64,000 nucleotides of DNA. Origin: Candidatus Woesebacteria bacterium RIFCSPLOWO2_01_FULL_39_61 (GTDB lineage Bacteria > Patescibacteriota > Microgenomatia > UBA8517). Every line of letters starts with the position of its first letter. Position 1 is the first letter of the stretch. Below are positions 1 to 64,000 of the stretch, in pieces. The translations under genes and the position numbers were made by a program. The stretch lies in the NCBI GenBank assembly GCA_001793155.1, contig MGHI01000005.1:23-64022 (forward strand). Direction: 5' to 3'. Below the pieces are notes generated by a model. That model did not search any database and was not told where the DNA came from. It saw only the letters and a program-made list of their open reading frames with translations.

Positions 1-149
1 ATGTACGAGCCATTGTATAGACCTTTCACAAGATTTCAACCGTTCTGTATGTATCAGGTCCTAGACAATTTCTAAGGCTAAAGCGGGAATTGCTGTGTAG
101 CCTTGCTATACTTGGTGCAATCGACGTGATGGAATTAAATTTAACGAGA

Positions 150-220
150 GGCCGGAGCGGGAATTGCACCCGCGCATAGATGTTTTGCAGACACCCGTGT
201 TTCTACTTCACCATCCGGCC
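150..220 (-). tRNA. tRNA-Cys (anticodon GCA), 71 nt
   Basis: Reverse complement folds as a cloverleaf. The acceptor stem is GGCCGGA/TCCGGCC and U8 is present. The anticodon arm is GGTGT-CTGCAAA-ACATC, with GCA at positions 34-36. The T-stem is GCGGG/CCCGC with an atypical T-loop TGCAATT. CCA is not encoded. Confidence 0.6.
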
Positions 221-257
221 GTTGAGCCTAATTGTATATCAATTCAGCTTCAAAAAC

Positions 258-292
258 AAAACCCCGAACCATAGTTTGTGGTTCGGGGTTTT
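258..292. terminator. Bidirectional rho-independent terminator hairpin (AAAACCCCGAACC-loop-GGTTCGGGGTTTT)
   Basis: 9-bp GC-rich perfect stem with flanking A-run and T-run. It sits 46 bp downstream of the minus-strand hsp20 stop. Confidence 0.7.
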
Positions 293-337
293 AGAAACTT
301 AATCTCTTACGATTTAAAAAATTCGAATTCATTAACC

Positions 338-748
338 TTATTTACTTTTAGCTCTTACTGTTACTTTTCTTGGCCTTGCGGCAGCGGCTTTAGGAATTAT
401 TATTTCCAAGACTCCCTGATCTACTTCTGCCTTTGCCTTATCCCATTTACCACCCGAAAGAGCGCATGTGTAATAATAATTATAAGTAGATGCTTTGTAT
501 TCTCCTTTTTTCTTTTCCTCCAGCTTTTTCTCGGCTCTAATCGTAACCACCCCGTCTTCGATATTCAATTCAACATCGTCGGCCGGTACTCCAGCCACTA
601 CCGCTTCAAGGTAAATATTTTTGTTATCTTCATGAATTCTCAAACCTCTTTGAGTCGTGACAGTTGGGAAAGTTTCGTCAAACTCATCCAGCCCTCGAGG
701 CCAAGCAAAGAGGCTTGCAAAAGGATCGCGTCTGATTAAATCTGCCAT
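338..748 (-). CDS. Hsp20/alpha-crystallin family small heat shock protein
   Basis: Alpha-crystallin-domain-like sequence (…IYLEAVVAGVPADDVELNIEDGVVTIRAEKK…). The start was chosen at MADLIRRD because a GGAGGGGGG SD lies about 8 nt upstream. The ORF-track N-terminal extension was rejected. Confidence 0.7.
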   Translation of the reverse strand: MADLIRRDPFASLFAWPRGLDEFDETFPTVTTQRGLRIHEDNKNIYLEAVVAGVPADDVELNIEDGVVTIRAEKKLEEKKKGEYKASTYNYYYTCALSGGKWDKAKAEVDQGVLEIIIPKAAAARPRKVTVRAKSK

Positions 749-854
749 TTTTTTCACCCCCCTCCTAGGATATGGTCGCCACAGGCGGCATCTCATGGAG
801 TTTTGTGAGATGACAAAATCTATCTCACTGGAACCTTACAAAAAATCAAATTTG

Positions 855-881
855 ATTAGCACTTACACATGCTGAGTGCTA
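855..881. promoter_or_regulatory. CIRCE operator (TTAGCACTT-N9-GAGTGCTAA) upstream of hsp20
   Basis: Near-perfect match to the CIRCE consensus TTAGCACTC-N9-GAGTGCTAA, about 110 bp upstream of the hsp20 start on the minus strand. Confidence 0.75.
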
Positions 882-982
882 AAGATATATTAATAATTTT
901 TTGTTTAGTTGTCAAGACACTTTATATCTTAAGGTAATAACAACTTGTCTCTCACCGAGGCTCGTGGTAAACTTCCTTCGTT

Positions 983-1912
983 GTGAGAAAACTAGGTTTG
1001 GCTGGATTAGTTGGTGCATCTTTGGTGCTTGTTATTGGTCTAATTTTTTTTATTTTTGGTTTCTTTAGACCTAAGGTTGCGGGTATCTATATAGATACAA
1101 ATCCCTCCTCCACCATTTATTTAAACGGAGAACAGGTTGGTAAAACACCCTATGACAAGTTAAGAGATCCCGGAGAAACTGTGATACGCTTAATTCCGGA
1201 ATCATTTCAGGCCCCACTGGTTCCCTATGAAACCAAAATAACCTTAGTACCGGGTGTAAAAACCGTAGTACGAAGAGATTTTGGAGAATCTCAGGAAACA
1301 TCAGCAGGAGAAATTGTTTCATTCGAGAAAATTGAAAGAGACCAATCAAGTTTGGTGGTTATTTCAATTCCCGATTCGGCTGAACTTTTGATAGACGGTA
1401 AGGATAAAACCTTCACTCCCCATAAAACGTCCGACATTCTACCCGGCGAACACACACTTGAACTCAGGGCAGACGGATATCAAAGTAGACCTGTTAACGT
1501 TAAAACCCATCAGGGGTATAAACTTACGGCCGTTGTCCAGCTGGCTCTATCAACAAGTACCACCCAAGTTCAGCCTACCCCCACGGAAAAACCAAAAGAA
1601 GAAAAACCCATGGTGGAAATACTATCAACCCCGGTTGGTTTCTTAAGAGTACGTAACCAACCCTCGAGTGTTGCTGACGAAGTTGGTAGGATTCAACCAG
1701 GGGAAAGGTACGTACTTTTATCAGAGGATGAAAAGACGGGTTGGTATAAAATCGGATATGAGGAAGGAAAGGAAGGCTGGATATCCAATCAGTATGCAAA
1801 AAAAATTGAAGCATCAAGTGTAACCCCCGCCGTAAGTCCTAGAGTTTCTCCAACACCGACCCCAAAGGTATTACTGAGTCCTACCAGGACTCCGCCATCA
1901 CCGAGCATTTAA
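983..1912 (+). CDS. Membrane-anchored PEGA-domain protein with C-terminal SH3b domain and Pro/Thr-rich tail
   Basis: GTG start. N-terminal TM helix. PEGA-like segment (VVISIPDSAELLIDGKDKTFTPHKTSDILPGEHTLELRADGYQ). SH3_3-like segment (GFLRVRNQPSS…GWYKIGYEEGKEGWIS). Confidence 0.55.
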   Translation: MRKLGLAGLVGASLVLVIGLIFFIFGFFRPKVAGIYIDTNPSSTIYLNGEQVGKTPYDKLRDPGETVIRLIPESFQAPLVPYETKITLVPGVKTVVRRDFGESQETSAGEIVSFEKIERDQSSLVVISIPDSAELLIDGKDKTFTPHKTSDILPGEHTLELRADGYQSRPVNVKTHQGYKLTAVVQLALSTSTTQVQPTPTEKPKEEKPMVEILSTPVGFLRVRNQPSSVADEVGRIQPGERYVLLSEDEKTGWYKIGYEEGKEGWISNQYAKKIEASSVTPAVSPRVSPTPTPKVLLSPTRTPPSPSI

Positions 1913-2847
1913 GCCGAAATTCCACCGTATAATATCCAAACAACTAGGGCAACCCACAAGATAACGGATGAGATTAACGAAATGTCTGTAAGCAGTAGTT
2001 TTTCGGGCGCCTCAGACTTACCTTCAAAAATTAAGCTCTGATATCTCATTATTCCGAAAATAACTACAGGAATAGTTATCATCAAAAGTTTATTGATTGC
2101 GGTGGTCCGAGAAAGTTCGGCCAAAACTATCCAAACAGGAGTCGATGCTTGAGGAGATTCAAAAAATGTAAAAAGGGCCCAACTCATCCAAGCAGCATTT
2201 CCGAACATAGTAACGTAGGAATTTAAAAGTTCACGACCGTATTTAAGAAGACTTCTTCTGGTTACTCCTGCCGATTCTAGAATATTGAGTTCGGCCCGTC
2301 TTTTTCCTGAAGCGAGGAATAAAGCCGAGGAAATTACGCAGAGCAAAAACCAAACGGAAAGATGTATGTCGATTACAAAAGCTCCTGCATAGACTCGGAT
2401 AATGAACCCGGTTGCAATAATTAGTATGTCGATAATATGCAGGTTTTTAAGCCCGAGGCTATAAGCAGCCTGCAAAGATAAGTATCCAATCACAGTTAGT
2501 AGGAAAAGAGTATTCAGATAAGAAGCTATATATAATGATAAAGATATAAGTACTATAATCTCCAAGAGTGCAAGAAGGAAAGACAGTTGTCCCGACGCTA
2601 TCGGACGATTTTTTTTGGTGGGGTGGAGACTGTCCACTCCCGCATCCAACATGTCGTTAAATATATAGGTAGCCGAAGTCGCAAAACTAAAAGAGAAAAA
2701 GGATAATAGTACTTTTGAAAAAAGAAAGTCGTTATAAAGATTTCCGGAAAAAATTAAAGCCGCGAATAGGGCAAAATTTTTTATCCAGTGCACTGGTCTT
2801 GCGACTTTTACAACCTGTTTAATTAGGTAAAATGGATCCTGGTTCAT
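1909..2847 (-). CDS. UbiA-family prenyltransferase, decaprenyl-phosphate phosphoribosyltransferase (DPPR synthase)-like
   Basis: Polytopic membrane protein. Carries the motif NDMLDAGVDSLHPTKKNRPIASG, i.e. NDxxDxxxD…HPxKxxRPxASG as in the Rv3806c subfamily. Confidence 0.65.
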   Translation of the reverse strand: MNQDPFYLIKQVVKVARPVHWIKNFALFAALIFSGNLYNDFLFSKVLLSFFSFSFATSATYIFNDMLDAGVDSLHPTKKNRPIASGQLSFLLALLEIIVLISLSLYIASYLNTLFLLTVIGYLSLQAAYSLGLKNLHIIDILIIATGFIIRVYAGAFVIDIHLSVWFLLCVISSALFLASGKRRAELNILESAGVTRRSLLKYGRELLNSYVTMFGNAAWMSWALFTFFESPQASTPVWIVLAELSRTTAINKLLMITIPVVIFGIMRYQSLIFEGKSEAPEKLLLTDISLISSVILWVALVVWILYGGISA

Positions 2848-3914
2848 GGTTTAGGACGATATGTTAACCACAATAATAATCCACCAATAAGGACAAACAC
2901 TCCAATAATTGTATAGAACTTGTATGATGCGTTCAAATTTAGGGCAAAAATTCCGAGCATTGCAGTGATTGCCCAATAGAAAAATGCAACACTTCTTTTT
3001 GATAAACCAGCGTCTAATAATTTGTGATGAAGATGACCCCTGTCTCCCCAAAAAGGAGAATGACCTGTTAAAATTCTTCTTCCCATTGTGAACCCTGTGT
3101 CGATAAGTGGCACCGCAAGCACAACCATAAGTGTACCTACTTTAGTTGTTGATAAAATCGATAGTACCCCAAGTAAGTATCCGGCCAGGGTTGATCCCCC
3201 GAACCCCGGCATAATTTTTTGAGGGAATATATGCCAAGGTAAAAATCCTAGGTATGCCCCGGTTGTTATTGCTGCCAAAATTATTGCCGGCCATTGGGTA
3301 ATATCGGCGCTAAATCTGAGTGATAATGTCGTAATTGTTAAGCCGGCTACTACTGTCGTTCCTGACAACTGGCCATCGAGACCCGACGCCCCAATGTTTA
3401 CGAAGTTCATTAGGATTACGACCCAAAAAAGGGCGAATAAGTCGGATAATACCCAAATACTTCTTTCCTGACCCAAAAGACTAAAAGCAAACTGGGGATT
3501 TGATAAGTCCACTATTCCGTTAAATGGGTTGGTGATGAAAGAAATTCCTATACCTGCCGCTATAGGAAAGGAAGCAGCTAAGAACTGTACTACCAATCTG
3601 ACATAAGGGTTAATGTCGTATTTATCGTCTATAAAGCCTAGTACGGTGAGAACCAGTGCACCTAGAAGTATTCCCGTTAAGTGTTTATCTAAGGGTAAAA
3701 AGGCGGCTGTGGAGATTGCCACTCCTAAAAATATCGGTATTCCACCACCTCGAGGGACTGGGTATGTATGAATAACCTTTGGATGTTTATGTTTTTTGGG
3801 GTCGTCTACAATCCCCAATTTTTTGGCAGAAGCTATTACAATCGGGGTTACAAAGTAAGAAACTATCGCTGCTACCCCTAAAGGTAAAAATACAAGGTCA
3901 ATAATATTGTCCAT
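2844..3914 (-). CDS. Polyprenyl-phosphate sugar-1-phosphate transferase (MraY/WecA family, GT4)
   Basis: About 10 TM helices. Has the DDxxD-like segment IDDKYDIN and the C-terminal HTYPVPRGGG-type motif. Overlaps the UbiA gene by 4 nt. Confidence 0.6.
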   Translation of the reverse strand: MDNIIDLVFLPLGVAAIVSYFVTPIVIASAKKLGIVDDPKKHKHPKVIHTYPVPRGGGIPIFLGVAISTAAFLPLDKHLTGILLGALVLTVLGFIDDKYDINPYVRLVVQFLAASFPIAAGIGISFITNPFNGIVDLSNPQFAFSLLGQERSIWVLSDLFALFWVVILMNFVNIGASGLDGQLSGTTVVAGLTITTLSLRFSADITQWPAIILAAITTGAYLGFLPWHIFPQKIMPGFGGSTLAGYLLGVLSILSTTKVGTLMVVLAVPLIDTGFTMGRRILTGHSPFWGDRGHLHHKLLDAGLSKRSVAFFYWAITAMLGIFALNLNASYKFYTIIGVFVLIGGLLLWLTYRPKP

Positions 3915-4370
3915 TTAAAAACTTCCGACCAGAAACATTATTTTAAAGGTAGTAATGGTTGAAATAAGCGCCGCGGCGAAAGCTACTATAATTAGGATTT
4001 GCTTTAAAAAATTGTTTTCGACGAAGAAGGTAAGAAACAAGTTTATTATCAAAACAACAAACGACAACATACTTGGGATAACTAAACCAAAAGAACTGGA
4101 AAGTTGTTCGGACCCTTCGGCTAAGCCGTAAAAAAGAGGAATCTCTGGGGGAAGATTGTGTTGAAATATAAATACTGAAATTAAACTTATTGAGATAAGT
4201 GCGATGCAAGTATAAACGACTTTTTTGAGTGGAATTTTTGCTAAGCTGGTTTCACCTTTTTTTACAAACAGACTTTGAAGATCGTTAGACCTGAGCAGTT
4301 TTTGGGAACGCTTTACCAGTTCTGATGATAGATACCCTTTTGGTATTTTTTTAGTATCTTTATTAGACAT
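3915..4370 (-). CDS. Hypothetical membrane protein
   Basis: ORF with 3-4 predicted TM helices in the same operon. No recognisable motif. Confidence 0.35.
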   Translation of the reverse strand: MSNKDTKKIPKGYLSSELVKRSQKLLRSNDLQSLFVKKGETSLAKIPLKKVVYTCIALISISLISVFIFQHNLPPEIPLFYGLAEGSEQLSSSFGLVIPSMLSFVVLIINLFLTFFVENNFLKQILIIVAFAAALISTITTFKIMFLVGSF

Positions 4371-4515
4371 AAACGAAAACGTTTTTTCTTTCCAGTTTCG
4401 GACCTAAAATTAAGTTACTCTTGGGAGTATCAACAATAAAACAGTGCGAAACGGGCTACTTATGTGATTGTATCAAAGTAATAACCCAACTTCACCAGCT
4501 TGTAGTATTTTGAAG

Positions 4516-6126
4516 TTATTGTCCGTAGTTGTTTAGACCTCTGAGGTTTGGACCTAAAAGTTTCCAAATTTGTGCCGAATCAATGATTTCAACCAAGCCG
4601 TAATTATTTCTTAGAAAAATTATCAAATCCGAGAAAGGGTTGGAATTGGGAAGGATTACAATTAAAACTGGTGGTGAGTTTCTTAAATTATTCATAACTT
4701 CGACCAGGTTTGAAAAGTCTTTTATGTGATAATCAGCTACATATTTTCCCGGTGGTAGTCGTCGGCTTAAAGCGTATATAGGAGACGAGTCACCCCAAAT
4801 AAAAACTTTTTCCTCAGGCTTAGTAAGCGAAAGTATATAATTTGCAATTTTGTAGTTTCTTTGTACTTGTCCGCCGAACGTTGATAAGTATTGATCTTTG
4901 GTGATTTTGCCTAAAGCGAAATTCACGAAGCGGGTGTAGTAGGGCAAGGTTGGATAATGCCAAAACCTATAATAGACCGGAACATAAAGTGTAAGCGTCA
5001 GAGGCAGTATAACCAACAACTGCTCGATATTTCTCAGGGTAAATAAAATGCCCAAAAGGAGCGATATTGGGCCTACTGATTGAATTAAATAGTGTGGATA
5101 AGGGCGTTCAGAAAGGGTTACTGCAAAAAGGGTCATCAATAGCCATGAGGTTATAAAAATAAATTGAGGAGACAATTTTCTTCTTTTCAAAAACATTATT
5201 AAGAGTCCCAAAGACGCAATTCCAAACCTTAGTAAAAGAGGCCCGTTTCGTTCTAGGAAGGGTTTTGCGACATCTCCGGGTCTAAAGCTTGACAAATACC
5301 CAACGTTTTGCAGGTAAGCCGCTATAAGATATTCTTTAAAGGCACCCCGTAAGGTATACCAAACAAAGGTAAGTGCGATGGGGATTATAAATCCTAACCC
5401 GAGATAAATTACTCTAAGACCGATTTTTTTCAAAGTAACCAAGCTGTATTTTTTGGGAATAACCAGCCATAAAATTATCACTGCCGGAATGTCAAATATT
5501 GCCGGAATTTTGAAAAGTGTCGCAAAAGAAAAAAACAGACCCGCGGTAAATATGTTTTTAAAATTTAATTCCCTTGTGAGAATGATCAAGAAGGCGATGA
5601 TGGTTGGGGCGATCATGAAAAGTTCGGCGTTGATGATATTTCCCTCTAATAAGGGAATGGTAATCAAAAGCGCAAATATTATTGTTGATATTTTTTGCAA
5701 ACTTTCCTTTTTGGGTCTCCGACCCTTGAGCGTCTCCGGCCCGGAGGGAAACATTGCAATAGATAATTTCCAGAAAAGAAAAATTGTTACCAGACTCCAA
5801 ATTGCCAAGATTGCTTTAAACCAAAAAAGACTTCCAGCGATAGCTGCAAGTATGTAAAGAAGCGGGGGCTTATTATCATGAATACCGCTATAAAGAGGGA
5901 TTCCCCGGCGTATTGCTTCGCCTAAAGTTAAATAAATCATTTCATCTCCGTAGGAGTAAGGTTCGAAAAAAGAAGGAATCCTGAGGATAAAGACTATTAT
6001 CAGTAGTATAAAAAGCCAGGTTGGAGTATGGAGTTTATCATTCAAAAAACCCAATAACCAATTCTTATTTCTAGCACTCATTTGCTTATAAATCCAGTTT
6101 ATCACAAAAGTCTGGTTTTGAGCCAT
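4516..6126 (-). CDS. GT-C glycosyltransferase (ArnT/PMT-like, family 39/83-like)
   Basis: Polytopic N-terminal domain with the YGDEMIY acidic DE motif in the first loop. Large C-terminal soluble domain. Confidence 0.6.
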   Translation of the reverse strand: MAQNQTFVINWIYKQMSARNKNWLLGFLNDKLHTPTWLFILLIIVFILRIPSFFEPYSYGDEMIYLTLGEAIRRGIPLYSGIHDNKPPLLYILAAIAGSLFWFKAILAIWSLVTIFLFWKLSIAMFPSGPETLKGRRPKKESLQKISTIIFALLITIPLLEGNIINAELFMIAPTIIAFLIILTRELNFKNIFTAGLFFSFATLFKIPAIFDIPAVIILWLVIPKKYSLVTLKKIGLRVIYLGLGFIIPIALTFVWYTLRGAFKEYLIAAYLQNVGYLSSFRPGDVAKPFLERNGPLLLRFGIASLGLLIMFLKRRKLSPQFIFITSWLLMTLFAVTLSERPYPHYLIQSVGPISLLLGILFTLRNIEQLLVILPLTLTLYVPVYYRFWHYPTLPYYTRFVNFALGKITKDQYLSTFGGQVQRNYKIANYILSLTKPEEKVFIWGDSSPIYALSRRLPPGKYVADYHIKDFSNLVEVMNNLRNSPPVLIVILPNSNPFSDLIIFLRNNYGLVEIIDSAQIWKLLGPNLRGLNNYGQ

Positions 6127-6180
6127 GGTGTCTGGAATACAGCTATTGACTATATGTACAGAAATCTGTAATATGGTCTT

Positions 6181-6456
6181 GTGTCTAAGACGTTGCCAAT
6201 AACTAAAGCCAGAGAGAACCTTACAACGTTAGTCGATAGGGCAAGTAAGTTATTGGAAGAATTTATCATCACTGTTAAAGGAAAGCCAGAGGCCGTTCTT
6301 ATGTCTCACGACGAATTTGAGAGCTGGAAAGAGACAGTTGACATTTTGTCCGATCCCGAATTAATTGCTTCTATTAAAAAAGGCGAAAAAGATTTGAAAG
6401 AGGGCAAATATGTGACATTTGAAGAACTCAAAAGGCAACTTAAGCTTGATGTATGA
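6181..6456 (+). CDS. Phd/YefM family antitoxin
   Basis: GTG start. Phd/YefM-like N-terminus (TLPITKARENLTTLVDRAS…). Its stop overlaps the toxin start in ATGTATGA. Confidence 0.65.
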   Translation: MSKTLPITKARENLTTLVDRASKLLEEFIITVKGKPEAVLMSHDEFESWKETVDILSDPELIASIKKGEKDLKEGKYVTFEELKRQLKLDV

Positions 6457-6700
6457 ACTCCGCATATCAGCCCAGGCAAGAAAGAGACTAAAGCAAATTT
6501 CGAAAAGAAGACAAGCTGCAGTTTTGTCGGCAATAAGAGAAATCAAAGAAGACCCTTTCATTGGAAAACCACTCACTCGCGAACTAACAGGAAGATTTTC
6601 TTACAAACTTGGAGTTTTTAGGATAATTTATAAAGTCAATAAAAAAGATAAAATTATTGAAATAATTACCGTCGGCCACAGAGTAACAGTTTACAATTAA
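6449..6700 (+). CDS. RelE/ParE family toxin
   Basis: MYELRISAQARKRLKQI…YRIIYKV…TVGHR motif layout. 8-nt overlap with the antitoxin. Confidence 0.65.
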   Translation: MYELRISAQARKRLKQISKRRQAAVLSAIREIKEDPFIGKPLTRELTGRFSYKLGVFRIIYKVNKKDKIIEIITVGHRVTVYN

Positions 6701-6805
6701 GTGTTAATATTAAAGTGTGAAAAAGACTTTGAGTTACGGAGTTAGAGTTTTCTCTCTCGCTTGGCAGGCAAATGGTTATTATGCAGTACTTACTGTTTTA
6801 AGTAA

Positions 6806-8496
6806 GTTATACGATGGTACTCTTTATCCCTGACGCAGGTTTTTCTTCTCGCAAGGCTCTTGGATTTACTCCAAGTGCAAAAAACACTTACTTTTAATGA
6901 TCTGTCGTGGCTTATTGTGGTTTACCTTTTTGCAACGCTATTGAAGCTACTTCTAAAAAGCTTTCTGGACGTTAAAGAAAATTACCTTCTAAATAAGTTT
7001 GACAGCTACATTGATTTGCAGATATGCAAAAAACTGTCCGAGCTCGATCCTGCCAGATTTGAAGATCCGGAGTTTCAAAATTTAATAGCACAACTTGAGG
7101 GTGTAAAGGGAAGCATGCAGATGCAGTTGGGGCGATTTATAGGTTTTGTTGATGCCATCTTTAAGTTTGTAACTGCGACTATTGTGGTTTCTGCGACCTT
7201 TCCGTTTTTTGCACCACTAATTATGTTCGCAACCATACCGTCGTATATCACTTGGGAAAGAATTCGCTTAAAAATCTGGCCATATTATCTTGAAAAGAAA
7301 TCCCGACTGACCAGGGCTACCCAATATGTTAAAATTTATTATCTAGCGATTCTACATCAAAGGAAACAGCAATCTTTAATACAGGGGATTTAATTCTTAA
7401 CAAAATTAAGAGGGAGCAGAAATTCTATTATAGAAACTTTGCGAATGCAAACGACCCTTGGATAGGTTATTTACTGCTCGTACGGGTAATACAATTTGGA
7501 GCTTTTATTTACACACAATATTTAAATCTCTCAAGAGTGCTAGGTGGAACTTTGGGTGTAGGTCAATTTACTCTTGTTTTTCAACAAACCTTGAACCTCG
7601 CCTTTAGTTCGGAAGATATTTTGAATCAATATTCAAGCATTTCCGCACGGAATAAGTTTATCGATAAATATTTTGATTTTATGGAGACTGACAGAATAAT
7701 TAAATCGCCACCAAACCTCACGGATTTACCTAGAGATCCCCATCCGCCCTTAATAGAAGTTAAAAATGTTTCCTTTAAGTATCCGTCAACCGAGAGATAT
7801 ATATTGAAAGACTTCAATTTGACAATAAGAAGCGGCGAAAAGATTGCGTTGGTTGGAGAAAACGGTGCAGGAAAAACAACCCTTATTAAATTGCTTTTAA
7901 GATTCCATGATGTAACCGAAGGAGAGGTTCTTATAAATGGTGTCAATATAAAAGAGGTTGATTTGGACAAATGGCACGAGGAAATCGGTGCGTTATTTCA
8001 GGACTTTATTAAGTATCAGTTTACTTTTAAAGAGAATGTGTATTTTGGCGATTTATCAAAGCCGAAAAAAATAAAATTCTTAAAACTAGCAATTGAACAA
8101 TCAGGTGCTGATAAATTTATTGACACTCTTCCGGAAGGCAGGAATCAGATATTGGGTAAAATGTTTGAAGGTGGTATCGATTTATCGGGTGGACAGTGGC
8201 AAAAGCTTGCTTTGGCTCGAGCTTTTTATAGAAATGCACCGATTTTAATTCTTGATGAGCCAACGAGCGCAATTGACGCCAAAGCAGAGTACGAAATATT
8301 TCAAAAGGTTCAAAACTTACAGAAAGACAAAACCGTTGTGATAATTTCTCATCGTTTTTCAACGGTCAGGAGTGCGGACAGGATACTTGTTTTGGAGGGA
8401 GGAAAGATAATTGAAGAAGGAAATCACAGAGAATTAATGGAGAAGGAAGGTTTGTATGAAGAACTATTTACTATTCAGGCTCAAGGATATAAATAA
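6806..8496 (+). pseudogene. Decayed ABC exporter (TMD-NBD fusion). Fragments at 6860-7393 and 7537-8496 lie in different frames. No ATG at the 5' end. TM2 is missing
   Basis: The 3' fragment carries the TMD tail (GQFTLVFQQTLNLAFS), Walker A (GENGAGKTT), signature (LSGGQWQKLALARA), Walker B (ILILDEPTSA) and H-loop. The 5' fragment carries a TM1/ICL1-like segment. There is a frame change between the pieces and the total is too short. Confidence 0.55.
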
Positions 8497-8515
8497 CTAT
8501 TTAAATAAGTCTTTA

Positions 8516-9325
8516 TTAGTTTAGCAAAATTTTTAACGCGGGTTCGAGGGTGATTGCGTGACCAGAACCGTAAACGATAAATATATTTCTACCATTATTC
8601 CAAAGCATCAAAATTTCTTTAACTATGTAAGTATTTCTATACCCACTGGAAGCTGCACTCACCTCTGAATTTATTGGATTTGAGTCGTTATAAAAACAAT
8701 CGTAATTTTCTTTGTCAAATTTGTGGTTATGAAACTTATCGTGCAATTGAATCATATGATTTAAAGAAAAATCAAAGCCTTTCCAATTAAGTATATTTTT
8801 GTACTCTTTTAAAAGACGTTCGGTATACTTTTCAAAATCAGGCCTTTCAAGGTAACTGTGCCACTGAGCAACTTGCCTGGCAAAATAGTAATAAATTATT
8901 TTTTCCTTACCAAACTTTTTACTGATTGAATTTGCTTCTTTGGTTTCATCTGGTTCTGGGGAAACAACTTCTATATTTTCTTTGTTTGCTAAGAGTGTCA
9001 TCAGTCCCGGCTCGCCGTGTTTTTCGATTGCAACCTTTTCACTTTTTAAAACAGGTCTTAGTCCTCCTTCGACAAGAACAATGCAATTCTTCTTTTTTGT
9101 AACTCCTAGAAACACATTCCACCAATCTTTAATTGTTTTAACCTGGGAGTCTTTTGGATTGAAAATATGATGTGGTCCGAGAAAATAAAGTTGTTGGTTG
9201 CCTTTAACTATTTTGTAAAAATATGGATATTTGAACTTTTGTTTGTGAAGCTTTTGGTAAACCTCATTCATTTCTTTTGGAGTTAAAAGAAGTTTTTCAA
9301 TCCATTTTTCGGGACTATTCTTCAT
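8516..9325 (-). CDS. Hypothetical protein, possibly TraB/GumN/TIKI-like
   Basis: LVEGG…IFIVYGSGHAI resembles the GxxH motif of the TraB family. Weak. Confidence 0.3.
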   Translation of the reverse strand: MKNSPEKWIEKLLLTPKEMNEVYQKLHKQKFKYPYFYKIVKGNQQLYFLGPHHIFNPKDSQVKTIKDWWNVFLGVTKKKNCIVLVEGGLRPVLKSEKVAIEKHGEPGLMTLLANKENIEVVSPEPDETKEANSISKKFGKEKIIYYYFARQVAQWHSYLERPDFEKYTERLLKEYKNILNWKGFDFSLNHMIQLHDKFHNHKFDKENYDCFYNDSNPINSEVSAASSGYRNTYIVKEILMLWNNGRNIFIVYGSGHAITLEPALKILLN

Positions 9326-10691
9326 TAGATTTCAGATACCATATAAATTTAAGCTCGTCGAATTCTTTGACTTCTTTCTCGGAGTACCCAGGTAAGGTTA
9401 TCTCATCAACGGGCCCGCTGGTCACCACGCCGACTCTCCTAACTTCTTTCGGTATTTCTTTTATAATATCTTTATCTTCCATTAATGCAGTTCCGACAAA
9501 AAAGGGCAGGTTTCCTCCCGAAGGGATATAAATAGGAGCACCAATTCCGTAATATTTTGTTTCCCAAAGGTGATGGCTTTTAGAATTCCAATTAATAAGA
9601 AAGTCTCCCTCCTTTTTAACAGTTTTGACATAAGTTGCGTATTCCCTGAAAGGAGGTTTGGTCGGATGGGTAAAATAATAAATATCAATCGTAGCAAAGA
9701 GGCCAACGACTAGAGAAAGAAGTATCGGTGATAAAAGTCTGCGCCGCGATGAGGAAAGTACTAGCATTGCACCGGGAATAGTATACAAAAGGTAGCGATT
9801 GAAAAATATTGACTGGAAGCGTTGGGAAATTATCCAGGTGGCCCCGATAGGAAGCAGAAACCAAAGTAAGAGAAAGAAAGAGGATTTAAAATTTTTAAAC
9901 CAGTTTCTTAATAAAAGTGCAGCCAGAACCAGGTATAGTGCTATTTGGTGTAACCCTTTATTTAAAAAGGGAACAACATAAGGGTGTTGTTTTATTCCCT
10001 CGGCTAGATAGTCGTATATTAAATTTCTTAGATCAGTTAAATTTGGAGTTCCCAGCCAAAAACCCCCGCCGACCATTTTGGTTTGGGTGTACAAAGGATA
10101 TAACCAGGGTAGATATCCGAGCCCTGTTATTAAAAATATTTTAAACATCTTTTTGGCTCTTGCTCTTTTGCCAATAGTCAGTTCATACAGCCACCAGAGG
10201 CCTTGTACGGCAACGGCGAAAAAGGCGAAATGGTGCGAATATAGTGCCCAAAGAGTAAAAACGACGTAACCGAGCTTGTCTCGCCTTCTTATGCCTTCTT
10301 CGTTTCTGAAAATACGTAAGAAATAGTACATTGAAGCAGCGACCCCCAGACTCATAATTGAATACATCCTTCCTTCAAAGGCATAAGTAAAAAAGAAGGG
10401 ATTAAGAAAAGTTAAAATCGCAGCTAAAAATCCAGTTTTTCTACTAAACAAAAACGAACCTATTTTGTATGTAAAAATAACAGTTGCGAAAAAAAATGCA
10501 AAAGAAAGTCCTCTGATATAAATTTCTTCTGCTCCTAAATACCGAAAGAGTAGATGTTCAAAGATATTCCACAAAGGAGGGGACGTGTCGCGGGAAATAA
10601 TTTTTAAAATATCGGGAATTGATTTCATAGAAAGGATTGCAGAAAATCCCTCGTCTCCCCAGATGCTTTGGTTAAATACTGTTTCGAGCAT
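9315..10691 (-). CDS. GT-C glycosyltransferase (ArnT/PMT_2-like)
   Basis: WGDEGFS motif in the first loop. About 11 TM helices. Confidence 0.6.
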   Translation of the reverse strand: MLETVFNQSIWGDEGFSAILSMKSIPDILKIISRDTSPPLWNIFEHLLFRYLGAEEIYIRGLSFAFFFATVIFTYKIGSFLFSRKTGFLAAILTFLNPFFFTYAFEGRMYSIMSLGVAASMYYFLRIFRNEEGIRRRDKLGYVVFTLWALYSHHFAFFAVAVQGLWWLYELTIGKRARAKKMFKIFLITGLGYLPWLYPLYTQTKMVGGGFWLGTPNLTDLRNLIYDYLAEGIKQHPYVVPFLNKGLHQIALYLVLAALLLRNWFKNFKSSFFLLLWFLLPIGATWIISQRFQSIFFNRYLLYTIPGAMLVLSSSRRRLLSPILLSLVVGLFATIDIYYFTHPTKPPFREYATYVKTVKKEGDFLINWNSKSHHLWETKYYGIGAPIYIPSGGNLPFFVGTALMEDKDIIKEIPKEVRRVGVVTSGPVDEITLPGYSEKEVKEFDELKFIWYLKSNEE

Positions 10692-10886
10692 AATTTATTA
10701 TGCGAATCCCGCCAGTTCGCTCCTCGAGCCGTTTACGAATAGTATGGAAAAGGCGAGAGGTAAGAACCTGTGGGACATAATTTCAGTTTAGCAAGTTTCA
10801 GAGTTTGAATAAACTATTTTTTATAAAAGTTATGAAATGGGAAACATTGACAGAGAATAGATAGGACAAGTAGTATGTATTAAAAA

Positions 10887-11279
10887 ATGAAAGATTTATT
10901 GATAATTCTTGGGAAAAGTGTTTCAGGAGTATCTTTAGGCGACAGCGAACAACAAGTACTAGCCAAGTTAGGTGAGCCTAAAGCTAGAACCAAAACTGAG
11001 GTTGGTTGGTATATATTGGACTACGGGATATTGAAGGTTTGGATTGATCCCGATAAAGTCGAACAAATTGGTTCGTATAAAGGCTATGTTGGAAAAACAG
11101 AGGATGGTATAGGGATAGGAACCACAAGGGACGAATTAAAAAGAAAATCGGGTCTGGACATTGCCTACCACAAAGACGATGATTACTGGGAATTTATAAG
11201 TAAGCCAGGTACTCTTTTCGAGTTTGGAAAAGATGAGAAGGGAGGAGAAATTATAAATACGATATACATAGCAACCTAG
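10887..11279 (+). CDS. Hypothetical protein
   Basis: ORF only. Confidence 0.3.
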   Translation: MKDLLIILGKSVSGVSLGDSEQQVLAKLGEPKARTKTEVGWYILDYGILKVWIDPDKVEQIGSYKGYVGKTEDGIGIGTTRDELKRKSGLDIAYHKDDDYWEFISKPGTLFEFGKDEKGGEIINTIYIAT

Positions 11280-11333
11280 AGTAGAAGAAAGAATACAAGA
11301 AGATAAAGCCCAATGCATTGAAATAGAATTTTT

Positions 11334-11645
11334 ATGACCCCTGAAGAATATACAGAACTAGTTACAAAAATATACAAATTAATAACTTCGGAAGCAGATA
11401 AAGCATTAACCGATAAAAATAGTTATATGCTTTATCCGAGGCTGGTGACAATGTATGAATTTTTTAGATTATTAAGAGGTGAAAGCTTTACGGATATAAG
11501 ACCACCCACTCCTGAAAAGCAGAGTGAATTTTACAAGATGGAAGACGATATAAGTAAAAGATTACAAAAAATTAAGGACAATTTGGATTTTAACGACGAA
11601 AAAGTGAAATTTTACATCGAGGAGGCAAAGAAAAGATATTTATAG
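11334..11645 (+). CDS. Hypothetical protein
   Basis: ORF only. Confidence 0.3.
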   Translation: MTPEEYTELVTKIYKLITSEADKALTDKNSYMLYPRLVTMYEFFRLLRGESFTDIRPPTPEKQSEFYKMEDDISKRLQKIKDNLDFNDEKVKFYIEEAKKRYL

Positions 11646-11740
11646 ATATTATCAACTGTATTTTTCTATAAAACATTTAAGGTAATTTTCATTCTGCAAC
11701 ACTTTGGTTAAAACGGTTCTCACAAACCACCTAGCAATTA

Positions 11741-12112
11741 TTAGTTCTCGTTTGGTAGTTTCAACTCCTTGAAAGTGCCGTTTTCGTTATAAACCATGCT
11801 TTTACCTTCTCTCGCCATTGGTCCGTTAATAACCTTGTTATCGTTAAGATCATATATTTCAATTGCTTCGGTGGGTGACTGTTGTGCTAATTCAATAAAT
11901 TTGTTTAACGGCATCTTATTTTGTGCTTCAGGTTTAACCCACGGCATTTTGTCAAAAAAGAAAAAATCAGGATAAGTGTTTGCAAGTTCTAAATCCTCAT
12001 CCACTGCATCATCAATACTAATGCAAAAGCTTATGCATTTTCCGTCGGATGTTACAACACCTTCACTAATTGCCCAACCATTGTCGGAGACGGCATGTCT
12101 TATGGGTTTCAA
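11741..12112 (-). CDS. Hypothetical protein
   Basis: ORF only. Flanked by a 20-bp direct repeat (see findings). Confidence 0.3.
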   Translation of the reverse strand: MKPIRHAVSDNGWAISEGVVTSDGKCISFCISIDDAVDEDLELANTYPDFFFFDKMPWVKPEAQNKMPLNKFIELAQQSPTEAIEIYDLNDNKVINGPMAREGKSMVYNENGTFKELKLPNEN

Positions 12113-12243
12113 TTTTTTTCACCTCCTTAAATTACATTACTAAGACTATCAATGTACAGACACTTTGGTTAAAAACAGTCTCCATGGGCATACTTCAGTT
12201 TAGCATGTAATATGAGGTCAAAAGAAGTTATATAATATCGCTA

Positions 12244-13182
12244 ATGAAAAAGGCCGTTGTAACCGGTGGCGCTGGATTTATTGGGAGTCATCTTTGTGAT
12301 GCATTAATTGCGAGGGGACTGAAAGCTGTCTGTGTCGACAGTTTAATAACCGGTTCAAGAAAAAACATAAGTCATTTAATAAGAAATCCTAACTTTAAGT
12401 TTATTAAGTTAGACACAGTAAAAGATAAAATCACAGAAAAGGATATAGATTATATTTTTCACCTGGCTTCGCCTGCATCACCTGTTGATTATCAGAGATA
12501 TTCCGAAGAAACAGCGCTTGTTAATTCTTTGGGAACATTGAACACGCTAAAATTAGCAGTAAAAAATAAGGCTCGATTACTTTTTGCATCAACATCTGAA
12601 ATTTATGGGGACCCTTTAGAGCATCCGCAAAAGGAAACTTATTGGGGAAACGTAAACTCCTTTGGGCCCCGAAGTTGTTATGACGAAGGCAAACGATTCG
12701 GCGAAGCAATAACCTATGTATATATTAAAAAGTATGGGGTTGATGCACGGATTGTTCGAATCTTCAATACCTACGGTCCCCGAATGCAGAAAGATGACGG
12801 GCGTGTAATTAGCAATTTTATAAATCAGGCGATTAATTCCAGGCCGATTACCATTTATGGAAACGGCTCACAAACCAGATCATTCTGTTATGTATCGGAT
12901 TTGGTCGAGGGAATCGAAAAAGTAATGTTTACTGATGGTCTTGGTGGCGAAATATTTAACTTGGGGAATCCTGAAGAATATACAATAGTTGGTTTGGCTG
13001 AGAAAATTAAAAAACTCACGGGTTCTAAAAGCAATGTGGTGTTTAAACCTCTTCCGATTGACGACCCTCTGCGTCGGCGCCCGGACATTTCAAAGGCAAA
13101 AAAAATCCTCGGATGGAAGCCTGAAGTGTCCTTAGAGGAAGGTCTGAAAGCTACAATTAACTATTACAAAAGTATACAGTGA
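12244..13182 (+). CDS. uxs: UDP-glucuronate decarboxylase (UDP-xylose synthase), NAD-dependent SDR epimerase/dehydratase family
   Basis: GGAGFIGSH Rossmann motif. SEIYGDP…HPQKETYWGNVNSFGPRSCYDEGKR…RIFNTYGPRM is the canonical UXS signature. Confidence 0.8.
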   Translation: MKKAVVTGGAGFIGSHLCDALIARGLKAVCVDSLITGSRKNISHLIRNPNFKFIKLDTVKDKITEKDIDYIFHLASPASPVDYQRYSEETALVNSLGTLNTLKLAVKNKARLLFASTSEIYGDPLEHPQKETYWGNVNSFGPRSCYDEGKRFGEAITYVYIKKYGVDARIVRIFNTYGPRMQKDDGRVISNFINQAINSRPITIYGNGSQTRSFCYVSDLVEGIEKVMFTDGLGGEIFNLGNPEEYTIVGLAEKIKKLTGSKSNVVFKPLPIDDPLRRRPDISKAKKILGWKPEVSLEEGLKATINYYKSIQ

Positions 13183-13293
13183 ATAAATTTTACTCCGGAA
13201 AAATTTTATTTGCGAAGACAAACTCGGCGGTGGTTTTACCAACAACGCGCAAGCGGTGTCAAGCTTTATACATCGTATTTGATAATCCGGGAT

Positions 13294-14151
13294 CTATTCT
13301 GGGAATATTTTCTTACTGAAAATAAAATCTGCTATGGTTCGGCTTATTAGATCAACCCCTGCAGCAGACGGGTGGATATAATCATCGGGATTTATGTACT
13401 TCAAGTCTGCTTCACCTTGGGGAGTCAGCGATTTTTCGTAAACGTTAATCAGAGGGATTTGTTTTTCTCTGGCATACTCGATTACTTTATTAATATAGAC
13501 GATTCTTTCTTCAGCCCATTCGGCTCTTTCTATGGGTGTCAGGTCGTATACACCTTTTGCAAAAAGGGTTTTTGAAGGTGCAATTGGCGTCATTATGGTA
13601 ACAACTGCCTCAGGTTTTTTTAGAATAATTTGTTTTATACTTTCATCCAGAGTGCTTATGTGTTTAGCCAATCCTTCCCCGTCAGAGTATTGAGGCAGAG
13701 GATTATAGGCAAAAGTCTCAATTATTATAAGGTCGAATCCCTGCGACAAAATGGATTGAAACTTTTGTTCTTTGTAAGTTGTTTCCTGCGATAATCTTTC
13801 GGGTAGAGTTTCAATGCTTGTTGCTCCGAAGCCGTAGTTATAATTAACAAATTCATGTTCGGGATAAAGTTCGATTAGGTGTTGGCGTAAAAGCTGAGCA
13901 TTCGGGCCGAGGGAAGCGATTATGGAATCTCCGACAAGCATTATTCTGTATGCGCGTGAGTAAGGAATTTTCGGTGGGTTATAGGGAAACGGATTAAAGG
14001 GCGTCGGCGTAGGGGAGGGAGCCGGAATAAAACCTTGTGCAGGATAAACGGTTTGTGGTTTTTGAGCACCGGATAAAAATATGATAAATATAAAAAAAAG
14101 AATTGAAATCGAGAGAAGTTCTATCAGAATATTTTTTTTCAAAACTTCCAT
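13294..14151 (-). CDS. SGNH/GDSL hydrolase with N-terminal TM anchor
   Basis: LVGDSII block I motif after a signal/TM segment. Confidence 0.5.
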   Translation of the reverse strand: MEVLKKNILIELLSISILFFIFIIFLSGAQKPQTVYPAQGFIPAPSPTPTPFNPFPYNPPKIPYSRAYRIMLVGDSIIASLGPNAQLLRQHLIELYPEHEFVNYNYGFGATSIETLPERLSQETTYKEQKFQSILSQGFDLIIIETFAYNPLPQYSDGEGLAKHISTLDESIKQIILKKPEAVVTIMTPIAPSKTLFAKGVYDLTPIERAEWAEERIVYINKVIEYAREKQIPLINVYEKSLTPQGEADLKYINPDDYIHPSAAGVDLISRTIADFIFSKKIFPE

Positions 14152-14245
14152 CCATCCATTGTATCGGATTTAAAAACAAAATTTTCCGTAGGTTGTTTCG
14201 TTTGTTATCTAATAAGCTTTAAAGTAAAATAAAACCAATTTAATT

Positions 14246-14821
14246 ATGTCCGTAAAAATTACATATTTTGTTCACGGAACAACAACTGACAACGAAAAAG
14301 ATATTTCTTCCGGCTGGTCGGATGTTGAACTTTCCGAGTTAGGTAAGAGGCAAGCGAAAGATTTAAAAGAAAAAATAAAAGATAAGCAAAAACTTGGCCA
14401 AGCTGGACTTGGTAAAAAATTTGATGTTGTGTTTTGTTCCGATTTAAAAAGAGCGGTTGATTCTGCAAACCTTGCTTTTGGCGGAACAGTTGCGATTATT
14501 AAAGATGAAAGATTGCGTGAGTGCAATTATGGGGATTATAACGGTAAACCCGAGAAGGTTGTCGAGCCATTGCAGGAAGAAAATATTGAAAAGAGATTTC
14601 CTAACGGCGAAAGCTACGAAGATGTAAAGGAAAGAATTCAGGATTTTCTGGGTTTTCTCAAAGAAAAATATGGCGGAAAATCCGTTGCAATTGTAGGTCA
14701 TAAAGCACCGCAATTGGCGCTAGACGTTTTATTAAAAGGCAAAACTTGGAAAGAAGCTTTTGCCCAGGATTGGAGGAAGAAAAAAGCCTGGCAACCAGGT
14801 TGGGATTATATTTTAGGATAA
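14246..14821 (+). CDS. Histidine phosphatase (phosphoglycerate mutase family)
   Basis: N-terminal (Y)FVHGTT plus later AIVGHKAP histidine motif. Confidence 0.55.
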   Translation: MSVKITYFVHGTTTDNEKDISSGWSDVELSELGKRQAKDLKEKIKDKQKLGQAGLGKKFDVVFCSDLKRAVDSANLAFGGTVAIIKDERLRECNYGDYNGKPEKVVEPLQEENIEKRFPNGESYEDVKERIQDFLGFLKEKYGGKSVAIVGHKAPQLALDVLLKGKTWKEAFAQDWRKKKAWQPGWDYILG

Positions 14822-14858
14822 TTTGTCCTAGGGATATTCGACACTCTTCAAAATAGCC
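14820..14858 (+). repeat. Family-A junction repeat (long form, degenerate)
   Basis: AATTTGTCCTAGGGATATTCGACACTCTTCAAAATAGCC. Begins at the stop of the upstream gene. Confidence 0.7.
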
Positions 14859-14864
14859 ACTCCT

Positions 14865-14892
14865 TACTCTATTGATTCGAATCAATAGAGTA
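14865..14892. repeat. Perfect 28-bp palindrome TACTCTATTGATTC|GAATCAATAGAGTA
   Basis: Reverse complement of the first 14 nt equals the last 14 nt. Central core is TTCGAA. Confidence 0.8.
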
Positions 14893-14897
14893 AAAAT

Positions 14898-14927
14898 AAA
14901 TTTGTGTTTATTTCCAAATTAGCTCCG
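14898..14927 (+). repeat. Family-A junction repeat (short-form variant)
   Basis: AAATTTGTGTTTATTTCCAAATTAGCTCCG. Confidence 0.5.
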
Positions 14928-14961
14928 CTAAATAATCAGTGATAGAATACTCTGAAATTAT

Positions 14962-15843
14962 ATGAGTAGAGTAGAAATTTCATCTTTGACAGAAGGTCCA
15001 ATAAAGTCTTGTGCGAGAGTAGATGTTGAAAGGATTGAAATTGGTGAAATGGGACCCAAATGGAGTAGGCGCTGGATGATTGTTGATTCCGATGGAAAAT
15101 TTATGCTTTCAGATAAACACCCAAAAATGGTTTTTGTAGAACCTCAAGTATCAGAAACAGATAATGTACTCGTTTTAAAGGGAAGAGGATATGGGCACCA
15201 AGTTGATATTCCCATTCGAGACGAAGGGCCACGGCGAATTGTCGAGATGTTTAATTCCGGTATGAGGTATGAGGCGGTTGATGATGGGGAAGAAGCAGCA
15301 AATTGGCTTGGCGAATACTTAAACATTGATGGAGCGCGGCTTGTGCACATGCCGGCAGACGTTATCCGCCACGATGGCCGAGGTCTTGCCAGATTTAATT
15401 TTGCCGATAGTTGGTCAATGTCTTTGGGGAATGTCGCATCTTTGGATGAATTAAACAGAAGGATAGTTGCAATCGGAAGAAGTCCTGTTTCCAAGGAGCG
15501 ATTTGGTCATGATATGTGGATAACTGGCGCTGGTTCTTTTGCTGAAGATTTGTGGGGAAAAATTAAGGTAAACGGGCAAGTGATTGTTGTTGTAAAGCCT
15601 ATTGAGCGCTGTTCCAGAACCTTAGTCAAAAGGGAAGTTGAAGTGGCGGATGAACTTCTCAAAAAAGATAAAGAACCCCTCGCAACATTGGCTACATTCA
15701 GAAAAGATTCTCAAAGTGTAAAAACAATATTTGGACAAAAACTGGCTCCCGAATGGACAGGTGAACCCCAAGAAATCCATGTAGGGGATAAAGTTGAAGT
15801 AGTAGTTTACAAAGCGCCTCCTGACTTAATAAGTTCAAAATAA
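14962..15843 (+). CDS. MOSC domain protein (MOSC_N beta-barrel + MOSC)
   Basis: N-terminal GPIKSC…RRWMIVDSDGKF MOSC_N signature. Noticeably GC-richer than its neighbours. Confidence 0.6.
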   Translation: MSRVEISSLTEGPIKSCARVDVERIEIGEMGPKWSRRWMIVDSDGKFMLSDKHPKMVFVEPQVSETDNVLVLKGRGYGHQVDIPIRDEGPRRIVEMFNSGMRYEAVDDGEEAANWLGEYLNIDGARLVHMPADVIRHDGRGLARFNFADSWSMSLGNVASLDELNRRIVAIGRSPVSKERFGHDMWITGAGSFAEDLWGKIKVNGQVIVVVKPIERCSRTLVKREVEVADELLKKDKEPLATLATFRKDSQSVKTIFGQKLAPEWTGEPQEIHVGDKVEVVVYKAPPDLISSK

Positions 15844-15879
15844 TTTGTCAGGGATGTTCGACGCTCTTCAAATAAGCTT
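15842..15879 (+). repeat. Family-A junction repeat (long form)
   Basis: AATTTGTCAGGGATGTTCGACGCTCTTCAAATAAGCTT. Overlaps the MOSC stop codon. Confidence 0.7.
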
Positions 15880-15906
15880 TGGTTTAATTCATGGTAAAAT
15901 TGGCCT

Positions 15907-16167
15907 GTGGATTTTATAGATAATAAACTTAGTAAAGATGAAATTATAAATCTGCGCAGAAAGTACGGTGACTACATAAAGCTTACTGTTGATGTAGAAA
16001 ATAAGTGGTTGGTTATAGGCGGAGAACTTCACGCAGACGGCGAAAAAATATTACTTGGAAGAGGAAGCAAACAAAATGATATTTGGGGTGGAGGAATAAA
16101 TATGATTGATAAACAGGTTGACACAACGGCAGTACTTAATGTCCGGCCGCGCTTGGGGGAACAATAA
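15907..16167 (+). CDS. Hypothetical protein
   Basis: GTG-start ORF in the cassette array. Confidence 0.3.
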   Translation: MDFIDNKLSKDEIINLRRKYGDYIKLTVDVENKWLVIGGELHADGEKILLGRGSKQNDIWGGGINMIDKQVDTTAVLNVRPRLGEQ

Positions 16168-16236
16168 CTTGGAGATACTGGATAAAAGGACCCGAGAAAA
16201 AACACACGCAATTATACGAAAATATTTTAGGCTATT

Positions 16237-16479
16237 ATGGCGCTAAACAAAAACGACAGGACGTTAGACGCAATTACCAATCTTTATCGGGCAGCATATT
16301 ATTTGTCCCTGGAGTCAAAAGAAACAGGGTTAAACTTTTTACAAAAGGCGAAAAAAATATTAGGAGACAAGATAAAATTGGACGTGAACAAGATAAGAAA
16401 ACAAGGCGAGGATAACTACTTATACTGGGCGGAAAAGATCTTAGACGAATACAAGAGACTAAAAACGAAGTTGTCCTAG
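16237..16479 (+). CDS. Hypothetical protein
   Basis: ORF. Its TAG stop lies inside the family-A repeat (TTGTCCTAGGGACG). Confidence 0.35.
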   Translation: MALNKNDRTLDAITNLYRAAYYLSLESKETGLNFLQKAKKILGDKIKLDVNKIRKQGEDNYLYWAEKILDEYKRLKTKLS

Positions 16480-16508
16480 GGACGTTTGACGTCCTTCAAA
16501 TTAGCTCC
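16471..16508 (+). repeat. Family-A junction repeat (long form, consensus copy)
   Basis: TTGTCCTAGGGACGTTTGACGTCCTTCAAATTAGCTCC. Contains the GGACGT/ACGTCC inverted repeat. Confidence 0.8.
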
Positions 16509-16534
16509 TGGTTAAGTATTGTAAAAGTAAGCCT

Positions 16535-17317
16535 TTACTCGACCAAAATCTGACCCTTCATGGTGTTTGCGTGGGGAGTGCAGTGGTAAGGGTAAATTCC
16601 TGGCTGACTAAAAGTAACCGAGTATGTGTCACCTTTTGAAAGATTGCGAGAATTTTGATCAGGATAGTATGAATGGGCTGGGTGGGAATCGGTATTTACG
16701 GTGTGGACTACATTATCTTGGTTGACCCAAGTTACTTTAGTTGCCTTTGAGACCCTGATCTTTGCAGGATTAAAGGCAAAATTCCTAAGATTTATTGTTA
16801 CTTCATCTTGTCCTGTCATGTCGACAAAGTTAGCGGCTTGGGTTCTATCGATCTTGAATTGAAACTGCCCGTCGTGACAGCTTCCGTCAGCCCAGCAGGC
16901 TTTATAGTCTACTGTATAAAAATCATCTGGAGCATCCGGAATGATTGCCCTGCGCATACTCAATTTGTTCGCATCGATAGTGGTTTTTCCGCTCGTTATA
17001 TCTATTGGCGACGTTGTTCCTGTTTTTGGATTTTTTACGCCGCTTGAATATACAATGATTTCAGACGGGGCAGCCAGATCAAAATTAAAATTGATGACAA
17101 CAAAAACTGGAGCCCCCGCAAGAATTGCTCCGTGTTCCGGAGTATTACTTTCATAATGAGCCGCTTTTTTGGGAATTGAAAAGTTATTAATATTTAAAGT
17201 TTCGTTTTGATCGTCATTTGAAGAAGTTATATTTTGGCGCGGCCCTTGACGAAGAAGAAAAAAAGCTCCTCCACCAAGAAGTAATATAACGATTATTACT
17301 AGTAATGCCTTGTTCAC
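16535..17317 (-). CDS. Secreted CopC-like + cupredoxin (plastocyanin/azurin-like) copper-binding protein
   Basis: N-terminal TM/signal. CopC-like beta-sandwich region. C-terminal type-1 copper ligand pattern (…YHCTPH…M). Confidence 0.5.
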   Translation of the reverse strand: MNKALLVIIVILLLGGGAFFLLRQGPRQNITSSNDDQNETLNINNFSIPKKAAHYESNTPEHGAILAGAPVFVVINFNFDLAAPSEIIVYSSGVKNPKTGTTSPIDITSGKTTIDANKLSMRRAIIPDAPDDFYTVDYKACWADGSCHDGQFQFKIDRTQAANFVDMTGQDEVTINLRNFAFNPAKIRVSKATKVTWVNQDNVVHTVNTDSHPAHSYYPDQNSRNLSKGDTYSVTFSQPGIYPYHCTPHANTMKGQILVE

Positions 17318-17370
17318 AGGAATTAATCTTAATAAAATTTTAGGAAATTGACAATAAGTTAAAAGATAAG

Positions 17371-17406
17371 TCTGTCCATGGAACGTTTGACGTCCTTCAA
17401 ATTACC
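17371..17406 (+). repeat. Family-A junction repeat (long form)
   Basis: TCTGTCCATGGAACGTTTGACGTCCTTCAAATTACC. Lies between two minus-strand genes, in the same orientation as all other copies. Confidence 0.75.
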
Positions 17407-17417
17407 TTCGGAAATTA

Positions 17418-17849
17418 TTACAAATACTTTATCATTAGCCAGAAGTTTTTCTTACTGAAGAATTTTTCTAAGAGTGTAACTTTTTTAAACCCTAATTTCT
17501 CATAGAACTTTACAGCTCTCCAATCTTCTCCAGTTTCCAAATACAAAAGATGTATATTGTTTTTTCTCGCGTATTTTACAGCTTTATCCATTAGCGCCTT
17601 TCCTATACCTGCGCCCCTTTCATTATGATCAACTATTAATTCAGCAATATAAAATACACCAGCCATGGTGTGGCCGGCCAACCCCCCAACAATTTTGCCG
17701 TTATCTTCTACTTTAATCCTGATCTTTTTAACGTCCCAATAATTCCAATCCAATTTTTTTCCATAGTGTTCCAGATGAACTAACTCCCATTCGTGTTTTT
17801 TAAACTCGCTTAATTTTTTATTACTTCTTTTTAGGAATGTTATCTTCAT
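17418..17849 (-). CDS. GNAT family N-acetyltransferase
   Basis: Acetyl-CoA binding motif-A-like NERGAGIGKALM. Confidence 0.6.
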   Translation of the reverse strand: MKITFLKRSNKKLSEFKKHEWELVHLEHYGKKLDWNYWDVKKIRIKVEDNGKIVGGLAGHTMAGVFYIAELIVDHNERGAGIGKALMDKAVKYARKNNIHLLYLETGEDWRAVKFYEKLGFKKVTLLEKFFSKKNFWLMIKYL

Positions 17850-17884
17850 AAGATTTGATAAAGGTAGTATAGTATTTTATTGCA

Positions 17885-17906
17885 CATTTGTCTTCAAATT
17901 AGGTTC
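17885..17906 (+). repeat. Family-A junction repeat (short form)
   Basis: CATTTGTCTTCAAATTAGGTTC. Confidence 0.6.
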
Positions 17907-17929
17907 TGGGAATTTGTTATAAATTCATT

Positions 17930-18318
17930 ATGTCGAAAATAGTAATTGTTGACGAAAATGACGAAGTAATTGGTTCGGAAGATAAAGAAATTGCTTTTCA
18001 AAAAGGATTAATACGAAGAATTGTTAGGACATTTGTCTTCAACAGTATGGGTGAGTTGTTTCTTCAGAGGAGAAGTTCCAATAAGGATACTTAGAGCAAG
18101 AGTTTAAGAGAATGATTCTTAAAGAATTTAGTACACTTTTTACAACTGTTTTTAATGGAGACATAATGCCGAACAAGAAAGAACTGAGTGGAGGAAAATG
18201 GTTTGATTTAAAGAGAGTAGAAAAGATGTTGAAAGAAAATCCAAAAGAATTTCCTCCCGGGTTTATAGAAGCTTTTAACAGGTATCTAATAATGAAAAAA
18301 CGTTTGTCTTCAAATTAG
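17930..18318 (+). pseudogene. Disrupted Nudix/IPP-isomerase-like gene. N-terminal fragment at 17930-18094. A possible C-terminal fragment is the 18112-18318 ORF
   Basis: The N-terminal fragment MSKIVIVDENDEVIGSEDKEIAFQKGLIRRIVRTFVFNSMGELFLQRRS resembles the Idi/Nudix N-terminus and ends at a premature TAG. A partial family-A repeat copy (ACATTTGTCTTCAAC) lies inside it. The downstream ORF in another frame has a plausibly Idi-like C-terminus. Confidence 0.4.
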
Positions 18319-18328
18319 CTACGGAGTA
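18301..18328 (+). repeat. Family-A junction repeat (short form)
   Basis: CGTTTGTCTTCAAATTAGCTACGGAGTA. Overlaps the stop of the 18112-18318 ORF. Confidence 0.7.
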
Positions 18329-18341
18329 TTAAAAGAGTAAT

Positions 18342-18608
18342 TTAAAGGTTAATTCCCAAGCCCTTGTAAATAAATTGTTTGATGAGTGTTTGATATGGCA
18401 TGTTCATTCTGTTGGCTTTGATTTTTACCTTTTCTATAATAGTTTCAGGAATCCTTATTGTCACAGAACGGGATGTAAGTTTTAAGTTTGGAAAAGACCA
18501 CTTCTCAAGGTTCGTGTAATCCACGTATTGGGTAGAATCGACATTCTGCCAAAACTCCCTTTCCTCTTTTTCTGACTTAAACTTTGGAATCTTTTTTAAC
18601 CTTTTCAT
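18342..18608 (-). CDS. brnA: BrnA antitoxin (CopG/RHH-like)
   Basis: About 88 aa. Overlaps the upstream BrnT-like gene by 32 nt. BrnA-like C-terminal RHH segment. Confidence 0.5.
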   Translation of the reverse strand: MKRLKKIPKFKSEKEEREFWQNVDSTQYVDYTNLEKWSFPNLKLTSRSVTIRIPETIIEKVKIKANRMNMPYQTLIKQFIYKGLGINL

Positions 18609-18888
18609 ATTTTTGAGCCTCTTTTTTGTGCATTTTTCTTGCTGAAACTATACGGATCTTTTCCTTTCTTATTACAAAAACTACAAATAATTGTTTACCT
18701 TCTTGGGTTTTACCTAGAGCGATAAACCTTTTTTCTTTGTGAGAATGTTTTACGTCGGGAAGAACATAAAGTTCCTCACTGACAAAAATCTCTTCTGCTT
18801 CTTTTGGTGTGGTGCCGTGTTTTTCGTAACTTTTATCTAGATTGCCTTTGTCCCATTCGAAAGATACGGTCTTCGGCAATACACGCAT
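18577..18888 (-). CDS. brnT: BrnT toxin (DUF497 ribonuclease)
   Basis: N-terminal FEWDKGNLDKSYEKHG is the characteristic BrnT opening. About 100 aa. Confidence 0.6.
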   Translation of the reverse strand: MRVLPKTVSFEWDKGNLDKSYEKHGTTPKEAEEIFVSEELYVLPDVKHSHKEKRFIALGKTQEGKQLFVVFVIRKEKIRIVSARKMHKKEAQKYEKVKKDSKV

Positions 18889-18916
18889 TTGTACATATTA
18901 TGTATGTACATGATAA

Positions 18917-18933
18917 TTTTGTCAAGGACAAAA
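18917..18933. repeat. Palindrome TTTTGTCAAGGACAAAA adjoining the family-A repeat
   Basis: Perfect 7-bp arms. Confidence 0.6.
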
Positions 18934-18971
18934 TTTGTCCTAGGGACGTTTGACGTCTTTCAAATTAACGC
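18931..18971 (+). repeat. Family-A junction repeat (long form)
   Basis: AAATTTGTCCTAGGGACGTTTGACGTCTTTCAAATTAACGC. Confidence 0.8.
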
Positions 18972-19000
18972 TAAGAGTAATTTGTTATAATGTAAAAATC

Positions 19001-19933
19001 ATGAAAGCGGTTCAGGTAAGTTCTTACGGCGGGCTGGAAGTTTTAGCAATTAATGAAGTTGTCAAACCCGAGCCTAAAGCAGGCCAGATTTTAGTAGAAG
19101 TTTATACAGCTAGTATCAATCCGCTTGATGTGGCTGTCATGTCAGGCTCTCTTAAAGACATGATGCCAATTGAATTGCCTTTTACACCTGGAGGAGATTT
19201 TGCCGGTGTTATTTCTGAGGTAGGGGAAGGAGTGGCCAATTTTGCGCTGGGGGATAAAGTATTCGGATCGGCAAATGTTGTGAATGGAGGAACCGGTTCA
19301 TTGGCGGAACTGGCCATAGCCAATGTGGTTAACACTGGGCGGATGCCCAAGATTAATTTCGAGACGGCTGCGGCTCTTCCTCTGGTAGGGAGCAGTGTGG
19401 TGCAGGCAATTGAAGAGCATATGCAACTTGCAGCAGGGCAGAAAATTTTAATTCACGGGGGAGCCGGGGGGATAGGGCACTTGGCAATTCAGCTTGCCAA
19501 ATCAATTGGTGCGTATGTTGCGACCACAGTTGGCACGGACAATGCTACATTTGCGAAGGAGTTAGGTGCTGATGAAGTGATTGACTACAAAAAACAGAAA
19601 TTTGAAGAAATGCTGCACGATTTTGATGCCGTGTATGACATGGTTGGCGGGGAAACGACGAATAAATCATTTTTAGTTTTGAAAAAGGGAGGAATCCTTG
19701 TTTCAATGTTAGGACAACCCAGTGAGGAATTAGCAAAAAGGAACGGCGTAACTGTAATCGGTCAAAATACGAAAACTCAGACAAAAAATTTGTCTCGGGT
19801 AGCAGGACTTGTGGACGGTGGAAAAATGAAAGTGAATATAGACAAAGTATTTCCTTTGACTGAAGTAAAAGAAGCATTTACTTATCAGAAAATAAATTCT
19901 CCCCGGGGGAAAGTAGTTATTAAAATCAAATAA
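19001..19933 (+). CDS. MDR-family NAD(P)H quinone oxidoreductase / alcohol dehydrogenase-like
   Basis: MKAVQVSSYGG…PEPKAGQILV… plus the GGAGGIG cofactor motif. The internal ATG at 19001 was chosen over the upstream extension that overlaps the repeat. GC-richer than its neighbours. Confidence 0.6.
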   Translation: MKAVQVSSYGGLEVLAINEVVKPEPKAGQILVEVYTASINPLDVAVMSGSLKDMMPIELPFTPGGDFAGVISEVGEGVANFALGDKVFGSANVVNGGTGSLAELAIANVVNTGRMPKINFETAAALPLVGSSVVQAIEEHMQLAAGQKILIHGGAGGIGHLAIQLAKSIGAYVATTVGTDNATFAKELGADEVIDYKKQKFEEMLHDFDAVYDMVGGETTNKSFLVLKKGGILVSMLGQPSEELAKRNGVTVIGQNTKTQTKNLSRVAGLVDGGKMKVNIDKVFPLTEVKEAFTYQKINSPRGKVVIKIK

Positions 19934-19951
19934 TTTGTCTTCAAGTTATCC
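19932..19951 (+). repeat. Family-A junction repeat (degenerate short form)
   Basis: AATTTGTCTTCAAGTTATCC, immediately after the TAA stop. Confidence 0.5.
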
Positions 19952-19959
19952 CCGTTTGA

Positions 19960-20349
19960 TTAGTTTGATTTTTCTAATAATTTTTTAATTTCTCCTAGGT
20001 AATAATCATCCCACCCTTTATCTATTGAGTCGAAATTTCTTGATGAAGCTCCGGAGTGTGTTAATTTTAGGGTAGTACAGCCCTCCTTATGGGTTAAAGT
20101 GAATGTAACTTTTGTGGCTGTTTCTGGATCGTCGTCCGAGTACCATTCCCGAACAAGCTTTTTTTCGGGAATAACTTCAAGGTTGGTCCCGTGGATTGAT
20201 CCGCCCCAAAGAGAAAACTTAAAATCTTTTTTATCGGTCATCTTTGCGGGCACTGCGCCCCACGCCTCAATTGTCTTAGGATTGGTGAGCGTATCCCATA
20301 CCTTAGTCTGTGGAGCGAAAATATGATATTCCTTTTTGATCACTTCCAC
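19960..20349 (-). CDS. SRPBCC-fold protein (AHSA1/polyketide-cyclase-like)
   Basis: About 130 aa. Weak pattern match to the Aha1-like domain family. Confidence 0.4.
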   Translation of the reverse strand: MEVIKKEYHIFAPQTKVWDTLTNPKTIEAWGAVPAKMTDKKDFKFSLWGGSIHGTNLEVIPEKKLVREWYSDDDPETATKVTFTLTHKEGCTTLKLTHSGASSRNFDSIDKGWDDYYLGEIKKLLEKSN

Positions 20350-20367
20350 TTATCGGATTATACAATA

Positions 20368-20403
20368 TATTTGTCTTCAAATTAGCTTCGGAGTAAAATT
20401 TAA
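20368..20403 (+). repeat. Family-A junction repeat (short form with GGAG SD)
   Basis: ATATTTGTCTTCAAATTAGCTTCGGAGTAAAATTTAA runs directly into the ATG at 20404. Confidence 0.8.
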
Positions 20404-20991
20404 ATGATGAAGGTCAAGGATCCTCGATACGATTACCATATCACAGTTTCCGCTCATTTATTGTTGAAAACAGTAGACAATCAAATACTTATGGCAAAAC
20501 GTCCAGAGACTTGGGAGTGGGCACCAGGAAGGTGGGGATTACCTGGAGGAAAGATTTATCAGTTTGAAACTTTCATGGATGCTATTAAAAGAAAAACAAG
20601 ACAAGAGCTTGGTTTTGAGTTGATGCCTGATGGTTTATATCAGATAAAGCAACTAATAATTAAGGACAAACAAGCCTTTATGTATTTTTTCTCAGCAAAG
20701 TATGAAGGACAGGAATTGACGGGAGAAATGACAGATTACAAATGGTTTGGTATAAAAGATTTAAATGAATTTCCGTCAAACAAATTCGCAGAATATTTTT
20801 ACAAAAAGATGCTTTCCGAGTTTTTAGTAAAAGACGCTAAGTTGCTACCAATGGAGGTGGTTGATAGTTTAAATTATATAAAGTTAAGTGACACCAAAAA
20901 TTATAAAGATTGGTTTGAGGGAATAATAAACAAGGATTACGATCCAAATAAGGTGGCAGACTTTAAAAAGTGGAAGAAAGTTAAAAAATAA
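20404..20991 (+). CDS. Nudix hydrolase
   Basis: Nudix box-like GGKIYQFETFMDAIKRKTRQELGFE. Confidence 0.5.
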   Translation: MMKVKDPRYDYHITVSAHLLLKTVDNQILMAKRPETWEWAPGRWGLPGGKIYQFETFMDAIKRKTRQELGFELMPDGLYQIKQLIIKDKQAFMYFFSAKYEGQELTGEMTDYKWFGIKDLNEFPSNKFAEYFYKKMLSEFLVKDAKLLPMEVVDSLNYIKLSDTKNYKDWFEGIINKDYDPNKVADFKKWKKVKK

Positions 20992-21025
20992 TTTGTCCTA
21001 GACTTAGCTTCGGAGTAAAATTTTG
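20990..21025 (+). repeat. Family-A junction repeat (short form with GGAG SD)
   Basis: AATTTGTCCTAGACTTAGCTTCGGAGTAAAATTTTG runs directly into the ATG at 21026. Confidence 0.8.
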
Positions 21026-21694
21026 ATGATGGCGAGCTATATTATTTTTTCTCCAACCTTCCTTATTGTTGCAAATTGGTTTCAACTTTTTACTTTTGTT
21101 TCTGCTTTTGGGAAAGGAAAAGTTGGAAGGAAAAAACTGGAAGATAAGTGGGTATATGAAACTGTCCTAAAGAAGACCGGTTTAAAACTTTCCGGTGTTA
21201 CACTTTTCCGCGATGAAAAGATGTACGGGATGATGGCAGGACTTCCTTTCTGGCCAAAGATGATATTGTCAGAGGGCTTGTATAAAGCTTTAAACAAAGA
21301 CGAATTGGAATGGGTGATTTTGCACGAAGCAGGGCATTGTGTTTTATGGCACAATTTAAAAGCATTTCTTATCGAGTTGTCTATTCTCATCTGCGGAATA
21401 CTTTTTATCTACTTTTATAAATTAAATTTTCTCGGAGGGTTTTTATTGGCGATAGTCTCAGGCCTTTTGTGTATTCAGGCAATTCGTTGGCTTATTGAAT
21501 ATCAGGCAGATAAATTTTCTATCGAAAGAGTTGATAATCCGGAAGGTGTAATAACAGCACAAGAAAAATTCAAAAACGCCACAGATAAGAATTTATTTAG
21601 CTCGGAAAAAAGTTTAGGAAGATTTTTACTTCACTGGAATATTTATCCAGGAAAGAGAATCGAGATGGCGAAATCGAGACTTTCTTCAAATTAG
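21026..21694 (+). CDS. Membrane HExxH zinc metallopeptidase (M48/M56-like)
   Basis: WVILHEAGH motif flanked by TM helices. Confidence 0.5.
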   Translation: MMASYIIFSPTFLIVANWFQLFTFVSAFGKGKVGRKKLEDKWVYETVLKKTGLKLSGVTLFRDEKMYGMMAGLPFWPKMILSEGLYKALNKDELEWVILHEAGHCVLWHNLKAFLIELSILICGILFIYFYKLNFLGGFLLAIVSGLLCIQAIRWLIEYQADKFSIERVDNPEGVITAQEKFKNATDKNLFSSEKSLGRFLLHWNIYPGKRIEMAKSRLSSN

Positions 21695-21699
21695 CTTTG
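21678..21699 (+). repeat. Family-A junction repeat (short form, partial)
   Basis: GACTTTCTTCAAATTAGCTTTG overlaps the peptidase stop. Confidence 0.6.
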
Positions 21700-21711
21700 T
21701 GTGTGGGGAAA

Positions 21712-21732
21712 GACCCATTTCCTCCGCGGTTC
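21712..21732 (+). repeat. Family-B junction repeat
   Basis: GACCCATTTCCTCCGCGGTTC. Confidence 0.6.
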
Positions 21733-21738
21733 AGAATT

Positions 21739-22017
21739 TTAAGTGAATTTGATTTCGAGCTTCTTATCGAGAGCTGAAGCGATTTTTTGGAGTAAACCAA
21801 TTGAAGGACTTACGGTCATATTTTCAATTCTAGAAAGAACAGCTTGAGTTGTCTTGGCTCTTTTGGCAAGTTCTCGCTGAGATATTTTTCCCTCAATACG
21901 AGCTTTAATAAGCTCTCTTGTAATCTCGAATTGGGGTTGTAATTTATCCCACTCCTTTTTGAACTTAGGATTTTTTAGTTGCTTTTTCAGATAGTCATCA
22001 AAAGTTTTATCTTTCAT
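21739..22017 (-). CDS. higA: HigA-type antitoxin (XRE-family HTH)
   Basis: HTH segment SQRELAKRAKTTQAVLSRIEN. Lies downstream of a Gp49-like toxin gene. Confidence 0.6.
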   Translation of the reverse strand: MKDKTFDDYLKKQLKNPKFKKEWDKLQPQFEITRELIKARIEGKISQRELAKRAKTTQAVLSRIENMTVSPSIGLLQKIASALDKKLEIKFT

Positions 22018-22050
22018 ATTAGATGATGATATCTTTTTAGATATCGCATG

Positions 22051-22395
22051 TCAAGTGCTTCTTGCCAAGATTTCTTGATACCTGCTTAAGGCGAGCTTTA
22101 TTTCTTTTATTGGAGTCTTTTGTTTTTTCTTAGCAAAAATATGTAAAACCTTTACTTCTTTGTATGGCAAAGATATGCAAAAGATACGAATATTATCTTT
22201 TCCTAGAATCCTAACTTCCCATAAAGGTGTATTTGTGATCTTTTTTAAATCTGGAACATCTCTGGCCAAACCGAATACTTTAATGTAATGTATCTTTGTT
22301 AATATTTTAGCTCTTACAGATTCTTCGATTGAGTTTAAGTATTCCTCTATAGGAGAAACATTTCCAGAAAAAGTGTAAAAACTCACTTTATACAT
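22051..22395 (-). CDS. higB: HigB-type toxin (Gp49-like / RelE-ParE superfamily)
   Basis: About 114 aa. Toxin-first order with an XRE antitoxin downstream. Gp49-like sequence. Confidence 0.55.
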   Translation of the reverse strand: MYKVSFYTFSGNVSPIEEYLNSIEESVRAKILTKIHYIKVFGLARDVPDLKKITNTPLWEVRILGKDNIRIFCISLPYKEVKVLHIFAKKKQKTPIKEIKLALSRYQEILARST

Positions 22396-22418
22396 GTAAA
22401 TTCAGAATAGCACAAGTA

Positions 22419-22438
22419 GAACCCATTTCCTCCCCACC
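22419..22438 (+). repeat. Family-B junction repeat
   Basis: GAACCCATTTCCTCCCCACC. Confidence 0.6.
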
Positions 22439-22495
22439 AGAGGCGGGCAAGCGCGGCTTCTGGATTTTCCGAAAGGTTGATATACTTCAAACAGA

Positions 22496-23059
22496 ATGAA
22501 TAAGAGTTTGGTAAATAAAGTTCAAAAATGGGTTGAAGAAATTTATTCTAATGCAGGCCATTTGGTAAGGACAGGATATTGGGTTAAAAGATTATATCCC
22601 GAGGCAGATGATGCTCTGATTATTGCAGCTATTTCTCATGATATTGAGAGAGCTTACAAGAAGGGCGGAAAGCCTCCATCACCTGAAGGGAAAGGTGCGA
22701 AATGGGATGATCCTGTGTATGACAAGTGGCACTCGGAGCGCTCCGCTGGCTTTGTTTCGGAATTTCTTCGTAAGGAAGGAGCAGCCGAGAGTATGATCAA
22801 AGAGATTTCAAAATTGATAAGCCACCACGAGCATGGAGGATGGAGAGAGGCCGATTTTCTAAGAGACGCCGATTCCTTAAGTTTTCTCGAAATCAATGTC
22901 GACATGTTTATTTCCCGAATTCCTGACCAACTCACAAAGGATGAAGTGAGAGAAAAGTTTGACTACATGTTTAATCGAATCGGAAGCGAGAAAGCAAAGA
23001 AAATTGCAAAACCTCTTTACAAAAAAGCAATCGAAAAATTAAATAAGATAAAAGATTAG
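22496..23059 (+). CDS. HD-domain phosphohydrolase-like protein
   Basis: H…HDIER motif. GC-richer than its surroundings. Confidence 0.45.
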   Translation: MNKSLVNKVQKWVEEIYSNAGHLVRTGYWVKRLYPEADDALIIAAISHDIERAYKKGGKPPSPEGKGAKWDDPVYDKWHSERSAGFVSEFLRKEGAAESMIKEISKLISHHEHGGWREADFLRDADSLSFLEINVDMFISRIPDQLTKDEVREKFDYMFNRIGSEKAKKIAKPLYKKAIEKLNKIKD

Positions 23060-23062
23060 AAG

Positions 23063-23083
23063 TACCCATCTCCTCCCGCTTCT
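23063..23083 (+). repeat. Family-B junction repeat
   Basis: GTACCCATCTCCTCCCGCTTC. Confidence 0.55.
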
Positions 23084-23089
23084 GTATAA

Positions 23090-23347
23090 TTGTTTATGTC
23101 TAAGTCCGTTGCTGTTGGAATTTTATTTGGGATCTTGTTGGGTATTGTATTACAATTCATTTACCCGAAATTATTAAGTTTGGAGGTTTTGTTCAACTCA
23201 TCATTAAGGCAACAAACGGGTGTACCCCAATACCCTCAGTATGGTTCCGGATCTATATTTGCAGTTGGGTTTTTGACGCCTCTGATTTTTGGAATAATTG
23301 GGGGATTAACCGGCCTGATAATATCTAAATTAACTCGCAAACCATAA
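23090..23347 (+). CDS. Small membrane protein
   Basis: Two hydrophobic helices. Confidence 0.3.
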   Translation: MFMSKSVAVGILFGILLGIVLQFIYPKLLSLEVLFNSSLRQQTGVPQYPQYGSGSIFAVGFLTPLIFGIIGGLTGLIISKLTRKP

Positions 23348-23493
23348 CACCTCTTCTTTACTCTGCAACTTCGAATAATATTCTAAAATTTATGTTGTAA
23401 AATCTAATTGGATAAAGGAAAGGAGTTAAAATTAATAATTATCCTTCACAATCAAGTCCTATAAATTCGGTTTCAAATATCCTTCTAAGACTA

Positions 23494-23790
23494 TTGAGAT
23501 TTTTTTCAGCACCGAAAATATTACTTTTTCTTTTTGCGGCAGCGTCTTCATTAGTTTCTTTGGGTTTGAGTCACGACATCGCTTTTTCGCTAGTCTTCGG
23601 GTGCTTTATGTTTTTGATGTTGTGGCAGATAAGTAAGAAGTGGGGAAGCGGACGGGAGACCAGACTCTTTGTCTATGGATTTGCGATCGTAATAATTTTA
23701 TTAAATTTATTGATTATTTTTCCGTGGATATCGAAATTTCTTCAGGAACTATTTTGGAAAATTTATTGCCTAACAAAGAACTTCTGTTAG
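23494..23790 (+). CDS. Small membrane protein
   Basis: TTG-start ORF with hydrophobic helices. Confidence 0.3.
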   Translation: MRFFSAPKILLFLFAAASSLVSLGLSHDIAFSLVFGCFMFLMLWQISKKWGSGRETRLFVYGFAIVIILLNLLIIFPWISKFLQELFWKIYCLTKNFC

Positions 23791-23826
23791 AAAATATTTT
23801 TTATTAATCCGCCCCTCCACGGTTTT

Positions 23827-23836
23827 TTGATATAAT
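23827..23836 (+). promoter_or_regulatory. Extended -10 promoter TTGATATAAT; leaderless or near-leaderless ridA
   Basis: TGaTATAAT lies 7 nt before the ATG at 23843. Confidence 0.45.
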
Positions 23837-23842
23837 TTGGTA

Positions 23843-24193
23843 ATGAGTATGCCAAAAGGTCCTTATTCTCCATATGTGCAAAGGGGAAATTTAATTTTTA
23901 CATCCGGCCAAATACACTTAACCCCCGACGGAACACTTCTTGAAGGAACTATTAAAGACCAGACACACCAAGTGATGAAAAATTTGGAAGGTGTTTTGAT
24001 AATTGCGGGAGTAAATTTTTCCGATGTAGTTAAAACAACAATTTACGTAACCGACATGTCTTTTTATAAAGATGTAAATGAAGTTTACGCGAGTTATTTA
24101 AGTGAACCGTATCCAGCCCGGGAAACTGTATGTGTAAGGGAATTACCTTTGGGGGCAAAGATAGAAATAAGTGTGATTGCAGTAAAAAGCTAA
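23843..24193 (+). CDS. ridA: RidA/YjgF family reactive-intermediate deaminase
   Basis: PKGPYSPYVQRGNLIFTSGQI… and C-terminal …PARETVCV…LPLGAKIEI are RidA signatures. The start is ambiguous (23843 or 23849). Confidence 0.7.
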   Translation: MSMPKGPYSPYVQRGNLIFTSGQIHLTPDGTLLEGTIKDQTHQVMKNLEGVLIIAGVNFSDVVKTTIYVTDMSFYKDVNEVYASYLSEPYPARETVCVRELPLGAKIEISVIAVKS

Positions 24194-24235
24194 AAACCTT
24201 ACCCCGTGACTTCAGTATTATGTTTAAAAGGAAAA

Positions 24236-24279
24236 CTCCGTGCAGGAAAAATTTGAGCAGGTTAGATACCTGCACGGAG
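24236..24279 (+). terminator. Hairpin CTCCGTGCAGG-N22-CCTGCACGGAG after ridA
   Basis: 11-bp perfect stem with a weak T-tract (TTTGG). Could be a terminator or a regulatory structure. Confidence 0.35.
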
Positions 24280-24408
24280 TTTGGTAATTAGAGACGATTA
24301 ATGCCTTGGTCGCGCGTCGTGGCGATTTTTGCGTCTGCATAAAAGCCAGATGCAATTCCACACGATCCACGCACACACCTTTGCCCAAAAACACCTTTTA
24401 ACTAAAAG

Positions 24409-24418
24409 TTGATATAAT
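24409..24418 (+). promoter_or_regulatory. Extended -10 promoter TTGATATAAT upstream of a Nudix gene
   Basis: Same GTTGATATAAT decamer as at 23827. Confidence 0.45.
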
Positions 24419-24472
24419 CGCTTTTAATAACATCCTCCACGAATTTGAGTTCGTGGTTTCCCCGGAGGGAGG

Positions 24473-24952
24473 ATGATATATCAGGTTCAATTCCTCCCTG
24501 AATTGAAAATTCAGGGGTTCCTTGAAACTGTTATGAAAAAAGAAAAAAAGAAAGTTGTCCGTGCAATTATTCTGGATGAGCAAGGTAGGGTTTTACTTGG
24601 AAAAAGAGCGCAAGGAAAAGGTGCTGGGACCTGGGCTTTGATTGGTGGTAAGCCGGATGGGAACGAAACTCCGGAGAAAACAATTATACGAGAAGTGAAG
24701 GAAGAACTCGGTATCGAATTTGACCCCCATTTCTATTTAGAAGAATTGGATAAGGAATCTTTTCCAAGAGAATTTTGGGACGTAAGATATTTTGAGGGTG
24801 GTTTTGAAGGTAAAATTTCACTTAACGAAGAAAACAGTGAAATTATGTTTGTGTCTTTGGAGGATTTAGATAATTTTGAAATTGCCTTTGATCATAAAGA
24901 GTTACTTATAAAATTTTTCAAAGGAAAATCCAAGTGTTTCAAAAAATTCTAG
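24473..24952 (+). CDS. Nudix hydrolase
   Basis: Nudix box GGKPDGNETPEKTIIREVKEELGIE. A GGAGGGAGG SD lies 4 nt before the ATG at 24473. An alternative start is the ATG at 24533. Confidence 0.6.
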   Translation: MIYQVQFLPELKIQGFLETVMKKEKKKVVRAIILDEQGRVLLGKRAQGKGAGTWALIGGKPDGNETPEKTIIREVKEELGIEFDPHFYLEELDKESFPREFWDVRYFEGGFEGKISLNEENSEIMFVSLEDLDNFEIAFDHKELLIKFFKGKSKCFKKF

Positions 24953-24961
24953 ACTAAAGAC

Positions 24962-25444
24962 ATGAAAGTTAAAACTATTTTAATGGCAATAGTTTATGCC
25001 GGCGGACTTTGGATTTTTTTACCATACCTTTTTATTTTATTAAATGATTTTTTTGGTCTACCCAGATTTACTTATCTTCCTCTCCGAGTACTGGGCGTAT
25101 TAATAATTATCTGTGTTTTACTAACTGACCTGTATCTATTTAACTTATTCAAATTTTTCGGGAAAGGAACCCCCGTTCCAGTCGAGCCAACCAACAAATT
25201 GATTCACAAGGGTCCGTACAAATATGTGCGAAACCCGATGTATGTAGGACACTCGCTGATATTTTTGGGAGAGTTTTTATTATTTGGTTACCCGACCATC
25301 CTTCTCTATATAGTTTCAGCAGGAATGGGTTTTCACCTTTTAGTTGTAAAGTGGGAGGAACCGCAATTAGTGAGGCGACTTGGTGAGCCTTATGAAAATT
25401 ATCTAAACAAAGTTCCTCGCTGGCTTCCGAAAATTTTAATCTAG
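24962..25444 (+). CDS. Isoprenylcysteine carboxyl methyltransferase (ICMT)/phospholipid methyltransferase family membrane protein
   Basis: VRNPMYVG…EEPQLVRRLGEPYENY are ICMT family signatures. Confidence 0.6.
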   Translation: MKVKTILMAIVYAGGLWIFLPYLFILLNDFFGLPRFTYLPLRVLGVLIIICVLLTDLYLFNLFKFFGKGTPVPVEPTNKLIHKGPYKYVRNPMYVGHSLIFLGEFLLFGYPTILLYIVSAGMGFHLLVVKWEEPQLVRRLGEPYENYLNKVPRWLPKILI

Positions 25445-25460
25445 GCAAGTATAACATTAA

Positions 25461-25970
25461 ATGAAAATTTCCGAATACAAAAAGGAAGTTAAAAAACCCT
25501 TAAGGCAGGCAACTTTATGTTTTTTGTTCCGAGAAAAAGAAATACTTTTAGCCAGAAAAAAGAGGGGGTTTGCCGAAGGGAAAATTAACGGAGTCGGAGG
25601 AAAGGTTAATGACGGTGAGGGCGTGAGAAAAGCTGCCAAAAGAGAGACTTTTGAGGAGATTGGAGTTAAGGTTGGTTCGTTAAAGCAAGTTGCTATTTTG
25701 GATTTTTATTTCATCCATAATTTCGACTGGAACCAGCAAGTTGTTGTTTTCGAGGCAAAAAAATGGCGTGGAGAGCCAAAGGAGAGTGAGGAAATGGCTC
25801 CTTTTTGGTGTCCTTTTGAAAAAATCCCTTATAAGGAAATGTGGGCTGATGACATTTTATGGCTTCCCCAGGTGTTGAAAGGAAAAAAAATTAAGGCTTC
25901 ATTTTTATTTAACGAAAAAGAAGAAATTTTGGATTATTTGGTAGAAGAAATCGATAAAGATTTAGATTAG
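25461..25970 (+). CDS. Nudix hydrolase (MutT-like)
   Basis: GVGGKVNDGEGVRKAAKRETFEEIGV Nudix box. Confidence 0.6.
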   Translation: MKISEYKKEVKKPLRQATLCFLFREKEILLARKKRGFAEGKINGVGGKVNDGEGVRKAAKRETFEEIGVKVGSLKQVAILDFYFIHNFDWNQQVVVFEAKKWRGEPKESEEMAPFWCPFEKIPYKEMWADDILWLPQVLKGKKIKASFLFNEKEEILDYLVEEIDKDLD

Positions 25971-25987
25971 TAGTAGAATACCAATTA

Positions 25988-26731
25988 ATGCAACTGAAAA
26001 ATAGGGTCGTGCTGATAACCGGTGCTTCTGGTGGAATTGGGAAAACGATTGCGCGAAAGTTTGCCAGAAAAGGATGTCGTCTTATTCTTCACTCCAAAGA
26101 CAAAGCCACTATCGAAGGTATTAGAAAAGAGCTTTGCGATAAGAAGACTGAGTGTATTAGTGTTTCTGCGGATTTCAGAAAATTAAAGGAAATAAAACTA
26201 ATGTTTGACGAAATTCGGAAGACATATTCTTCCCTGGACGTTATCGTGAATGTCTCGGGAGTAGAAAGAATTTATACAGATCCGCTCGACACGCACCAAT
26301 GGAAAGAGGTAATGGATGTAAATTTATTCGGAGCTGTGGAGTGTAGCCGCGAAGCCCTAAGGATGATGAATGGAGGTGGAGTGATAATAAATATTTCATC
26401 AGTTGCTGGAAAACCGGGTGTTGCTTATTATGGTGAGTCGTTATCTTATTCGATTTCAAAATCAGCCTTGAACACTTTTTCTGAAAACTTGGCAATAATG
26501 CTTGCTCCAAGAATTCGTGTTGTCAGCATTTCTCCGGGGCATACGTTAACACCCATGTGGAATCTTTCTTCGGAAAAAGAGAAAAAAGAATATGAGGAGA
26601 GAGTTCCTCTTAAGCGTTTTATTACACCTCAAGAAATCGCCCATGCCGTTATAGCTGTTGCCGAAAATGATGCAATAACAGGAACTAATATTGTTGTGGA
26701 TGCCGGTCTTAGCCTAAAAGAGATTAGATAG
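25988..26731 (+). CDS. SDR family oxidoreductase
   Basis: TGASGGIGKT Rossmann motif. About 247 aa, the classical SDR size. Confidence 0.65.
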   Translation: MQLKNRVVLITGASGGIGKTIARKFARKGCRLILHSKDKATIEGIRKELCDKKTECISVSADFRKLKEIKLMFDEIRKTYSSLDVIVNVSGVERIYTDPLDTHQWKEVMDVNLFGAVECSREALRMMNGGGVIINISSVAGKPGVAYYGESLSYSISKSALNTFSENLAIMLAPRIRVVSISPGHTLTPMWNLSSEKEKKEYEERVPLKRFITPQEIAHAVIAVAENDAITGTNIVVDAGLSLKEIR

Positions 26732-26767
26732 TAAGATTTTCACATTCGCACATATTTTTAAAAAATT

Positions 26768-27118
26768 GTGGATAACTGTGAAAAAATGATGAATACTAAG
26801 AAAATTCTATACAGCCTTGGTTTTACAATTCTAGGAATGATTCTTGTTTTTCTTATATGGAAAAAAGTTTTTATACTAATATTGTTTTTGCTTATGACGG
26901 CATATTTAAAACATAAAATTATACCGATTAAAAAAGAATTTATACTCTTTATTGTCAGTGGTTTGACGGGAACTTCTGTCGAGAGTTTTATTATGTTAAG
27001 CGGACCCTGGACATACACTTATAAAGACGTAGCTAATTTCCCTTTATGGTTGCCCTTCTTGTGGGGTTTAGCAGGAATTTTGGGGATTAGCCTTTATCAG
27101 GGTATAACGGATAAATAA
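26768..27118 (+). CDS. Small membrane protein
   Basis: Three hydrophobic helices. Confidence 0.3.
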   Translation: MDNCEKMMNTKKILYSLGFTILGMILVFLIWKKVFILILFLLMTAYLKHKIIPIKKEFILFIVSGLTGTSVESFIMLSGPWTYTYKDVANFPLWLPFLWGLAGILGISLYQGITDK

Positions 27119-27119
27119 A

Positions 27120-27278
27120 ATGCAGATAAACGCAAAATGGCATAGGGCAAACAGGATGCCTAAAAACCCGACTCTTGAGCAGAGAATTAAGTGGCATTTG
27201 GAGCATGCAAAAAATTGTAACTGCCGGCCGTTGGGAGGAAAAATTTTAGAGGAGATTAAAAAGAGGGGACTCTTATAA
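27120..27278 (+). CDS. Small (52 aa) CxC…/His-rich protein, not in the ORF track
   Basis: ATG 2 nt after the upstream stop. Sequence MQINAKWHRANRMPKNPTLEQRIKWHLEHAKNCNCRPLGGKILEEIKKRGLL looks like a conserved small-protein architecture. Confidence 0.4.
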   Translation: MQINAKWHRANRMPKNPTLEQRIKWHLEHAKNCNCRPLGGKILEEIKKRGLL

Positions 27279-27304
27279 AAGTAGGTAACTACTATAGGAA
27301 TTCT

Positions 27305-27835
27305 CTATTTTTCGCTAGGGGAGAGTGATTGGAGTTTTTTAATTATTTCTTCGTGTTGTCTCCATGCAATTTTTGGTAGTTTATTTAATTTGAACCAATC
27401 GATGTTTGTGGTTTCTGTTCGGTCCTTTATTTTTAATTTGCCTTTAGCGACCACTTTATAAAAAAGTCTAAAGTGACCGGGAGCTCGCGGATCATCATCT
27501 GCCTGCGTTATTTTAATAAACCTTGCTTTTATTAGAGTTAATCCGGTTTCTTCTTTGATCTCTCTTTTCAAGGTGTCGATTGGATGTTCTCCGAAATCTA
27601 TAAAACCCGCAGGAAGATTCCATTCTTGAAAATGAGGTGGGATTCCTCTTCTTACTAAAAGGACTTTGCCCTTTTTAAATATAATCGCGTGAACAGACGA
27701 AAAAACATGAGGATAATAGACCCAACCGCATTTGGGGCAGATTTTCCTTTTCTTTTTGTCGACATCCTCTTTAAAAGATAATTTAGTCCCGCAAAGAGGG
27801 CAGAATTTGTATGTTGGGGGTTTTATATTCAGCAT
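27305..27835 (-). CDS. Nudix hydrolase with N-terminal zinc ribbon (NudC-like)
   Basis: CPLCG…CPKCG zinc ribbon followed by the Nudix box GFIDFGEHPIDTLKREIKEETGL. Confidence 0.6.
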   Translation of the reverse strand: MLNIKPPTYKFCPLCGTKLSFKEDVDKKKRKICPKCGWVYYPHVFSSVHAIIFKKGKVLLVRRGIPPHFQEWNLPAGFIDFGEHPIDTLKREIKEETGLTLIKARFIKITQADDDPRAPGHFRLFYKVVAKGKLKIKDRTETTNIDWFKLNKLPKIAWRQHEEIIKKLQSLSPSEK

Positions 27836-29328
27836 CAGACCTTTTCAGTAATCCGATACTCTAAATATTTTCCAAGCATAAGCCTTGTATGAGCGTCCAA
27901 ACCGGGTAAAGCCGAAAAGAAAAATCCTGCAACAGGCATAAGTACGAATTCCAAGGGAGTCAAAAGCGCTCGCCAGACAGGGAAATTTTCCGGACGCTTC
28001 GGTTTGTAAATATAGTCAAAGATAAGCATGATAACCAAAAAGACCAGGGCGACGGTCAATATTAAAGACGAAGCCTTGGGAACACTATAACCAAGCGCAG
28101 TTCTTCCGAACGCGGGATTAATAAGAGTAGGAAGAGTTAACCCGATTGTAATTAAAAACCAGTTCACAGGCCATAAAAAATGTGCCCAGATAACTGTGAT
28201 GAGCCTCATTGTTTTATCCAAAAAGGGTACATTCGGGGTCAAGAAATAATTTTTAATAATCCAAGGATCGTCCGATACTCCCCACGCCCATCTTTTAATC
28301 TGCTCGTATTGATTTTTCAAGGTCTTTAAAAATGAGGAAGACAATGCCGCGTCGGCAAAAAGCGGTAAATAAAGCGGTTCGACTTCGACTTTCCCACCCT
28401 TTTTATAAAAGGCTTTGAAAAACACTCCCCAATCTTCAGGAATTTTATCAGCGTCCCAGTAGTCAACTTCGTGAAGTAACTTTAGAGAAAGTGAGTAATT
28501 TTGAGCATTAATGAGTCGGTCACGGCGAGGAAGTTGCGAGAGATTCCAGATGGACATCAAGGTGTTGGGAACCCTGGTGATTGCAGGCAGTTCCCAAATG
28601 TTATTGTAAAACATAACTGCCGGTTGCCAAAAAAGCAAGTATCTATCCGGATTATCCAAGAACTTATAAGTTAGTGCGGCAAAATGGTTGGGATGATATT
28701 TATGATCAGCATCGCAGCTGGTAACCGTTAAATAGTCGATATTTATTTTTCTTTTATCGACCAACTCATTCTTGACCCAAATGGCTGCGGATCTTTCGTT
28801 CGATGCTTTTCCGACAACCTCACCCTGTTCTAGGGTATGAAGAGCTACAAAAAAGTTAGCAAATACCCCTTTATATTTTTTCTCAAGATTGTTCATTTTT
28901 ATTATTTTGTCTTCATCCGGTGCCCTATTTTCCTGCGCAACTACTACCGTTATCATTTTTTTAGGTAATGTTTGGATAACCAATGAATCGATGGTTCTTT
29001 CCAAAATATATTGGGGTTCTTTGTATGTTGGGATAATTACAATATTGTGTACTTCTTCCCAGTCAGGAAATTGTTTCAGGTCCCCTAGCCAATCGAAATT
29101 CATTGAAGCCTGTATTCGCAAATGGGATATGGTTGAGGTTATTGCTATGGTTAAAGATTGATAAAACCAATAAATATTGAAGCCTAGTATAAAGTAAGCA
29201 ACAACCTCCGGAATGACAAAAATTCCCCAGTAGGGAAAGAGAATAATATTCCACGAGGTAAAACCCGGCAGAATCTCGAGGATCCGCAAGACTTTTTTTT
29301 CGTGTTTGATAATAAAATTTCGAAACAT
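27835..29328 (-). CDS. Membrane-embedded GT2 processive glycosyltransferase (cellulose-synthase-like)
   Basis: D, DxD (SCDAD) and QxxRW (QIKRWAWG) motifs between TM segments. Confidence 0.6.
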   Translation of the reverse strand: MFRNFIIKHEKKVLRILEILPGFTSWNIILFPYWGIFVIPEVVAYFILGFNIYWFYQSLTIAITSTISHLRIQASMNFDWLGDLKQFPDWEEVHNIVIIPTYKEPQYILERTIDSLVIQTLPKKMITVVVAQENRAPDEDKIIKMNNLEKKYKGVFANFFVALHTLEQGEVVGKASNERSAAIWVKNELVDKRKINIDYLTVTSCDADHKYHPNHFAALTYKFLDNPDRYLLFWQPAVMFYNNIWELPAITRVPNTLMSIWNLSQLPRRDRLINAQNYSLSLKLLHEVDYWDADKIPEDWGVFFKAFYKKGGKVEVEPLYLPLFADAALSSSFLKTLKNQYEQIKRWAWGVSDDPWIIKNYFLTPNVPFLDKTMRLITVIWAHFLWPVNWFLITIGLTLPTLINPAFGRTALGYSVPKASSLILTVALVFLVIMLIFDYIYKPKRPENFPVWRALLTPLEFVLMPVAGFFFSALPGLDAHTRLMLGKYLEYRITEKV

Positions 29329-29375
29329 ATCAATAGTTGCTAATAGTTAGTAGATGCAAGCTAGGGAAAAACTCA

Positions 29376-30791
29376 TCATAATCTTGGAAACAAAGGATTT
29401 TCTGATTTTATTTCAGGACCTTTAAATTGCCTTTCAATTTTTTCTGCAGTTTCGGGAAGGAAGGGTTTTAAATCGGCTGCGATTTGTAATATGTCATCGG
29501 TTAGTTTTTCTAATGCAGAAATTTTTAAATTTCTTTCCAGTGCCCATACTTTGTTCTCGTTTATAAATTTATCTGCTTTGGAAATTTTCTTCCAAATAAG
29601 ATCTAATGCGCGTGTGAATTCTTTTACGTCTGACTTGACTAACTGTATAGCTACTCCTATGTTTAGGCTAATGTCTTTCAGCTCTCTACCTGGTAGATTT
29701 ACGCTCTCTGCCATCTTTGCAGTTCTGGCAATCAAGTTCCCTAGTCCGTTTGCTAGATCGGCATTATATTTTTCGTCGAATTTTGAATACTCTATATCGC
29801 CGTCTGAACCAAACTTTACTGCAGAAAGTAAAAGATACCTTGTACCATCAACACCGTATCGAACAATTAGTTCTTTCGGTGAAATTACATTACCTAAAGA
29901 TTTAGACATTTTTTGTCCGTCGATTGTAAAGAAACCGTGAGCGAAAATGTGTTTCGGCAGCGGTAAGTCTGCTGCAATTAGAAGTGCTTGCCAGATTACG
30001 CTGTGGAACCATAGAATGTCTTTGCCAACTATATGCAAATCAGCAGGCCAAAAGCGTTTTTTCCCGTCTAAAAATTGGGTTGCAGAATAATAGTTCATAA
30101 GAGCTTCGACCCACACATAAATTGTTTGGTTTTTATCCCAAGGTACAGGAATTCCCCATGAGACTCCCTCTCTAGATATGGAAATGTCCTCTACCCCTAA
30201 TTCGAGTCTGGAAAGTATTTCATTTTTTTTGGAGATTGGATGAATTTCGTATTCTCCACTTTTTATTTTTTCCAAGATAACTTTTGATAACTCCTTGAGT
30301 TTAAGAAAATAATTTCTCTCTTCTTGGTATACAGGTTCTTTATTAATATGAAGTGGGCACCTTCCGTTTACTAGTTCTGTTTTAGTCAGAAACTTCTCGC
30401 AGCCTACACAATACCACCCTTTGTAGACCCCTTCTACAATATATCCGTTATCTCTAATTTTTTGCAGAAGTTGGGATGCTACTGCCTCGTGTCGTTTTTC
30501 TGTGGTTCGAATAAAATAATCGTAATATATTTTGAGAGATTTCCAGGCTTCCTTGAATCTTGGAGCAACGGAATCTGCATACTCTTTAGGAGTTTGTTTA
30601 TTTTCCTCTGCGGCTTGAGCTACTTTCTGTCCATGCTCGTCTGTGCCGGTAAGAAAAAAGACATTGTTTTTACCGAGCTGCAACCTGTAGTAACGAGCAA
30701 TAACATCTGCTGCTAAAGTAGTATATGCATGTCCCACATGTGGGACATCATTAACATAATAAATGGGCGTAGTGACGTAAAATTTTGACAT
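29376..30791 (-). CDS. metG: Methionyl-tRNA synthetase
   Basis: HVGH (HIGH) motif at the N-terminus. KMSKS motif. Zinc knuckle CVGCEKF…GRCPLH. Confidence 0.9.
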   Translation of the reverse strand: MSKFYVTTPIYYVNDVPHVGHAYTTLAADVIARYYRLQLGKNNVFFLTGTDEHGQKVAQAAEENKQTPKEYADSVAPRFKEAWKSLKIYYDYFIRTTEKRHEAVASQLLQKIRDNGYIVEGVYKGWYCVGCEKFLTKTELVNGRCPLHINKEPVYQEERNYFLKLKELSKVILEKIKSGEYEIHPISKKNEILSRLELGVEDISISREGVSWGIPVPWDKNQTIYVWVEALMNYYSATQFLDGKKRFWPADLHIVGKDILWFHSVIWQALLIAADLPLPKHIFAHGFFTIDGQKMSKSLGNVISPKELIVRYGVDGTRYLLLSAVKFGSDGDIEYSKFDEKYNADLANGLGNLIARTAKMAESVNLPGRELKDISLNIGVAIQLVKSDVKEFTRALDLIWKKISKADKFINENKVWALERNLKISALEKLTDDILQIAADLKPFLPETAEKIERQFKGPEIKSENPLFPRL

Positions 30792-30820
30792 ACACGTATT
30801 TTATCAGAGGCTATAATCAA

Positions 30821-31771
30821 TTACATTCTAGATTGAACATTCTTTAGTGCTAACTCTGCGCATCTTATTCGATTTTTGTGTTTTAGATAGGGAAGAAGCT
30901 GAGTTAAACACAAATTGATAGCCTGTTTATCTCTAATATTAACCCTATAAAAATCACCGTTATGTATTCTTTCACCATGTCTTCCCGCTTTTGTCTCCAA
31001 GAGAATAGTGTTTTTGACTCTGTTTTTTTGTAGGAACTGATGAATTTGGTCGAGTATTGTCTTATCATATGAACCAATTCTGAAAGTAGCCCGGCCGTTA
31101 TAGACACCAATTGATCCTTCTGCGTCCGAATAGCCTGCAAGAAATCCAAAAAATAATTTTTTTGATCGGACAATCCATCTTGGGATTGAGGAGTGTTTTG
31201 TGAGCAAGAAAGAGAATGAGTTATTCACTGTGGCGGTAAAATGATATACACTCGGCTTGCTTTTGGGTCGACTAATCCAAACCGGTCCATATTTTGAGAA
31301 AAGTTTTTTTAGTAATAGTACCTGCTCTACCCTAGTTGTATTAGATTTTACAATTATAGATGAGATGGGTGATCTTTGTGCAACATTCAGATCTCCAATG
31401 CGAAATCCTATTAAGTATGCCTTTTCTAATAAATTATTAGAAAATTTATATTTAATGTGGAACGTATTGGCTTCCCACGGAGATCGAGTACTAATATCGA
31501 ATTTTCTAAACTTTCTTAGTACCGCAGATGGCGTACAACCGATTTGCTTACCGATTTCTTTTAATGAAAACCCTGACTTGTAAAGCTTTTCAAGAGCTGT
31601 TTTGTTAGTCGAAACAATTTTCCTCGGTCGTGTCGAAATTTTATACTTTTTTAACCAATAGTAAACGGTTTTAGAGTCGCATCCAGACTTAGCTGCTATA
31701 TCATAAGTCGATAAATGACCTTGGATATACCAACGTTCTAATTGCACTGGAGTGAAGAATGAGGAGGGCAT
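30821..31771 (-). CDS. Free-standing LAGLIDADG homing endonuclease with N-terminal tandem HTH domains
   Basis: Two LAGLIDADG motifs (YLIGFRIGDLNV and FFGFLAGYSDAEGSIG). The N-terminus has two resolvase-like HTH segments. Confidence 0.6.
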   Translation of the reverse strand: MPSSFFTPVQLERWYIQGHLSTYDIAAKSGCDSKTVYYWLKKYKISTRPRKIVSTNKTALEKLYKSGFSLKEIGKQIGCTPSAVLRKFRKFDISTRSPWEANTFHIKYKFSNNLLEKAYLIGFRIGDLNVAQRSPISSIIVKSNTTRVEQVLLLKKLFSKYGPVWISRPKSKPSVYHFTATVNNSFSFLLTKHSSIPRWIVRSKKLFFGFLAGYSDAEGSIGVYNGRATFRIGSYDKTILDQIHQFLQKNRVKNTILLETKAGRHGERIHNGDFYRVNIRDKQAINLCLTQLLPYLKHKNRIRCAELALKNVQSRM

Positions 31772-31875
31772 AATCTATGTTAGCAAATATTCACGTTGAT
31801 GTACATAAGCGTTTACGTAAGGGATGGCAGCTGTAATGTAAAACTTTTTCTTTGTCATCTAAGTAATTATACCTG

Positions 31876-31906
31876 CAAAAAATAAAAAACCTCCATTCGG
31901 AGGTTT
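31876..31906 (-). terminator. Rho-independent terminator (AAACCTCCGAATGGAGGTTTTTTATTTTTT on minus strand)
   Basis: 8-bp GC stem plus T-run, 20 bp after the stop of the 31927-32289 gene. Confidence 0.7.
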
Positions 31907-31926
31907 CTACATTGGATTGGATCAGT

Positions 31927-32289
31927 TTACTCTTGTCGCTTTTTAACGAAATTCTTGATTTTTTCAGACCACTGATTTGCCCATTCTTCCGCTTCCATCT
32001 TTTTTACTCCCAGCTTAAATCCTTCCTTATCCATCACTTGCTGTACTGAAGCGATAGTTGCACTCGAAACTTTTAAATTATCTTTGATGTTATTGTAGCT
32101 TCTTCCTTTTTTCAGCCAGTAGGCGATGGCTAATCTTTTTGCAAACGCTTCATATTCCGTATCGGTTAAGAAATCATTAAAAAAAACATCTGCTTCCTCG
32201 GCATCCTTTAAATCAGCAATAGTTTGGCAAAAAGTTCTCAGAATTTCTTTCTTTAAAGAGGGATTTAAAATTTTTTCTGATGTTCTCAT
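31927..32289 (-). CDS. TrpR-like YerC/YecD family protein
   Basis: About 100-aa protein with the …RLAIAYWLKKGRSYNNIKDNLKVSSATIASV… HTH typical of the YerC family. Confidence 0.5.
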   Translation of the reverse strand: MRTSEKILNPSLKKEILRTFCQTIADLKDAEEADVFFNDFLTDTEYEAFAKRLAIAYWLKKGRSYNNIKDNLKVSSATIASVQQVMDKEGFKLGVKKMEAEEWANQWSEKIKNFVKKRQE

Positions 32290-32379
32290 CCTGCTTTGTT
32301 TAATTAAATTGGCAGGTAATAATTAAGGAAGATAATATGTGCAGTATAACAAGGCTAAGTTACCTGTCAAGAGTCATAT

Positions 32380-32718
32380 TTAGCCCTTTTTGGAAAAATA
32401 TACCTCAATAGTTGCAGCAAGGGCAGCCAGTAAAACTAAGTTAAGAATATTTCCTACTCCCAAATAGCGAAGAGCTAAAAAGATAGTTACGGTAGATGCA
32501 ATTATTAATCCCCCCCTTGTATGAATAAGAATCGTAGAAATCGTAAAAAACAAACTTAAAAAGATTAGAAGAAAAAATAGTGGGACTGCTCCGAAGTCCG
32601 AGGGATCCACAAAAAGGATAGTTGTGGCAACAAATATCCAAAGCGTAATTATAACCAGTAGGGTAACAAAGAAATTTTTTCTTAACTTAATTTCTTTTTT
32701 GCGTTTTTCCTTTCTCAT
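32380..32718 (-). CDS. Small membrane protein
   Basis: Internal ATG of the longer ORF-track call. The upstream part is antisense to rmuC and was rejected. Three TM helices. Confidence 0.35.
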   Translation of the reverse strand: MRKEKRKKEIKLRKNFFVTLLVIITLWIFVATTILFVDPSDFGAVPLFFLLIFLSLFFTISTILIHTRGGLIIASTVTIFLALRYLGVGNILNLVLLAALAATIEVYFSKKG

Positions 32719-32770
32719 GCTCGGCTCGACAGTTTCATTGTAACCTATTCGAATGGTAAAATTACAAAAT

Positions 32771-33769
32771 ATGGATGCAACTTTAACTCTCATAATATTT
32801 GTTCTGGGATTGGGTTTGGTAATTTGGTTTATCAATAAAAAACTTTCTGACTTAGCAGAGAAACAAAAGCCATCCGAAGAACTTCTTGAAATTATAAAAA
32901 TGCTCCAGACGGGGTCGAAGGAAGACCGAAAAGCTTTACTGGATTCTTTGCAGAAAAATACCCAGTCTTTAAATGAACGCTTAGATAATGCAGCTAGGGT
33001 CATTTCCCAAGTACAGAGGAATTTGGGAGAAATGAGTGAGGTCGGGAAAGGAATAAGAACCCTGCAGGAGTTTTTGCAGTCGCCGAAACTTCGGGGAGGA
33101 CTTGGCGAGGAAGTTTTAAAGGAAATGATCGGCCAAACTTTTCCCAAAAATGCATTTCACCTGCAGTACCCCTTTAAATCCGGAGTCAAAGTCGATGCTG
33201 TTTTAAAGACAGAGGCCGGACTTTTATGTATCGATTCGAAATTTCCCATGGAAAACTTTAATTTGATGCTTAAAGGAGAGACAGAAGTACAAAGAAATGC
33301 CGGTAAAAAGCAATTTGCATCGGATGTTAAAAAACACATAGAAGATATTTCCAGAAAATATATCTTACCCGAAGAAGGAACGATGGATTTTGCCCTGATG
33401 TATATCCCTTCGGAAGCGGTTTATTACGAGGTCGTGAACATTCAAGAGTTGAGTAATTATGCTCGAAAATTAAGGGTTTATCCGGTTTCGCCCAATACTC
33501 TTTATGCCCACCTTCAAGTACTTCTTTTATCATTTGAGGGTAAAGATTTGGAGGCAAAGTCGCGCGAAGTTTTCAGAATTCTTAGAGCGATTCAGAAAGA
33601 TTATTCAAAGGTATATGATAATTTGGGTGTTTTGCAAAAACACTTAAATAACGCTTATAACATGATGAGTTCGGTCATTACTTCTTTTACCCAACTGGGA
33701 CAAAAAATAACCTCGACTCAGAGCTTGGGACAGGGAATAAAAAAAGAAACAAAGGAGTTAGAAGAGTAA
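32771..33769 (+). CDS. rmuC: DNA recombination protein RmuC
   Basis: N-terminal TM, long coiled-coil, C-terminal RmuC nuclease-like region (…ALMYIPSEAVYYEV…). Start taken as MDATL at 32771. Confidence 0.65.
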   Translation: MDATLTLIIFVLGLGLVIWFINKKLSDLAEKQKPSEELLEIIKMLQTGSKEDRKALLDSLQKNTQSLNERLDNAARVISQVQRNLGEMSEVGKGIRTLQEFLQSPKLRGGLGEEVLKEMIGQTFPKNAFHLQYPFKSGVKVDAVLKTEAGLLCIDSKFPMENFNLMLKGETEVQRNAGKKQFASDVKKHIEDISRKYILPEEGTMDFALMYIPSEAVYYEVVNIQELSNYARKLRVYPVSPNTLYAHLQVLLLSFEGKDLEAKSREVFRILRAIQKDYSKVYDNLGVLQKHLNNAYNMMSSVITSFTQLGQKITSTQSLGQGIKKETKELEE

Positions 33770-33777
33770 AGTAAATA

Positions 33778-34986
33778 TTAGTTATTTAACGCACGCGTGG
33801 GAGATCCACGTACATGCACCCTCCATTGTTCTCCATATCTATCAAGTACGTCTTCCGAGAAACCGCCTTCCGTATAATTTATTGCACGTAATTCTTCACC
33901 AGTTTTGGAGTCAAAAAAAGAGTTACTACCTGGGCGACGCGCCTTATACGATCCGTCGGGATTTCTTCTTTTATTCGAGAACTCAACAATTTGATTATGA
34001 TAGCCTTCATCACTTAAGAGTTCTCTAAGAAACTTAACCCGTTCGTCTTTAGATTCAAAATAGACAACTACTCTGGGATCTTCATCGGTTAAATTTTTAT
34101 AGACACCTGAGGTCATTCCAGTAGGAAAATCGTTCTTCTCAAATTTTGCAGCAAGATATTTGAAATTTAATCCTTCTCCTCTTTGGCCCCTTTTTGTGCC
34201 AACCTCTTTAAGGATTCCAACTACTTTCGGGATATCCTCTTTTTCTACCTGAAAATAGACCCTAAATAATTCTTCATCTTTCTTTGACAACTCTTTACCA
34301 TACGTTCTTCCCTGGAACATGTAATTTGGCTCACCAGATATTATTACCCGCCTGCCATTCATACCATCTTTGGATCTTGGTTTTTCCATTGGAGATAATG
34401 GTTCATTGACTAAAGAATTAATTTCTTCTTCTAATTGTTGTTCAGATAACTCTGTTCCTATAAGCTTGAATTCTCCGCTGGCTGAACGCCCCCTTTGCTT
34501 ATCTGCTAGGTGTTGAATAATTGCTCCTTCGATTCCAACATAATGAAGGATTTGTTTATCTCCCAGAATTTTTGCCTTCCCCGGATCTGTTGGAAATTGT
34601 TGATCAGCCACTCTTCTAACGCGTTGAGCATAAGCTGTACCGTCTGTCTCGATTCGGAAAGCCATTAGGACCAGCTCCTTGCGGTCAGAATCTGAAAACT
34701 GCGGTTGTTCCACACCAAGATTACGACATGCATTGCCCAAACTTCCCAACAGATTTTGATAACGCGTTACAAAGCGCCCTCTAAGTTCATTATCTGAATC
34801 AATTGAAGAAATTACCCTCTGATTATCAGGGTCCATTAGTAGATTACCACGGATTCCTGCTTGTGTATCATCGCCGCGCCAGAGTGTATCAGCATTAAAA
34901 TTTATTGAACTTGGTTTTTCAGGATTGATTACTTCGTAAGAGGAGAAACCATAAGATTCAGTTTCGACTTGAGGATCATTTGACAT
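33778..34986 (-). CDS. Hypothetical acidic protein (402 aa), no recognisable domain
   Basis: Long ORF. Composition is GC-richer than its neighbours. Confidence 0.4.
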   Translation of the reverse strand: MSNDPQVETESYGFSSYEVINPEKPSSINFNADTLWRGDDTQAGIRGNLLMDPDNQRVISSIDSDNELRGRFVTRYQNLLGSLGNACRNLGVEQPQFSDSDRKELVLMAFRIETDGTAYAQRVRRVADQQFPTDPGKAKILGDKQILHYVGIEGAIIQHLADKQRGRSASGEFKLIGTELSEQQLEEEINSLVNEPLSPMEKPRSKDGMNGRRVIISGEPNYMFQGRTYGKELSKKDEELFRVYFQVEKEDIPKVVGILKEVGTKRGQRGEGLNFKYLAAKFEKNDFPTGMTSGVYKNLTDEDPRVVVYFESKDERVKFLRELLSDEGYHNQIVEFSNKRRNPDGSYKARRPGSNSFFDSKTGEELRAINYTEGGFSEDVLDRYGEQWRVHVRGSPTRALNN

Positions 34987-35175
34987 ATATTAAGAAGAAT
35001 TTTAGCAGTTAATTAATACCTCTTCTAGCTATTTTCGATTGTGAAATAATTATCTCTTTCGTCCTTATGAATTTTTACTATTGTCCAAACAGTCGTCCGA
35101 CGTTTCTGAATTCAAAACATTCGCTCGAATTTTCGGCAAACTCTCGTTAGTTTTGAAATCAGCTATAATCGTGTA

Positions 35176-38100
35176 GTGGCAGAAACTACGGAAAAGAAAT
35201 TAGAAGCTATTTCAAAACCTCCCAAGCTAAGCTTGGTCGGGTTTGAAAAACCCTTCGGGAGCTTAGAGCATCCCAATTCAAAAGGGGTTTTGAAATGGGC
35301 TGTAAACAAAGATCAACTCGAGGCAATTAGATATAAAAAAGGACCGCTTCTTATAATTGCCGGAGCAGGAACCGGAAAAACGACAGTTATTACTGAAAGG
35401 ATTAAAGACCTAATTGAAAAGAATTTGGCAAAAGCTTCCGAAATACTTGCACTGACTTTTACCGAAAAGGCTGCGCGGGAAATGGAAGAAAGGGTGGATG
35501 TGGCACTCCCCTACGGCTATACCCAAATGTGGGTTTCGACTTTTCATTCATTTTGCGACCGGATATTAAGACAAGAAGGTCTTCATATAGGACTTAATCC
35601 AAAATACAAGCTCATGACCGAAGCCGAAACCATCCAATTTGTTCGAAAAAATCTTTTTAACTATGAACTAAGTTATTTCCGACCACTGGGAAATCCGACC
35701 AAATTTGTGTCAGGAATGATACAACACTTTGGCAGGCTACAAGATGAGGACATTTCTCCCTCGGATTACATCCGATGGGTCCAAAATCAAAATGACAAAT
35801 CGAAATTAAAAAATGAGGAATTACAAATAGAGATAGCTAAATGGGACGAACTATCCAAAGCATATCGTACATACGAAGAATTAAAGGTAAAAGAGGGACT
35901 GATGGACTTCGGGGATTTGATTGTTAAGACTCTGAAGCTTTTTCGAGATAGACGGAACGTTCTCAAAGAGTACCAAGAAAAATTTAAGTATATTTTGGTA
36001 GACGAGTTTCAGGATACCAACGTCGCACAATATGAACTCATGAAACTTTTGTCGCCGCCAAAAGACAATGGTAATTTAACCGTTGTCGGTGACGACTCTC
36101 AAAGCATTTATAAATTCAGGGGTGCAGCGATCTCGAATATTTTGTACTTTAAGAAAGATTACAAAAAAGTCAAGACTGTCGTTTTAACCAAAAATTATCG
36201 CTCGACCCAGACGATTTTAGATTCAGCCTACAAACTAATACAATACAATAACCCCGATACTCTTGAAGCAAAGTTGGGAATAGATAAAAATCTTGTCAGT
36301 GTTAAAACGAAAAACGAAGAACCGGTCGAGCTTATTCACAAAGACAGGGTCGAAAACGAGGCAGAAGCCGTTGCCAAAAAGATTAGAGAACTAGCTTCAG
36401 AAAAAAAATACGATTGGGAAGATTTTGCAATTTTAGTTCGGGCGAATAACCACGCAGAACCTTTTGTTCGGGCCTTTGCCAGGAACGCTATCCCCTATCA
36501 GTTTTTGGGGCCGGGAAGGCTGTTTCGTCAACCCGAAATAGTTGACTTAATTTCTTATTTAAAAGTCCTTTATGATTTTGACGACTCGGTTTCTTTTTAC
36601 CGATTAATATCAATTGATTATTTTGATATCAATGCGAGGGATTTGGTGAAAATTTCCAATTACGCAAGGCGTTTAAACCTCACGCTTTTTGAGGCTACTG
36701 AAAAGGTCGACGATATATATGTTTCTGATGATACCAAATACAAGATCAAAAAAATTATTGAAATTTTGAATCGGCATATAAAACTTATTAAAAAAGAAAC
36801 TGCCGGACAGCTTCTTTATTATTTTTTAGAGGATTCTGGGCTTCTTACTAAACTTCTTAATCCTGATACTTCCGAAGCCGAAAAAAAGGCTGCAAATATT
36901 TCAAAATTTTTCGATAAACTGAAGACTTATGAAGTCGATCATGAGGATGCCACAATTCTGGCGGTAGTTGACTGGATCGAGCTTGCAAGTGAAATTGGAG
37001 AGTCGCCGTTGGCAGCTGACGTTGATTGGACAAAAATTAATGCAGTTAACATTTTGACCGCCCATTCTGCCAAGGGATTGGAATTTCCTGTAGTATATCT
37101 CGTCAATTTGGTTTCACAGCGCTTTCCCACAATTGAGAGACGTGAGCAAATTCCTATCCCGGACGAGCTTATAAAAGAGGTTTTGCCGATAGGTGACTAT
37201 CATCTGCAAGAGGAAAGAAGGCTCTTTTATGTCGGAATGACGCGGGCGATGGAAAGACTGTATTTAACGGCCGCAGATTACTACGGAGAGGGTAAACGTG
37301 AGAAAAAATTATCACCCTTTATCTTTGAAGCACTAGGTGAGGAAACCGTGAGTAGTGAGAAGTTAAAAATGGGAAGTGAACAATTAAGTTTCTTGGATTA
37401 CAAACCCCCCGTCATTGACTCACTACCCACAACTCACTACCCACAATCGTTCCACATAGATTATCTTTCCTATTCTCAAATTGAGACTTTTAGAGTTTGT
37501 CCATTACATTTTAAGCTGAAGTATATCTATAAACTTCCCACTCCGGCAACCTCATCTCAAAGTTTCGGGAATTCCTTCCATGCGACAATGAAGGGCTTTT
37601 ACGAAAGTGTTAAGGGAGGAGAAAAACCAACATTGAAATTGATGGAAGCCAAACTAGCCGAAAACTGGATTAACCAAGGCTATTTAAGTAAATCTCACGA
37701 AAATCGGTCGTATGAGAAAGCCAAGAGTTTTATTAAACATTATTTGGAAAATAATTTCGACCCCAAAATAATTCCTGTAACCATGGAGCAACCTTTTACA
37801 ATTCGGATGGACGGCTTCAGGGTGGGAGGGAAAATCGATAGGGTAGATGAGTATAAAGATTTTATAGAGATTATAGATTATAAAACGGGCGCGACTCCTC
37901 TTACACAATCCCAAGCAGATAAAGATTTGCAATTATCGGTTTATGCATTAGCCGCAACCGAAATTCCCGAGCCTCCGTTTAGCAGAAACCCTAAAGAGGT
38001 CAAATTAACACTGATGTATTTTGATACTCCGCAAACGGTTTCGACCAAACGAACCAAAGGGCAATTATTAGAAGCAAGGAAAATGATTGAGGATTATAGA

Positions 38101-38196
38101 AAACAAATTGAAGAGTCGGATTTCAAATGTTCGCACGGTTACCTTTGCGATGAACAAGAATGCGAGTATAAACTGTTTTGCAAAGTAGATGGTTGA
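35176..38196 (+). CDS. UvrD/PcrA-like SF1 helicase fused to C-terminal PD-(D/E)xK (RecB/Cas4-like) nuclease with 4-Cys cluster
   Basis: GTG start. Walker A GAGTGKT. UvrD motifs (DEFQDTN, VGDDSQSIY, KNYRS, VTRA). C-terminus has …DRVDEY…EIIDYKTG plus CSHGYLCDEQECEYKLFC. Confidence 0.7.
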   Translation: MAETTEKKLEAISKPPKLSLVGFEKPFGSLEHPNSKGVLKWAVNKDQLEAIRYKKGPLLIIAGAGTGKTTVITERIKDLIEKNLAKASEILALTFTEKAAREMEERVDVALPYGYTQMWVSTFHSFCDRILRQEGLHIGLNPKYKLMTEAETIQFVRKNLFNYELSYFRPLGNPTKFVSGMIQHFGRLQDEDISPSDYIRWVQNQNDKSKLKNEELQIEIAKWDELSKAYRTYEELKVKEGLMDFGDLIVKTLKLFRDRRNVLKEYQEKFKYILVDEFQDTNVAQYELMKLLSPPKDNGNLTVVGDDSQSIYKFRGAAISNILYFKKDYKKVKTVVLTKNYRSTQTILDSAYKLIQYNNPDTLEAKLGIDKNLVSVKTKNEEPVELIHKDRVENEAEAVAKKIRELASEKKYDWEDFAILVRANNHAEPFVRAFARNAIPYQFLGPGRLFRQPEIVDLISYLKVLYDFDDSVSFYRLISIDYFDINARDLVKISNYARRLNLTLFEATEKVDDIYVSDDTKYKIKKIIEILNRHIKLIKKETAGQLLYYFLEDSGLLTKLLNPDTSEAEKKAANISKFFDKLKTYEVDHEDATILAVVDWIELASEIGESPLAADVDWTKINAVNILTAHSAKGLEFPVVYLVNLVSQRFPTIERREQIPIPDELIKEVLPIGDYHLQEERRLFYVGMTRAMERLYLTAADYYGEGKREKKLSPFIFEALGEETVSSEKLKMGSEQLSFLDYKPPVIDSLPTTHYPQSFHIDYLSYSQIETFRVCPLHFKLKYIYKLPTPATSSQSFGNSFHATMKGFYESVKGGEKPTLKLMEAKLAENWINQGYLSKSHENRSYEKAKSFIKHYLENNFDPKIIPVTMEQPFTIRMDGFRVGGKIDRVDEYKDFIEIIDYKTGATPLTQSQADKDLQLSVYALAATEIPEPPFSRNPKEVKLTLMYFDTPQTVSTKRTKGQLLEARKMIEDYRKQIEESDFKCSHGYLCDEQECEYKLFCKVDG

Positions 38197-38914
38197 AAAA
38201 ATGGAAATAAAGATATTTTCTACAATAGAAGGAGCGAAAAACGCTATAGGCCTTGCGGTAATAATAGATGTTTTAAGAGCTTGTACGACAATTCCCGTTT
38301 TATTCGATAAAGGTGCAGTTGAAATTATTCCTGTAAGAACTCTGGACGAAGCTCTCGCTTATGAGAAAAAAGGCTTTGTTTTGGTGGGAGAAGGAGAACA
38401 TGGTCAGGCTCATGACGCATTTCATCACATAAATTCTCCCTCTGAAGTTGTTAACGAAGATTTTACCGGAAAGAGAATTGTTTTAAGAAGTAATAATGCG
38501 ACCCAAGCAATAATGGATGCAGCAAAATCTGAAGACACCGTTTTAGCTTCTTTTGTCAACTTAAATGCGGTAGTGGATTATATTCGTAAAAATAAACCAA
38601 AAGTTGTGTCTTTGGTTGCTTTAGGGAGACTTGGTGAAAGGGGACTCGAAGACGATGAATGTGCGGGGGCAATTAAAAGCATATTGGAAAATAAACCTTA
38701 CGATTTTGAAGATATGAAAAAGCGGGTTTCAGTGTGTGATTGTGCAGTTCTAGTTAGAGAGACCTTGGGTAAGCCGAAAGACGTGGATATGGGACTAGAA
38801 GTAAATTCTTATCCAATTGTTCCTAGAGTTGATACAGAAAATAAAATTAAGGTGATTAGACCCTACTTTGAAATACAAGAAAATAATAATAAGCGTCTTC
38901 TAAACAGGTCTTGA
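38189..38914 (+). CDS. 2-phosphosulfolactate phosphatase (ComB) family protein
   Basis: VIIDVLRACTTI… is ComB-like. Overlaps the helicase stop. Confidence 0.45.
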   Translation: MVEKMEIKIFSTIEGAKNAIGLAVIIDVLRACTTIPVLFDKGAVEIIPVRTLDEALAYEKKGFVLVGEGEHGQAHDAFHHINSPSEVVNEDFTGKRIVLRSNNATQAIMDAAKSEDTVLASFVNLNAVVDYIRKNKPKVVSLVALGRLGERGLEDDECAGAIKSILENKPYDFEDMKKRVSVCDCAVLVRETLGKPKDVDMGLEVNSYPIVPRVDTENKIKVIRPYFEIQENNNKRLLNRS

Positions 38915-38944
38915 CAAAAGACCTGTTTTTGGTATCATTAGTCA

Positions 38945-39187
38945 ATGACAAGCGTATCTATTTCCGAACTAAAAGCAAATCCTTCCGCGGTACTTTCTGC
39001 TGCAGATGATTATCCCATTTCTATTAAGAAAAGAAATAAAACAGCTGGTTATGTAGTTGGAAAGGATATTTTTGAAAAACTGGTTACTTTTGTCGAAGAC
39101 TATATAGATAAAAAGGCTATAGAGGATGCAGATTATACTAGAGGAACTAGTCTTGATGACTTTGTGAAAGAACTGGGTTTGGAATAA
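38945..39187 (+). CDS. Type II antitoxin (Phd/YefM- or RelB-like)
   Basis: 80 aa. Its stop abuts the toxin start (TAAATG). Confidence 0.5.
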   Translation: MTSVSISELKANPSAVLSAADDYPISIKKRNKTAGYVVGKDIFEKLVTFVEDYIDKKAIEDADYTRGTSLDDFVKELGLE

Positions 39188-39451
39188 ATGGAAGTAGTTG
39201 TTACCCCTCAAGCTAAAAAGCAAATCAAAAAGCTCTCCAAAGTTACACAGATTTTGATTGTTGAAAAACTGAAAAAATTAGAATTAGGAATTTTAGTAAA
39301 TTTTCAAAAACTGTCCGGTTATAAAGGTGCCTTTAGAGTGCGAGTGGGAAATTACAGAATAGTTTACAGGTTACTTAAGGGTAAAGCTTATGTTGTATTA
39401 GTTGGTCACAGAAAGGAGATTTATTTACTCTTGAGGAAGTTGTTGGGTTAA
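39188..39451 (+). CDS. RelE/ParE family toxin
   Basis: …YRIVYRLLKGKAYVVLVGHRKEIY RelE/ParE C-terminal signature. Confidence 0.6.
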   Translation: MEVVVTPQAKKQIKKLSKVTQILIVEKLKKLELGILVNFQKLSGYKGAFRVRVGNYRIVYRLLKGKAYVVLVGHRKEIYLLLRKLLG

Positions 39452-39463
39452 AATCAAAAAACG

Positions 39464-39940
39464 ATGAAAATTGATGAAAGTTGGTATAAAAAACCCAAAA
39501 ATAAAAACTTTCCGACTCAAGATATGGCCGGTGGAATCGTGGTTCGCAGGGAAGGCGGAAAGGTTATGATAGCCTTAGTCGGCGATAAAAAAATTCCAGA
39601 CTTTATTTTACCAAAAGGAAGGATAGAAAAAGGCGAGTCGGAGTTAAATGCGGCCAAGAGAGAAATTGCGGAGGAAACAGGCCTGCAAAGTCTTAAGTTG
39701 ATAAAGAAACTTGGAATTAAAGAAAGATTCACATTTAAGAAAAATTACTGGAATACATACTACTATTTTTTATTTGTTACGGACCAAGAGCATGGAAACC
39801 CTGATTTGCAGGAGGGTGAGAAAGACTATTTTACCGAATGGTTTAACATAGATAACTTGCCTCTGATGTTTTGGCCAGAACAAGGGCAGTTGATTGAAGA
39901 AAATAGAGAAAAGATTAAAAGACTCATAAAATACGCTTAG
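39464..39940 (+). CDS. Nudix hydrolase
   Basis: Nudix box GRIEKGESELNAAKREIAEETGL. Confidence 0.6.
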   Translation: MKIDESWYKKPKNKNFPTQDMAGGIVVRREGGKVMIALVGDKKIPDFILPKGRIEKGESELNAAKREIAEETGLQSLKLIKKLGIKERFTFKKNYWNTYYYFLFVTDQEHGNPDLQEGEKDYFTEWFNIDNLPLMFWPEQGQLIEENREKIKRLIKYA

Positions 39941-39944
39941 TTAC

Positions 39945-39968
39945 ACTATGATGATTCGAATCATCATA
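39945..39968. repeat. Perfect 24-bp palindrome CTATGATGATTC|GAATCATCATAG
   Basis: Reverse complement of the first half equals the second half. Shares a GATTCGAATC core with the 14865 palindrome. Confidence 0.8.
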
Positions 39969-40025
39969 GTAGCGAATATATTAATTGTTTACAGATTATC
40001 CTTGGATTAAAATAGCTATAAAGAT

Positions 40026-43000
40026 ATGCAGAAACAAATTGAACCTTCAGGAGATCCAATCTCTCCCAATAATATCTTTTATTTAATAAAAACGAGAATT
40101 TTAAAAAAGATACCTCTGACAAAAAGAACTTTTCTTTCGAAGGTAGCTTTATTATCCGTCATTTTACTCTTGCTTTATTCATTAAATCTATTTTTAAGTT
40201 TAAGACAAAAAGACAGTCTATTTAAAAGTCGAGGAATTGATTATTTAGCTGTTATTTCTGCAAGTCCTCGGGGTACAACAAAAAGTAATAAACCAAAAAT
40301 AATTGTTAAGTTCAATCTTCCCGTAACAGCACACCATATAGGTGACTACTTTTACATTAATCCTTATGTAAAAGGTAATCTTAAACAAGGATCGAGTTTG
40401 GAAGAGATAGTCTTCGAGCCTGAGGTTTCCTTACCTCGTGGTGCTTATGTTACAGTTTCTCTAAAAACTGGACTTCCCAGTAATTACGGGAAGAAACTCC
40501 TCAGTGATTATTCTTTCAATTTTACTGTCAGTCACGAAGCAAATACGGTTGCCTTTACTAGCAAAGAGTGGTCAGGTAAATTTATGAGTTTTCAAGCCTT
40601 ATATGGAACAGACATAACACTTAAGGTGGGTTCCGACATATCATATCCATCGGTTAGGATTTATAAAGCAGACGTAGGATTACTTTTAGAAAGTTTGATT
40701 TATAAAGTGAAAGATAGTAATTACAGATATCCGAGGCAGGGCGAATATATAGAAAAATCTGTAAATACTGATAAATTAAAGTTAATAAAAGAGTACAAAG
40801 AGGTTAAAGACAACGACAAAATAAATTTCAAAGGAGAAAAGGGAATCTATTTATTCCAGGCATTAGAAGGAGATTTGGTAACTAATAGCGCATGGGTTTC
40901 CCTAAACGACATTGGTATTCATTTAAGACAGGATGATGAAAAAATTTTCCTAGCTGCTCAAAGTTTAATCAGCGGTGAACCTGAAAGTGGAATCGATATT
41001 AATTTCTATAAACTTGAAGACGAACCGAAAACTTTAGCAATTCATACACTTTCAGGAATACAGGAATATCCATTTACGTATCCTGAAAGACTTGATTTAG
41101 TTATAGGGAAAAAGGGCAATGAAGTAATTATTATTCCGGTTGAAATTCCCAACAGCCAGGCAGAAATACAGCTAACTCAGAGTTTGAATAATAAATATCA
41201 GATTTTTCTTTATACCGATCGGCCTATTTATAAAAGTAATGCAAAAGTTTCTTTTAGAGGAATAGTAAGAAAAGATAACGACGCTCTTTATAAATTGCCG
41301 GATGTAACTAAAGTTAGGGTATATTTAGGTGGCGATTCTAGTTCCAAGTTTGACAAAGAGTTCGATGTTTCGGAGGAAGGAATATTTTATGGAGAATTTG
41401 ACATACCGAAAGATATAGCTAACGGCACTCGATATCTATATGCAACTACTATTCTTGATAAACAAAAATATTCTTCGGAAGGAGGTTACACTTACTTTGA
41501 CGTTTTTGAATATAAAAAACCCGTCTTTGGACTTGAAGTAGAGGTTGATAAAAGTGAATACATACGTTCTGAAAAAATCTTAGCAAAAATTAAAGGTAAA
41601 TACTTTGATGGCAGGGCTTATGCAGATCAGTCAGTGAATCTTACCATATATAGTCGTGACTATTACGAAACCGAAAAAGCAGTTTACAACAGCTCGTTTA
41701 AACTAAATGGTTGGGGAGGCATGTGTGGAGCGGGAGGTTTTGAGGATTACTATGGACAAAAAGTCGGAGAACCAAAAGAGATACAGCTTGACAAAAACGG
41801 AGAAGCCCAGGTTGAGTTTTCGACAAAGGATCTTACATCTATATTAAGTCAGGAGGTAACATTTCTTGTTCAAAAGAAAGACGAGAATGAAAATAATATT
41901 ACAGCTGCAAAAAACGCCATTGTCCATCAGGGGCAATTTAATGTTTTCTTTCGACCCGGTCCAAATAGAATTTCTTATAATGAAGAGTTTACACTCGCCT
42001 TTTATACAGAGAATCTTGGTGGAGAAAAATTAAGCGAAAAGGAATTTTCTTACGAGATCTTTGAAGAAAGTTGGGGTTCGAGCAATAAACCTTCAAAGAG
42101 AGAGATAATAAAATCAGGAAATGTTAAGACAGACTACAATGGAATTGGACTTATTAAAGAAAAGTTAGAGACACTTGAGAGCGATGATTATCTTTATATT
42201 TCAATTAAAACTCTTGATTCTTTAAATAATGTAGTTGAAGCAAGGAAAGGGATACAATTTTTCAAACAAGGACAGAATAGATATCAAAATTGGGGTTACA
42301 ATTCAATCGAACAGACAGTTCTGAAAATCACTTCTTTCAGCAACTCTCTAAAAGTGGGAGAGCCTGCCAGTCTTGAAGTCATTTCGCCAAGCGATTTAGT
42401 GGTCTTTGGTTCTTTTGAAAGAGGAAGGGTATATATTCCTCAGTGGATTAAACTTTCAAAAGGCACGAATACTTTTAAATTTGACGTTATATCTGATTAT
42501 TCACCTTCAACTACTCCAACTTTTAGTTTCTTTTATAATGGAGAATATTTCATAGAGGGTTTAAGCCTTAACGTGCCTGCCCTTCATAAATTAATCGATG
42601 TTGAAATTTCAACCGACAAAGAAAAGTATAACCCGAGCGATACGGCAATAATTACAATAACTACAAAAGATAGAGCTGGAAACTTCATTTCAGTCGATGC
42701 TGGAATTGGAATAGTAGATGAAGCAATCTTTGCCCTTAGAAAAAATGCTGCAGCTCCGCTTCATTCATCATTTTATTATTTCAGAAGGCGCTCCATCAAC
42801 TCTTCTTCGTCCTTAACTTGGATAGCAACATATAATTGGGACGGAGGCGGCGGAGGCGGCGGAGGATTTGAAGCATTTCTGAAGGATAGCGATACTCTAT
42901 ACTGGAATCCGGCTCTTAAAACAGGAACAGATGGACAGGTAAAAGTAGAAGTACCAGTTGGAGAAACCGAAACTACATGGAGGGTGCTTGTTTATGCTTC

Positions 43001-43058
43001 ATCAGACGACACAAAAGTTGGTCAATCTTCAAAAGATTTTCTGGTATCCGGACAATAA
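40026..43058 (+). CDS. Alpha-2-macroglobulin-family protein, MG-domain region only (no thioester domain)
   Basis: N-terminal TM anchor. The C-terminal end GGGGGGGGFEAF…YWNPALKTGTDGQ…TTWRVLVYAS matches the A2M MG-domain signature. The protein stops immediately after it. Confidence 0.5.
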   Translation: MQKQIEPSGDPISPNNIFYLIKTRILKKIPLTKRTFLSKVALLSVILLLLYSLNLFLSLRQKDSLFKSRGIDYLAVISASPRGTTKSNKPKIIVKFNLPVTAHHIGDYFYINPYVKGNLKQGSSLEEIVFEPEVSLPRGAYVTVSLKTGLPSNYGKKLLSDYSFNFTVSHEANTVAFTSKEWSGKFMSFQALYGTDITLKVGSDISYPSVRIYKADVGLLLESLIYKVKDSNYRYPRQGEYIEKSVNTDKLKLIKEYKEVKDNDKINFKGEKGIYLFQALEGDLVTNSAWVSLNDIGIHLRQDDEKIFLAAQSLISGEPESGIDINFYKLEDEPKTLAIHTLSGIQEYPFTYPERLDLVIGKKGNEVIIIPVEIPNSQAEIQLTQSLNNKYQIFLYTDRPIYKSNAKVSFRGIVRKDNDALYKLPDVTKVRVYLGGDSSSKFDKEFDVSEEGIFYGEFDIPKDIANGTRYLYATTILDKQKYSSEGGYTYFDVFEYKKPVFGLEVEVDKSEYIRSEKILAKIKGKYFDGRAYADQSVNLTIYSRDYYETEKAVYNSSFKLNGWGGMCGAGGFEDYYGQKVGEPKEIQLDKNGEAQVEFSTKDLTSILSQEVTFLVQKKDENENNITAAKNAIVHQGQFNVFFRPGPNRISYNEEFTLAFYTENLGGEKLSEKEFSYEIFEESWGSSNKPSKREIIKSGNVKTDYNGIGLIKEKLETLESDDYLYISIKTLDSLNNVVEARKGIQFFKQGQNRYQNWGYNSIEQTVLKITSFSNSLKVGEPASLEVISPSDLVVFGSFERGRVYIPQWIKLSKGTNTFKFDVISDYSPSTTPTFSFFYNGEYFIEGLSLNVPALHKLIDVEISTDKEKYNPSDTAIITITTKDRAGNFISVDAGIGIVDEAIFALRKNAAAPLHSSFYYFRRRSINSSSSLTWIATYNWDGGGGGGGGFEAFLKDSDTLYWNPALKTGTDGQVKVEVPVGETETTWRVLVYASSDDTKVGQSSKDFLVSGQ

Positions 43059-43078
43059 GTATTGAATGGAGAACTACT

Positions 43079-43258
43079 CATTATTTTCTATTTCTAACAG
43101 ATCAGCATAACGGTGTCCAAAATTTACAGGAAGAAGAAAACCATGTCCTTGAATGGTTTGACTTTAATAAACTACCACCCTTTTTTTGGCCGGAGCAAAG
43201 GCAGTTGATTGAAGAAAATAGAGAAAAGATAAAGAAATTAGTTTCTGTATCCCAATAG
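43079..43258 (+). pseudogene. Relic 3' fragment of a Nudix gene paralogous to 39464-39940
   Basis: Encodes HYFLFLTDQ…EWFDFNKLPPFFWPEQRQLIEENREKIKKL, which matches the C-terminus of the 39464 Nudix. The two share a 29-nt identical DNA stretch (CAGTTGATTGAAGAAAATAGAGAAAAGAT). Confidence 0.6.
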
Positions 43259-43873
43259 ACAATAATGATTTGTTTTATCCAAATGGATATCGGCGATAGA
43301 GAAGTTTTTGAAAATACTTTTCAACTCGTCTTTTGTAAAATAATGATGCGGCAATCCTTTTTCGCTTCCGTCAAGTGGGATAGATGTATTTGGCTCAATT
43401 TTTTTAAAACTTGATCCCTGATTTTTAAATTTGGGCACTGTAACAAAAATAAGACCCTGCATTTTTAATACTCTTTCAATTTCTCTTACAATTTTCCTAA
43501 TCTCCTCAATTTTTGCATGATGAATTACTTGGACAGAAACGACCGCGTCAAAGAAATTATCTTTAAATGGTAGTTTACCTCCCATGTCTTGCAATATAAA
43601 TTTTGCCTTTAATTTTTTTCCCCTTAACCACCTTTTTGTAAGTTTTATTGCCGTTTTCGAGTTATCCAAACCATAAACGCTAAGTCCGTTTTGGGCCATG
43701 AAGATCAGATTACGGCCAGTTCCACAACCCAAATCCAATACTTTATTTAACCCACTCTTTTTTAAAAGATTTGTGATTTTAGGAATATCCTCCTGTGGGC
43801 TTTTTAAATATATACCAACTTCTTTAAATTTCTTTCCCAAACAGTTTCTCTTACCATGATTAAATTTTAGCAA
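43238..43873 (-). CDS. Class I SAM-dependent methyltransferase
   Basis: VLDLGCGTGRN motif I. Confidence 0.65.
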   Translation of the reverse strand: MLKFNHGKRNCLGKKFKEVGIYLKSPQEDIPKITNLLKKSGLNKVLDLGCGTGRNLIFMAQNGLSVYGLDNSKTAIKLTKRWLRGKKLKAKFILQDMGGKLPFKDNFFDAVVSVQVIHHAKIEEIRKIVREIERVLKMQGLIFVTVPKFKNQGSSFKKIEPNTSIPLDGSEKGLPHHYFTKDELKSIFKNFSIADIHLDKTNHYCLLGYRN

Positions 43874-43962
43874 TTTTTAAAGATAAATTGCGCTGTGGTT
43901 TTAAAGCTAAACATCAGAAGCGATAACTAGAAGTTCGCGAATCTATTCTGGTCCAGTTAAAC

Positions 43963-43991
43963 TTGACTTATTATAGGATTTGGTGTATTAT
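43963..43991 (+). promoter_or_regulatory. Near-consensus sigma70 promoter TTGACT-N17-TATTAT
   Basis: -35 at 43963-43968, 17-nt spacer, -10 at 43986-43991. No annotated plus-strand gene lies downstream. Confidence 0.5.
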
Positions 43992-44061
43992 TCTCACACT
44001 GTCCAATTCTTTAACAAGAAAGTAAGGCAAAAATTGGCCGGAATTTAAAAGGAGGTGCGAC

Positions 44062-44100
44062 ATGCGCACACTGAATACAACGACTCGCTTTAACCTGTAA
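44062..44100 (+). other. 12-codon ORF MRTLNTTTRFNL with strong SD (AAGGAGGTG, 6-nt spacing)
   Basis: Seen directly. Followed by about 300 nt of GC-rich ORF-free sequence. Confidence 0.35.
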
Positions 44101-44487
44101 AAGATCGTCGGCCCGGGCACGAGGAGAGGACTTTTTCTCGGCAATCCCCGTCTTTGTTGATGGGTGCAAACGGAGAATTTCCTCTCCTCAAATCTTATTC
44201 GCTCAGCGCAAATGCGCGCCTACCGGAGGTGTTCCGTGATTTTTCATTTTTACTAAGTAATTAGTTTACAACTGAATATTGCGATACCGCAGCGGGCCGT
44301 GCCAGGGCGCCGGAGGGTGAGAGAAATGGATGCCAAGTGCTTTGGCTAGGGAGTCCGAAGGACTCGTTAACCTGGCTAATAGCCCGTCCATAAATCTCTC
44401 ACTCTCCAACTCATTTTTCTTCAATAGGTTTTACCTCTTTGATTCTGAATAAATTTTTTTCTTAAATACCCTTCTGTAGATTGCCTA

Positions 44488-45024
44488 TTATTGTGCCGGA
44501 GTTTTTTGGTTGTACCAATCCTGTGGATCGATATTTTTTGTTGTTTCACCTTTCTTGACTTCAACAACAATTGGTTTATGTGAAGTGCAGTTTACCGAAA
44601 GTCCGCAAGTTACGAACTCTGAATAGTAAGCTTTATAAAAAAGAATATCGTTTGTATTAGCATAAACACGATATTGTCCTATCGGGGCTTCGAGTAGATA
44701 GCCTTCACCAAAAGTATATTTTGAATCCTTTATATGACTGTCTGTGCAGGCAATTGTTTGTCCTTGCAAGTTTTCCGCACAAACTTTCATGTCGGTCGGA
44801 ATACCTTCTGAAGGAAAGGATAAAGAACCTTCCAGAAAACCTTTTTCCGGAGGAGTTGTAGGTTGAGGAACAAGATTGCTTGAAATGTCGGTATCAAGGG
44901 GAGTAGTTGTTTTTTTACTACTTAATATTTTTTGGTTCAGAAAGTACAGTAATGTTACAATCGCTAATACGGTTATTACAATTGTTCCTGCGACAAGAAG
45001 GGGGATATTTTTTCGTGTCGGCAT
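44488..45024 (-). CDS. Secreted/membrane-anchored hypothetical protein
   Basis: N-terminal TM plus Cys-containing extracellular domain. Confidence 0.35.
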   Translation of the reverse strand: MPTRKNIPLLVAGTIVITVLAIVTLLYFLNQKILSSKKTTTPLDTDISSNLVPQPTTPPEKGFLEGSLSFPSEGIPTDMKVCAENLQGQTIACTDSHIKDSKYTFGEGYLLEAPIGQYRVYANTNDILFYKAYYSEFVTCGLSVNCTSHKPIVVEVKKGETTKNIDPQDWYNQKTPAQ

Positions 45025-45031
45025 AATACAA

Positions 45032-45868
45032 TTATAACAATACGTAACTCTTATTTAAACCAACCAAATTAGGCAGTAGTATTTTTGTATAAGAAGGGGG
45101 AAAGTATACTTCTTCTCCTCCGAAACTTTTTTTAAAATGAGTAAATCCTAGCCAACTTTTATTAGGATAGCGCTCATCATAAATTCCTTCGAAGTCAAAT
45201 ATTTTTGCTCCAATATTTTTTGCCCAAGAAATTCCGGACCAGAGGATTTTATACTGAGCGTAATCTTCCCTCCCTTTTCTAGAGGAAAAAGCTTGCCAAT
45301 AGTGGACACTTTCATCTCCTTTCAGAAAGATGGCTCCTGATGATCCATCGGGTGTAACCAAAAAGATTATTTTTTTGCCAAATGATTCTTGGAGAAAACT
45401 CAAAGAATTTGTTGACGGAACGTGACGAAATAGAGGAACCGACTCTTTCCAGGATTGTCTGAATTTTTCGATATTATTGACGCTATAAACTTTTAGGTCG
45501 GCGGCCTTTTTCAGGTAATTTGGTGTGTCTTTGGCAAATTCTTCAGAAATACTGTTAAGGGATTTTGTAAGATCCATATGCAAAGTTTTAGTAATAGAAC
45601 TGATTTCCCGAGCCGTCTTAAATTTATTCTCCTTCAGGATTTTTTCTTGAATTTCGTCTTTAGGTTCGACGATAATTTGCACGCTTTTATACTTTTGTGC
45701 AATTTGTTGTACAACCTTAACCTCCAGTTTTTCGGGTCGGGGAATTTTCAGAACAGAAGACGTCAGGAAAGGCTTAATAAAGGAAAATACCTCTGACTCA
45801 TTTTCTATCTTCCAACCAATTTTAGACAAGTATTGGGCATATTCGGGGGTCTGACGGATGTCGGTCAT
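45032..45868 (-). CDS. FemAB-family aminoacyltransferase (peptidoglycan interpeptide-bridge formation-like)
   Basis: C-terminal …FEGIYDERYPNKSWLGFTHFKKSFGG… FemAB signature. Confidence 0.5.
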   Translation of the reverse strand: MTDIRQTPEYAQYLSKIGWKIENESEVFSFIKPFLTSSVLKIPRPEKLEVKVVQQIAQKYKSVQIIVEPKDEIQEKILKENKFKTAREISSITKTLHMDLTKSLNSISEEFAKDTPNYLKKAADLKVYSVNNIEKFRQSWKESVPLFRHVPSTNSLSFLQESFGKKIIFLVTPDGSSGAIFLKGDESVHYWQAFSSRKGREDYAQYKILWSGISWAKNIGAKIFDFEGIYDERYPNKSWLGFTHFKKSFGGEEVYFPPSYTKILLPNLVGLNKSYVLL

Positions 45869-45871
45869 TTA

Positions 45872-46960
45872 CTAAAAGGTAGGCGGTCTTATTTTACTTT
45901 TAAGTCTGAGAAGATTCCATCTTGCCAATTCGGCCGCCCTGTATGGCCAATAAAGTGACGATGTTATCAAGTCCCAGGTTCCCAAAAATTCAATAACATC
46001 AGGACTGTAACCTTCTTTGAATTTTGTAAAACCCTTACCTTCCTCTCGTCCCCATAGATCGAATGTTTTTAATCCAAGTTTTTTGCCGTATTTTATTGCT
46101 TCCCACATCATCAGGTTGTTTGCCATTACCTCCTTGAATTTATCGGTGGATGCCCCATAAGGATAATAAAGAAAATCGTGCCAGACAAAGAGAATCCAGG
46201 TGGTAATGATTTCTCGTTTGTAACGGGCGGTTAATAATCTTGCAATCGGCCCGCCTTCGCTTGGAAGTTTCGGCGAGGCAAGTGATTGGCTTGCCCCTCG
46301 AAGCCTAGGCGGAGTGGGATGCAAATACTCCCACATCAGCCTGTGATATCTTTCCGTGTGCGCGTAAAAGCCCTGACGCTCAACGGTTTCCCGGGTTAAT
46401 TCAATATATTTTTCAAAGGCATTATCGGAGTTATCCTCAACCACCTCGACGCCGTGTTTTTGGGCTAAGCGAATATTATAACGTGTTTTAGAGTTAAAAC
46501 TTTTCATTAAATCGTCTTCTGACTTTGTGAGGTCAATCCAAAAGGTTGTTGGAGTAAATAGTGTTTTTCCTCTCACTGCACCGTTTACAGTTAGTAAATT
46601 TGTTAATTTTATTTTTGGATTTTGGGCTACGGGTTGCGAATTTTTAAGGACGGGAATATTGGGTTCCAACTTTATAAATATTAATTTTCTTTCCTTTGCC
46701 AATTTATTTAAATGAATCAGAAGCTCTTTCGTGGGTTTTAGGCCTTTTATGATCGTTCCTATTTTATAAGAAATTTTAGGAATCCTGTGGATCAAAATTT
46801 GTACAGCGTCAGTTAATTTTTTTCCGTCGAAAATTCCCAGTCTAACAACTTCGTTTCCAGCTTCTTTTCTAAACTCTCCCCACTCCCAGGATTGAAGTGG
46901 GTGTCCGGCGTTTTCATTAAAAATTTCTTTTTGATCTTCCCTGAGAAGTGAAATAGTCAT
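45872..46960 (-). CDS. FemAB-family aminoacyltransferase
   Basis: …LKTFDLWGREEGKGFTKFKEGYSP… Tandem with the previous gene, 4-nt intergenic gaps. Confidence 0.5.
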   Translation of the reverse strand: MTISLLREDQKEIFNENAGHPLQSWEWGEFRKEAGNEVVRLGIFDGKKLTDAVQILIHRIPKISYKIGTIIKGLKPTKELLIHLNKLAKERKLIFIKLEPNIPVLKNSQPVAQNPKIKLTNLLTVNGAVRGKTLFTPTTFWIDLTKSEDDLMKSFNSKTRYNIRLAQKHGVEVVEDNSDNAFEKYIELTRETVERQGFYAHTERYHRLMWEYLHPTPPRLRGASQSLASPKLPSEGGPIARLLTARYKREIITTWILFVWHDFLYYPYGASTDKFKEVMANNLMMWEAIKYGKKLGLKTFDLWGREEGKGFTKFKEGYSPDVIEFLGTWDLITSSLYWPYRAAELARWNLLRLKSKIRPPTF

Positions 46961-46963
46961 AAT

Positions 46964-48847
46964 CTAAAAATTTATGCTGTCGTCGAGGGCATCGAGATCG
47001 ATTGTATCTGTATTATCTGACTCTTCAATTTCAAGATAGGAGTTTTCTACGCCCTCTAATAAATTTTCTGGAATGTCGATGATAAAACGCGAAGGAGGAT
47101 TTGAGGCTCTTTGGCCAAAATACAGCCTTCGACCCGCGTAGGTTAAATAAAGGATGTCTTTGGCTCTGGTGATACCCACATACGCCAGGCGTCTTTCTTC
47201 CTCCAGCTGATTCATGTCAAAAAGAGATCTAGCGTGAGGGAAAAGTCCTTCTTCCATTCCCACAATAAAAACAGTGGGGAACTCCAAACCTTTTGCAGCA
47301 TGAAGAGTCATTAATGTTACTTTCCCCTTACTCTCTTCCTGATGTCTGACAATGCCCTTTTCACTTTGTTCTGCCTCAACCAAAGCAACATTTTCCAGAA
47401 ATTCAGTCAGATTAGGGAAGGCGGTAGCAACAGATCGAAGTTCTTTGATGTTTTCCAAGCGTGCCAAGTTTTCTTCAGTCTCTTTATGGTATTTTGATAG
47501 GTAGTCTGTTTTTTGAAACATGGCGTCCATCAGACTCAAGGTCGTTAATTTTTCAGACCAATTTTCCGGTAAATCTTTCTCAAAATTCTGAAATCTTTCC
47601 ACCTGTCGAATACCGAGCTTTTCAATTCGTTTTTTTGAAACTCTGTCTTTGGGATTAACAAGTAACCTTAAGAAAGATATTACATCTTTAACTTCTTTGC
47701 GTGAGTAGAATCTGACACCACCGACAAGGGTATAGGGGATGCCAGCGTGGAGAAAGGCTTCCTCCAAAACCCTCGATTGGGCATTAGTTCTATAAAGAAT
47801 TGCAAAGTCGTGGAATTCCAGCCCTTGGGTAATTAGTTTATCAACTTCGCCCAGGACAAACTGTGCTTCGTCCAACTCAGATCTTGCTCTATAAACTTTT
47901 ATTTTTTCGCTACCGACTTTATCTGTCCAAAGCTTCAAGATCGGGTGCAATGTATTTCTTTTGATTACCGAGTTAGCAGCATCAAGAATTGTTTGTGTGG
48001 ATCGATAGTTTTGTTCCAAATTAATAACTTTTAGTTTGGGATAATCCCGAATCAAATTGTTTATATTTCGGAAGTCAGCTCCGCGCCAAGAATAAATAGA
48101 CTGTGCCGCATCCCCAACGGCGGTTAAATTCTCGTTCTGTTCCACGAGTTGTTTTGTCAATTTATACTGAACTTTATTTGTATCCTGCCACTCGTCGACA
48201 AAAATATGGGTAAGAACGTCCTGCCAGCGGGTTAATGTTTCAGGACTTTCGTCAAAAAGTTTAACAGCTTTTAAGAGTAAATCGTCAAAATCCAAGGCTC
48301 CAACTTTTTTGAGGAGCTTTTCATATTCAGTCCAAATCTTGAAAACCTTTTCCTGCCACTCGCCCCGGACAAGCTCGGCATATAAACTGGGAGTTAACAT
48401 CTGATTTTTCGCCTCGGAAATTTGGGAGGAAATTGCATTAGGGTTATATTTATCGGTCGAAAGATTCAACTCCGTCAGTATTTCTTTAATTATCTCTTTA
48501 GAATCGTCTTCGTCGTATATTAAAAAATTAGCAGGAATGTCAATTGCGAGGCCATCCTTTCTTAAAACTCTTACACAAAAAGAGTGGAAGGTACCTGCAA
48601 AAGCAGGGACTTCGTGGATAAGGTTAAGCACTCGTTCTTTCATTTCGGTGGCGGCCTTATTGGTAAATGTGAGCAAAAGTACGTTTTCGGATCTAACCCT
48701 TCCCTGATCTATAAACCATGCAACACGGTAAGTAAGTACGCGGGTTTTCCCCGAACCGGCTCCGGCAAGGACCAATAATGGACCGCCTGAAAAAGTTACG
48801 GCTTCTTGCTGCCGCGCGTTAAGGTTATTTAGAAACTTGTCAGCCAT
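46964..48847 (-). CDS. pcrA: UvrD/PcrA/Rep-family DNA helicase
   Basis: GAGSGKT Walker A, TFHSFC, DEWQDTN, VGDAAQSIY, QNYRS, VGITRA motifs. Confidence 0.8.
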   Translation of the reverse strand: MADKFLNNLNARQQEAVTFSGGPLLVLAGAGSGKTRVLTYRVAWFIDQGRVRSENVLLLTFTNKAATEMKERVLNLIHEVPAFAGTFHSFCVRVLRKDGLAIDIPANFLIYDEDDSKEIIKEILTELNLSTDKYNPNAISSQISEAKNQMLTPSLYAELVRGEWQEKVFKIWTEYEKLLKKVGALDFDDLLLKAVKLFDESPETLTRWQDVLTHIFVDEWQDTNKVQYKLTKQLVEQNENLTAVGDAAQSIYSWRGADFRNINNLIRDYPKLKVINLEQNYRSTQTILDAANSVIKRNTLHPILKLWTDKVGSEKIKVYRARSELDEAQFVLGEVDKLITQGLEFHDFAILYRTNAQSRVLEEAFLHAGIPYTLVGGVRFYSRKEVKDVISFLRLLVNPKDRVSKKRIEKLGIRQVERFQNFEKDLPENWSEKLTTLSLMDAMFQKTDYLSKYHKETEENLARLENIKELRSVATAFPNLTEFLENVALVEAEQSEKGIVRHQEESKGKVTLMTLHAAKGLEFPTVFIVGMEEGLFPHARSLFDMNQLEEERRLAYVGITRAKDILYLTYAGRRLYFGQRASNPPSRFIIDIPENLLEGVENSYLEIEESDNTDTIDLDALDDSINF

Positions 48848-48876
48848 AAATTCTTAACCTAAAATCGGTTTAGGTA

Positions 48877-50079
48877 ATGAAAAGTGAAACCCAAAAAGTA
48901 AATACGAATAATTTTATCACGGAACGTGGAACAATCACGGATGGTGAAAATCTCACGGAAAGCGAATCGCTTACAGAAGAGAATCTGCGATTTACTTTTA
49001 AGAGAACGAGGTTCCAAATTGCAGCCTCCAGAATAAAGAGGAGGATATTCAAGCACGTCAAAATAATGCGTTTGCTAAGCGTTTTTACCTTCGCTGCACT
49101 TTTCTTACTTTTTATAGTCATTTTTAGAAGTCTATTAACAACGATCGGTCTGGGTTATTACTTGGGTCTTTTTTCTGACTTTGTTTTTACCCCGGAGGCA
49201 AAAATAGAATCCATAAATGGGGTTACCAATATACTTATATTGGGAAAAGGGGGTGATGGCCACGAAGCCCCGGATTTGACTGATACGATTATTTTTGCTT
49301 CCATTTCTCACAAAACCGGAAGGATAGTCCTGATTTCCCTGCCCCGCGACATTTGGATTCCGGCACTTCGTGCAAAATTAAATAGCACCTACTATTGGGG
49401 TAACCAGAAAAAAACCGGCGGTGGACTTATACTCGCAAAGTCCCAGGTAGAAGAAATTTTAGGCAAACCTATACAGTATGCCGCAATACTTGATTTTTCA
49501 GGATTTAAACAAATAATTGACATTATTGGCGGAATAGATGTTAACGTTGAGAACTCCTTTACTGATAATAAATATCCAATTACCGGACGGGAAAATGATA
49601 CCTGTGATGGTGATAGAGAATTTAAATGTCGATACGAAACAATTTCCTTCGAAAAAGGGACTCAGCATATGGATGGGGAGCTTACTCTGAAGTTTGTACG
49701 GAGCCGAAACTCCGAGGGAGATGAAGGCACAGATCTTGCCAGAGAGAAAAGACAGCAGAAGGTGATAGATGCCATCAAAGATAGAGTTTTAGATAGAGAA
49801 ATTCTATTATCCCCCAAAACACTTCTTGCACTTAAAAACACACTGGCGGCATCAACAGAAACAGATTTGAACGTTTCAAATACGGCGATATTAGCAAGAA
49901 GATTATTCGACTCGCGCGATGAGGTCTATTCATACGTGCTCCCTCAGAATTTTCTTGTAAATCCACCGATTTCACCAACACATGACAACCTTTATGTCTT
50001 TATTCCAAAAGATAAAAAATGGGATAAGGTACAGGAGTGGGTTGAGTGTGTAATAGACCAGAGAGATGGATGTCAATGA
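48877..50079 (+). CDS. LytR-CpsA-Psr (LCP) family protein
   Basis: TM anchor then …ILILGKGGDGHEAPDLTDTIIFASI…LISLPRDIWIP LCP signature. An alternative start lies at the MRLLSVF internal Met. Confidence 0.65.
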   Translation: MKSETQKVNTNNFITERGTITDGENLTESESLTEENLRFTFKRTRFQIAASRIKRRIFKHVKIMRLLSVFTFAALFLLFIVIFRSLLTTIGLGYYLGLFSDFVFTPEAKIESINGVTNILILGKGGDGHEAPDLTDTIIFASISHKTGRIVLISLPRDIWIPALRAKLNSTYYWGNQKKTGGGLILAKSQVEEILGKPIQYAAILDFSGFKQIIDIIGGIDVNVENSFTDNKYPITGRENDTCDGDREFKCRYETISFEKGTQHMDGELTLKFVRSRNSEGDEGTDLAREKRQQKVIDAIKDRVLDREILLSPKTLLALKNTLAASTETDLNVSNTAILARRLFDSRDEVYSYVLPQNFLVNPPISPTHDNLYVFIPKDKKWDKVQEWVECVIDQRDGCQ

Positions 50080-50141
50080 AATGAACCTAGAGCATATCCA
50101 CCTCTTAACAAATGTATAGTTAAAGTGTAAGTTTTATTTAA

Positions 50142-50618
50142 ATGTCTGAGAGAGAAAGGAAAGAAGAAAAATCAGATTCAAGCGGTGGTTCTTATTACTT
50201 CATTTTTCCTGAGGGAACCACTCCTGAAATAATTAAGAAGAAACTACCTCATGCAGGAAAGAATTTTCCTTTGATGGTTGGGGCTAGTCTGTCTCTTACC
50301 TCTTTGGTGTTTGAAGTTGCGGTAAAGCCTAAACTCTTACAAATTCACGAGAGATTCAATGTAGGAATTCCTCTTTACACCAAATTTAGCATTCTTGTTT
50401 CAATTTTTATCCTTATAGTCTATTTTGCCTTTTTATTGCTAAGGAACGAGAAAGTCGAGTATACGAGTGAGGAAATTGCCGAAGGCAAAGTGAAAGTTGT
50501 TCCTATTCAAAAAGAAGATAAACTTCAGAATATTTTTATGTTGACAGTATTGGTTTTGTATTCTGCCTTTATAATAATTGCTACTCTTGGCCCCATCTTT
50601 CAAATGTTAATGAAATAG
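50142..50618 (+). CDS. Hypothetical membrane protein
   Basis: ORF with 3-4 TM helices. Confidence 0.3.
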   Translation: MSERERKEEKSDSSGGSYYFIFPEGTTPEIIKKKLPHAGKNFPLMVGASLSLTSLVFEVAVKPKLLQIHERFNVGIPLYTKFSILVSIFILIVYFAFLLLRNEKVEYTSEEIAEGKVKVVPIQKEDKLQNIFMLTVLVLYSAFIIIATLGPIFQMLMK

Positions 50619-50658
50619 TAAACGTTTGCTGGGAGAAGTTAATGTTTAAAGATTTCTG

Positions 50659-51156
50659 TCAGTGAGGTGTTTGTAATCTATCCATCAAAGAAGAGGCTAT
50701 GTTTTGTTCGTATTCTTCTTGATTTTCAGGAGCAAAACTCATTTGTGAGGTGTAGGTTCTTGCTGCAGACTCGATATCATTATTAGTTAGTCCAACGACT
50801 TTCCCTGTTGCTTTGGCTAGACGCGTTGCATCGTCTAACTTTAACCAAAATTGTGATTTACCTTTTATTTCACCTTGACGCTCGTGGGGGTATGATATAA
50901 CAACTGTTTCTTCATCTTTATTTTCGAAAGTTCCCCCCAATACTCCCATAAGCAGTTTATTAGGATCAAAAGAAAGGCGATCAATTTTGCCGGGGAAAGT
51001 AATTCTGCCGTTTACAACTTGTATATTACCCATTCCATTTAAAAGATCGAATTGTTGTACTAATGGCGCATGCGCAGTCAATCCGTTTACTTGCCATGCT
51101 TCTAGTGCCAGTGAGTGTGCGATAGCGACGCCTTTTTGCTCTTCTTCAGGATACAT
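50659..51156 (-). CDS. Hypothetical protein
   Basis: ORF only. Confidence 0.3.
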   Translation of the reverse strand: MYPEEEQKGVAIAHSLALEAWQVNGLTAHAPLVQQFDLLNGMGNIQVVNGRITFPGKIDRLSFDPNKLLMGVLGGTFENKDEETVVISYPHERQGEIKGKSQFWLKLDDATRLAKATGKVVGLTNNDIESAARTYTSQMSFAPENQEEYEQNIASSLMDRLQTPH

Positions 51157-51226
51157 AAATTTATTAAGTCAGATTATACAGTAGAAAGCGTTTTTCTTAA
51201 ATTATTCTATAAAAAGGCATATATTT

Positions 51227-53326
51227 TTACTTAACTTTGTAAACTGTAATACCGGGAGTTTGAAAAACTACCCCGCCTAACGAACGGAATTTATCCTCCT
51301 TAATTAATTGAAATTTTTGCCGTTCAAAAGGACCAATAATAACAAATTTCACTTGGTATTTTTCGAGTAAACGCTTGGTGAGCTCTATATCTTCGGATTG
51401 ATAAATCTGGTCAATTTCGCCGACCCTTTCTTGGGGAAATTTGGAATCTCCACGCCATAGCCATTCGTGCACAAACCAGCCCGAAACAGTCGGCAGACCG
51501 GAATATGAAGAAATAATATTAAATTCAGTGTAACTGTCTCCGGGAGCTTCAAGAATTACAGGTTGATCGGGAACTGAAATTCTGAACCACCCAACCGCTT
51601 GGTAAATTTCCGGGTACCTTTCTTTCAACCAAGTATTTCCGGATAAGCCCTTGTAATTTTTAAGATCTGAATAGTAAGACTTAATCCCGAATGCTGGATA
51701 CATAAATATAGCGCTAAAAATTACAACGTAGATTAATAAAAGTGGAATTTTGAGCTTTAATTCTTTCAGAAAGATTAAAGTTCTTATCGCAATATATCCG
51801 CAAAGCGTATAGAAAATTACGAAAGCTTGATAAGTTAACTTAAACATGGTATTTGCTCTGTAGTATGAGGCCGTATAGATATCTTTTACATAAATAACTT
51901 CAGGCAATAGGATTAGTATCCAAGCGGAGGCTAGTAAAGATAAAGTAAAAAGGTCCGAAAAGGAAACGTTTTTGAAACGTTTTGTCTCGAGAAAAAGAGT
52001 CAACCAATAAAGTATGGTTATAATTAACGGAAATCCCCAAAGTATGGCGAGCTGCCAGAGGGGTGAGTGCGTTTTGACCAGCGCCACACCTTGGGCAATA
52101 GATTCAAAATGGATAATGAAAAGTAAAGAGGTAAGAAGGGCAATTAAAAGCATGGTTCCGGTTTGTAAGGCCGTGTGAATGAATGTCTTTATCCTAAGGC
52201 GATGCTTTTTGAGATTAAATATAAAAATCGTAACACCAGAAACCAGCAAGTAATTACCAAAATCCCAAGTATTGGCCATAAAAAAGATTCCCAAGGTAAA
52301 ACCCAAAACAAGGGTCTTTTTATAGTTGAATGAAGCAAAGTCTTTCATAAAGGAAGCAAGCAACCCAATAAACATAAGGACAATGGGAAGATTGATAAGA
52401 TGCGGGTGAAGATCCGATACGATGAAAGAATATATCGGAAATTCGTGAATAGTTTTATCGTTTGTTTCCGGATTATAGCCTATGAAACGGGTTGCGTCTG
52501 GATACCAGTATTTGTCTTTGCCCTCTTTTAATACATAAACCGCGCTGTGGAAGTTACCGGCAAGGATAAGTGCAAATCCCGATAATATTCCGGCTGCGAT
52601 TACGGCTCTTGTTTTAAGACGCACTTCAGAATTCCCCAAGCTGCCGAGCTTGGGGACGGATGAAGCAAGACTAGAAGCCTTGGCTTCACTTTTCGGTTTT
52701 AGCTGGGATAGAAGGAACGTTGCAATTGCGAAGGATCCCGAAAGACTCAACCCCATTATGGTAGCGAGCATTAAATTATAGGTGATATAAGAGGGTATCT
52801 GTGTTATTTTTGTGGCTACGGCTACCCAAAGATGGCCGAACCAATAGTAATTTATGGATTTTCCTGCAAACCACATATCGGCTGGTGGTAAATATTTTGT
52901 ACGTAAGATGGAATTTATAAAGCCGAAATCCATAAGTTTTTCCAAACCCAAAATATCCGGCTGGTGGGTGCGGACGTAACTCCAGGTAAGAAGTCCAAAC
53001 GTAAATAGTATTTCTTGCAGTATTAATACCCTAATATTTTTTTTGAACATCTTGAAAAGTTTATCTTTATGTTTTATCAAGAAAGCAAGATTGATTATTA
53101 TCCAAAAGCCGATTACTAGATAAAGATAAAAGTTAGAAAAGGGAGCAATTTTTAAAGAAGAAAGGACAAAGATTGTGAAGGTAATAAATATAAATCCTAC
53201 AGTTTTAATGAAGGCGGATGATAGAAAGCGGTCTTTAAAAAGCAAAAACGTAACCGGGGCTGAAATTAGTCCTACAAGAAAAAATGTTGACCACCAAGTA
53301 AAAATATTTAGTAAATCCTGGTTCAT
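51227..53326 (-). CDS. DUF2298 (YYY-domain) polytopic membrane protein, putative GT-C-like glycosyltransferase
   Basis: …GLEKLMDFGFINSILRTKYLPPADMWFAGKSINYYWFGH… matches the DUF2298 signature. Confidence 0.5.
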   Translation of the reverse strand: MNQDLLNIFTWWSTFFLVGLISAPVTFLLFKDRFLSSAFIKTVGFIFITFTIFVLSSLKIAPFSNFYLYLVIGFWIIINLAFLIKHKDKLFKMFKKNIRVLILQEILFTFGLLTWSYVRTHQPDILGLEKLMDFGFINSILRTKYLPPADMWFAGKSINYYWFGHLWVAVATKITQIPSYITYNLMLATIMGLSLSGSFAIATFLLSQLKPKSEAKASSLASSVPKLGSLGNSEVRLKTRAVIAAGILSGFALILAGNFHSAVYVLKEGKDKYWYPDATRFIGYNPETNDKTIHEFPIYSFIVSDLHPHLINLPIVLMFIGLLASFMKDFASFNYKKTLVLGFTLGIFFMANTWDFGNYLLVSGVTIFIFNLKKHRLRIKTFIHTALQTGTMLLIALLTSLLFIIHFESIAQGVALVKTHSPLWQLAILWGFPLIITILYWLTLFLETKRFKNVSFSDLFTLSLLASAWILILLPEVIYVKDIYTASYYRANTMFKLTYQAFVIFYTLCGYIAIRTLIFLKELKLKIPLLLIYVVIFSAIFMYPAFGIKSYYSDLKNYKGLSGNTWLKERYPEIYQAVGWFRISVPDQPVILEAPGDSYTEFNIISSYSGLPTVSGWFVHEWLWRGDSKFPQERVGEIDQIYQSEDIELTKRLLEKYQVKFVIIGPFERQKFQLIKEDKFRSLGGVVFQTPGITVYKVK

Positions 53327-53400
53327 AATTTAGACTTATATAAAAGGGAAGTTTAAATTAATATATTTGTATTGTAATTACAATGAATTGAAAATTATAT

Positions 53401-55092
53401 ATGAAAAAGCGTTTATTTATATTTTATCTGCTCATAACCTCACTACTTTTTTTTGCAAGAGTTGTTGTTTTTGCGGACCGATTGGGAGGAGTAGAGCACG
53501 ACAGCGGGTGGTACCTGGGTGTTGCGAGAAATTTAGCCCAACGGGGAATCTATGCATCGTACACAAATACTATAATTCCGGAAGAGCAGGGAGACTACCC
53601 CAGTATTCACGGAAGGTTCTCGGTTCAGGATGAAAACGGATATTCCTACTTTCCAGCCGGGGTAACTGTCGGGCCGGGATATATTATTCCCGAGGCAATA
53701 CTTTTGAAGATTTTCGGTTACGACTTTTGGCAGTTTCGGCTTTGGCCGTTAATATCTTTTTTGGGTTTATTAATACTGGTTTTTTATTTTGCTTACAAAT
53801 TGGGTGGCTGGATTTCACTGATAATTTTATACATTTGGCTATGGCTTTTTCCTCAAATTTATTTACCCATGGCCTATGAGGCCTATGGCGAACATGTTGC
53901 GTTATTTTATTTGCTTTTAAGTTTTTTTCTGTTTTTAAGAAAATCAAAAACTGAGAGATCAAATTATTTTTTGATGTTTATCTCAGGCGTTATTTTCTCT
54001 TTGTCGGTTTTGACTAAGTATCTGATGCTTCTTGCAATATCTTCCTTCGGTTTCATTTTCTTGTGCGACGTATTTTTAATGTTTCGGAAAAAAGACCCCA
54101 GACAAACAAGACAAAAGATTTTTGGATGGATCGTCTGGGGATTGGGATTTGTCTTGCCGATGGCTATTTTTGAAGTCTATCGCTATCTGAGTTTAGTATC
54201 TCAGTTCGGAGTTCAAGGTTGGAAGGCAATTAATAAAGATATTCAAATTCATCTTGCCCAAAACGGCAGCGGCCTGAAGTTGCTAAAACTTGATTATAAT
54301 TTTGTCTTTAAAAAGTTTTTAATTTGGGAAAAGTTTGGATTTAGGTACGGGTTTTTGGCATGGACGGTTTTAGCTTTTTATACGCTTCAAATTCTGTATA
54401 AAAAACGCAAAGGTGATATTCAGATTTTTAGTCTATTTATAGTATCCAGCCTAGCAGGGTTAATTTGGTTTACATTCTTTTCTCCGACAGGATGGACAAG
54501 ACATGCTTGGATGAGTTTAGTTTTAGGCCTTGTGCTTATAGCCTCATTTTTGGGCAGTTTAATAAGTCGAATTAAAATGAAGAAGAAATTTGGTTTTACC
54601 TTAATTTTGGGAGCGTCTATTTTGTTAACGCAGAGATTAAGTATGGCGCACCCCAAGTTTTCTATTGACGAATCGGTGATTAATAAATGGGAACTTCAAA
54701 GGTATGAAGGCGGATTGCAGGGTTTGCCTACAAATACAATTGCCTCGCTTAGTGATCAGAAGGAACTGAAATCTTTTTTTGAAAAAAACGTTAAAAATAA
54801 AGATAGGGTTTATTATCTGGGGTGGTTTCTGGTTGCCGAAGCCTCTCCGATTGTCGATAAGGTATTTTATACATACGATAGATATGAATATTTGCAAAGG
54901 AAAAATCCCCAGAATGGTGTATCGTACCTGATTTTAGGGCCATACCAAAAGGGTAGGCTGTCTTTAGTGGGTCAATCATATGTTCCGAAAAAAATCGATA
55001 GCTTATGCAACAAAGTCGTTTTTAATAATCCCTCATACACCCTGTGTACTCTCAGGAACGACGTGAATTATACAAACCGTGCCTATGAGTAG
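53401..55092 (+). CDS. GT-C glycosyltransferase (ArnT/PMT-like)
   Basis: Polytopic. First loop GGVEHDSGWYLGVARNLAQRG. Large C-terminal domain. Confidence 0.45.
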   Translation: MKKRLFIFYLLITSLLFFARVVVFADRLGGVEHDSGWYLGVARNLAQRGIYASYTNTIIPEEQGDYPSIHGRFSVQDENGYSYFPAGVTVGPGYIIPEAILLKIFGYDFWQFRLWPLISFLGLLILVFYFAYKLGGWISLIILYIWLWLFPQIYLPMAYEAYGEHVALFYLLLSFFLFLRKSKTERSNYFLMFISGVIFSLSVLTKYLMLLAISSFGFIFLCDVFLMFRKKDPRQTRQKIFGWIVWGLGFVLPMAIFEVYRYLSLVSQFGVQGWKAINKDIQIHLAQNGSGLKLLKLDYNFVFKKFLIWEKFGFRYGFLAWTVLAFYTLQILYKKRKGDIQIFSLFIVSSLAGLIWFTFFSPTGWTRHAWMSLVLGLVLIASFLGSLISRIKMKKKFGFTLILGASILLTQRLSMAHPKFSIDESVINKWELQRYEGGLQGLPTNTIASLSDQKELKSFFEKNVKNKDRVYYLGWFLVAEASPIVDKVFYTYDRYEYLQRKNPQNGVSYLILGPYQKGRLSLVGQSYVPKKIDSLCNKVVFNNPSYTLCTLRNDVNYTNRAYE

Positions 55093-56841
55093 CTATCTGC
55101 CTTTAAGAATCGACAGCAACTTTTCTTTTTCTAGATTGTATTCTTTTTTGTATACGATGATTCTTGGGTGATCAAAAACGCTCCAGGTTTCTTCAGCATC
55201 TTCGTCCGTGATTTCAAAACTCATACCCACGAAAGAAAGTTGTGGGTATGAGGTAAATTCTATCAATTTGGTGAAACCGAGCGTTCCCTGAAACAAATTT
55301 GTGTAAAAGTTATTGACCAGCGGGTATTGAGCGGCCAACCTCTGGTGATTTTTATAAATTCTTCTTCCCTGAATGATAAAATAATCCGCCTCACCAAGGT
55401 TTTTCGAAAGTTCATTGAGCATTTTCGGATTCTGATCAAGGTCATAAAAATCAAAAGTTACTTTTTTATAATTTCCGGCTAAAGGAACTTCCAGCATATT
55501 TCTGGCTTCTGTTAAAAAGAGGGAATCGGGCTTTATATTTTCTTGGACCCAGTTTGTAGCGCTAACCCTGATGTCCTTTTTTGTATAAATAGAAAAAAAC
55601 ATAGTCGACCAAAAAACTGTAACGAAAATTGTGGTTATGGTTACTATATTTGCTAATTTCTTTTTACCCGTTGCTTCAAGTTTGTCTATAAATAGACCGG
55701 TAAATATTGCCCAAAAGGGAAAAGTCGGGGCAATAAAGCGAGCCCACTTGGCAAAAAGCAGCGAGTTTGAAAGAAAAAAAAGAACGAATCCGAGAAAGAT
55801 CACAGCGTGCGGGAGGGATTTTTTTATGACATCCCCAGCGGACTTATTATGTACGCGGTTTCCTCTAAAGTAAGATGACATATGAGCGTTCAATTCATCC
55901 TCGGGCTGAAAGCTCGGGATTTTCTTGAATGCTCCTATAATATTTTGGGCCAGAACCAAAAAGCCCAATAATCCGAAGACCAAAAGGGCGGGTCCTAATG
56001 AGTAAGGAAGAATTTTTTGGAATTGAAAAATGATAGGCACGGTATTTATAAACTGTCTTGTATAAAAAACAACCTGCGATCCGTTCGCAACCGAACCCTC
56101 ATAATTGAGTGAAGACCTAAAATGTTCCCAGTCTAAAAAACTATAAGGAAAAAAGATAAAAAAAGTAATGCAGATAAGCGCGACTATCATAAAAAGACTT
56201 TTTACTTTTCGGACGAAATATTTAGAAAAAATCTTTCCGTAATCAAACATCAAAAGGCCATAGATCGGTAAAAAAGTGATGGCGACTATTTTTACCGCAG
56301 ACGCAACTCCCAGCGTTATCGCCGAAAGATATAAAAGTTTTCTATTTTTGTGCTCTAACCAGGAGACAACCAAATATATTGTCAAAAAAAGCCAAAACAT
56401 TAAACTTGATTCGGGAGTAGCAAAATGAGCTTGTTGGATTAAGCCCGGAGTGATTGCAGTCAGGAATGTTACCAACATGGAAATGTTTGTTTTTTTGGTT
56501 AGTCTTTTAGTTAAATAAAAGACTACGAACAGGCTTAAAGTCGAAAATAGCGCGGAATAGATTCTTCCGATAAAAAAGACAGAAGGATAGTTAACAGAGA
56601 AACCCAGCTTTAAAAGAACTAATTTAGTGAAGTAAATAAGGTATATTGTGAAGCTTCCGTAAGAGAAGAAGTTGGGATTCATTTGCGTGGGGAATGAAAG
56701 TCGGTTGACCGAATTCACAATATGATATTCGTCGGGATGAAAGAAATATCCGTCGCCCCAATCAATTTTATAAAATCTTAAAAAAGCCCCGAAGATGAGG
56801 ATAGTGAAAATCAAAAAGTTGAAATCACGGTTCAGCTTCAT
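55093..56841 (-). CDS. GT-C glycosyltransferase (ArnT/PMT-like)
   Basis: WGDGYFFHPDEYH DE-motif in the first loop. About 12 TM helices. Confidence 0.5.
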   Translation of the reverse strand: MKLNRDFNFLIFTILIFGAFLRFYKIDWGDGYFFHPDEYHIVNSVNRLSFPTQMNPNFFSYGSFTIYLIYFTKLVLLKLGFSVNYPSVFFIGRIYSALFSTLSLFVVFYLTKRLTKKTNISMLVTFLTAITPGLIQQAHFATPESSLMFWLFLTIYLVVSWLEHKNRKLLYLSAITLGVASAVKIVAITFLPIYGLLMFDYGKIFSKYFVRKVKSLFMIVALICITFFIFFPYSFLDWEHFRSSLNYEGSVANGSQVVFYTRQFINTVPIIFQFQKILPYSLGPALLVFGLLGFLVLAQNIIGAFKKIPSFQPEDELNAHMSSYFRGNRVHNKSAGDVIKKSLPHAVIFLGFVLFFLSNSLLFAKWARFIAPTFPFWAIFTGLFIDKLEATGKKKLANIVTITTIFVTVFWSTMFFSIYTKKDIRVSATNWVQENIKPDSLFLTEARNMLEVPLAGNYKKVTFDFYDLDQNPKMLNELSKNLGEADYFIIQGRRIYKNHQRLAAQYPLVNNFYTNLFQGTLGFTKLIEFTSYPQLSFVGMSFEITDEDAEETWSVFDHPRIIVYKKEYNLEKEKLLSILKGR

Positions 56842-56916
56842 ATTAGTCGGATTAAGTATAGCTTTATACCCCCGAACTTAACAGTGGAGTTAAAGACAGA
56901 AGTGAAGAAATCCAGC

Positions 56917-57486
56917 TTAAAATGCCAGTAAGAATGCAGCTAAGATGAGAAGTATTCCCGCCAAACCGATAATAAGTGTTGGGGTTGCGATTCCTGCGTC
57001 CGGCAACGCTGCACCACCCGGAGTCGGAGAGGCAGCAGCAATATAGGCTGTAGTAGGAGTGGGTGTGGCTTGAGCTATGGTCGTTGGTGTCGGACTTATA
57101 CCCCCTACAGGTGGTTGAGTCGGAGTAGGAGTATTAGTAGGCGTAGAGGTCGGCACAGGTGTAGTAGTTACGCTTGGAACTGGTGTGAGAGTTTGTGACG
57201 GAACAGGTGTTAGTGTATTGGTTGGAGATAGTGAAGGGGTGGGTTCAGTAATTGAGAAAGTCAGAAGTTCGCAAGAATTTATTTCTGGCTGGGTTGCCTC
57301 AGGTTCACTTTCAGGCTGGGTTAAGGATATAGACTCTTGCCTTAACTGATAAAGCCTAAGTGCAGTAAATATTGCAACCCCCGCAAGTATGACTGTTGCG
57401 GCAACTACCAATATTGTTACAAATTTTCCTTTAAATAAGTCTTTCATATTTAATTTTGCTTTCTTTTTTTGTCTGATTACATCCAC
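56917..57486 (-). CDS. Thr/Pro-rich surface protein with N- and C-terminal TM segments
   Basis: PTPT repeats. C-terminus is ALPDAG followed by a hydrophobic helix, with no basic tail. Confidence 0.4.
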   Translation of the reverse strand: MDVIRQKKKAKLNMKDLFKGKFVTILVVAATVILAGVAIFTALRLYQLRQESISLTQPESEPEATQPEINSCELLTFSITEPTPSLSPTNTLTPVPSQTLTPVPSVTTTPVPTSTPTNTPTPTQPPVGGISPTPTTIAQATPTPTTAYIAAASPTPGGAALPDAGIATPTLIIGLAGILLILAAFLLAF

Positions 57487-58454
57487 CCCAGCTCTGAATG
57501 ATGAACCTCACCCTTAACTGTAAAATTGGTTACTCCTTGCGGAACCGTATATTCGTCATAAAACTCATCAGAACCGGGCTTTTTAGTTGTAACTTCACCT
57601 CTTAACGTTCCGTTAATCGTAAATCTGGCTTTATCGAATGTACCTGCCGACGCGGTTCCACTGACTGCAAAACGAACTTTATTACCCGCCTTTAATTTGG
57701 TAAGGTCCTCTGAAGAAAGAAGGTTCCACTCTAGATCATAAGCTTTCACATTCTCACACTTTGCAGTGATTTGAGGTGGGGTAGTTGGTTGTGGTGAAGG
57801 GGTTCCTCCGGGTGGTTTGGTGGGTTGTGAAGTTGGAGAAATAGGGATAGTTGGAGTGGGTTCTCCTGAAACCAACTTAACCTGAATATTGCTTATATCT
57901 TTGCAATCCGGTCCTGACCCAACTTTTTCCCAAGAAAGTGACACACCATTGATATCAACTTTGTAACACCCATCGTTTGTGCTGCCCGGAGGGTAAGCTT
58001 TAGCATCCTTTGCCGTAATCAGAACTTCCGTAATGGTTCTTGGGGAAGTAAATGATCCTGAATTTCCGGGACTCTCTAGTAAAATACAGTTTGGACTTTG
58101 CTGACATTCCCTGCCGCTGGAGGCTCTTTCGGCAATTTGTTGCTGGCGCTGGACCAAGTAAACTCCTGAGGCGACTCCACCGATCAAAAAAAGAATCCCG
58201 AAAATGGTTGCTATGACCTTACCCCCGCCATATTTTTTAGGAACGTGGGGAGCCTGGACGTTTGAAGTATTACTACTCTCGTCACTGGTTTTTTCTTTTG
58301 GAGAGGAGATAGGAATTGCGGGCGGATTGAGAATAGAGTCGGAATTTACCGCTACGCTTGTGGGAGCATCCGTTACCGAAGAGCTATCAGATGAAGAAAC
58401 GCCTGTGTTTGTTTGAGGTGTTTGAGTATTTGTTGGATTATTGTCGTCGGGCAT
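57477..58454 (-). CDS. Secreted Ser/Thr/Pro-rich protein with Cys-containing domain
   Basis: Low-complexity N-terminus, TM, extracellular domains. Confidence 0.35.
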   Translation of the reverse strand: MPDDNNPTNTQTPQTNTGVSSSDSSSVTDAPTSVAVNSDSILNPPAIPISSPKEKTSDESSNTSNVQAPHVPKKYGGGKVIATIFGILFLIGGVASGVYLVQRQQQIAERASSGRECQQSPNCILLESPGNSGSFTSPRTITEVLITAKDAKAYPPGSTNDGCYKVDINGVSLSWEKVGSGPDCKDISNIQVKLVSGEPTPTIPISPTSQPTKPPGGTPSPQPTTPPQITAKCENVKAYDLEWNLLSSEDLTKLKAGNKVRFAVSGTASAGTFDKARFTINGTLRGEVTTKKPGSDEFYDEYTVPQGVTNFTVKGEVHHSELGWM

Positions 58455-58557
58455 GGTTAAAGTCTGAATTTAACTAGATGAACATACACTTAATTTGGAA
58501 TATAAATCATAATAATTAAAGTATGAATCTCAAGTCAATTCATTATACTTCCTTATT

Positions 58558-59331
58558 TTAAGGAAAATCTATACGGGCCTCGGGTACGTAGTTTATCTCT
58601 TCTGACGGAGTATTTTTAAAGTTATGAGTTTTACCAATAACTATGGGCGGGGCAGGTTTTGCTGAAACAGAATACATGTAAGCAGAAGCAATGCCATTGG
58701 GTCCTCCTTGCACAAGGATTTCGATAGGAGTTTTTTCTTCATCAAAACTAATATAATTCGCTAGGGACAGTGTTCTAGCCTGACCAATATTAATAGTCCA
58801 CCCGCCTTCTTTTGTAGTAAGAGTTGACAACGGACTTGAACCACCGATAACAGTGTAAACAAGGGCTCCTTCGACAGGTTCCCCGAGTGATGTAATGATT
58901 TTACCCGAGATAATATACGCCTGAGATTGAGTTGAAATTAATTCTCCTGTTTGAACTTTCCAGTTTATTCCGTTATTGTCGAATTCTTTCCCTCCGGAAT
59001 TTATTTTGAAAAAATAGGCAGTTCTGGGAGACAAGCCCTCTACATTAACAAAGTGAGTGTGGCTGGATTTTTCAGATGGACTTAAAGACACCCGGTTGAG
59101 AAAAGGTTCGGTTTTTCCCCAACGTATAAAACCGGATGTTTTTCTATCAGTTGTCCACGAGATTGTAAATGATGAGTCTTTAATATTTGTAACCCTAACA
59201 TTTTTTGGACTGGTTTCATTTAAAGCATAAATATTAAAAATTTGTTTATTCCTGATAAAAATGACTCCGTCGGTAATTCCTACTAGAAGTATGGCGACTG
59301 CCAAGATAGTTGGAATGCTACTGTCCTTCAT
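58558..59331 (-). CDS. Secreted fibronectin type III domain protein
   Basis: PKNVRVTNIKDSSFTISWTT…LSPRTAYFFKI FN3 signature after a signal/TM segment. Confidence 0.5.
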   Translation of the reverse strand: MKDSSIPTILAVAILLVGITDGVIFIRNKQIFNIYALNETSPKNVRVTNIKDSSFTISWTTDRKTSGFIRWGKTEPFLNRVSLSPSEKSSHTHFVNVEGLSPRTAYFFKINSGGKEFDNNGINWKVQTGELISTQSQAYIISGKIITSLGEPVEGALVYTVIGGSSPLSTLTTKEGGWTINIGQARTLSLANYISFDEEKTPIEILVQGGPNGIASAYMYSVSAKPAPPIVIGKTHNFKNTPSEEINYVPEARIDFP

Positions 59332-59336
59332 GATCT

Positions 59337-59678
59337 TTAACCTCCTTCCAGAGGTGTTGTCTCTCCGGTTGGAGCCGGGGTGGGGGTTAACACTTGCTCA
59401 GTTTCCGGTAGGATATCTGTGGGAGTGGGAGTAACTAAAATAATTGAAGGTATCGTGGTGAAATCAACATCCTCTTCTTCAAAAAAGACCCTACTACCTA
59501 ATTGACCTAGAGCATTTCTGTCGAGGTTGGGATCAAGAGGTTCTAGAAGCTTAGAATCAACGTGTATAACCGGTTTGGAGGTTAAGATATTATATAGGCT
59601 GAAAAAAACCCAGAAAATTAATGTTACTGTCGTAAATATGGCTACAGTTACCAGTCGTGGAGCTTTTTGTTTTTTCAT
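59337..59678 (-). CDS. Small TM protein (possible PilP-like pilus component)
   Basis: Position between a PilO-like gene and the secreted proteins. One TM helix. Weak. Confidence 0.25.
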   Translation of the reverse strand: MKKQKAPRLVTVAIFTTVTLIFWVFFSLYNILTSKPVIHVDSKLLEPLDPNLDRNALGQLGSRVFFEEEDVDFTTIPSIILVTPTPTDILPETEQVLTPTPAPTGETTPLEGG

Positions 59679-60373
59679 TCTACAATCTCCTTTACCTCCT
59701 TTTGGCTATTTTGGTAATAAGGTAATCGACCCTCAATCGCCAGTGATAAAAGTACATTTTCTCCTTCTCTCGACGTGTTCATTACCAGCTTATCGATTTT
59801 AGCCGGCCTTCGAAGTTTTTCAAGGTCGGATATGAGATTAGTTAAAGATTGATACTCTTCGATGTTAACTGTAAAAGTAATTGAGAACGGTAGTTCGTTT
59901 GTTCCTTCCGGGAAAGGTTCCATATTTTTGGCGTCAGTTTTAGGCGCCGTCGCTCGCAGTCCCAAGATGGTTGCCTTATCAAGAGATATTTTTGAGATTG
60001 GTACTGAATATCGGATAGACAAACCCTCTATTTGTCGGGCAAAAACGTCAGGAATCGGATTCGGGGGGATTGAGCTATTCAATAGTATTACATTTTGCTG
60101 TTCCTGATCAAAAAGAACTTGAGCACGTCCTAAATTAGAGATTTTTTCATCCATTTTGGCAAGAGTCTCTTTTTTTGTTTCGATTTCTTTGAGAAGACCC
60201 GCAATCGTCAGGATAGTCGGTCTTAGCGCAAAGATTGCAAAGACGGAAATCGTGGCGAGGGACAAAAGTATCTCAAGATAAACTTTGACATCCGCCCTTT
60301 CTTTGTACCTTCCCATCACATTCAAAAAATAGGATTTATAGCGCAGATATTCTCGTCTCCAGGATTGATTCAT
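59675..60373 (-). CDS. pilO: PilO-like type IV pilus assembly protein
   Basis: Cytoplasmic N-terminus, single TM, coiled-coil, periplasmic domain. Immediately follows PilN. Confidence 0.45.
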   Translation of the reverse strand: MNQSWRREYLRYKSYFLNVMGRYKERADVKVYLEILLSLATISVFAIFALRPTILTIAGLLKEIETKKETLAKMDEKISNLGRAQVLFDQEQQNVILLNSSIPPNPIPDVFARQIEGLSIRYSVPISKISLDKATILGLRATAPKTDAKNMEPFPEGTNELPFSITFTVNIEEYQSLTNLISDLEKLRRPAKIDKLVMNTSREGENVLLSLAIEGRLPYYQNSQKEVKEIVE

Positions 60374-60376
60374 AAT

Positions 60377-60940
60377 TTAAGTTTTTTTTCCTGAACTGGT
60401 CTTGGCTTGAATAGTAAATTTCAAAAGTGATGGGTTATTTTGGTCCGACCTTAATTCTATAAGAATCACATTTTCAAATATGTCCGTAGAACCTAAGTTT
60501 ACAATGAGTTGTTGAATACTTCTTTCGTTGGGAGATAGACCTTCAAAGTTCAAGCTGTCTTTTGAGAATGAAACCAAGCTTAGAAAAACGTCATCTGGTA
60601 AATAAGATTTTAAAGTGTTTAGCGACTTTGAGACAACGTCTTGGTTAGCTGTTAAATCAGTAAAAACTTTTAGTCTTTTTTGGGTATCTTTAAATTCGGC
60701 GTCGAAGGCTTTAGAGGCCGAAAGAACCGCTTGTTTTTGCTGTAACTCCTCGGTTAGATCTGTGTTTTGTGCATCCAGCCAGAAACGAGATAGGAAAGCT
60801 ATCATTACTATTATCTCAGTGACGATAACGATTATTCTGAAAGAAGACAGAATCCAAGTAAGTATTCGACCGGTTGTCGTTTGTTCGAAGCCTTTTTCCG
60901 GGAGTAGATTGATTTGTTCTTCTTTTTTGTGGGCAGCCAT
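60377..60940 (-). CDS. pilN: PilN-like type IV pilus assembly protein
   Basis: N-terminal INLLP motif (PilM-binding) followed by TM and coiled-coil. Confidence 0.55.
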   Translation of the reverse strand: MAAHKKEEQINLLPEKGFEQTTTGRILTWILSSFRIIVIVTEIIVMIAFLSRFWLDAQNTDLTEELQQKQAVLSASKAFDAEFKDTQKRLKVFTDLTANQDVVSKSLNTLKSYLPDDVFLSLVSFSKDSLNFEGLSPNERSIQQLIVNLGSTDIFENVILIELRSDQNNPSLLKFTIQAKTSSGKKT

Positions 60941-61110
60941 TTAAATAATGACTATATTTAGTCAGTATATCTACAAACATCACAGTTTAAAATCAGACTA
61001 AAAAAGTGATGTACGCTACAGAAATCGCATACATTAGTTCTATACGCACTTGCGATTTCTATATCTCCAATATATCACAGGAGAGATACTTCAGAGAAGT
61101 TTATATATTT

Positions 61111-61416
61111 CTACTTTTTCTTTTTAGAGGCTTTAGATCTTTTACTTTTGGTAGGTTTAGTTTTGCTATAATTCGATTTTGATTTGGGTAAAAGTTTGGA
61201 AAGGGAACTTTTAATTCGGGCGGCCTTGTTTTTGTGAATAATCTTACTTTTTACCGCGCGATCGGTTAGAGATATCGCCCTTAGGATATTATTTTTAGAC
61301 CTTCCCTTTTTGGCAATTCTTATTGCAGCATCGAGTTTTGTCGAAATTAAAGTATTTATATTTTGTTTTCTGCGTGAAGAGCGCAAGGCTCTTTTTGCTG
61401 TTTTAGTTATAGGCAT
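61111..61416 (-). CDS. rpsT: 30S ribosomal protein S20
   Basis: …IHKNKAAR… S20 signature. Basic C-terminal extension. Confidence 0.85.
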   Translation of the reverse strand: MPITKTAKRALRSSRRKQNINTLISTKLDAAIRIAKKGRSKNNILRAISLTDRAVKSKIIHKNKAARIKSSLSKLLPKSKSNYSKTKPTKSKRSKASKKKK

Positions 61417-61610
61417 ATTCGTTTCATACTTTCTTTAATAAAGAAAGTATGACAAAGAAATTTAAAGACTAGATTGTGCTGTTCAATCAGCAGTAGTTCC
61501 CGAGTATAATCTAACAAACTTTAAATTTCAATGACCTTGAAATACCCGGTAACTCACTTGTCAAACTTTGAAATATGCAAAAAAATATTTTGGGTATAAG
61601 CTAAATTAAG

Positions 61611-63341
61611 ATGATGAAAAAAATTATTGATAGGGGCAAGAAGCTTCTCTTTGCTCCGCAAGAATCGGTTCTTTCTGCGGCAACAATCATTATGGTCATG
61701 GTTGTAGCTTCTCGGGTACTTGGTTTAGTACGTCAAAGGACGCTGGCTCATTTTTTTGCTCCCGACGAGCTCTCACTTTTTTTTGCTGCGTTCCGGCTTC
61801 CGGATTTAGTTTTTGAAGTCTTGGTCTTTGGAACCTTCGCTTCGGCCTTTATCCCGGTTTTTACAAAATCGCTTAAGGAAGGAGAAAAGAATGCTTGGAG
61901 AACGGCGAGTGTTGTTGTTAATATCGGACTTTCAATTTTCCTGTTATTCTCCCTACTTTTAGGTTTGTCGGCACACTCTGTTTACGGATTATTTGCCCCG
62001 GGATTTGTAGGTCCCGAACGGGAAAAGATTGTCGAATTGGCAAGAGTACTTTTTGCGGCACAAGGGTTTTTTGTTGTGAGCTATGTTTTAACAGGAGTAT
62101 TGGAGTCTTTACGCAGGTTCTTAATACCTGCCCTGGCACCACTTTTTTATAATCTCGGAATAATAATAAGTACGATTGTTTTTGCTCCGTCATTGGGATT
62201 AATGGCGCCGGCAATCGGAGTAATTTTGGGGGCGTTAATTCATTTTTTGATTCAATTGCCTTTGGCTATGAAGATGGGATTCCGTTTTACTGCTAGTTTG
62301 AAACTGACACCTGAAGTCAGGAAAATTGCAAAACTTGCTGCACCAAGAATTCTGGAAACCTTTTTCTTACAAATTTCGAAAACCGCAGAACTTTTCTTTT
62401 CCTCCCTCGTATCGAAGGCGGCTTATACCTACTACACTTTTGGAAGCAGTCTTCAGCTGGTTCCGGTTGGACTTTTTGGTACCTCGATAGCCAAGGCAGC
62501 TTTGCCTACTTTGTCGCGTGAATCAGACAACCCGGAAATTTTTAGAAAAACACTTTTTTCCGCCCTTTACGACATGTGTTTTTTTGTTGTTCCTGTTGCG
62601 ACGGTGTTTGTTGTTCTGAGAATTCCTATAGTCAGACTTATTTATGGTACTGATATTTTCAGTTGGGAGGCAACATTACAAACAGGATATGTGGTGAGTG
62701 CATTTGCGGTGGGAATTATTTTCCAGTCAGCTGCTTCACTACTTGCACGAAGTTTCTATGCCCTTCACGATACCAAGACTCCGGTTATGGTGTCCATTTC
62801 CTCAATTATTTTTATTATAACAGTCGACTTTATATTTATAAGGGTATTAAACTTTGGCATTTGGGGTTTAGCTGCTTCGTTTTCCATGGGTGTTGCCATC
62901 CAGGCGTCTACTTTATTTTATTTGATCAACAGACGAACCGGTGGTAACCATTTTTTTAAAACACTTACTCCGGTTTTTAAAGCAGCAGCTGCGGCTTTTG
63001 GTTCCGGCATAGTAATGTTTTTTATATTGAAGATTTTTGACAGATCGGTATGGATAAAAAGACTTTCCTTTTTAAGTTCACTGGAGAGTACTGCTTATAT
63101 TCCCTTTGAAAAGTTTGTTCTCGATACCCGCTATACTGTCAATCTTTTAATTCTTACTGCAATTGTTGCACTTATCGGGGGAGTTACCTATATTTTGATT
63201 TCAATAGTAATTGGCTCGGATCAGGTATGGAACTTTTTTAACTTATTAAGACGCATTTTATTGAGACATAAAGTCACCCCGATTCCGAGTAAAGAACAGG
63301 AAACGGTTGCTCCGCCGCCCTCTGATACGCAGACGCAATAA
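61611..63341 (+). CDS. murJ: Lipid II flippase MurJ (MviN)
   Basis: …VASRVLGLVRQRTLAHFFA…DLVFEVLVFGTFASAFIPVF… N-terminal MurJ signature. 14 TM helices. Confidence 0.85.
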   Translation: MMKKIIDRGKKLLFAPQESVLSAATIIMVMVVASRVLGLVRQRTLAHFFAPDELSLFFAAFRLPDLVFEVLVFGTFASAFIPVFTKSLKEGEKNAWRTASVVVNIGLSIFLLFSLLLGLSAHSVYGLFAPGFVGPEREKIVELARVLFAAQGFFVVSYVLTGVLESLRRFLIPALAPLFYNLGIIISTIVFAPSLGLMAPAIGVILGALIHFLIQLPLAMKMGFRFTASLKLTPEVRKIAKLAAPRILETFFLQISKTAELFFSSLVSKAAYTYYTFGSSLQLVPVGLFGTSIAKAALPTLSRESDNPEIFRKTLFSALYDMCFFVVPVATVFVVLRIPIVRLIYGTDIFSWEATLQTGYVVSAFAVGIIFQSAASLLARSFYALHDTKTPVMVSISSIIFIITVDFIFIRVLNFGIWGLAASFSMGVAIQASTLFYLINRRTGGNHFFKTLTPVFKAAAAAFGSGIVMFFILKIFDRSVWIKRLSFLSSLESTAYIPFEKFVLDTRYTVNLLILTAIVALIGGVTYILISIVIGSDQVWNFFNLLRRILLRHKVTPIPSKEQETVAPPPSDTQTQ

Positions 63342-63360
63342 GATAGTGTCTTGACACCAA

Positions 63361-63387
63361 TTAGCACTCGTGATAGGATTCTGCTAA
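63361..63387. promoter_or_regulatory. CIRCE-like operator (TTAGCACTC-N9-TTCTGCTAA) overlapping a TTGACA -35 upstream of hrcA
   Basis: The left half-site is perfect. The right half-site has 2 mismatches. TTGACA at 63351-63356, TAGGAT 17 nt downstream. Confidence 0.6.
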
Positions 63388-63477
63388 TATAAGAGTAAAA
63401 GAGCAGGAGAGCTGGAGAGTATAAGTAAGAAATTTTAGTCTCCCACTCTTACACTCTTCTACTCTTCCACTCTAAAA

Positions 63478-64000
63478 TGACTGATGCACTTACCGCCAGA
63501 CAAACACAAATTCTAAAGAGCATAATTGACGAGTATATCGAAACGGCTCAAGCCGTCGGTTCGGAAGCGTTGGATAAAAAATATAACCTCGGCGTTTCCC
63601 CGGCAACAATTCGAAATGAAATGGTGCTTCTCACCAAAATGGGATATCTAAGGCAGCTTCACACTTCCGCGGGCCGCGTTCCGTCTCCCAAGGCCATGAA
63701 ATTTTATATCAACCAATTAATGGAGGAAAGACAAATGAGCCTGGCGGATGAGGTGAAAGCGAAAGAAGAAGTCTGGGACGTACGCAAAGACCTGGACCGA
63801 CTTTTGGATGAAGCGACTCATGCTCTTGCCGAGAGGACACAAAATCTAGCCGTCGGCGTTTTAGAAGATGAAGATAAAGTGTGGCATGCAGGGTATGCAA
63901 ATGTTTTTTCCAACCCGGAATTTACTGACCTTAGTGTTTGTTCCAGTCTTTTTTCTCTTCTTGAAGAAGAAGGAAGGATAATGGATCTTTTCTTCGGAAG
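63478..64000 (+). CDS. hrcA: Heat-inducible transcription repressor HrcA (5' partial, runs off window)
   Basis: LTARQTQILKSIIDEYIETAQAVGSE…SPATIRNEM…LHTSAGRVPS is the canonical HrcA N-terminus. Confidence 0.85.

Follow-up and report, generated by a model that had tools for sequence, protein, structure and literature searches.

A cassette-like array of accessory genes with oriented boundary repeats in a Candidatus Woesebacteria genome

The chromosome of a Candidatus Woesebacteria (CPR) bacterium from groundwater of the Rifle aquifer carries an array of small unrelated accessory genes that looks like a gene-cassette exchange platform, i.e. one working like an integron, without an integron integrase or integron-type sites. 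Two families of short junction repeats, A and B, have a defined orientation and spacing, are restricted to such arrays and are conserved across species; gene content and order vary between conserved flanks, and there is no recombinase in cis. On balance, we lean towards the reading that these oriented repeats serve as recombination sites in an integron-like cassette system, with an enzyme that acts in trans; strand exchange at the A and B sites themselves and the class of enzyme are the parts that we infer.

Repeats and cassettes of the array

In the window (the whole stretch of DNA analysed, 64 kb), family A occupies 12 junctions between genes, from 14.8 to 21.7 kb, where all its good matches are clustered, on the + strand throughout and nowhere else (Table 1). 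Its short form is ATTTGTCTTCAAATTAGCT; the long form adds a 19-nt hairpin insert. The sequence-only reading had listed 13 positions, and the motif is present on the + strand at all 13. However, the one near 18039 is not a member of the array: 18030-18042 is a 13-nt partial match within the Nudix coding sequence and not a junction site, because the intact homologue of this Nudix gene has the same match. The bare 12-mer, with two mismatches allowed, was found 17 times window-wide for 16 expected, i.e. at chance level, and a profile HMM made from the copies of other genomes matched the 64 kb 10 times at E<0.1, always within 14913-21698 and on the + strand. Folded as single-stranded DNA (-7.8 kcal/mol, z = -4.8), the long form has two stems, of 7 and 8 bp, separated by a 4-nt bulge on the 5′ side and closed by a 3-nt loop, which bears out the hairpin potential that had been ascribed to it; the commonest A form is a weak 7-bp hairpin, and the short form can be read as inverted arms of 6-7 bp that enclose an asymmetric centre of 4-6 bp. 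The sequence also bore out the overlap of the repeat with the upstream stop codon (the stop TAA of the 14246..14821 gene is the first bases of an A repeat, and an internal TAG of the 16468..16506 copy terminates the upstream ORF), as well as the GGAG at the 3′ end followed by an ATG (20384-20406 and 21006-21028). The right extension of the 20368..20403 copy is conserved, and a promoter scan reads this copy as TTGTCT-17-TAAAAT. The 17369..17407 copy lies between two minus-strand genes and therefore cannot end or start a co-oriented gene.

An extent of 14246-23090, with family A only, had been proposed for the array. The array stands, but the real feature is larger. It is continued to ~23.1 kb by another junction repeat, family B (AGAACCCATTTCCTCCGCGG, with a 19-nt insert in some copies), which starts 12 nt downstream of the last A copy in an A-B composite junction; such composites also occur in other genomes. 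The variable island, with the repeats of both families in its core, spans ~13.2 to 27.8 kb (right end at ~27.84 kb) and lies at a chromosomal position conserved in Candidatus Woesebacteria, flanked by a PMT-like membrane glycosyltransferase gene on one side and a GT2/aminoacyl-tRNA-synthetase pair on the other. An inverted, degenerate A-like copy may indicate roughly where the repeat-bearing array begins on the left, an assignment that is uncertain because its profile matches are weak. The GDSL-lipase gene has 68% amino-acid identity to an ORF flanked by two A sites in Woesebacteria (L103), and a homologue lies upstream of the first A site in L157. The distal part of the island contains two small membrane ORFs, RidA, three Nudix genes, a PEMT/ICMT methyltransferase, an SDR and small ORFs, and its right end is the conserved GT2 gene; L129, L136 and L158 share this conserved GT2 and tRNA-synthetase flank.

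Table 1. Features of the island, in order of position
Feature	Position	Strand	Evidence
Degenerate family A-like copy, inverted	13186..13232	-	sequence; abuts epimerase stop codon; nhmmer E = 5 and 18
GDSL-lipase gene	13294..14151	-	Pfam Lipase_GDSL_2
Histidine phosphatase cassette	14246..14821	+	Pfam His_Phos_1, E = 1.5e-29
A, long, degenerate, no longer folds	14820..14858	+	sequence, fold
Gene-less mini-interval between two A copies	14859..14897	+	sequence; perfect palindrome CTCTATTGATTCGAATCAATAGAG
A, short, degenerate	14898..14924	+	nhmmer E = 0.013
MOSC-domain cassette	14962..15843	+	Pfam MOSC_N, MOSC
A, long with 17-nt core, degenerate	15842..15878	+	fold; nhmmer E = 0.048
DUF5674 protein + 80-aa ORF cassette	15907..16479	+	Pfam DUF5674
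A, long, well preserved, reference copy	16468..16506	+	fold -7.8 kcal/mol, z = -4.8
CopC + cupredoxin copper protein cassette, anti-oriented	16535..17317	-	Pfam Copper-bind, Cupredoxin_1, CopC
A, long, well preserved	17369..17407	+	profile match; minus-strand genes on both sides
GNAT acetyltransferase cassette, anti-oriented	17418..17849	-	Pfam Acetyltransf_1, E = 4.5e-17
A, short	17885..17904	+	nhmmer E = 3.7e-05
Nudix pseudogene cassette, 135-bp internal deletion	17930..18318	+	blastn vs L005, L129
A, short	18301..18320	+	nhmmer E = 8.5e-08
BrnA/BrnT toxin-antitoxin pair cassette, anti-oriented	18342..18888	-	Pfam CopG_antitoxin, BrnT_toxin
A, long, well preserved	18932..18970	+	sequence comparison with L142
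MDR-type zinc-dependent oxidoreductase cassette	19001..19933	+	Pfam ADH_N, ADH_zinc_N
A, short, 3′ end degenerate	19932..19951	+	nhmmer E = 3.6e-04
SRPBCC/AHSA1 cassette, anti-oriented	19960..20349	-	Pfam AHSA1
A, short (20368-20387) + right extension AGCTTCGGAGTAAAATTT into ATG	20368..20403	+	nhmmer E = 1.8e-09
Nudix hydrolase cassette	20404..20991	+	Pfam NUDIX; 71% aa identity to L131 cassette
A, hybrid (20990-21009, different internal deletion) + same right extension as 20368 copy	20990..21022	+	profile match
M48-like peptidase cassette	21023..21694	+	Pfam Peptidase_M48; ends at TAG within next A repeat
A, short, degenerate, last A copy	21678..21696	+	nhmmer E = 0.0037
B, short (AAAGACCCATTTCCTCCGCGG)	21709..21729	+	nhmmer E = 6e-04, profile from other genomes
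HTH antitoxin + Gp49/HigB-like toxin cassette, anti-oriented	21739..22395	-	Pfam HTH_3, Gp49
B, long (short + 19-nt GC-rich insert, ...GGGCAAGCGCGGCTTCTGGATTTT)	22416..22470	+	nhmmer E = 2.5e-04
HD-domain/DUF4202 cassette	22496..23059	+	Pfam DUF4202, HD
B, one mismatch, then TGTATAAT and ATG	23059..23085	+	sequence
Distal variable island	23090..27835	.	Pfam; junction repeats decayed or absent
B-like decayed remnant	23803..23835		sequence

All Pfam assignments agree with the functionally unrelated genes named by the sequence-only reading. The visible heterogeneity of composition that it described is real but modest (cassette GC of 0.31-0.44 for a window mean of 0.38), and its description of the cassettes as promoterless does not hold uniformly: many have a TGnTATAAT-type extended -10 immediately before the start codon. 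The MDR cassette has its own TTGTTATAAT element ahead of the ATG. Homologues of the histidine phosphatase are found within the arrays of L114, L127 and L132, and the DUF5674/80-aa ORF pair travels jointly (57-73% amino-acid identity in L109, L114 and L118; the pair is also in L158). Intact versions of the Nudix pseudogene cassette, which matches the L150 copy with 91% identity over 208 bp, occupy different positions in other arrays.

Arrays and loci compared across genomes

Same-orientation arrays of A and B sites were found in at least 10 Woesebacteria MAGs, with 164 sites (114 A and 50 B) in 28 loci; 162 sites have the orientation of their own locus and 2 do not, and the median spacing is 708 bp (IQR 541-972). 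When 185,579 species-representative genomes were scanned with the exact 18-mer, clustered matches came only from Woesebacteria/Patescibacteria MAGs (in MGGJ01, 7 out of 7 on one contig), and other taxa gave scattered singles at about chance expectation. Exact copies in whole representative genomes are found in arrays only, and the motif is not, as had been considered, one of ordinary junctions genome-wide. The sites are not genome-wide REPs; intrinsic terminators were rejected by analysis of the sites. The repeats of one genome are homogenised (4 out of 6 A matches in GWA1_37_8 share the variant CAAAGTA). The claim that all copies keep one orientation regardless of the flanking genes was borne out: 10 out of 150 sites, among them the 17369 copy of the window, have minus-oriented genes on both sides, for about 9 expected from 25% of anti-oriented genes. 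A site is found at the boundaries whichever way the neighbouring genes run.

An epimerase/GDSL or PMT-like flank and a GT2 and tRNA-synthetase flank are common to L109/L136, L129, L157, L158-160 and L161. Sister genomes could have been identical at this locus; instead, content and order differ between the conserved flanks. This outcome and the absence of a genome-wide distribution both speak for mobility. Where cassettes are shared, their DNA is 85-100% identical, for 66-82% in the flanks: between the window and L129, nucleotide identity is 95% for SRPBCC, 94-100% for Nudix and 85% for BrnTA, for 71% in GT2, and between L130 and L131 it is 87-92% in the cassettes and 82% in the flank, the conserved blocks enclosing two cassettes in one of them and five in the other. 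L129 and L150 have five common cassettes (82-92% nucleotide identity), with the order of Nudix1 and DUF433/PIN swapped. Identity blocks stop within or at the 3′ end of repeats (18320, 20389, 18932-18970): 100% identity with the sister-species contig L129 stops exactly at the 3′ end of the 18301..18320 copy, and the boundary with contig L142 is inside or at the end of the 18932..18970 copy. As to the crossover point, one comparison assigns the right arm to the downstream cassette and another to the upstream one. The apparent strain variants L003, L005 and L142 may each be explained as assembly chimeras of co-occurring species with identical stretches in common (228 bp in the case of L003 and the MDR cassette in that of L142).

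Proposed site-to-site recombination and its rival

In the system that we propose, each unit has one or two small accessory genes, preceded by a short leader of their own (a TGnTATAAT-type promoter or a GGAG ribosome-binding site), and an oriented A or B boundary site at its end. Two directly oriented sites would recombine and release the cassette along with one of them; run in reverse, the reaction would place the cassette at any other site. Such site-to-site recombination would explain both the single site orientation at every boundary, whatever the gene orientation, and the recurrence of the same cassettes across species with different neighbours and in a different order. The enzyme must then act in trans, because it is not encoded beside the array. 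Pfam searches confirmed the earlier statement that the 64-kb window has no recombinase, of any class, and none was found by Pfam and tblastn in ~0.78 Mb (partly redundant) of array-bearing loci, the tblastn queries being XerD, IntI1, gamma-delta resolvase and IS608 TnpA. An IntI-like gene is missing from both ends of the island, in this genome as well as in the other species with both ends visible. Our guess is a tyrosine-type enzyme, because of the inverted arms and asymmetric centre of the short A form. As side roles, the sites provide stop codons in several frames, and some copies an SD or a -35/-10-like element for the gene that follows.

A serious rival is shuffling via homologous recombination between conserved expression modules. 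In the related lineage L161, the same island has similar gene families and neither A nor B repeats, and therefore its variability is not strictly dependent on the repeats. This counts against the site-to-site recombination that we favour, and so do several other observations. A double-stranded core site would be destroyed by the 19-nt insert of long A, the A hairpin shows no significant covariation, and family B is neither palindromic nor robustly folded. The array is also stable within populations, 23 out of 24 MOSC-bearing contigs having the window arrangement and the GWA1_37_8 array being 99.6-99.9% identical between samples, and neither an excision product nor an empty site was seen.

Comparison with integrons

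From the integron-like interpretation given by the sequence-only reading, the cassette-like CPR array, the fixed-orientation boundary and the toxin-antitoxin cassettes stand. The assignment to integrons or CALINs does not, in view of site length, missing cores, the weak hairpin and the lack of an IntI-like gene. The sites measure 18-40 nt compared to 57-141 nt for integron attC; they do not have the R′′/R′ cores of attC, and the earlier remark that RYYYAAC/GTTRRRY cores are missing was correct, no core pairs being found. Canonical attC sites were rejected on these two grounds. In gene content, on the other hand, these arrays are like those of integrons, with several toxin-antitoxin pairs and many Nudix, GNAT, methyltransferase, hydrolase, ABC-F, MFS, APH and Erm-like RrnaAD genes.

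Junction repeats and the variable island

Family A, the short repeat at the gene junctions, is present at each position that the sequence-only reading had listed, always on the + strand, as judged by direct reading of 14.0-23.4 kb. The exception is the partial copy at 18030: these 13 nt are Nudix coding sequence, the intact homologue has the same bases, and the copy was not counted. Five copies in the window have the long form, AATTTGTC[CTAGGGACGTTTGACGTCC]TTCAAATTAGCT (37-40 nt), and six the short form (18-20 nt), which is the same sequence minus its 19-nt core. The bare 12-mer, with 2 mismatches allowed, is no more frequent across the window than expected by chance, its good matches being all clustered, and a profile HMM built from copies of other genomes only gave 10 matches at E<0.1, all within 14913-21698 and on the + strand, with nothing comparable elsewhere in the 64 kb. 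The consensus of 55 near-exact copies is (T)AATTTGTCTTCAAATTAGCTYCGGAGTA.AATT. It contains the arms TAATTTG/CAAATTA, so that the short form may be parsed either as these inverted arms around TCTT or as TAATTT-GTCTTC-AAATTA; the right arm, AAATTAGCTYC, is conserved and the left outer arm is variable. The 18-mer hardly varies between species, although their core genes are only 66-82% identical.

The proposal that the repeat can form a hairpin was borne out for the well-preserved long copies, which fold as single-stranded DNA at -7.8 kcal/mol (z = -4.8): 4 unpaired nt on the 5' side separate a 7-bp outer stem from an 8-bp inner stem, which is capped by a 3-nt loop. The short form makes a single 7-bp stem (-3.7 kcal/mol), and folding is lost in the two degenerate long copies. 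Covariation in the long hairpin is limited to double changes at two pairs and is not significant, and in one species (the GWA1_37_8 array) four of the six A matches carry the uncompensated arm variant CAAAGTA, which also indicates that the repeats are homogenised within a genome. It is therefore the sequence of A that is conserved, not its structure. No Rfam family matched A or B with either gathering or E-value thresholds, and nothing relevant was found in the array. Many A copies are decayed, and gene-less A-A and A-B intervals exist. One such interval, between two A copies of the window, holds a perfect palindrome with a 10-bp stem, CTCTATTGATTCGAATCAATAGAG, and could represent a cassette that is empty or has collapsed.

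The last A copy is directly followed by a second repeat, family B, with the motif (T)AAGAACCCATTTCCTCCGCGG(CTTCTG). Like A, it often begins at the stop codon of the upstream gene, and between it and the next ATG there is frequently a TGATATAAT or TGTATAAT element. It is non-palindromic and has no robust fold. B too has a long form, the short one plus a 19-nt GC-rich insert. The insert is exactly 19 nt, with a GC-rich hairpin, in both families (CTAGGGACGTTTGACGTCC in A, CCRCCAGAGGCGGGCARGC in B), a dimorphism common to two unrelated sites that is seen in the window (16468-16506 and 22416-22470) and in L129, L130, L131, L146 and L150 (L-numbers denote loci of other assemblies compared with the window).

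The island runs on to a conserved GT2 gene at 27.84 kb, and its distal part holds RidA, three more Nudix genes, a PEMT/ICMT methyltransferase and an SDR gene. At the other end, the GDSL-lipase gene is a cassette in another genome, and behind the epimerase gene, past its stop codon, lies a weak A-like remnant in inverted orientation. Between the RidA and Nudix genes, 280 bp of non-coding DNA contain several hairpins, e.g. CTCCGTGCAGG...CCTGCACGGAG, and two terminator-like calls; this stretch has no Rfam match.

Positions of the repeats and of other features in the window
Feature	Position	Strand	Remark
A long, well preserved	16468, 17369, 18932	+	
A long, degenerate	14820, 15842	+	
A short	14898, 17885, 18301, 19932, 20368, 21678	+	
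A hybrid	20990	+	different internal deletion
B	21709, 22416, 23059		22416 long, ending ...GGGCAAGCGCGGCTTCTGGATTTT
B, decayed copy	23803		
Palindromic gene-less interval	14859-14897		between two A copies
A-like remnant	13186-13232		inverted, weak
GDSL-lipase gene	13294-14151		
His-phosphatase gene	14246-14821		
Promoter-like arrangements	20368-20403, 20990-21022		
Non-coding stretch	24194-24472		
Second variable spot	6181-9325		
PhdYeFM/ParE pair, then Nudix gene	38945-39451		core region, outside the array
HTH + LAGLIDADG_3 gene	30821-31771	-	

Pfam agreed with the gene assignments made from the sequence: His_Phos_1, MOSC, DUF5674, CopC plus cupredoxin, GNAT, BrnA/BrnT, MDR oxidoreductase, AHSA1/SRPBCC, NUDIX, Peptidase_M48, HTH/Gp49 and HD/DUF4202. 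The heterogeneous composition also noted there is real but only modest: the GC content averages 0.38 in the window, and the cassettes lie between 0.31 and 0.44. The His-phosphatase protein was tried as a marker of such arrays and rejected: it has 6847 homologues at E<=1e-40 and is widespread in CPR. It did lead us to the orthologous islands L158-L161. Many of the homologues, from widely separate CPR lineages (Woesebacteria, Shapirobacteria, Buchananbacteria, Peregrinibacteria, Parcubacteria), are about 70-75% identical to it, which would reflect either unusually high conservation or frequent transfer; the window protein has 191 aa and most homologues 181 aa. Two further regions have toxin-antitoxin genes. 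The first is a second variable spot, where a PhdYeFM/ParE pair, a 177-aa ORF, an ABC ATPase and a 269-aa ORF separate the gene of the ~500-aa membrane protein from the PMT-like gene; in GWA1_37_8 (L158) these two genes adjoin or overlap. The other, in the downstream core, has a further PhdYeFM/ParE pair with a Nudix gene after it.

Distribution of the arrays and turnover of the cassettes

Proteins identical to those of the window occur on Rifle aquifer metagenome contigs and in the Candidatus Woesebacteria MAG GCA_001792385.1. A search with the exact 18-mer TTTGTCTTCAAATTAGCT in one genome per species (185,579 species, 596 Gb) gave 35 stretches. Clustered, multi-copy matches came only from 8 Candidatus Woesebacteria, 2 'Patescibacteria group' genomes and 3 MAGs of SRP050083; the others are singles in unrelated taxa, at about the chance expectation for an 18-mer in 596 Gb. 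The three SRP050083 co-assembly MAGs are titled 'uncultured Gammaproteobacteria bacterium', and their loci (L105, L114, L122, L129, L130, L137) are arrays of the Woesebacteria type. L129 has cassettes and the GT2/tRNA-synthetase flank of the window's island, with flanking genes homologous to those of the window, and L114 has homologues of window cassettes. The Gammaproteobacteria labels look wrong, and at least some of the three MAGs are Woesebacteria-like. A metagenome scan with a repeat variant absent from the window brought further arrays, some of them from Hainich groundwater. For these large collections only exact, long patterns were used. Viral contigs gave 0 matches to the exact 18-mer; the 92 single matches obtained there with a degenerate gapped pattern had random gap lengths and were discarded as noise.

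The motif is not a generic element of operon junctions throughout the genome, for in whole MAGs exact copies were present in arrays only: MGGJ01 has its 7 copies on a single contig, and the 7 of LBWB01 are grouped as 3 + 3 + 1 on three contigs. GWB1_39_12 has arrays on three contigs. The 28 loci that we compared contain 114 A and 50 B sites, with a median spacing of 708 bp (IQR 541-972), and all but two of these 164 sites share the prevailing direction of their locus. The arrays are made up of small cassettes with unrelated genes, each with one site, in one orientation. In nearly every locus, read in the direction of the repeats, the A sites come before the B sites, and the transition is often composite, with 12-60 nt between the two motifs. 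The genes are less uniform in direction, 154 array ORFs being co-oriented with the sites and 52 anti-oriented (75% versus 25%). Ten of 150 sites lie between two anti-oriented genes, which is what random placement predicts at 25% anti-oriented genes, and among 104 A sites 25 follow and 29 precede an anti-oriented gene. The sites therefore mark cassette boundaries whatever the orientation of the genes.

Gene content and order at this locus are far from identical in sister genomes. The same locus was recognized in several species by its flanks (upstream PEGA/SH3, UbiA, a family 4 glycosyltransferase, the ~500-aa membrane protein and the PMT-like gene; downstream GT2 and an aminoacyl-tRNA synthetase), and the genes between them differ almost completely. 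Several of the window's cassette genes recur next to other neighbours, namely His_Phos in L114, L127 and L132, the DUF5674 + 80-aa pair in L109, L114, L118 and L158, Nudix in L131, RidA in L132 and SDR in L106. Cassettes common to the window and L129 are closer than the chromosomes that carry them: at the DNA level SRPBCC is 95% identical, the Nudix cassette 94-100% and BrnTA 85%, versus 71% for the GT2 flank. L130 and L131 have two common cassettes at 87-92% (flank 82%), and between their common blocks one locus has two cassettes and the other five. L129 and L150 have five in common (82-92%), with the order of Nudix and DUF433/PIN swapped. Blocks of identity have their limits at the sites: the 100% identity between the window and L129 ends at 18320, the last base of TTCAAATTAGCT, their 95% block ends at 20389, and the match between the window and L142 begins inside the long A copy at 18932-18970.

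Three contigs, L003, L005 and L142, were considered as strain variants that would prove recombination, and dropped, each being the window genome joined to another species across a common identical stretch. L003 follows the window genome to 18320 and then the L129 sequence, with a join across 228 bp identical in both; L142 has 7 differences from the window within the opening 400 bp of the MDR cassette, beyond which the two are identical over 11 kb. To judge from their sequences, all three may be assembly chimeras of co-occurring species. The presence of near-identical cassettes in genomes whose core genes are 66-71% identical survives this possibility. Within a species the arrangement is stable: 23 of 24 contigs with the MOSC gene share that of the window, and the GWA1_37_8 array is 99.6-99.9% identical between samples. 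Finally, in L161, from a related lineage, the island is present and the A/B repeats are absent; the repeats are therefore not required for the existence of the island.

Recombination sites, expression modules or selfish repeats

We lean, if only by a little, towards the view that the A and B sites are recombination sites of an integron-like cassette system, a view that rests on their arrangement and on the comparison of loci. Directly repeated sites would recombine so as to excise a cassette together with one site, and the reverse reaction would insert it. Read with its inverted arms, the short A form is laid out as the core site of a tyrosine recombinase would be in double-stranded DNA; the long form would be unsuited to that role, and it folds well as a single strand. 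At this point we may only speculate that the optional 19-nt hairpin insert might switch a site on or off.

The sequence-only reading had seen no recombinase, and in this it was right: Pfam searches with every gene of the window (0-64 kb) found no Phage_integrase, integrase, resolvase or transposase domain. There is none at the ends of the island either, here or in L158-L161, where both ends are visible, none among 20 large flanking ORFs (Pfam), and none among the 25 most frequent Pfam families of 148 ORFs from other arrays, a list without the families found in single ORFs. The examined loci gave no RAYT/Y1 transposase, and tblastn of XerD, IntI1, gamma-delta resolvase and IS608 TnpA against 0.78 Mb of loci found nothing (no match at E<1 for IntI1 and XerD). 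A conserved flank protein of ~500-536 aa, considered as a candidate recombinase, turned out to be polytopic, membrane-bound and glycosyltransferase-like. Because no recombinase is encoded in cis, in the window or in the array loci, any enzyme must act in trans.

The only nuclease-like gene nearby, at ~30.8 kb, encodes a 316-aa protein with an HTH and a LAGLIDADG_3 domain. It lies three genes beyond the island; the N-terminal part matches HTH_28/HTH_23/HTH_50, and with its single LAGLIDADG_3 domain it is a free-standing, homing-endonuclease-like protein. Short A, an 18-bp pseudo-palindrome with a 4-bp centre, has the general shape of a LAGLIDADG target, a likeness of shape only.

The strongest rival, which we nevertheless consider rather unlikely, holds that A and B are expression modules (stop codon, hairpin, SD or -35/-10, possibly an operator) kept for expression, and that cassettes turn over by natural transformation and RecA-type recombination at the modules and flanks, with no dedicated recombinase. 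The sites do carry expression signals. About half of the A copies contain the stop codon with which the upstream gene ends; A has stop codons in several frames, and provides some downstream genes with GGAG and ATG; short A with its right extension reads TTGTCT-N17-TA(A/G)AAT, and B is regularly followed by TGATATAAT and ATG. The excess of co-oriented genes, the lack of a recombinase in the examined loci, the stability of arrays within populations and the repeat-less island of L161 all fit this account. So do the two informative junctions, which put the crossover on different sides, as homologous exchange predicts: between the window and L142 the right arm of A, with its rare AAC variant, sides with the downstream cassette, and between the window and L150 a common AGCTACGGAGTA after the Nudix cassette points to a right arm that goes with the upstream one. 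However, sites lie between two anti-oriented genes, serving neither, at the random rate; anti-oriented genes also stand before or after many single A sites, and the 162 to 2 bias in site orientation holds whatever the gene direction. Moreover, the spacer of a promoter need not be kept, yet the whole 18-mer is near-invariant, and the 19-nt insert of the long form would part the -35-like and -10-like elements by 36 nt. As for the exchange itself, 18-40 bp is short for efficient RecA recombination. A purely expression-related role for the sites is thus hard to sustain.

Some details of these signals deserve mention on their own. Two promoter-like arrangements of the window are sigma-70-like, TTGTCT-N17-TAAAAT, and end 4-5 nt before the start codon; read as promoters they would give leaderless or near-leaderless mRNAs, and the same bases can also be taken as a GGAG ribosome-binding site. 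After some A sites, in several genomes, there is a conserved leader module, CCGGAGTCCTTCGAT...ACTCAGGATCGTGATAAAAT (L103 2060-2175, L147 2840-2910), which suggests a small set of common promoter or leader modules at the 5' ends of cassettes. An intrinsic terminator was considered as well and rejected, no A copy having been called by the terminator scan and no T tract following the hairpin.

Turning from expression to selfish DNA, the repeats could be REP/BIME-, MITE- or NIME-like elements that settled in a tolerant accessory island, spread by an enzyme of RAYT/IS200-605 or IS110 type and taking no part in gene movement. Their being short, extragenic, imperfect palindromes, the coexistence of long, short and many decayed copies, their homogenisation within a genome and the gene-less A-A and A-B intervals would all suit such elements. 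We think this improbable in view of the lack of dispersal, none being found outside the array in 64 kb and the exact copies of MAGs being array-confined. The sites also have a single orientation with no inverted pairs, occur exactly once per cassette boundary, overlap stop codons and bound the identity blocks of cassettes, and the examined loci gave no Y1 transposase. Even less probable, and by a wide margin so in our estimate, is a true integron remnant (CALIN) with reduced attC sites and a conventional IntI elsewhere in the genome. The architecture of the array, its toxin-antitoxin cassettes and the cassette size are integron-like, and long A, with its two stems and asymmetric bulge, bears a loose likeness to attC with its R box, L box and extrahelical bases. 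But the RYYYAAC...GTTRRRY pair is nowhere in the window, the sites are far shorter than attC, the dominant short form has one weak stem, sequence rather than structure is conserved, B has no robust fold, in several species neither end of the island yielded an IntI, and we found no report in the literature of integrons in CPR with such sites. Last and least credible, scarcely deserving consideration, is an assembly or binning artefact, in which chimeric contigs would produce the variation and the array would be misassembled: L003, L005 and L142 do switch species at stretches common to both and several contigs end at repeats, but three independent pipelines gave the same 21-kb arrangement at 99.9-100% from many samples, arrays occur in >10 MAGs of different studies and sites (Rifle, Hainich and others), and reordered cassettes at 82-92% identity cannot be chimeras.

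To return to the recombination-site reading, we tentatively put forward a more specific version, which is possible rather than probable. Woesebacteria, and perhaps other Microgenomates, would have an independent, dedicated cassette system with very short sites, defined by sequence and belonging to two families (A and B) or more, and a recombinase or nuclease acting in trans, through which co-occurring CPR species exchange genes. To our knowledge, CPR/Patescibacteria have tiny genomes in which few mobile elements have been described, and the acquisition and exchange of accessory genes among them is largely unknown. The locus is a conserved chromosomal platform on which single-gene cassettes (Nudix, GNAT, methyltransferase, efflux, ABC-F-type, toxin-antitoxin) are swapped between species, and would be a concrete route of horizontal transfer in CPR. 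Such arrays would probably escape tools like IntegronFinder, and our full-text search of the literature on integrons and cassette arrays in CPR, Patescibacteria, Microgenomates and Woesebacteria found no description of such a system. The sites being short and sharply defined, the idea is directly testable.

Comparison with known systems

Gene modules moved by Xer recombination (pdif of Acinetobacter plasmids, IMEX at dif) likewise include toxin-antitoxin genes and have short sites, which are used by housekeeping tyrosine recombinases encoded elsewhere, and tandem IMEX insertions give directly repeated sites. Short A may be parsed as TAATTT-GTCTTC-AAATTA with its better-conserved right arm, and would then resemble an 11-6-11 dif-type site. 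However, B is not dif-like, and neither B nor long A fits the 28-bp dif site (two 11-bp arms and a 6-bp centre); successive pdif sites point in alternate directions, while the sites here are all direct, and there is one dif per genome as against dozens of sites here and more than one array per genome. IMEX would form a single array at the replication terminus; the GC skew does not switch in the window. With REP/BIME elements and their RAYT, and with NIME/dRS3 of Neisseria, A and B have in common that they are short, extragenic, imperfect palindromes in many copies, sometimes in tandem mosaics. But REPs are found genome-wide in both orientations and do not delimit cassettes, in contrast to the array-confined A/B sites with their almost uniform direction; NIMEs carry no genes, and no RAYT gene was seen in the examined loci. 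SCC elements at rlmH accrete in tandem at one chromosomal site, with direct repeats that include the end of a gene, and SCC elements devoid of a recombinase can be mobilised in trans; but an SCC unit spans tens of kb, the 3' end of rlmH is the source of the SCC sites, and at least one unit usually carries Ccr serine recombinases. Each of these three systems matches the array in one or two traits and fails in others.

The sequence-only reading had likened the array to integrons and suggested a CALIN-like array or a different cassette system. The architecture supports the likeness, and the tests for intI, for attC cores and for attC size all failed. As that reading had noted, the attC cores are missing: there are 0 complementary RYYYAAC/GTTRRRY pairs at a spacing of 42-140 nt on either strand of the window. 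An attC site has 57-141 nt, with an R box, an L box, extrahelical bases and a variable terminal structure; A and B have 18-40 nt and lack both the R''/R' cores and the L box, and the commonest A form is either a 7-bp hairpin or simply an inverted repeat in double-stranded DNA. Also unlike an integron, the array has two unrelated site families, A and then B, many of its cassettes carry their own promoter, no IntI was found here, and the host belongs to a CPR lineage for which we found no integron report. Because the three tests fail, we do not class it as an integron or CALIN. In function, nevertheless, a sedentary chromosomal integron or CALIN is, by analogy, what it most resembles. Small unrelated genes stand in tandem, mostly co-oriented and interspersed with toxin-antitoxin cassettes; one oriented, imperfectly palindromic site lies at the 3' end of each cassette, often over the stop codon; the sites are homogeneous within a genome; and the array is stable in populations and different between species, with no integrase beside it, as in a CALIN. 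If the recombination-site reading is true, then an integron-type solution, an ordered array of cassettes with one oriented site each, would have come about with sites that are unrelated to attC and, presumably, through an enzyme unrelated to IntI, and the system would be functionally analogous to integrons and evolutionarily independent of them.

What the first reader, a model, noticed from the sequence alone, without database searches (positions are those of the whole stretch)
39464..43258. Truncated alpha-2-macroglobulin-like gene embedded between a Nudix gene and a relic copy of that Nudix gene's 3' end; perfect palindrome at the upstream junction
The 1010-aa protein has an A2M-type MG-domain region and stops right after the GGGGGGGGFEAF…YWNP…TTWR segment. 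The thioester and receptor-binding domains are absent. Immediately downstream (43079-43258) is a frameless remnant encoding the last about 60 residues of a Nudix protein paralogous to the intact Nudix gene immediately upstream (39464-39940), including a 29-nt identical stretch. A 24-bp perfect palindrome (39945-39968) sits at the upstream junction. This pattern suggests insertion or rearrangement within a Nudix locus (a duplication-like scar). Alternatively, recombination between tandem Nudix paralogues deleted the 3' part of the A2M gene.
Basis: partly seen in the sequence, partly recalled or inferred. Interest (0 to 1): 0.55.

Follow-up and report, generated by a model that had tools for sequence, protein, structure and literature searches.

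The report
Intact short macroglobulin gene, decayed Nudix neighbour
The 'truncated' macroglobulin-like gene is a complete member of a conserved short protein family of Woesebacteria-type bacteria, and the Nudix fragment after it is what remains of a second Nudix gene that lost its middle by deletion: ordinary genome turnover, not a broken gene.

Summary
The palindrome is 26 bp, the identical run is 31 nt, and the relic is one open frame. The main interpretation fails. The 1010-aa A2M-like ORF is not truncated. About 30 homologues (33-68% identity) and about 57 clusters at 50% identity end at the same residue. None has a thioester CxEQ motif. In the model the end falls after the seventh strand of the MG domain that is split by the bait-position loop.

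The relic is not a copy of the upstream Nudix (57-60% identity). It is 78-80% identical to Nudix orthologues that occupy this same chromosomal slot in other Woesebacteria. In the closest relative (L002), the A2M stop overlaps a perfect 22-nt Nudix start (ATGA). The window has ATA/TAA at that position, in phase with the relic. So a Nudix gene once followed A2M and lost about codons 4-94 and its start codon.

The intact upstream Nudix arrived in a 1.1-kb lineage-specific cassette: promoter, Phd, ParE, Nudix, palindrome. The palindrome is the last element of that cassette. Three assemblies are identical across both junctions. The finding is real but ordinary; the short A2M family is the more interesting by-product.

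The parts
38189..38914 (+). 2-phosphosulfolactate phosphatase-like (ComB-type) gene. Its last 17 codons (38864-38914) have no counterpart in the L002 orthologue and mark the left edge of the lineage-specific cassette.
   Evidence: PF04029 E 1.9e-42. It is 82% identical to L002 over residues 1-225. L002 ends ...KVIRPV*, whereas the window reads ...KVIRPYFEIQENNNKRLLNRS*.
38902..38928 (.). Perfect inverted repeat, 11-nt arms with a 5-nt spacer, followed by a T run. It overlaps the ComB stop codon and the -35 box of the cassette promoter. It could be a terminator for the upstream operon or an operator for the antitoxin.
   Evidence: sequence.
38911..38938 (+). Promoter-like site TTGACA-16-TATCAT with an upstream TG (11 of 12 matches), 7 nt before the Phd start.
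   Evidence: This is a consensus match only.
38945..39187 (+). Phd/YefM-type antitoxin gene.
   Evidence: PF02604 E 4.4e-7. Absent at this position in L002.
39188..39451 (+). ParE/RelE-type toxin gene.
   Evidence: PF05016 E 2e-11. Absent at this position in L002.
39464..39940 (+). Intact Nudix hydrolase gene (Nudix'). It is the immigrant copy, carried by the cassette.
   Evidence: PF00293 E 1.4e-18. Its closest homologues are 66-69% identical (P0122-P0125). P0122 lies in the same slot directly after UvrD/PDDEXK.
39885..39915 (+). The 31-nt run identical to 43200-43230 in the relic.
   Evidence: 0 differences here, against 4-10 differences in each of the other 20 orthologue pairs over the same 31 nt.
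39945..39970 (.). 26-bp perfect palindrome, the last element of the cassette. As RNA it forms an 11-bp stem with a UCGA loop. No T run follows.
   Evidence: Unique in the window. Fold -15.9 kcal/mol, z -3.5. Not called as a terminator. No equivalent upstream of A2M genes in 11 relatives.
39971..40025 (+). Native upstream region of the A2M-like gene. It is alignable with the region upstream of the L002 orthologue.
   Evidence: Shared blocks are GCGA..GAATATA and GATTAAAATAG..AAGAT.
40026..43058 (+). Complete gene for a short, thioester-less A2M-like protein. It has an N-terminal membrane helix, an array of MG domains, and a conserved Gly-rich loop (residues 906-955) at the bait position. It ends after the split MG domain.
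43055..43066 (+). Probable degenerate start of the former downstream Nudix gene: ATA AGT ATT GAA against the family's ATG AAA ATT GAT. The ATA overlaps the A2M stop TAA in the way ATG overlaps TGA in L002.
   Evidence: 8 of 11 nt match, and the triplet is in phase with the relic frame.
43067..43258 (+). Nudix relic: codons about 96-159 of the resident Nudix gene plus the stop. It has no Nudix box and no start codon.
43200..43230 (+). The 31-nt run identical to 39885-39915. Probably a gene-conversion tract.
43238..43873 (-). SAM-dependent methyltransferase gene, convergent with the relic. Its 3' end overlaps the last 21 nt of the relic. It is absent at this position in the relatives examined (L002, L085/L086, L099, L169).
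44488..45024 (-). 178-aa gene with no family assignment. In relatives its homologue lies directly after the Nudix gene (L085, L086) or directly after the A2M gene (L099).

Best explanation
The region is a variable gene slot of a Woesebacteria (candidate phyla radiation) chromosome. The slot lies between a conserved UvrD/PDDEXK helicase gene and a conserved convergent block (FemAB-like, FemAB, UvrD, then LytR on the + strand).

The A2M-like gene is an intact, ancestral occupant of that slot. It encodes a membrane-anchored array of MG domains that ends at a domain boundary. It never had the thioester, CUB or receptor-binding parts.

A resident Nudix gene once lay directly after it, with its ATG overlapping the A2M stop (ATGA). 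In this lineage a 1.1-kb cassette (38864-39970) was inserted at the 3' end of the ComB-type gene. The cassette carries its own promoter, a Phd-ParE toxin-antitoxin pair, a second and divergent Nudix gene of the same family, and a terminal 26-bp palindrome.

With two Nudix genes present, the resident copy became dispensable (inferred). It lost its start codon. The single change ATG to ATA also turned the A2M stop from TGA into TAA. It then lost about codons 4-94, including the catalytic Nudix box, by an in-frame internal deletion of about 270 nt. Only the last 64 codons remain. The order of insertion and deletion is not known.

The relic shows no decay, so the loss is probably recent. The 31-nt identity with the intact copy is most simply a short gene-conversion tract between the two copies. 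The palindrome is most likely a transcript-end hairpin that travelled with the cassette. It is not a recombination scar.
For: A2M gene intact:
- 21 aligned homologues (33-67% identity) all stop at ...GQxxx[DE]F.V plus 1-3 residues; four members (P0011, P0026-P0028) carry a slightly longer tail (up to about 13 residues).
- 31 of 31 short-family proteins lack CxEQ, while 89 of 89 full-length hits have it.
- About 57 clusters at 50% identity, 950-1070 aa long, are matched to their last residue. In 1500-2100-aa A2Ms the profile end aligns at about residue 885-925 and the protein continues.
- The AF2 model (pLDDT 74.6) has 3 strands, then a disordered loop at 906-955, then 4 strands to residue 1007. 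That makes one 7-strand MG domain.
- In bacterial A2Ms the bait region lies within MG8 (PMC4498604).
- Foldseek matches ECAM at 2e-42 and SaA2M at 5e-40.

Slot and synteny:
- A2M follows UvrD/PDDEXK (with or without ComB) in L002/L089, L082, L171, L172 and the window.
- A Nudix gene of this family follows UvrD/PDDEXK in L083, L084, L085/L086, L087/L088; L169 and L170 carry the same Nudix gene ahead of the convergent genes, but their contigs do not show the helicase.

Relic identity:
- It is 78-80% identical to P0126, P0135 and P0137, against 57-60% to the neighbour.
- The P0135 locus reads UvrD/PDDEXK, Nudix, then the convergent hyp178 homologue, which matches the window's right flank.

Former A2M-Nudix junction:
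- In L002 the A2M stop TGA overlaps ATGAAAATTGATAAAAGTTGGT. This is 22 of 22 nt identical to the Nudix start of L170.
- The window has ATAAGTATTGA at the same position, in phase with the relic.

Relic undecayed:
- It shows 0 deviations at 21 columns that are at least 80% conserved in 74 family members.
- dN/dS against L085 is 0.065, like intact-intact pairs.

Cassette:
- Its boundaries were set against L002.
- It has a promoter-like site.

Not an assembly artefact:
- L001, L173 and L174 have 0 mismatches over 8-23 kb across both junctions.
Against: - No relative with A2M followed by a full-length Nudix was found. The ancestral arrangement is inferred from a 22-nt stub in L002 and an 8-of-11-nt remnant in the window.
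- The window's start remnant is weak on its own.
- The relic's complete lack of decay fits a recent loss but equally fits continued selection, which this explanation does not predict.
- The relic looks mosaic: its 5' 120 nt are L085-like and its 3' third is L087-like (best split p 3e-4 uncorrected, 55 splits tried). This suggests a more complex recombination history than one deletion.
- Causation by redundancy is inferred, not shown. L002 and L099 lost the downstream Nudix without any replacement copy in the DNA examined (L099 is a 1.7-kb contig).
- The three identical assemblies may derive from the same site or even the same reads.
- That the C-terminal strands pack with strands 858-898 into one domain is read from secondary structure only. 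Model coordinates were not inspected.
Confidence: 0.75

Rival explanations
1. One-step import. A foreign block (ComB ... A2M, with or without the toxin-antitoxin-Nudix cassette) entered by recombination anchored in the UvrD/PDDEXK gene. Its right end joined illegitimately inside the resident Nudix gene. The relic is then the right-hand scar of that import, not the product of a later internal deletion.
For: In relatives the slot holds either Nudix or A2M, which looks like alternative alleles. In Nudix-only genomes the Nudix gene follows UvrD/PDDEXK directly. The relic and its right flank (hyp178) match the L085-type arrangement. The relic shows mosaic ancestry.
Against: L002 carries a perfect Nudix start overlapping the A2M stop. 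This shows that A2M and a complete Nudix gene were once properly joined. The window has a matching in-phase remnant at the same position. A2M-short occupies the slot in five lineages at 56-74% identity, which argues for old residence.
Confidence: 0.12
2. The relic is still useful and kept by selection. It could be a small expressed protein (from the ATG at 42977 or by frame change at the A2M end). It could serve as spacer or terminator region between the convergent A2M and methyltransferase genes. Or it could act as a homology arm that allows reversible loss of the A2M gene.
For: There is no stop, no frameshift and no change at 21 conserved positions. The frame is open for 93 codons from an ATG inside A2M. 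The 31-nt perfect direct repeats flank the A2M gene. The methyltransferase 3' end overlaps the relic by 21 nt.
Against: It lacks the Nudix box and about 60% of the fold, so it cannot be a hydrolase. The family's A2M proteins all end at the same residue, so read-through or frameshift fusion is not conserved. Relatives do without any such spacer: in L099 and L171 the genes abut or overlap. The 90%-identity cluster of the intact Nudix has a single member sequence, so no chimeric excision product has been seen. dS is saturated, so the low dN/dS may date entirely from before the truncation.
Confidence: 0.08
3. A full-length A2M gene was cut short by recombination between tandem Nudix paralogues, or an A2M fragment was inserted into a Nudix gene with duplication of that gene's 3' end.
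For: PF00207 is matched over only half of its profile. Nudix sequence lies on both sides, with a 31-nt identical run.
Against: The short form is a conserved family with one common end point and no thioester motif. The two Nudix sequences are the most divergent pair compared: 65% nt identity, dN 0.26. Each is closer to orthologues in other species than to the other.
Confidence: 0.02
4. Assembly chimera. The junctions at about 43058 and about 39970 were created by mis-joining contigs at the repeated Nudix sequence.
For: The genome is assembled from a metagenome. Repeats of 31 nt can in principle mislead assemblers.
Against: Contigs from ENA (ERZ27254844) and JGI (3300002503) are identical to the window across both junctions, with 0 mismatches over 8.3-23 kb. 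The exact A2M and ParE proteins are indexed in 64 and 84 blocks of the collection; the contigs that were read grouped into one or two near-identical contexts. The junctions are not at the 31-nt repeat.
Confidence: 0.02

Closest known systems
Bacterial alpha-2-macroglobulins with a thioester (E. coli ECAM/YfhM, Salmonella SaA2M)
   Same: An array of MG (macroglobulin) beta-sandwich domains, with best Foldseek matches 5a42 and 4u48. Hits to Pfam MG2, A2M_BRD and A2M. Anchored to the membrane at the N-terminus. A disordered loop is inserted in the MG domain that carries the bait region in ECAM (MG8; PMC4498604).
   Different: About 1000 aa instead of about 1650. It ends after that MG domain, so MG9, CUB, the thioester domain and the C-terminal MG domain are absent. 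There is no CxEQ motif. It has a predicted membrane helix rather than a lipoprotein anchor. The loop at the bait position is strongly conserved (HSSFYYFR..S.N.SSSLTWI...GGGGGGG), whereas bait regions are typically variable (my own knowledge).
Thioester-less bacterial A2Ms (Pseudomonas MagD / E. coli YfaS type)
   Same: A2M homologues that do not use a covalent thioester (PMC5764988 abstract).
   Different: From my own knowledge, not tested here: those proteins keep the full-length architecture of 1500-2000 aa, including a TED-like region. The short family lacks everything after the bait-carrying MG domain.
MG 'key ring' of complement C3 (beta chain / C3c)
   Same: The model matches C3 beta-chain and C3c chains over 640-750 columns (for example 2qki_A and 2a74_D, TM about 0.5 normalised to the target). 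The protein corresponds to the ring part only.
   Different: It is a bacterial, single-chain, membrane-anchored protein. No anaphylatoxin domain or processing site is evident.
Nudix hydrolases (PF00293; MutT / ADP-ribose pyrophosphatase type)
   Same: The intact gene is a regular member with a canonical Nudix box (sequence). The relic aligns with the C-terminal 40% of the same subfamily.
   Different: The relic has no Nudix box, no start codon and only 64 codons. The substrate of this subfamily is unknown, and all NCBIfam hits are far below their cut-offs.
Gene remnants left after a second copy arrives in the same locus, with type II toxin-antitoxin cassettes as the carried cargo
   Same: A Phd-ParE pair with its own promoter sits in a lineage-specific insertion next to the extra gene copy.
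   Different: No integrase, transposase or terminal repeats were seen in the ORF and Pfam scans of the region. The cassette ends in a single perfect palindrome.

Membership tests
Alpha-2-macroglobulin / thioester-containing protein family | Array of MG (macroglobulin) domains | tested here: met
   Pfam MG2 E 1.4e-10, A2M_BRD E 9.8e-10, A2M E 3.2e-5. Foldseek matches ECAM at 2e-42 and SaA2M at 5e-40.
Alpha-2-macroglobulin / thioester-containing protein family | Thioester motif CxEQ within a helical thioester domain | tested here: not met
   No CxEQ in any of 31 short-family proteins, against 89 of 89 full-length hits. No TED Pfam hit (PF07678) in the window protein or in the precomputed domains of P0001-P0031.
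Alpha-2-macroglobulin / thioester-containing protein family | CUB domain and C-terminal MG (receptor-binding) domain after the bait-carrying MG domain | tested here: not met
   The protein ends at residue 1010, after the fourth strand following the loop. In full-length A2Ms the profile end aligns at about residue 885-925 and about 650 more residues follow.
Alpha-2-macroglobulin / thioester-containing protein family | Protease-sensitive bait region inserted in an MG domain | tested here: inconclusive
   A 50-residue disordered loop sits at the right position (PMC4498604). However, it is highly conserved and Gly-rich. Protease sensitivity cannot be tested here.
Nudix hydrolase (intact gene 39464-39940) | Nudix fold and Nudix box Gx5Ex7REUxEExGU | tested here: met
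   PF00293 covers residues 24-145. The motif GRIEKGESELNAAKREIAEETGL is read directly from the translation.
Nudix hydrolase (relic 43064-43258) | Nudix box and complete fold | tested here: not met
   The relic aligns only with residues 96-158. No Pfam hit. The Nudix-box region is deleted.
Pseudogene / gene remnant (relic) | Homology to a functional gene together with loss of essential parts (start codon, catalytic motif) | tested here: met
Pseudogene / gene remnant (relic) | Signs of neutral decay (stops, frameshifts, changes at conserved sites) | tested here: not met
   No stop or frameshift, and 0 of 21 conserved columns changed. dN/dS is 0.065 against the nearest orthologue, with dS saturated.
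Intrinsic (rho-independent) terminator (palindrome 39945-39970) | G+C-rich stem-loop followed by a T run | tested here: not met
   The stem is stable but A+U-rich (-15.9 kcal/mol) and no T run follows. The terminator scan does not report it.
Integron attC / mobile-element end (palindrome) | Imperfect palindrome with conserved core sites, plus a nearby integrase or transposase | tested here: not met
   The palindrome is perfect, only 26 bp long and occurs once. No recombinase is among the neighbouring ORFs. The attC core consensus was compared from memory only.
Type II toxin-antitoxin module (38945-39451) | Adjacent small antitoxin and toxin genes of paired families | tested here: met
   PhdYeFM_antitox E 4.4e-7 and ParE_toxin E 2e-11. 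The genes abut (38945-39187 and 39188-39451). A promoter-like site lies upstream.

The most novel reading that the evidence does not exclude
The short A2M-like proteins form a distinct family restricted, so far as seen here, to Microgenomates-type CPR bacteria. They are a membrane-anchored MG 'key ring' with no thioester warhead. They carry two invariant Gly-rich loops: GGMCG at about residue 564-568 and the poly-Gly loop at the bait position. Such a protein would act by a mechanism unlike covalent protease trapping, for example as a surface receptor or shield in the episymbiotic lifestyle. Separately, the undecayed Nudix relic and its 31-nt perfect repeat with the intact copy might be maintained as a homology arm that allows occasional excision of the A2M gene.
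Probability: 0.15. Interest if true: 0.55.

Novelty: new variant of a known kind. Interest (0 to 1): 0.3.

Why it matters
For the scan, this removes a false alarm. A gene that looks cut off against the textbook domain order is a complete member of a conserved family, and the 'scar' belongs to its neighbour.

For biology, there are two modest points. First, A2M homologues exist as a conserved ring-only form without thioester, CUB or receptor-binding domains. At least about 57 clusters at 50% identity were found. This shows that the MG ring can be a functional unit on its own, and it gives A2M structural biologists a natural minimal version to study. Second, the locus is a clear small example of how tiny CPR genomes turn over genes in a fixed slot. 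The same family of Nudix gene is replaced, deleted in different ways in three lineages, and patched by short recombination tracts.

Tried and rejected
- Nudix homology reaching into the A2M 3' end (tblastn alignment from 42968). Rejected: the added 33 residues are about 21% identical, and that sequence is constrained by the conserved A2M C-terminus.
- A -1 frameshift or read-through fusion of A2M to the relic. Rejected: all family members stop at the same place.
- The palindrome as a conserved regulatory site of the A2M gene. Rejected: no palindrome with arms of at least 7 nt matching it was found upstream of the gene in 11 relatives.
- The palindrome as a repeated element. It occurs once in the window and only in copies of the same locus. 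A 30-bp palindrome at 14864-14893 shares a 12-nt core, but two hits against 0.29 expected is weak.
- The palindrome as a canonical terminator or an attC-like site. Not met.
- Defence-system reading of the cassette. PADLOC gives only a weak PDC-S07 hit for Nudix, and a mad2-like hit for the methyltransferase domain.
- NCBIfam has no model for the short A2M protein.
- Profile search against PDB sequences aligns only residues 89-544 with ECAM, so it could not place the C-terminus.
- Literature search for A2M in CPR bacteria found nothing on a short form.
- Search for a relative with A2M followed by a full-length Nudix. None was found among L002-L005, L082, L089-L101, L171 and L172.
- Pairwise dS to date the truncation. 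Synonymous sites are saturated, so this is not informative.

Full report
**What is there.** The window comes from Candidatus Woesebacteria bacterium RIFCSPLOWO2_01_FULL_39_61 (100% match of the A2M-like and Nudix proteins). The flagged ORFs are real.

- A 158-aa Nudix gene lies at 39464-39940 (PF00293, E 1.4e-18).
- A 1010-aa A2M-like gene lies at 40026-43058. It hits MG2, A2M_BRD and Big_5, and PF00207 over profile positions 1-49 of 92 only.
- A Nudix-like stretch at 43064-43258 is 57% identical to the last 63 residues of the upstream Nudix (E 3e-24).
- The palindrome is 26 bp and perfect (39945-39970) and unique in the window.
- The longest identical DNA run between the two Nudix sequences is 31 nt.
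- The relic is one open frame, not frameless.

**The A2M-like gene is complete.** A protein search found about 30 proteins of 978-1039 aa, 35-68% identical over more than 90% of the query. The next hits are 1470-1690-aa A2Ms at 21-27% identity.

- In an alignment of 21 short proteins, every one ends at the same place...GQxxx[DE]F.V plus 1-3 residues, with four members (P0011, P0026-P0028) carrying a slightly longer tail (up to about 13 residues). The poly-Gly run and the YWNP and TTW motifs are conserved.
- None of the 31 short proteins has CxEQ. All 89 full-length hits do.
- A profile search of 1.84 billion representatives finds about 57 clusters at 50% identity, 950-1070 aa long, matched to their last residue. 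In 1500-2100-aa A2Ms the profile end aligns near residue 885-925 and the protein continues.
- The AlphaFold model (pLDDT 74.6, pTM 0.65) has a membrane helix at 37-61 and an all-beta array. At the C-terminus there are three strands (858-898), a disordered loop (906-955, the Gly-rich segment) and four confident strands (957-1007). Three plus four strands make one MG domain split by a loop.
- In bacterial A2Ms the bait region lies within MG8, which is MG6 in eukaryotic numbering (PMC4498604).
- The half match to PF00207 is therefore the second half of that domain, and the protein ends at a domain boundary. This last step is inferred from secondary structure, not from coordinates.
- Foldseek confirms the fold: ECAM 2e-42, SaA2M 5e-40, and C3 beta chain/C3c.

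**The locus is a variable slot.** In related Woesebacteria the flanks are conserved. On the left are Trp-repressor-like, RmuC and UvrD/PDDEXK (+). On the right are FemAB-like, FemAB and UvrD (all -), then LytR (+) and DUF2298 (-). Between the flanks the content varies.

- A Nudix gene of this family follows UvrD/PDDEXK, with overlapping stop and start, in L084, L085/L086 and L087/L088, and after one intervening gene in L083. L169 and L170 carry the same Nudix gene ahead of the convergent genes, but their contigs do not show the helicase.
- The short A2M gene follows UvrD/PDDEXK in L082, L171 and L172. It follows UvrD/PDDEXK-ComB in L002/L089.
- Only the window has A2M together with Nudix sequence.

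**The relic is not a copy of its neighbour.**

- Against 84 family members, the relic is 78-80% identical to P0126, P0135 and P0137. The neighbouring gene (60%) ranks about 24th.
- At DNA level the two window sequences are the most divergent pair compared: 65% identity, dN 0.26.
- The P0135 locus reads UvrD/PDDEXK (69% identical to the window's), Nudix, then a convergent homologue of the window's 178-aa gene (59%). That matches the window's right flank.
- The intact upstream copy is closest to P0122 (68%). P0122 also sits in the slot after UvrD/PDDEXK in its own genome.
- The two are therefore orthologues from different lineages now sharing one genome.

**How the relic arose.** In L002, the closest species with a long contig (A2M 68%), the A2M stop TGA overlaps ATGAAAATTGATAAAAGTTGGT. 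This is identical over 22 nt to the Nudix start of L170 (MKIDKSW). The sequence then runs into the 3' end of the next convergent gene. A Nudix gene was therefore once joined to A2M by an ATGA overlap, and in L002 almost all of it was deleted.

At the same position the window reads GGA CAA TAA GT ATT GAA TGG. In the relic frame this is ATA AGT ATT GAA TGG AGA, compared with ATG AAA ATT GAT in the family. The triplet overlaps the stop in the same way and is in phase with the relic, and 8 of 11 nt match. After GAA the sequence is identical to codons 95-102 of L170 (26-nt run).

The simplest reading is an in-frame internal deletion of about 270 nt (codons about 4-94, including the Nudix box) plus loss of the start codon. 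The single G-to-A change also turned the A2M stop from TGA into TAA. L099 (A2M 74% identical) goes from the A2M stop straight into the 178-aa gene homologue. The downstream Nudix was thus lost in three different ways in three lineages.

**The intact copy came in a cassette.** Compared with L002, ComB homology ends after ...KVIRP (window 38863). Homology upstream of A2M resumes at about 39971. The 1.1 kb in between contains the following.

- A new 17-codon ComB tail (16 residues plus the stop).
- An 11-nt-arm inverted repeat (38902-38928).
- A strong promoter-like site (38911-38938, 11 of 12 matches).
- Phd, ParE and the intact Nudix gene.
- The 26-bp palindrome, as the last element.

The palindrome folds as an 11-bp stem with a UCGA loop (-15.9 kcal/mol, z -3.5). 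It has no T run and is not called as a terminator. Similar long perfect intergenic palindromes occur elsewhere in this genome and in relatives: window 14864-14893 and 61424-61452, L087 6905-6932 and L084 10653-10683. I read it as a transcript-end or regulatory hairpin carried by the cassette. This is the weakest part of the account.

**Age and oddities.**

- The relic has no stop or frameshift and no change at 21 columns conserved in at least 80% of 74 family members. Intact members deviate at 1.2 of these columns on average.
- dN/dS against L085 is 0.065, the same as between intact genes, but dS is saturated. The truncation is recent relative to these divergences, or the fragment is still constrained. 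The data cannot separate the two.
- The 31-nt run has 0 differences, whereas each of the other 20 orthologue pairs differs at 4-10 of those positions. This suggests a short conversion tract.
- Informative sites suggest the relic is mosaic. The first 120 nt are L085/L170-like and the rest is L087-like (best split p 3e-4 uncorrected over 55 splits).
- No chimeric Nudix, the expected product of recombination between the repeats, is in the 90%-identity cluster of the intact protein. That cluster has one member sequence.

**Artefact check.** Contigs from ENA (L001/L174) and JGI (L173) are identical to the window over 8.3-23 kb spanning both junctions. They may come from the same site.

**Verdict.** The headline interpretation (truncated A2M, duplication scar) is wrong, and the underlying intuition of a rearranged Nudix locus is right in a different form. 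This is ordinary gene turnover in a variable slot of a CPR genome. The most interesting by-product is the conserved ring-only, thioester-less A2M family, whose function is unknown. My guess, by inference only, is a non-covalent extracytoplasmic binding or shielding role.

Noticed in passing
window 14864-14893: A 30-bp perfect palindrome (TTACTCTATTGATTC|GAATCAATAGAGTAA) lies in the gap between two + strand genes. It shares the 12-nt core TGATTCGAATCA with the 26-bp palindrome at 39945-39970. As RNA it folds at -17.9 kcal/mol, z -6.6, and a second small hairpin follows. The two may belong to one class of hairpin element.
   Followed up: partly
window 61424-61452, 52633-52656 and 31422-31444; L087 6905-6932; L084 10653-10683: Further long perfect or near-perfect palindromes, with arms of 10-14 nt. 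The L087 and L084 ones lie in gaps between called genes; the gene context of the three window ones was not checked. The L087 one (ACTACCGATACATCGATGTATCGGTAGT) also begins ACTA, ends TAGT and is centred on TCGA.
   Followed up: no
window 38902-38928: An 11-nt-arm perfect inverted repeat followed by a T run spans the ComB stop codon and the -35 box of the Phd-ParE promoter-like site. It could be a terminator for the upstream operon, an antitoxin operator, or both.
   Followed up: partly
L002 10985-11017 (same in L089): A 22-nt perfect Nudix start (MKIDKSW) overlaps the A2M stop codon, then about 11 nt later the next convergent gene begins. This is an independent remnant of a Nudix gene after A2M.
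   Followed up: yes
window 41701-41745 (A2M-like residues 559-574) and the family alignment A2: A second Gly-rich loop with an invariant motif GGMCG (G564, G565, M566, C567) is disordered in the model. The Cys is invariant in all 21 aligned proteins but is not part of a CxEQ thioester motif.
   Followed up: no
window 27335-27670 (- strand): A second, distant Nudix-like sequence (29% identity to the intact Nudix over 119 aa, tblastn E 8e-6).
   Followed up: no
representative proteins P0248 (1738 aa) and P0251 (1354 aa): Two proteins score like short-family members (577 and 526 bits) but continue about 620 residues beyond the point where the short family ends. They may be fusions or an intermediate architecture.
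   Followed up: no
L002, L003, L004 (record titles): Contigs that carry Woesebacteria-type genes and synteny are titled 'uncultured Gammaproteobacteria bacterium' in their public records. This is probably a mislabelled taxonomy.
   Followed up: no
window 43238-43873 (- strand): The methyltransferase between the relic and the 178-aa gene is absent at this position in the relatives examined (L002, L085/L086, L099, L169). It gives a PADLOC hit to the mad2 methyltransferase region (E 1.7e-21). It is another lineage-specific addition to the slot.
   Followed up: partly

Follow-up and report, generated by a model that had tools for sequence, protein, structure and literature searches.

Among described systems, the element reported here is closest to the orphan structured noncoding RNAs (ncRNAs) raiA motif RNA, OLE, and ROOL. 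Like these RNAs, which came to light through comparative genomics, it appears to form a gene of its own that includes a promoter and a likely end signal; its multi-helix fold is preserved through compensatory changes, it lacks coding capacity, and, as with them, no function is known. Rfam 15 shows no resemblance in sequence or structure between these RNAs and the element, which is smaller than OLE and ROOL, is known from three lineages only, and has a conserved Shine–Dalgarno (SD)/AUG module. There is also a likeness to dual-function small RNAs, such as RNAIII/hld of Staphylococcus, SR1/SR1P of Bacillus, and SgrS/SgrT of E. coli, which are likewise structured, regulatory-type RNAs of a few hundred nucleotides with an SD-led short ORF. 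The peptides of these dual-function RNAs are conserved and functional, whereas that of the element, with 12–15 residues, is not conserved, and no base-pairing targets were found in the window. The mRNAs of hok-type systems (type I toxins) resemble it as highly folded RNAs of ~400 nt with a sequestered SD and an upstream mini-ORF, and two of the element's three predicted folds indeed pair its 5′ SD region with its 3′ tail; however, a conserved hydrophobic toxin ORF of 20–60 aa is lacking, and no antisense RNA promoter is evident. A type I toxin–antitoxin mRNA was thus rejected, no small hydrophobic toxin ORF being common to the three copies. Finally, tmRNA is of similar size and has a short ORF ending just before a structured RNA block, but the element has no tRNA-like domain (acceptor/T-arm), and its ORF possesses both an SD and an AUG, neither of which is present in tmRNA; with ARAGORN and Rfam negative as well, tmRNA was also rejected.

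Judging from the comparison of three versions of the locus, the element is real and under selection, and the best-supported statement is that it specifies a stably folded RNA, probably transcribed independently, that acts as an RNA; the parts under selection are its conserved 5′ end, its junctions, and its two long purine/pyrimidine helices. What the gap contains is probably a + strand gene, independent of its neighbors, whose product is a highly structured RNA of ~427 nt, which is rated here as a putative undescribed family of bacterial structured ncRNA. The initial annotation had offered a lineage-specific structured ncRNA transcribed from a + strand promoter as one option, and both the conservation in relatives and the compensatory changes in the helices support it.

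The locus, its relatives, and the predicted transcription unit

The window, that is, the whole 64,000-nt stretch of DNA that was analyzed, corresponds to JGI contig 3300002503 C687J35164_10000040 and comes from a candidate-phyla-radiation (CPR) genome of ~35% GC. The gap, 43874–44487, lies between two − strand genes.

43238–43873, − strand: class I SAM methyltransferase, 211 aa; JGI calls the start at 43840
44488–45024, − strand: 178-aa protein without a Pfam match

Much of what the initial annotation had said of this setting is borne out: both flanking genes are on the − strand, no + strand gene follows downstream (the same is true of all three loci), and the gap is a GC-rich island, with a GC content of 0.47–0.55 in its core at ~44050–44400 vs 0.26–0.36 in the flanks. 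The description of the gap as ORF-free does not hold literally, as mechanical ORFs of 25–57 aa exist, but it stands in the sense that none of these is conserved in the two relatives described below, L002 and L003. Across the three lineages, no conserved protein, in frame or in length, was found in the gap in any of the six frames, and the gene callers placed no ORF in it in any of the three contigs.

The 178-aa gene is convergent with the RNA gene, and its product, predicted to be a membrane or secreted protein, is encoded in a FemAB cell-wall cluster; no functional tie between this protein and the RNA was seen. Other neighbors include two UvrD-type helicases, FemAB-family proteins, LytR, NUDIX, and an MG2/A2M protein, and ~5.8 kb of other genes separate the RNA in the window from the helicase (35176–38196) that corresponds to the one adjoining the unit in the relatives L002 and L003. 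Within this block, a 93-aa ORF (42977–43258, + strand) repeats the C-terminal half of the NUDIX gene (39464–39940, + strand; 57% identity over 63 aa) in truncated form, a duplicate that marks a rearrangement in the 5.8-kb stretch, which lies between helicase and RNA in this genome only. The same block carries a ParE toxin/PhdYeFM antitoxin pair, as called by JGI (~38950–39450; L001 11574–12080), between a 2-phosphosulfolactate phosphatase-like gene and the NUDIX gene, as well as a 1010-aa MG2/alpha-2-macroglobulin-like protein (40026–43058, + strand) with eight consecutive glycines (WDGGGGGGGGFEAF).

With the 178-aa neighbor as the anchor for finding relatives, the contigs encoding its homologues were examined (n = 11); the named homologues come from Microgenomates, Woesebacteria, WWE3, and Patescibacteria. 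The unit recurs in L002, whose 178-aa neighbor is 68% identical, and in L003/L004 (64%), all from Microgenomates-like lineages, so that three distinct versions of the element are known. In L002 and L003, the gap after the 178-aa gene measures 550–590 bp and aligns over the whole functional length of the window gap, and on the other side lies a UvrD/PDDEXK helicase gene, with its 3′ end toward the unit and without a methyltransferase. A homologue of this helicase in L073 (6595–10534, − strand), at least 1344 aa long, contains Hint/intein-splicing domains, which indicate an intein insertion.

The promoter reported by the initial annotation, TTGACT-N17-TATTAT, is present, its position is conserved in the three lineages, and the predicted transcription unit extends from it as follows.

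43963–43991, + strand: sigma-70-type promoter; −35 box TTGACT (43963–43968), 17-nt spacer, −10 box TATTAT (43986–43991)
43996–44422, + strand: predicted transcript, ~427 nt; begins ~5–8 nt past the −10 box and ends with the U-tract
44408–44422, + strand: 3′ tail AACUCAUUUUUCUUC (U-tract), conserved in all three versions; conservation collapses directly after it

A TG lies directly upstream of the −10 box, and the −35 box of L003 reads TTGACA. A promoter scan lists the + strand site with 10 of 12 matches; such a match alone is at chance level (two sites found vs 2.1 expected in shuffles), and it is the conservation in L002 and L003, spacer included, that raises this promoter above chance. No other 30-nt block of the locus is conserved as strongly as this promoter, whose three-way identity, again including the spacer, is 80%. 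The − strand carries a promoter-like site of its own at 43970–43997, GTGAGA-N16-TATAAT with a perfect −10, which overlaps the conserved + strand promoter block; it faces the methyltransferase in the window, and only the end of the convergent helicase gene in L002 and L003.

When the three-way alignment is extended into the flanks, conservation sets in at 43959, four bases before the −35 box, and ends near 44430, shortly past the U-tract. Upstream of this position, three-way identity is 13–27%; it then rises to 80% across the promoter and amounts to 73% over the first transcribed bases. In the core, identity is patchy but high, with peaks of 67% at 44172–44201 and 44322–44348, and it stays at ~50% through 44436, falls to 20% at 44437–44466, and remains low until the 178-aa coding sequence begins. 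The intergenic DNA on either side of the unit is not alignable among the three genomes, while the identity peaks within the unit are as high as those of the neighboring coding sequence. Limits at the −35 box and at the U-tract fit a + strand transcription unit, and the extent of the transcript given above combines the promoter with these limits of the conserved block; transcription, strand, and transcript ends are thus what we infer from the DNA. The U-tract, which comes after a long GC-rich hairpin, is likely the transcript end, although the U-run begins 6 nt past the stem, unlike that of a textbook intrinsic terminator, and the terminator scan did not list it.

Predicted fold of the RNA and the small reading frame

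The predicted RNA comprises two 5′ hairpins, a multi-helix core closed by the helix P1, and a long terminal hairpin.

44000–44041, + strand: 5′ hairpin H0, with almost no variation in the first ~20 transcribed bases, CACACUG(U)CCAAYUCUUUAA
44048–44091, + strand: SD/AUG hairpin; AAAGGAG (44048–44054) pairs with the CU tract CTCGCTTT (44084–44091), inside the small ORF
44062–44100, + strand: sORF1, 12 codons (MRTLNTTTRFNL); AAGGAGGTG at 44049–44057, then 4 nt, ATG at 44062, TAA at 44100
44111–44120, + strand: 5′ strand of P1, GCCCGGGCAC, pairing with 44299–44308 in minimum-free-energy folds
44121–44189, + strand: helix A, a long hairpin built on the outer stem GAGGAGAGGA/UCCUCUCCUC, with a conserved inner AAUCCCCG and CCGUC...GAUGG
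44190–44202, + strand: junction AA(A)UCUUAUUCGC (CUUAUUCGC), nearly invariant in three lineages
44206–44217, + strand: hairpin C, GCGC-AAAU-GCGC; L002 and L003 have U-A in place of one C-G pair, a double change
44224–44236, + strand: hairpin D, CGGAG-GUG-UUCCG, with a second GGAGG within it and a conserved UGA next to it
44237–44298, + strand: AU-rich variable segment with small lineage-specific hairpins; conserved YURARUARUU, CUGAAnAUA, and GCGG
44299–44308, + strand: 3′ strand of P1, GTGCCAGGGC
44312–44407, + strand: helix B, a 96-nt hairpin; 13-bp outer stem GGAGGGUGAGAGA/UCUCUCACUCUCC, A-rich internal loop, GGAUG/CGUCC, variable tip

Complementary segments had been pointed out in the initial annotation, and the hairpin segments that it quoted, GGAGTCCGAAGGACTC and GCGCAAATGCGC, are present. 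Alignment with L002 and L003 reveals that the region is conserved and that several of its helices retain pairing through compensatory changes. The closing pairs of H0 are CCA/UGG in the window vs GCC/GGC in L002 and L003. In the SD/AUG hairpin, where an inner stem GTGCG/CGCAC (44055–44059/44065–44069) places the ATG in the loop, both stems are preserved with differing sequences across the three lineages, and double changes are present. Helix A shows two A-U to G-C double changes in L003, which also carries a 42-nt insertion in this helix, and one G-U in L002, and three of the five pairs of hairpin D have undergone double changes across the three lineages. In the outer stem of helix B, pair 5 differs in each version (window, G-U; L002, G-C; L003, A-U); the apical part of this helix is rebuilt in L003, and a hairpin is still formed. 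Altogether, ~8–10 compensatory pairs are distributed over five helices, a count that comes from three distinct sequences only. The sequence of P1 is invariant and hence shows no covariation, and its 5′ strand has an alternative partner, CGGGCC at 44291–44296; P1 and several junctions, being invariant, are uninformative on pairing.

The second 5′ hairpin contains the SD-led 12-codon ORF of the initial annotation, AAGGAGGTG-N4-ATG encoding MRTLNTTTRFNL, which is found as reported. The initial annotation had also raised a dual-function sRNA with a small peptide, which the locus may be, given that its SD/ATG module is conserved while its peptide is not. It is possible, if unlikely, that translation of this sORF1 is the point of the locus, the RNA being either the mRNA of a micro-peptide, followed by a long structured 3′ UTR, or a translation-coupled RNA whose core is opened by the ribosome that arrives at the stop codon just ahead of P1. 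The SD (AAAGGAGG), its 6-nt spacing, and the ATG are invariant in the three lineages amid otherwise variable sequence; the ORF lengths, 12, 12, and 15 codons (39, 39, and 48 nt), differ by multiples of three; and the stop lies 7–9 nt before the conserved CGGCCCGG, which contains the P1 5′ strand, in all three (in the window, 8 nt before CGGCCCGG at 44109 and 10 nt before the P1 part at 44111). SD sequences are, moreover, scarce in this genome, ~1 of 32 long ORFs having one, and AAGGAGGTG occurs just twice in 128 kb, at 44049 on the + strand and at 12128 on the − strand, the latter copy preceding a plausible, real-looking TTG-start ORF of 123 aa (11741–12112). Against this stand the peptides themselves, which are not conserved, MRTLNTTTRFNL having almost nothing in common with MKMHLTHVSFVA and MLCTTRLNRTHFSKV, and the fact that chance alone would leave a 12-codon frame open in about half of all cases. 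In all three lineages, the prediction has the SD mostly paired (p_unpaired 0.11–0.22) and the ATG unpaired (0.90–0.98). The "SD" may furthermore be a mere helix strand, given that every long helix of the RNA has a GGAG-rich 5′ strand, and the greater part of the conserved sequence is downstream of the ORF.

Two more GGAGG motifs in the RNA are each followed by a conserved NUG. The one at 44224–44256 precedes GTG 44236, which opens 6 codons in all three lineages, and the one at 44312–44349 precedes ATG 44326, with 7, 41, and 9 codons in the three. Genes in this genome mostly start without an SD upstream, and their leaders are A/T-rich, often with ...AAATT/AGATT before the ATG, as at the starts 48847 (−), 46960 (−), and 40026 (+).

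Choice of strand

Although the stand-alone + strand RNA is preferred here, a functional RNA on the − strand has to be weighed, namely, an RNA that would come from the 3′ UTR of the 178-aa gene or from read-through of it, and whose several CCUCC anti-SD-like motifs could base-pair with sites of ribosome binding. No terminator is obvious for the 178-aa gene itself, and on its strand the region folds far better than shuffles (z of −5.3 to −6.4), a hairpin followed by CCUCCUUUU resembles a weak terminator, and the tip of helix B reads C-UUCG-G. The private insertion in helix A of L003 and the 5′ hairpin of L002 and L003 are also stabler on this strand. The C-UUCG-G tetraloop, however, is present in the window only. 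Were the conserved unit the 3′ UTR of the 178-aa gene, conservation would begin at its stop codon, and it does not; between this stop codon and helix B, there is neither a conserved promoter nor conservation, whereas at the other end conservation extends 90 nt beyond the putative − strand terminator and is highest there.

Folding energies lead in the same direction. Relative to shuffled controls, z-scores for the + and − strands are −6.95 and −5.29 in the window, −10.55 and −6.42 in L002, and −7.51 and −5.33 in L003, favoring the + strand in all three lineages. Where the + strand has G-U pairs, the conserved helices would have A-C mismatches on the − strand: the ten helices common to the three sequences comprise 178 Watson–Crick pairs, 12 G-U pairs, and one mismatch on the + strand, and no G-U pairs and 13 mismatches when mirrored on the − strand, a count biased by the curation of these helices on the + strand. 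It should be noted that RNAalifold on the raw MAFFT alignments does not tell the strands apart and that the pairs were counted by a script, since MAFFT shifts the hairpin strands of L003 by one column. Taken together, the limits of conservation, the z-scores, and the pairing make the + strand very probably the functional one, and the − strand RNA appears decidedly unlikely.

Known families, distribution, and implications

The initial annotation had seen no convincing hallmarks of RNase P RNA, tmRNA, or SRP RNA, and scans with Rfam 15 and ARAGORN confirm this. At gathering thresholds, Rfam 15 returned only tRNA-Cys from the 64-kb window; scans of the three gaps at E ≤ 10 gave weak, unrelated matches only (RT-17, miRNAs, and SAM-II), with no family in common, and ARAGORN at default settings found neither tRNA nor tmRNA in the gap, relaxed settings giving inconsistent noise. 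RNase P RNA, which would be recognized by a P4 helix with CR-I (GAGGAAAGUCC) and CR-V (ACAGAAnnCGGCUUA) and a score above the Rfam model threshold, is matched by no model in any of the three copies, whether at the gathering threshold or at E ≤ 10, and the sole resemblance, GAAAAAGUCC, is on the − strand and in the wrong position. SRP RNA (4.5S or large), defined by a helix 8 with symmetric and asymmetric loops, a GNRA-type tetraloop, and an Rfam model match, has no Rfam match at E ≤ 10 in the three copies. As for 6S RNA, this molecule is a rod of ~180 nt whose large central bubble imitates an open promoter. The folds predicted here are branched, with P1 enclosing at least three hairpins and the 96-nt hairpin standing apart, and they have no Rfam 6S match.

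It is nevertheless conceivable that a very divergent housekeeping RNA (6S, RNase P, tmRNA, or SRP) was missed by the standard models. A GC-rich island with a strong promoter in an AT-rich genome is what stable RNA genes look like, the size is within the range of RNase P RNA and tmRNA, and 6S RNAs have so little sequence conservation that a standard model could miss one. Such an identity is very improbable in view of the absence of any match to the four families at E ≤ 10 in three copies, the lack of a tRNA-like domain, the branched multi-helix shape, which is not a 6S-type rod, and the 8–9 relatives without the element at the syntenic site, in which the gene could, however, sit elsewhere in the genome.

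These relatives are about 8–9 more distant homologues of the 178-aa protein (47–62% identity), next to which another gene or no gap takes the place of the element. Wider searches gave a similar picture. A scan of GTDB species genomes with the pattern TATTCGC-N95–125-GAGAGAAATGGATG, which is probably too strict, yielded four matches, none of which fit the nhmmer profile of the element, and the one that was inspected lies inside an ATP-synthase-like coding region. The same kind of scan of JGI metagenome contigs, a collection that is not exhaustive, as the window's own contig was not returned, gave 29 matches, again none fitting the nhmmer profile. No copy of the element was found in a scan of IMG/VR viral contigs or by blastn against phages and plasmids. 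The RNA may thus be confined to a very small clade. Full-text literature searches covering CPR, Patescibacteria, and Microgenomates turned up no description of a lineage-specific ncRNA in Microgenomates and nothing relevant on SD usage.

The distribution of flanks also bears on the proposal, made in the initial annotation, of a riboswitch-like leader of the divergent methyltransferase. The element does adjoin the 5′ end of this gene in the window, yet the methyltransferase is on the opposite strand, and the unit is complete in L002 and L003, where no methyltransferase adjoins it; because a helicase flanks the unit there instead, the unit is independent of the methyltransferase. A riboswitch or cis-regulatory leader of any other adjacent gene was rejected on the ground that no + strand gene follows the unit in any of the three loci, and no known riboswitch aptamer matched, SAM-II alone being listed, with E = 8.7 and in the AT-rich flank. 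The element is, therefore, certainly not a leader of the methyltransferase, and the leader reading as a whole has scarcely any likelihood left. Equally hard to credit is a nonfunctional relic, for example, of a mobile element, conserved merely through recent divergence of the three genomes, for although the distribution is narrow and the element adjoins a rearranged, variable gene block, the flanking intergenic DNA has 13–27% three-way identity vs blocks of 67–80% inside, and paired positions change compensatorily.

For the preferred reading, a + strand gene for a structured RNA, the following course can be proposed. Transcription would start near 43996 from the sigma-70-type promoter at 43963–43991, and the RNA would fold into the 5′ hairpin and then the hairpin that holds a perfect SD in its stem and the AUG in its loop. 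A multi-helix core closed by P1 would follow, made up of helix A, hairpins C and D, and the variable AU-rich arm; the 96-nt terminal hairpin and the U-tract would come last, and the transcript would probably stop there. Most likely, the molecule would act as a folded trans-acting RNA that binds a protein or the ribosome and not via the peptide, and the SD/AUG module would most plausibly serve it as a regulatory element or as one that binds ribosomes conditionally. In a search of the window, targets complementary to the conserved 5′ end turned up in chance numbers only.

A bolder proposal, which we consider improbable, sees in the RNA a new kind of riboregulator that senses translation. Here, the SD/AUG hairpin would recruit ribosomes to a throw-away mini-ORF with its stop codon 7–9 nt ahead of P1, and their traffic would open or close the 300-nt folded domain and could also free the GGG of the P1 3′ strand to complete the terminator stem beside the U-tract; with its two further GGAGG-NUG modules, the RNA would then be a multi-site ribosome/30S binder. 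In the variant of a translation-coupled switch, P1 would be opened by a ribosome that has reached the sORF1 stop, and the GGG of the P1 3′ strand could then pair with the CUC beside the U-tract.

With three lineages known, the general impact of the element is limited unless homologues prove to be wider. If the SD/AUG module of the structured RNA is functional, it would bear on SD-dependent initiation in an SD-poor lineage. CPR bacteria have tiny genomes, and an RNA of ~430 nt that is as conserved as the neighboring proteins and has a near-consensus promoter suggests that these organisms, with their reduced genomes, invest in an RNA-based function that has not yet been described.
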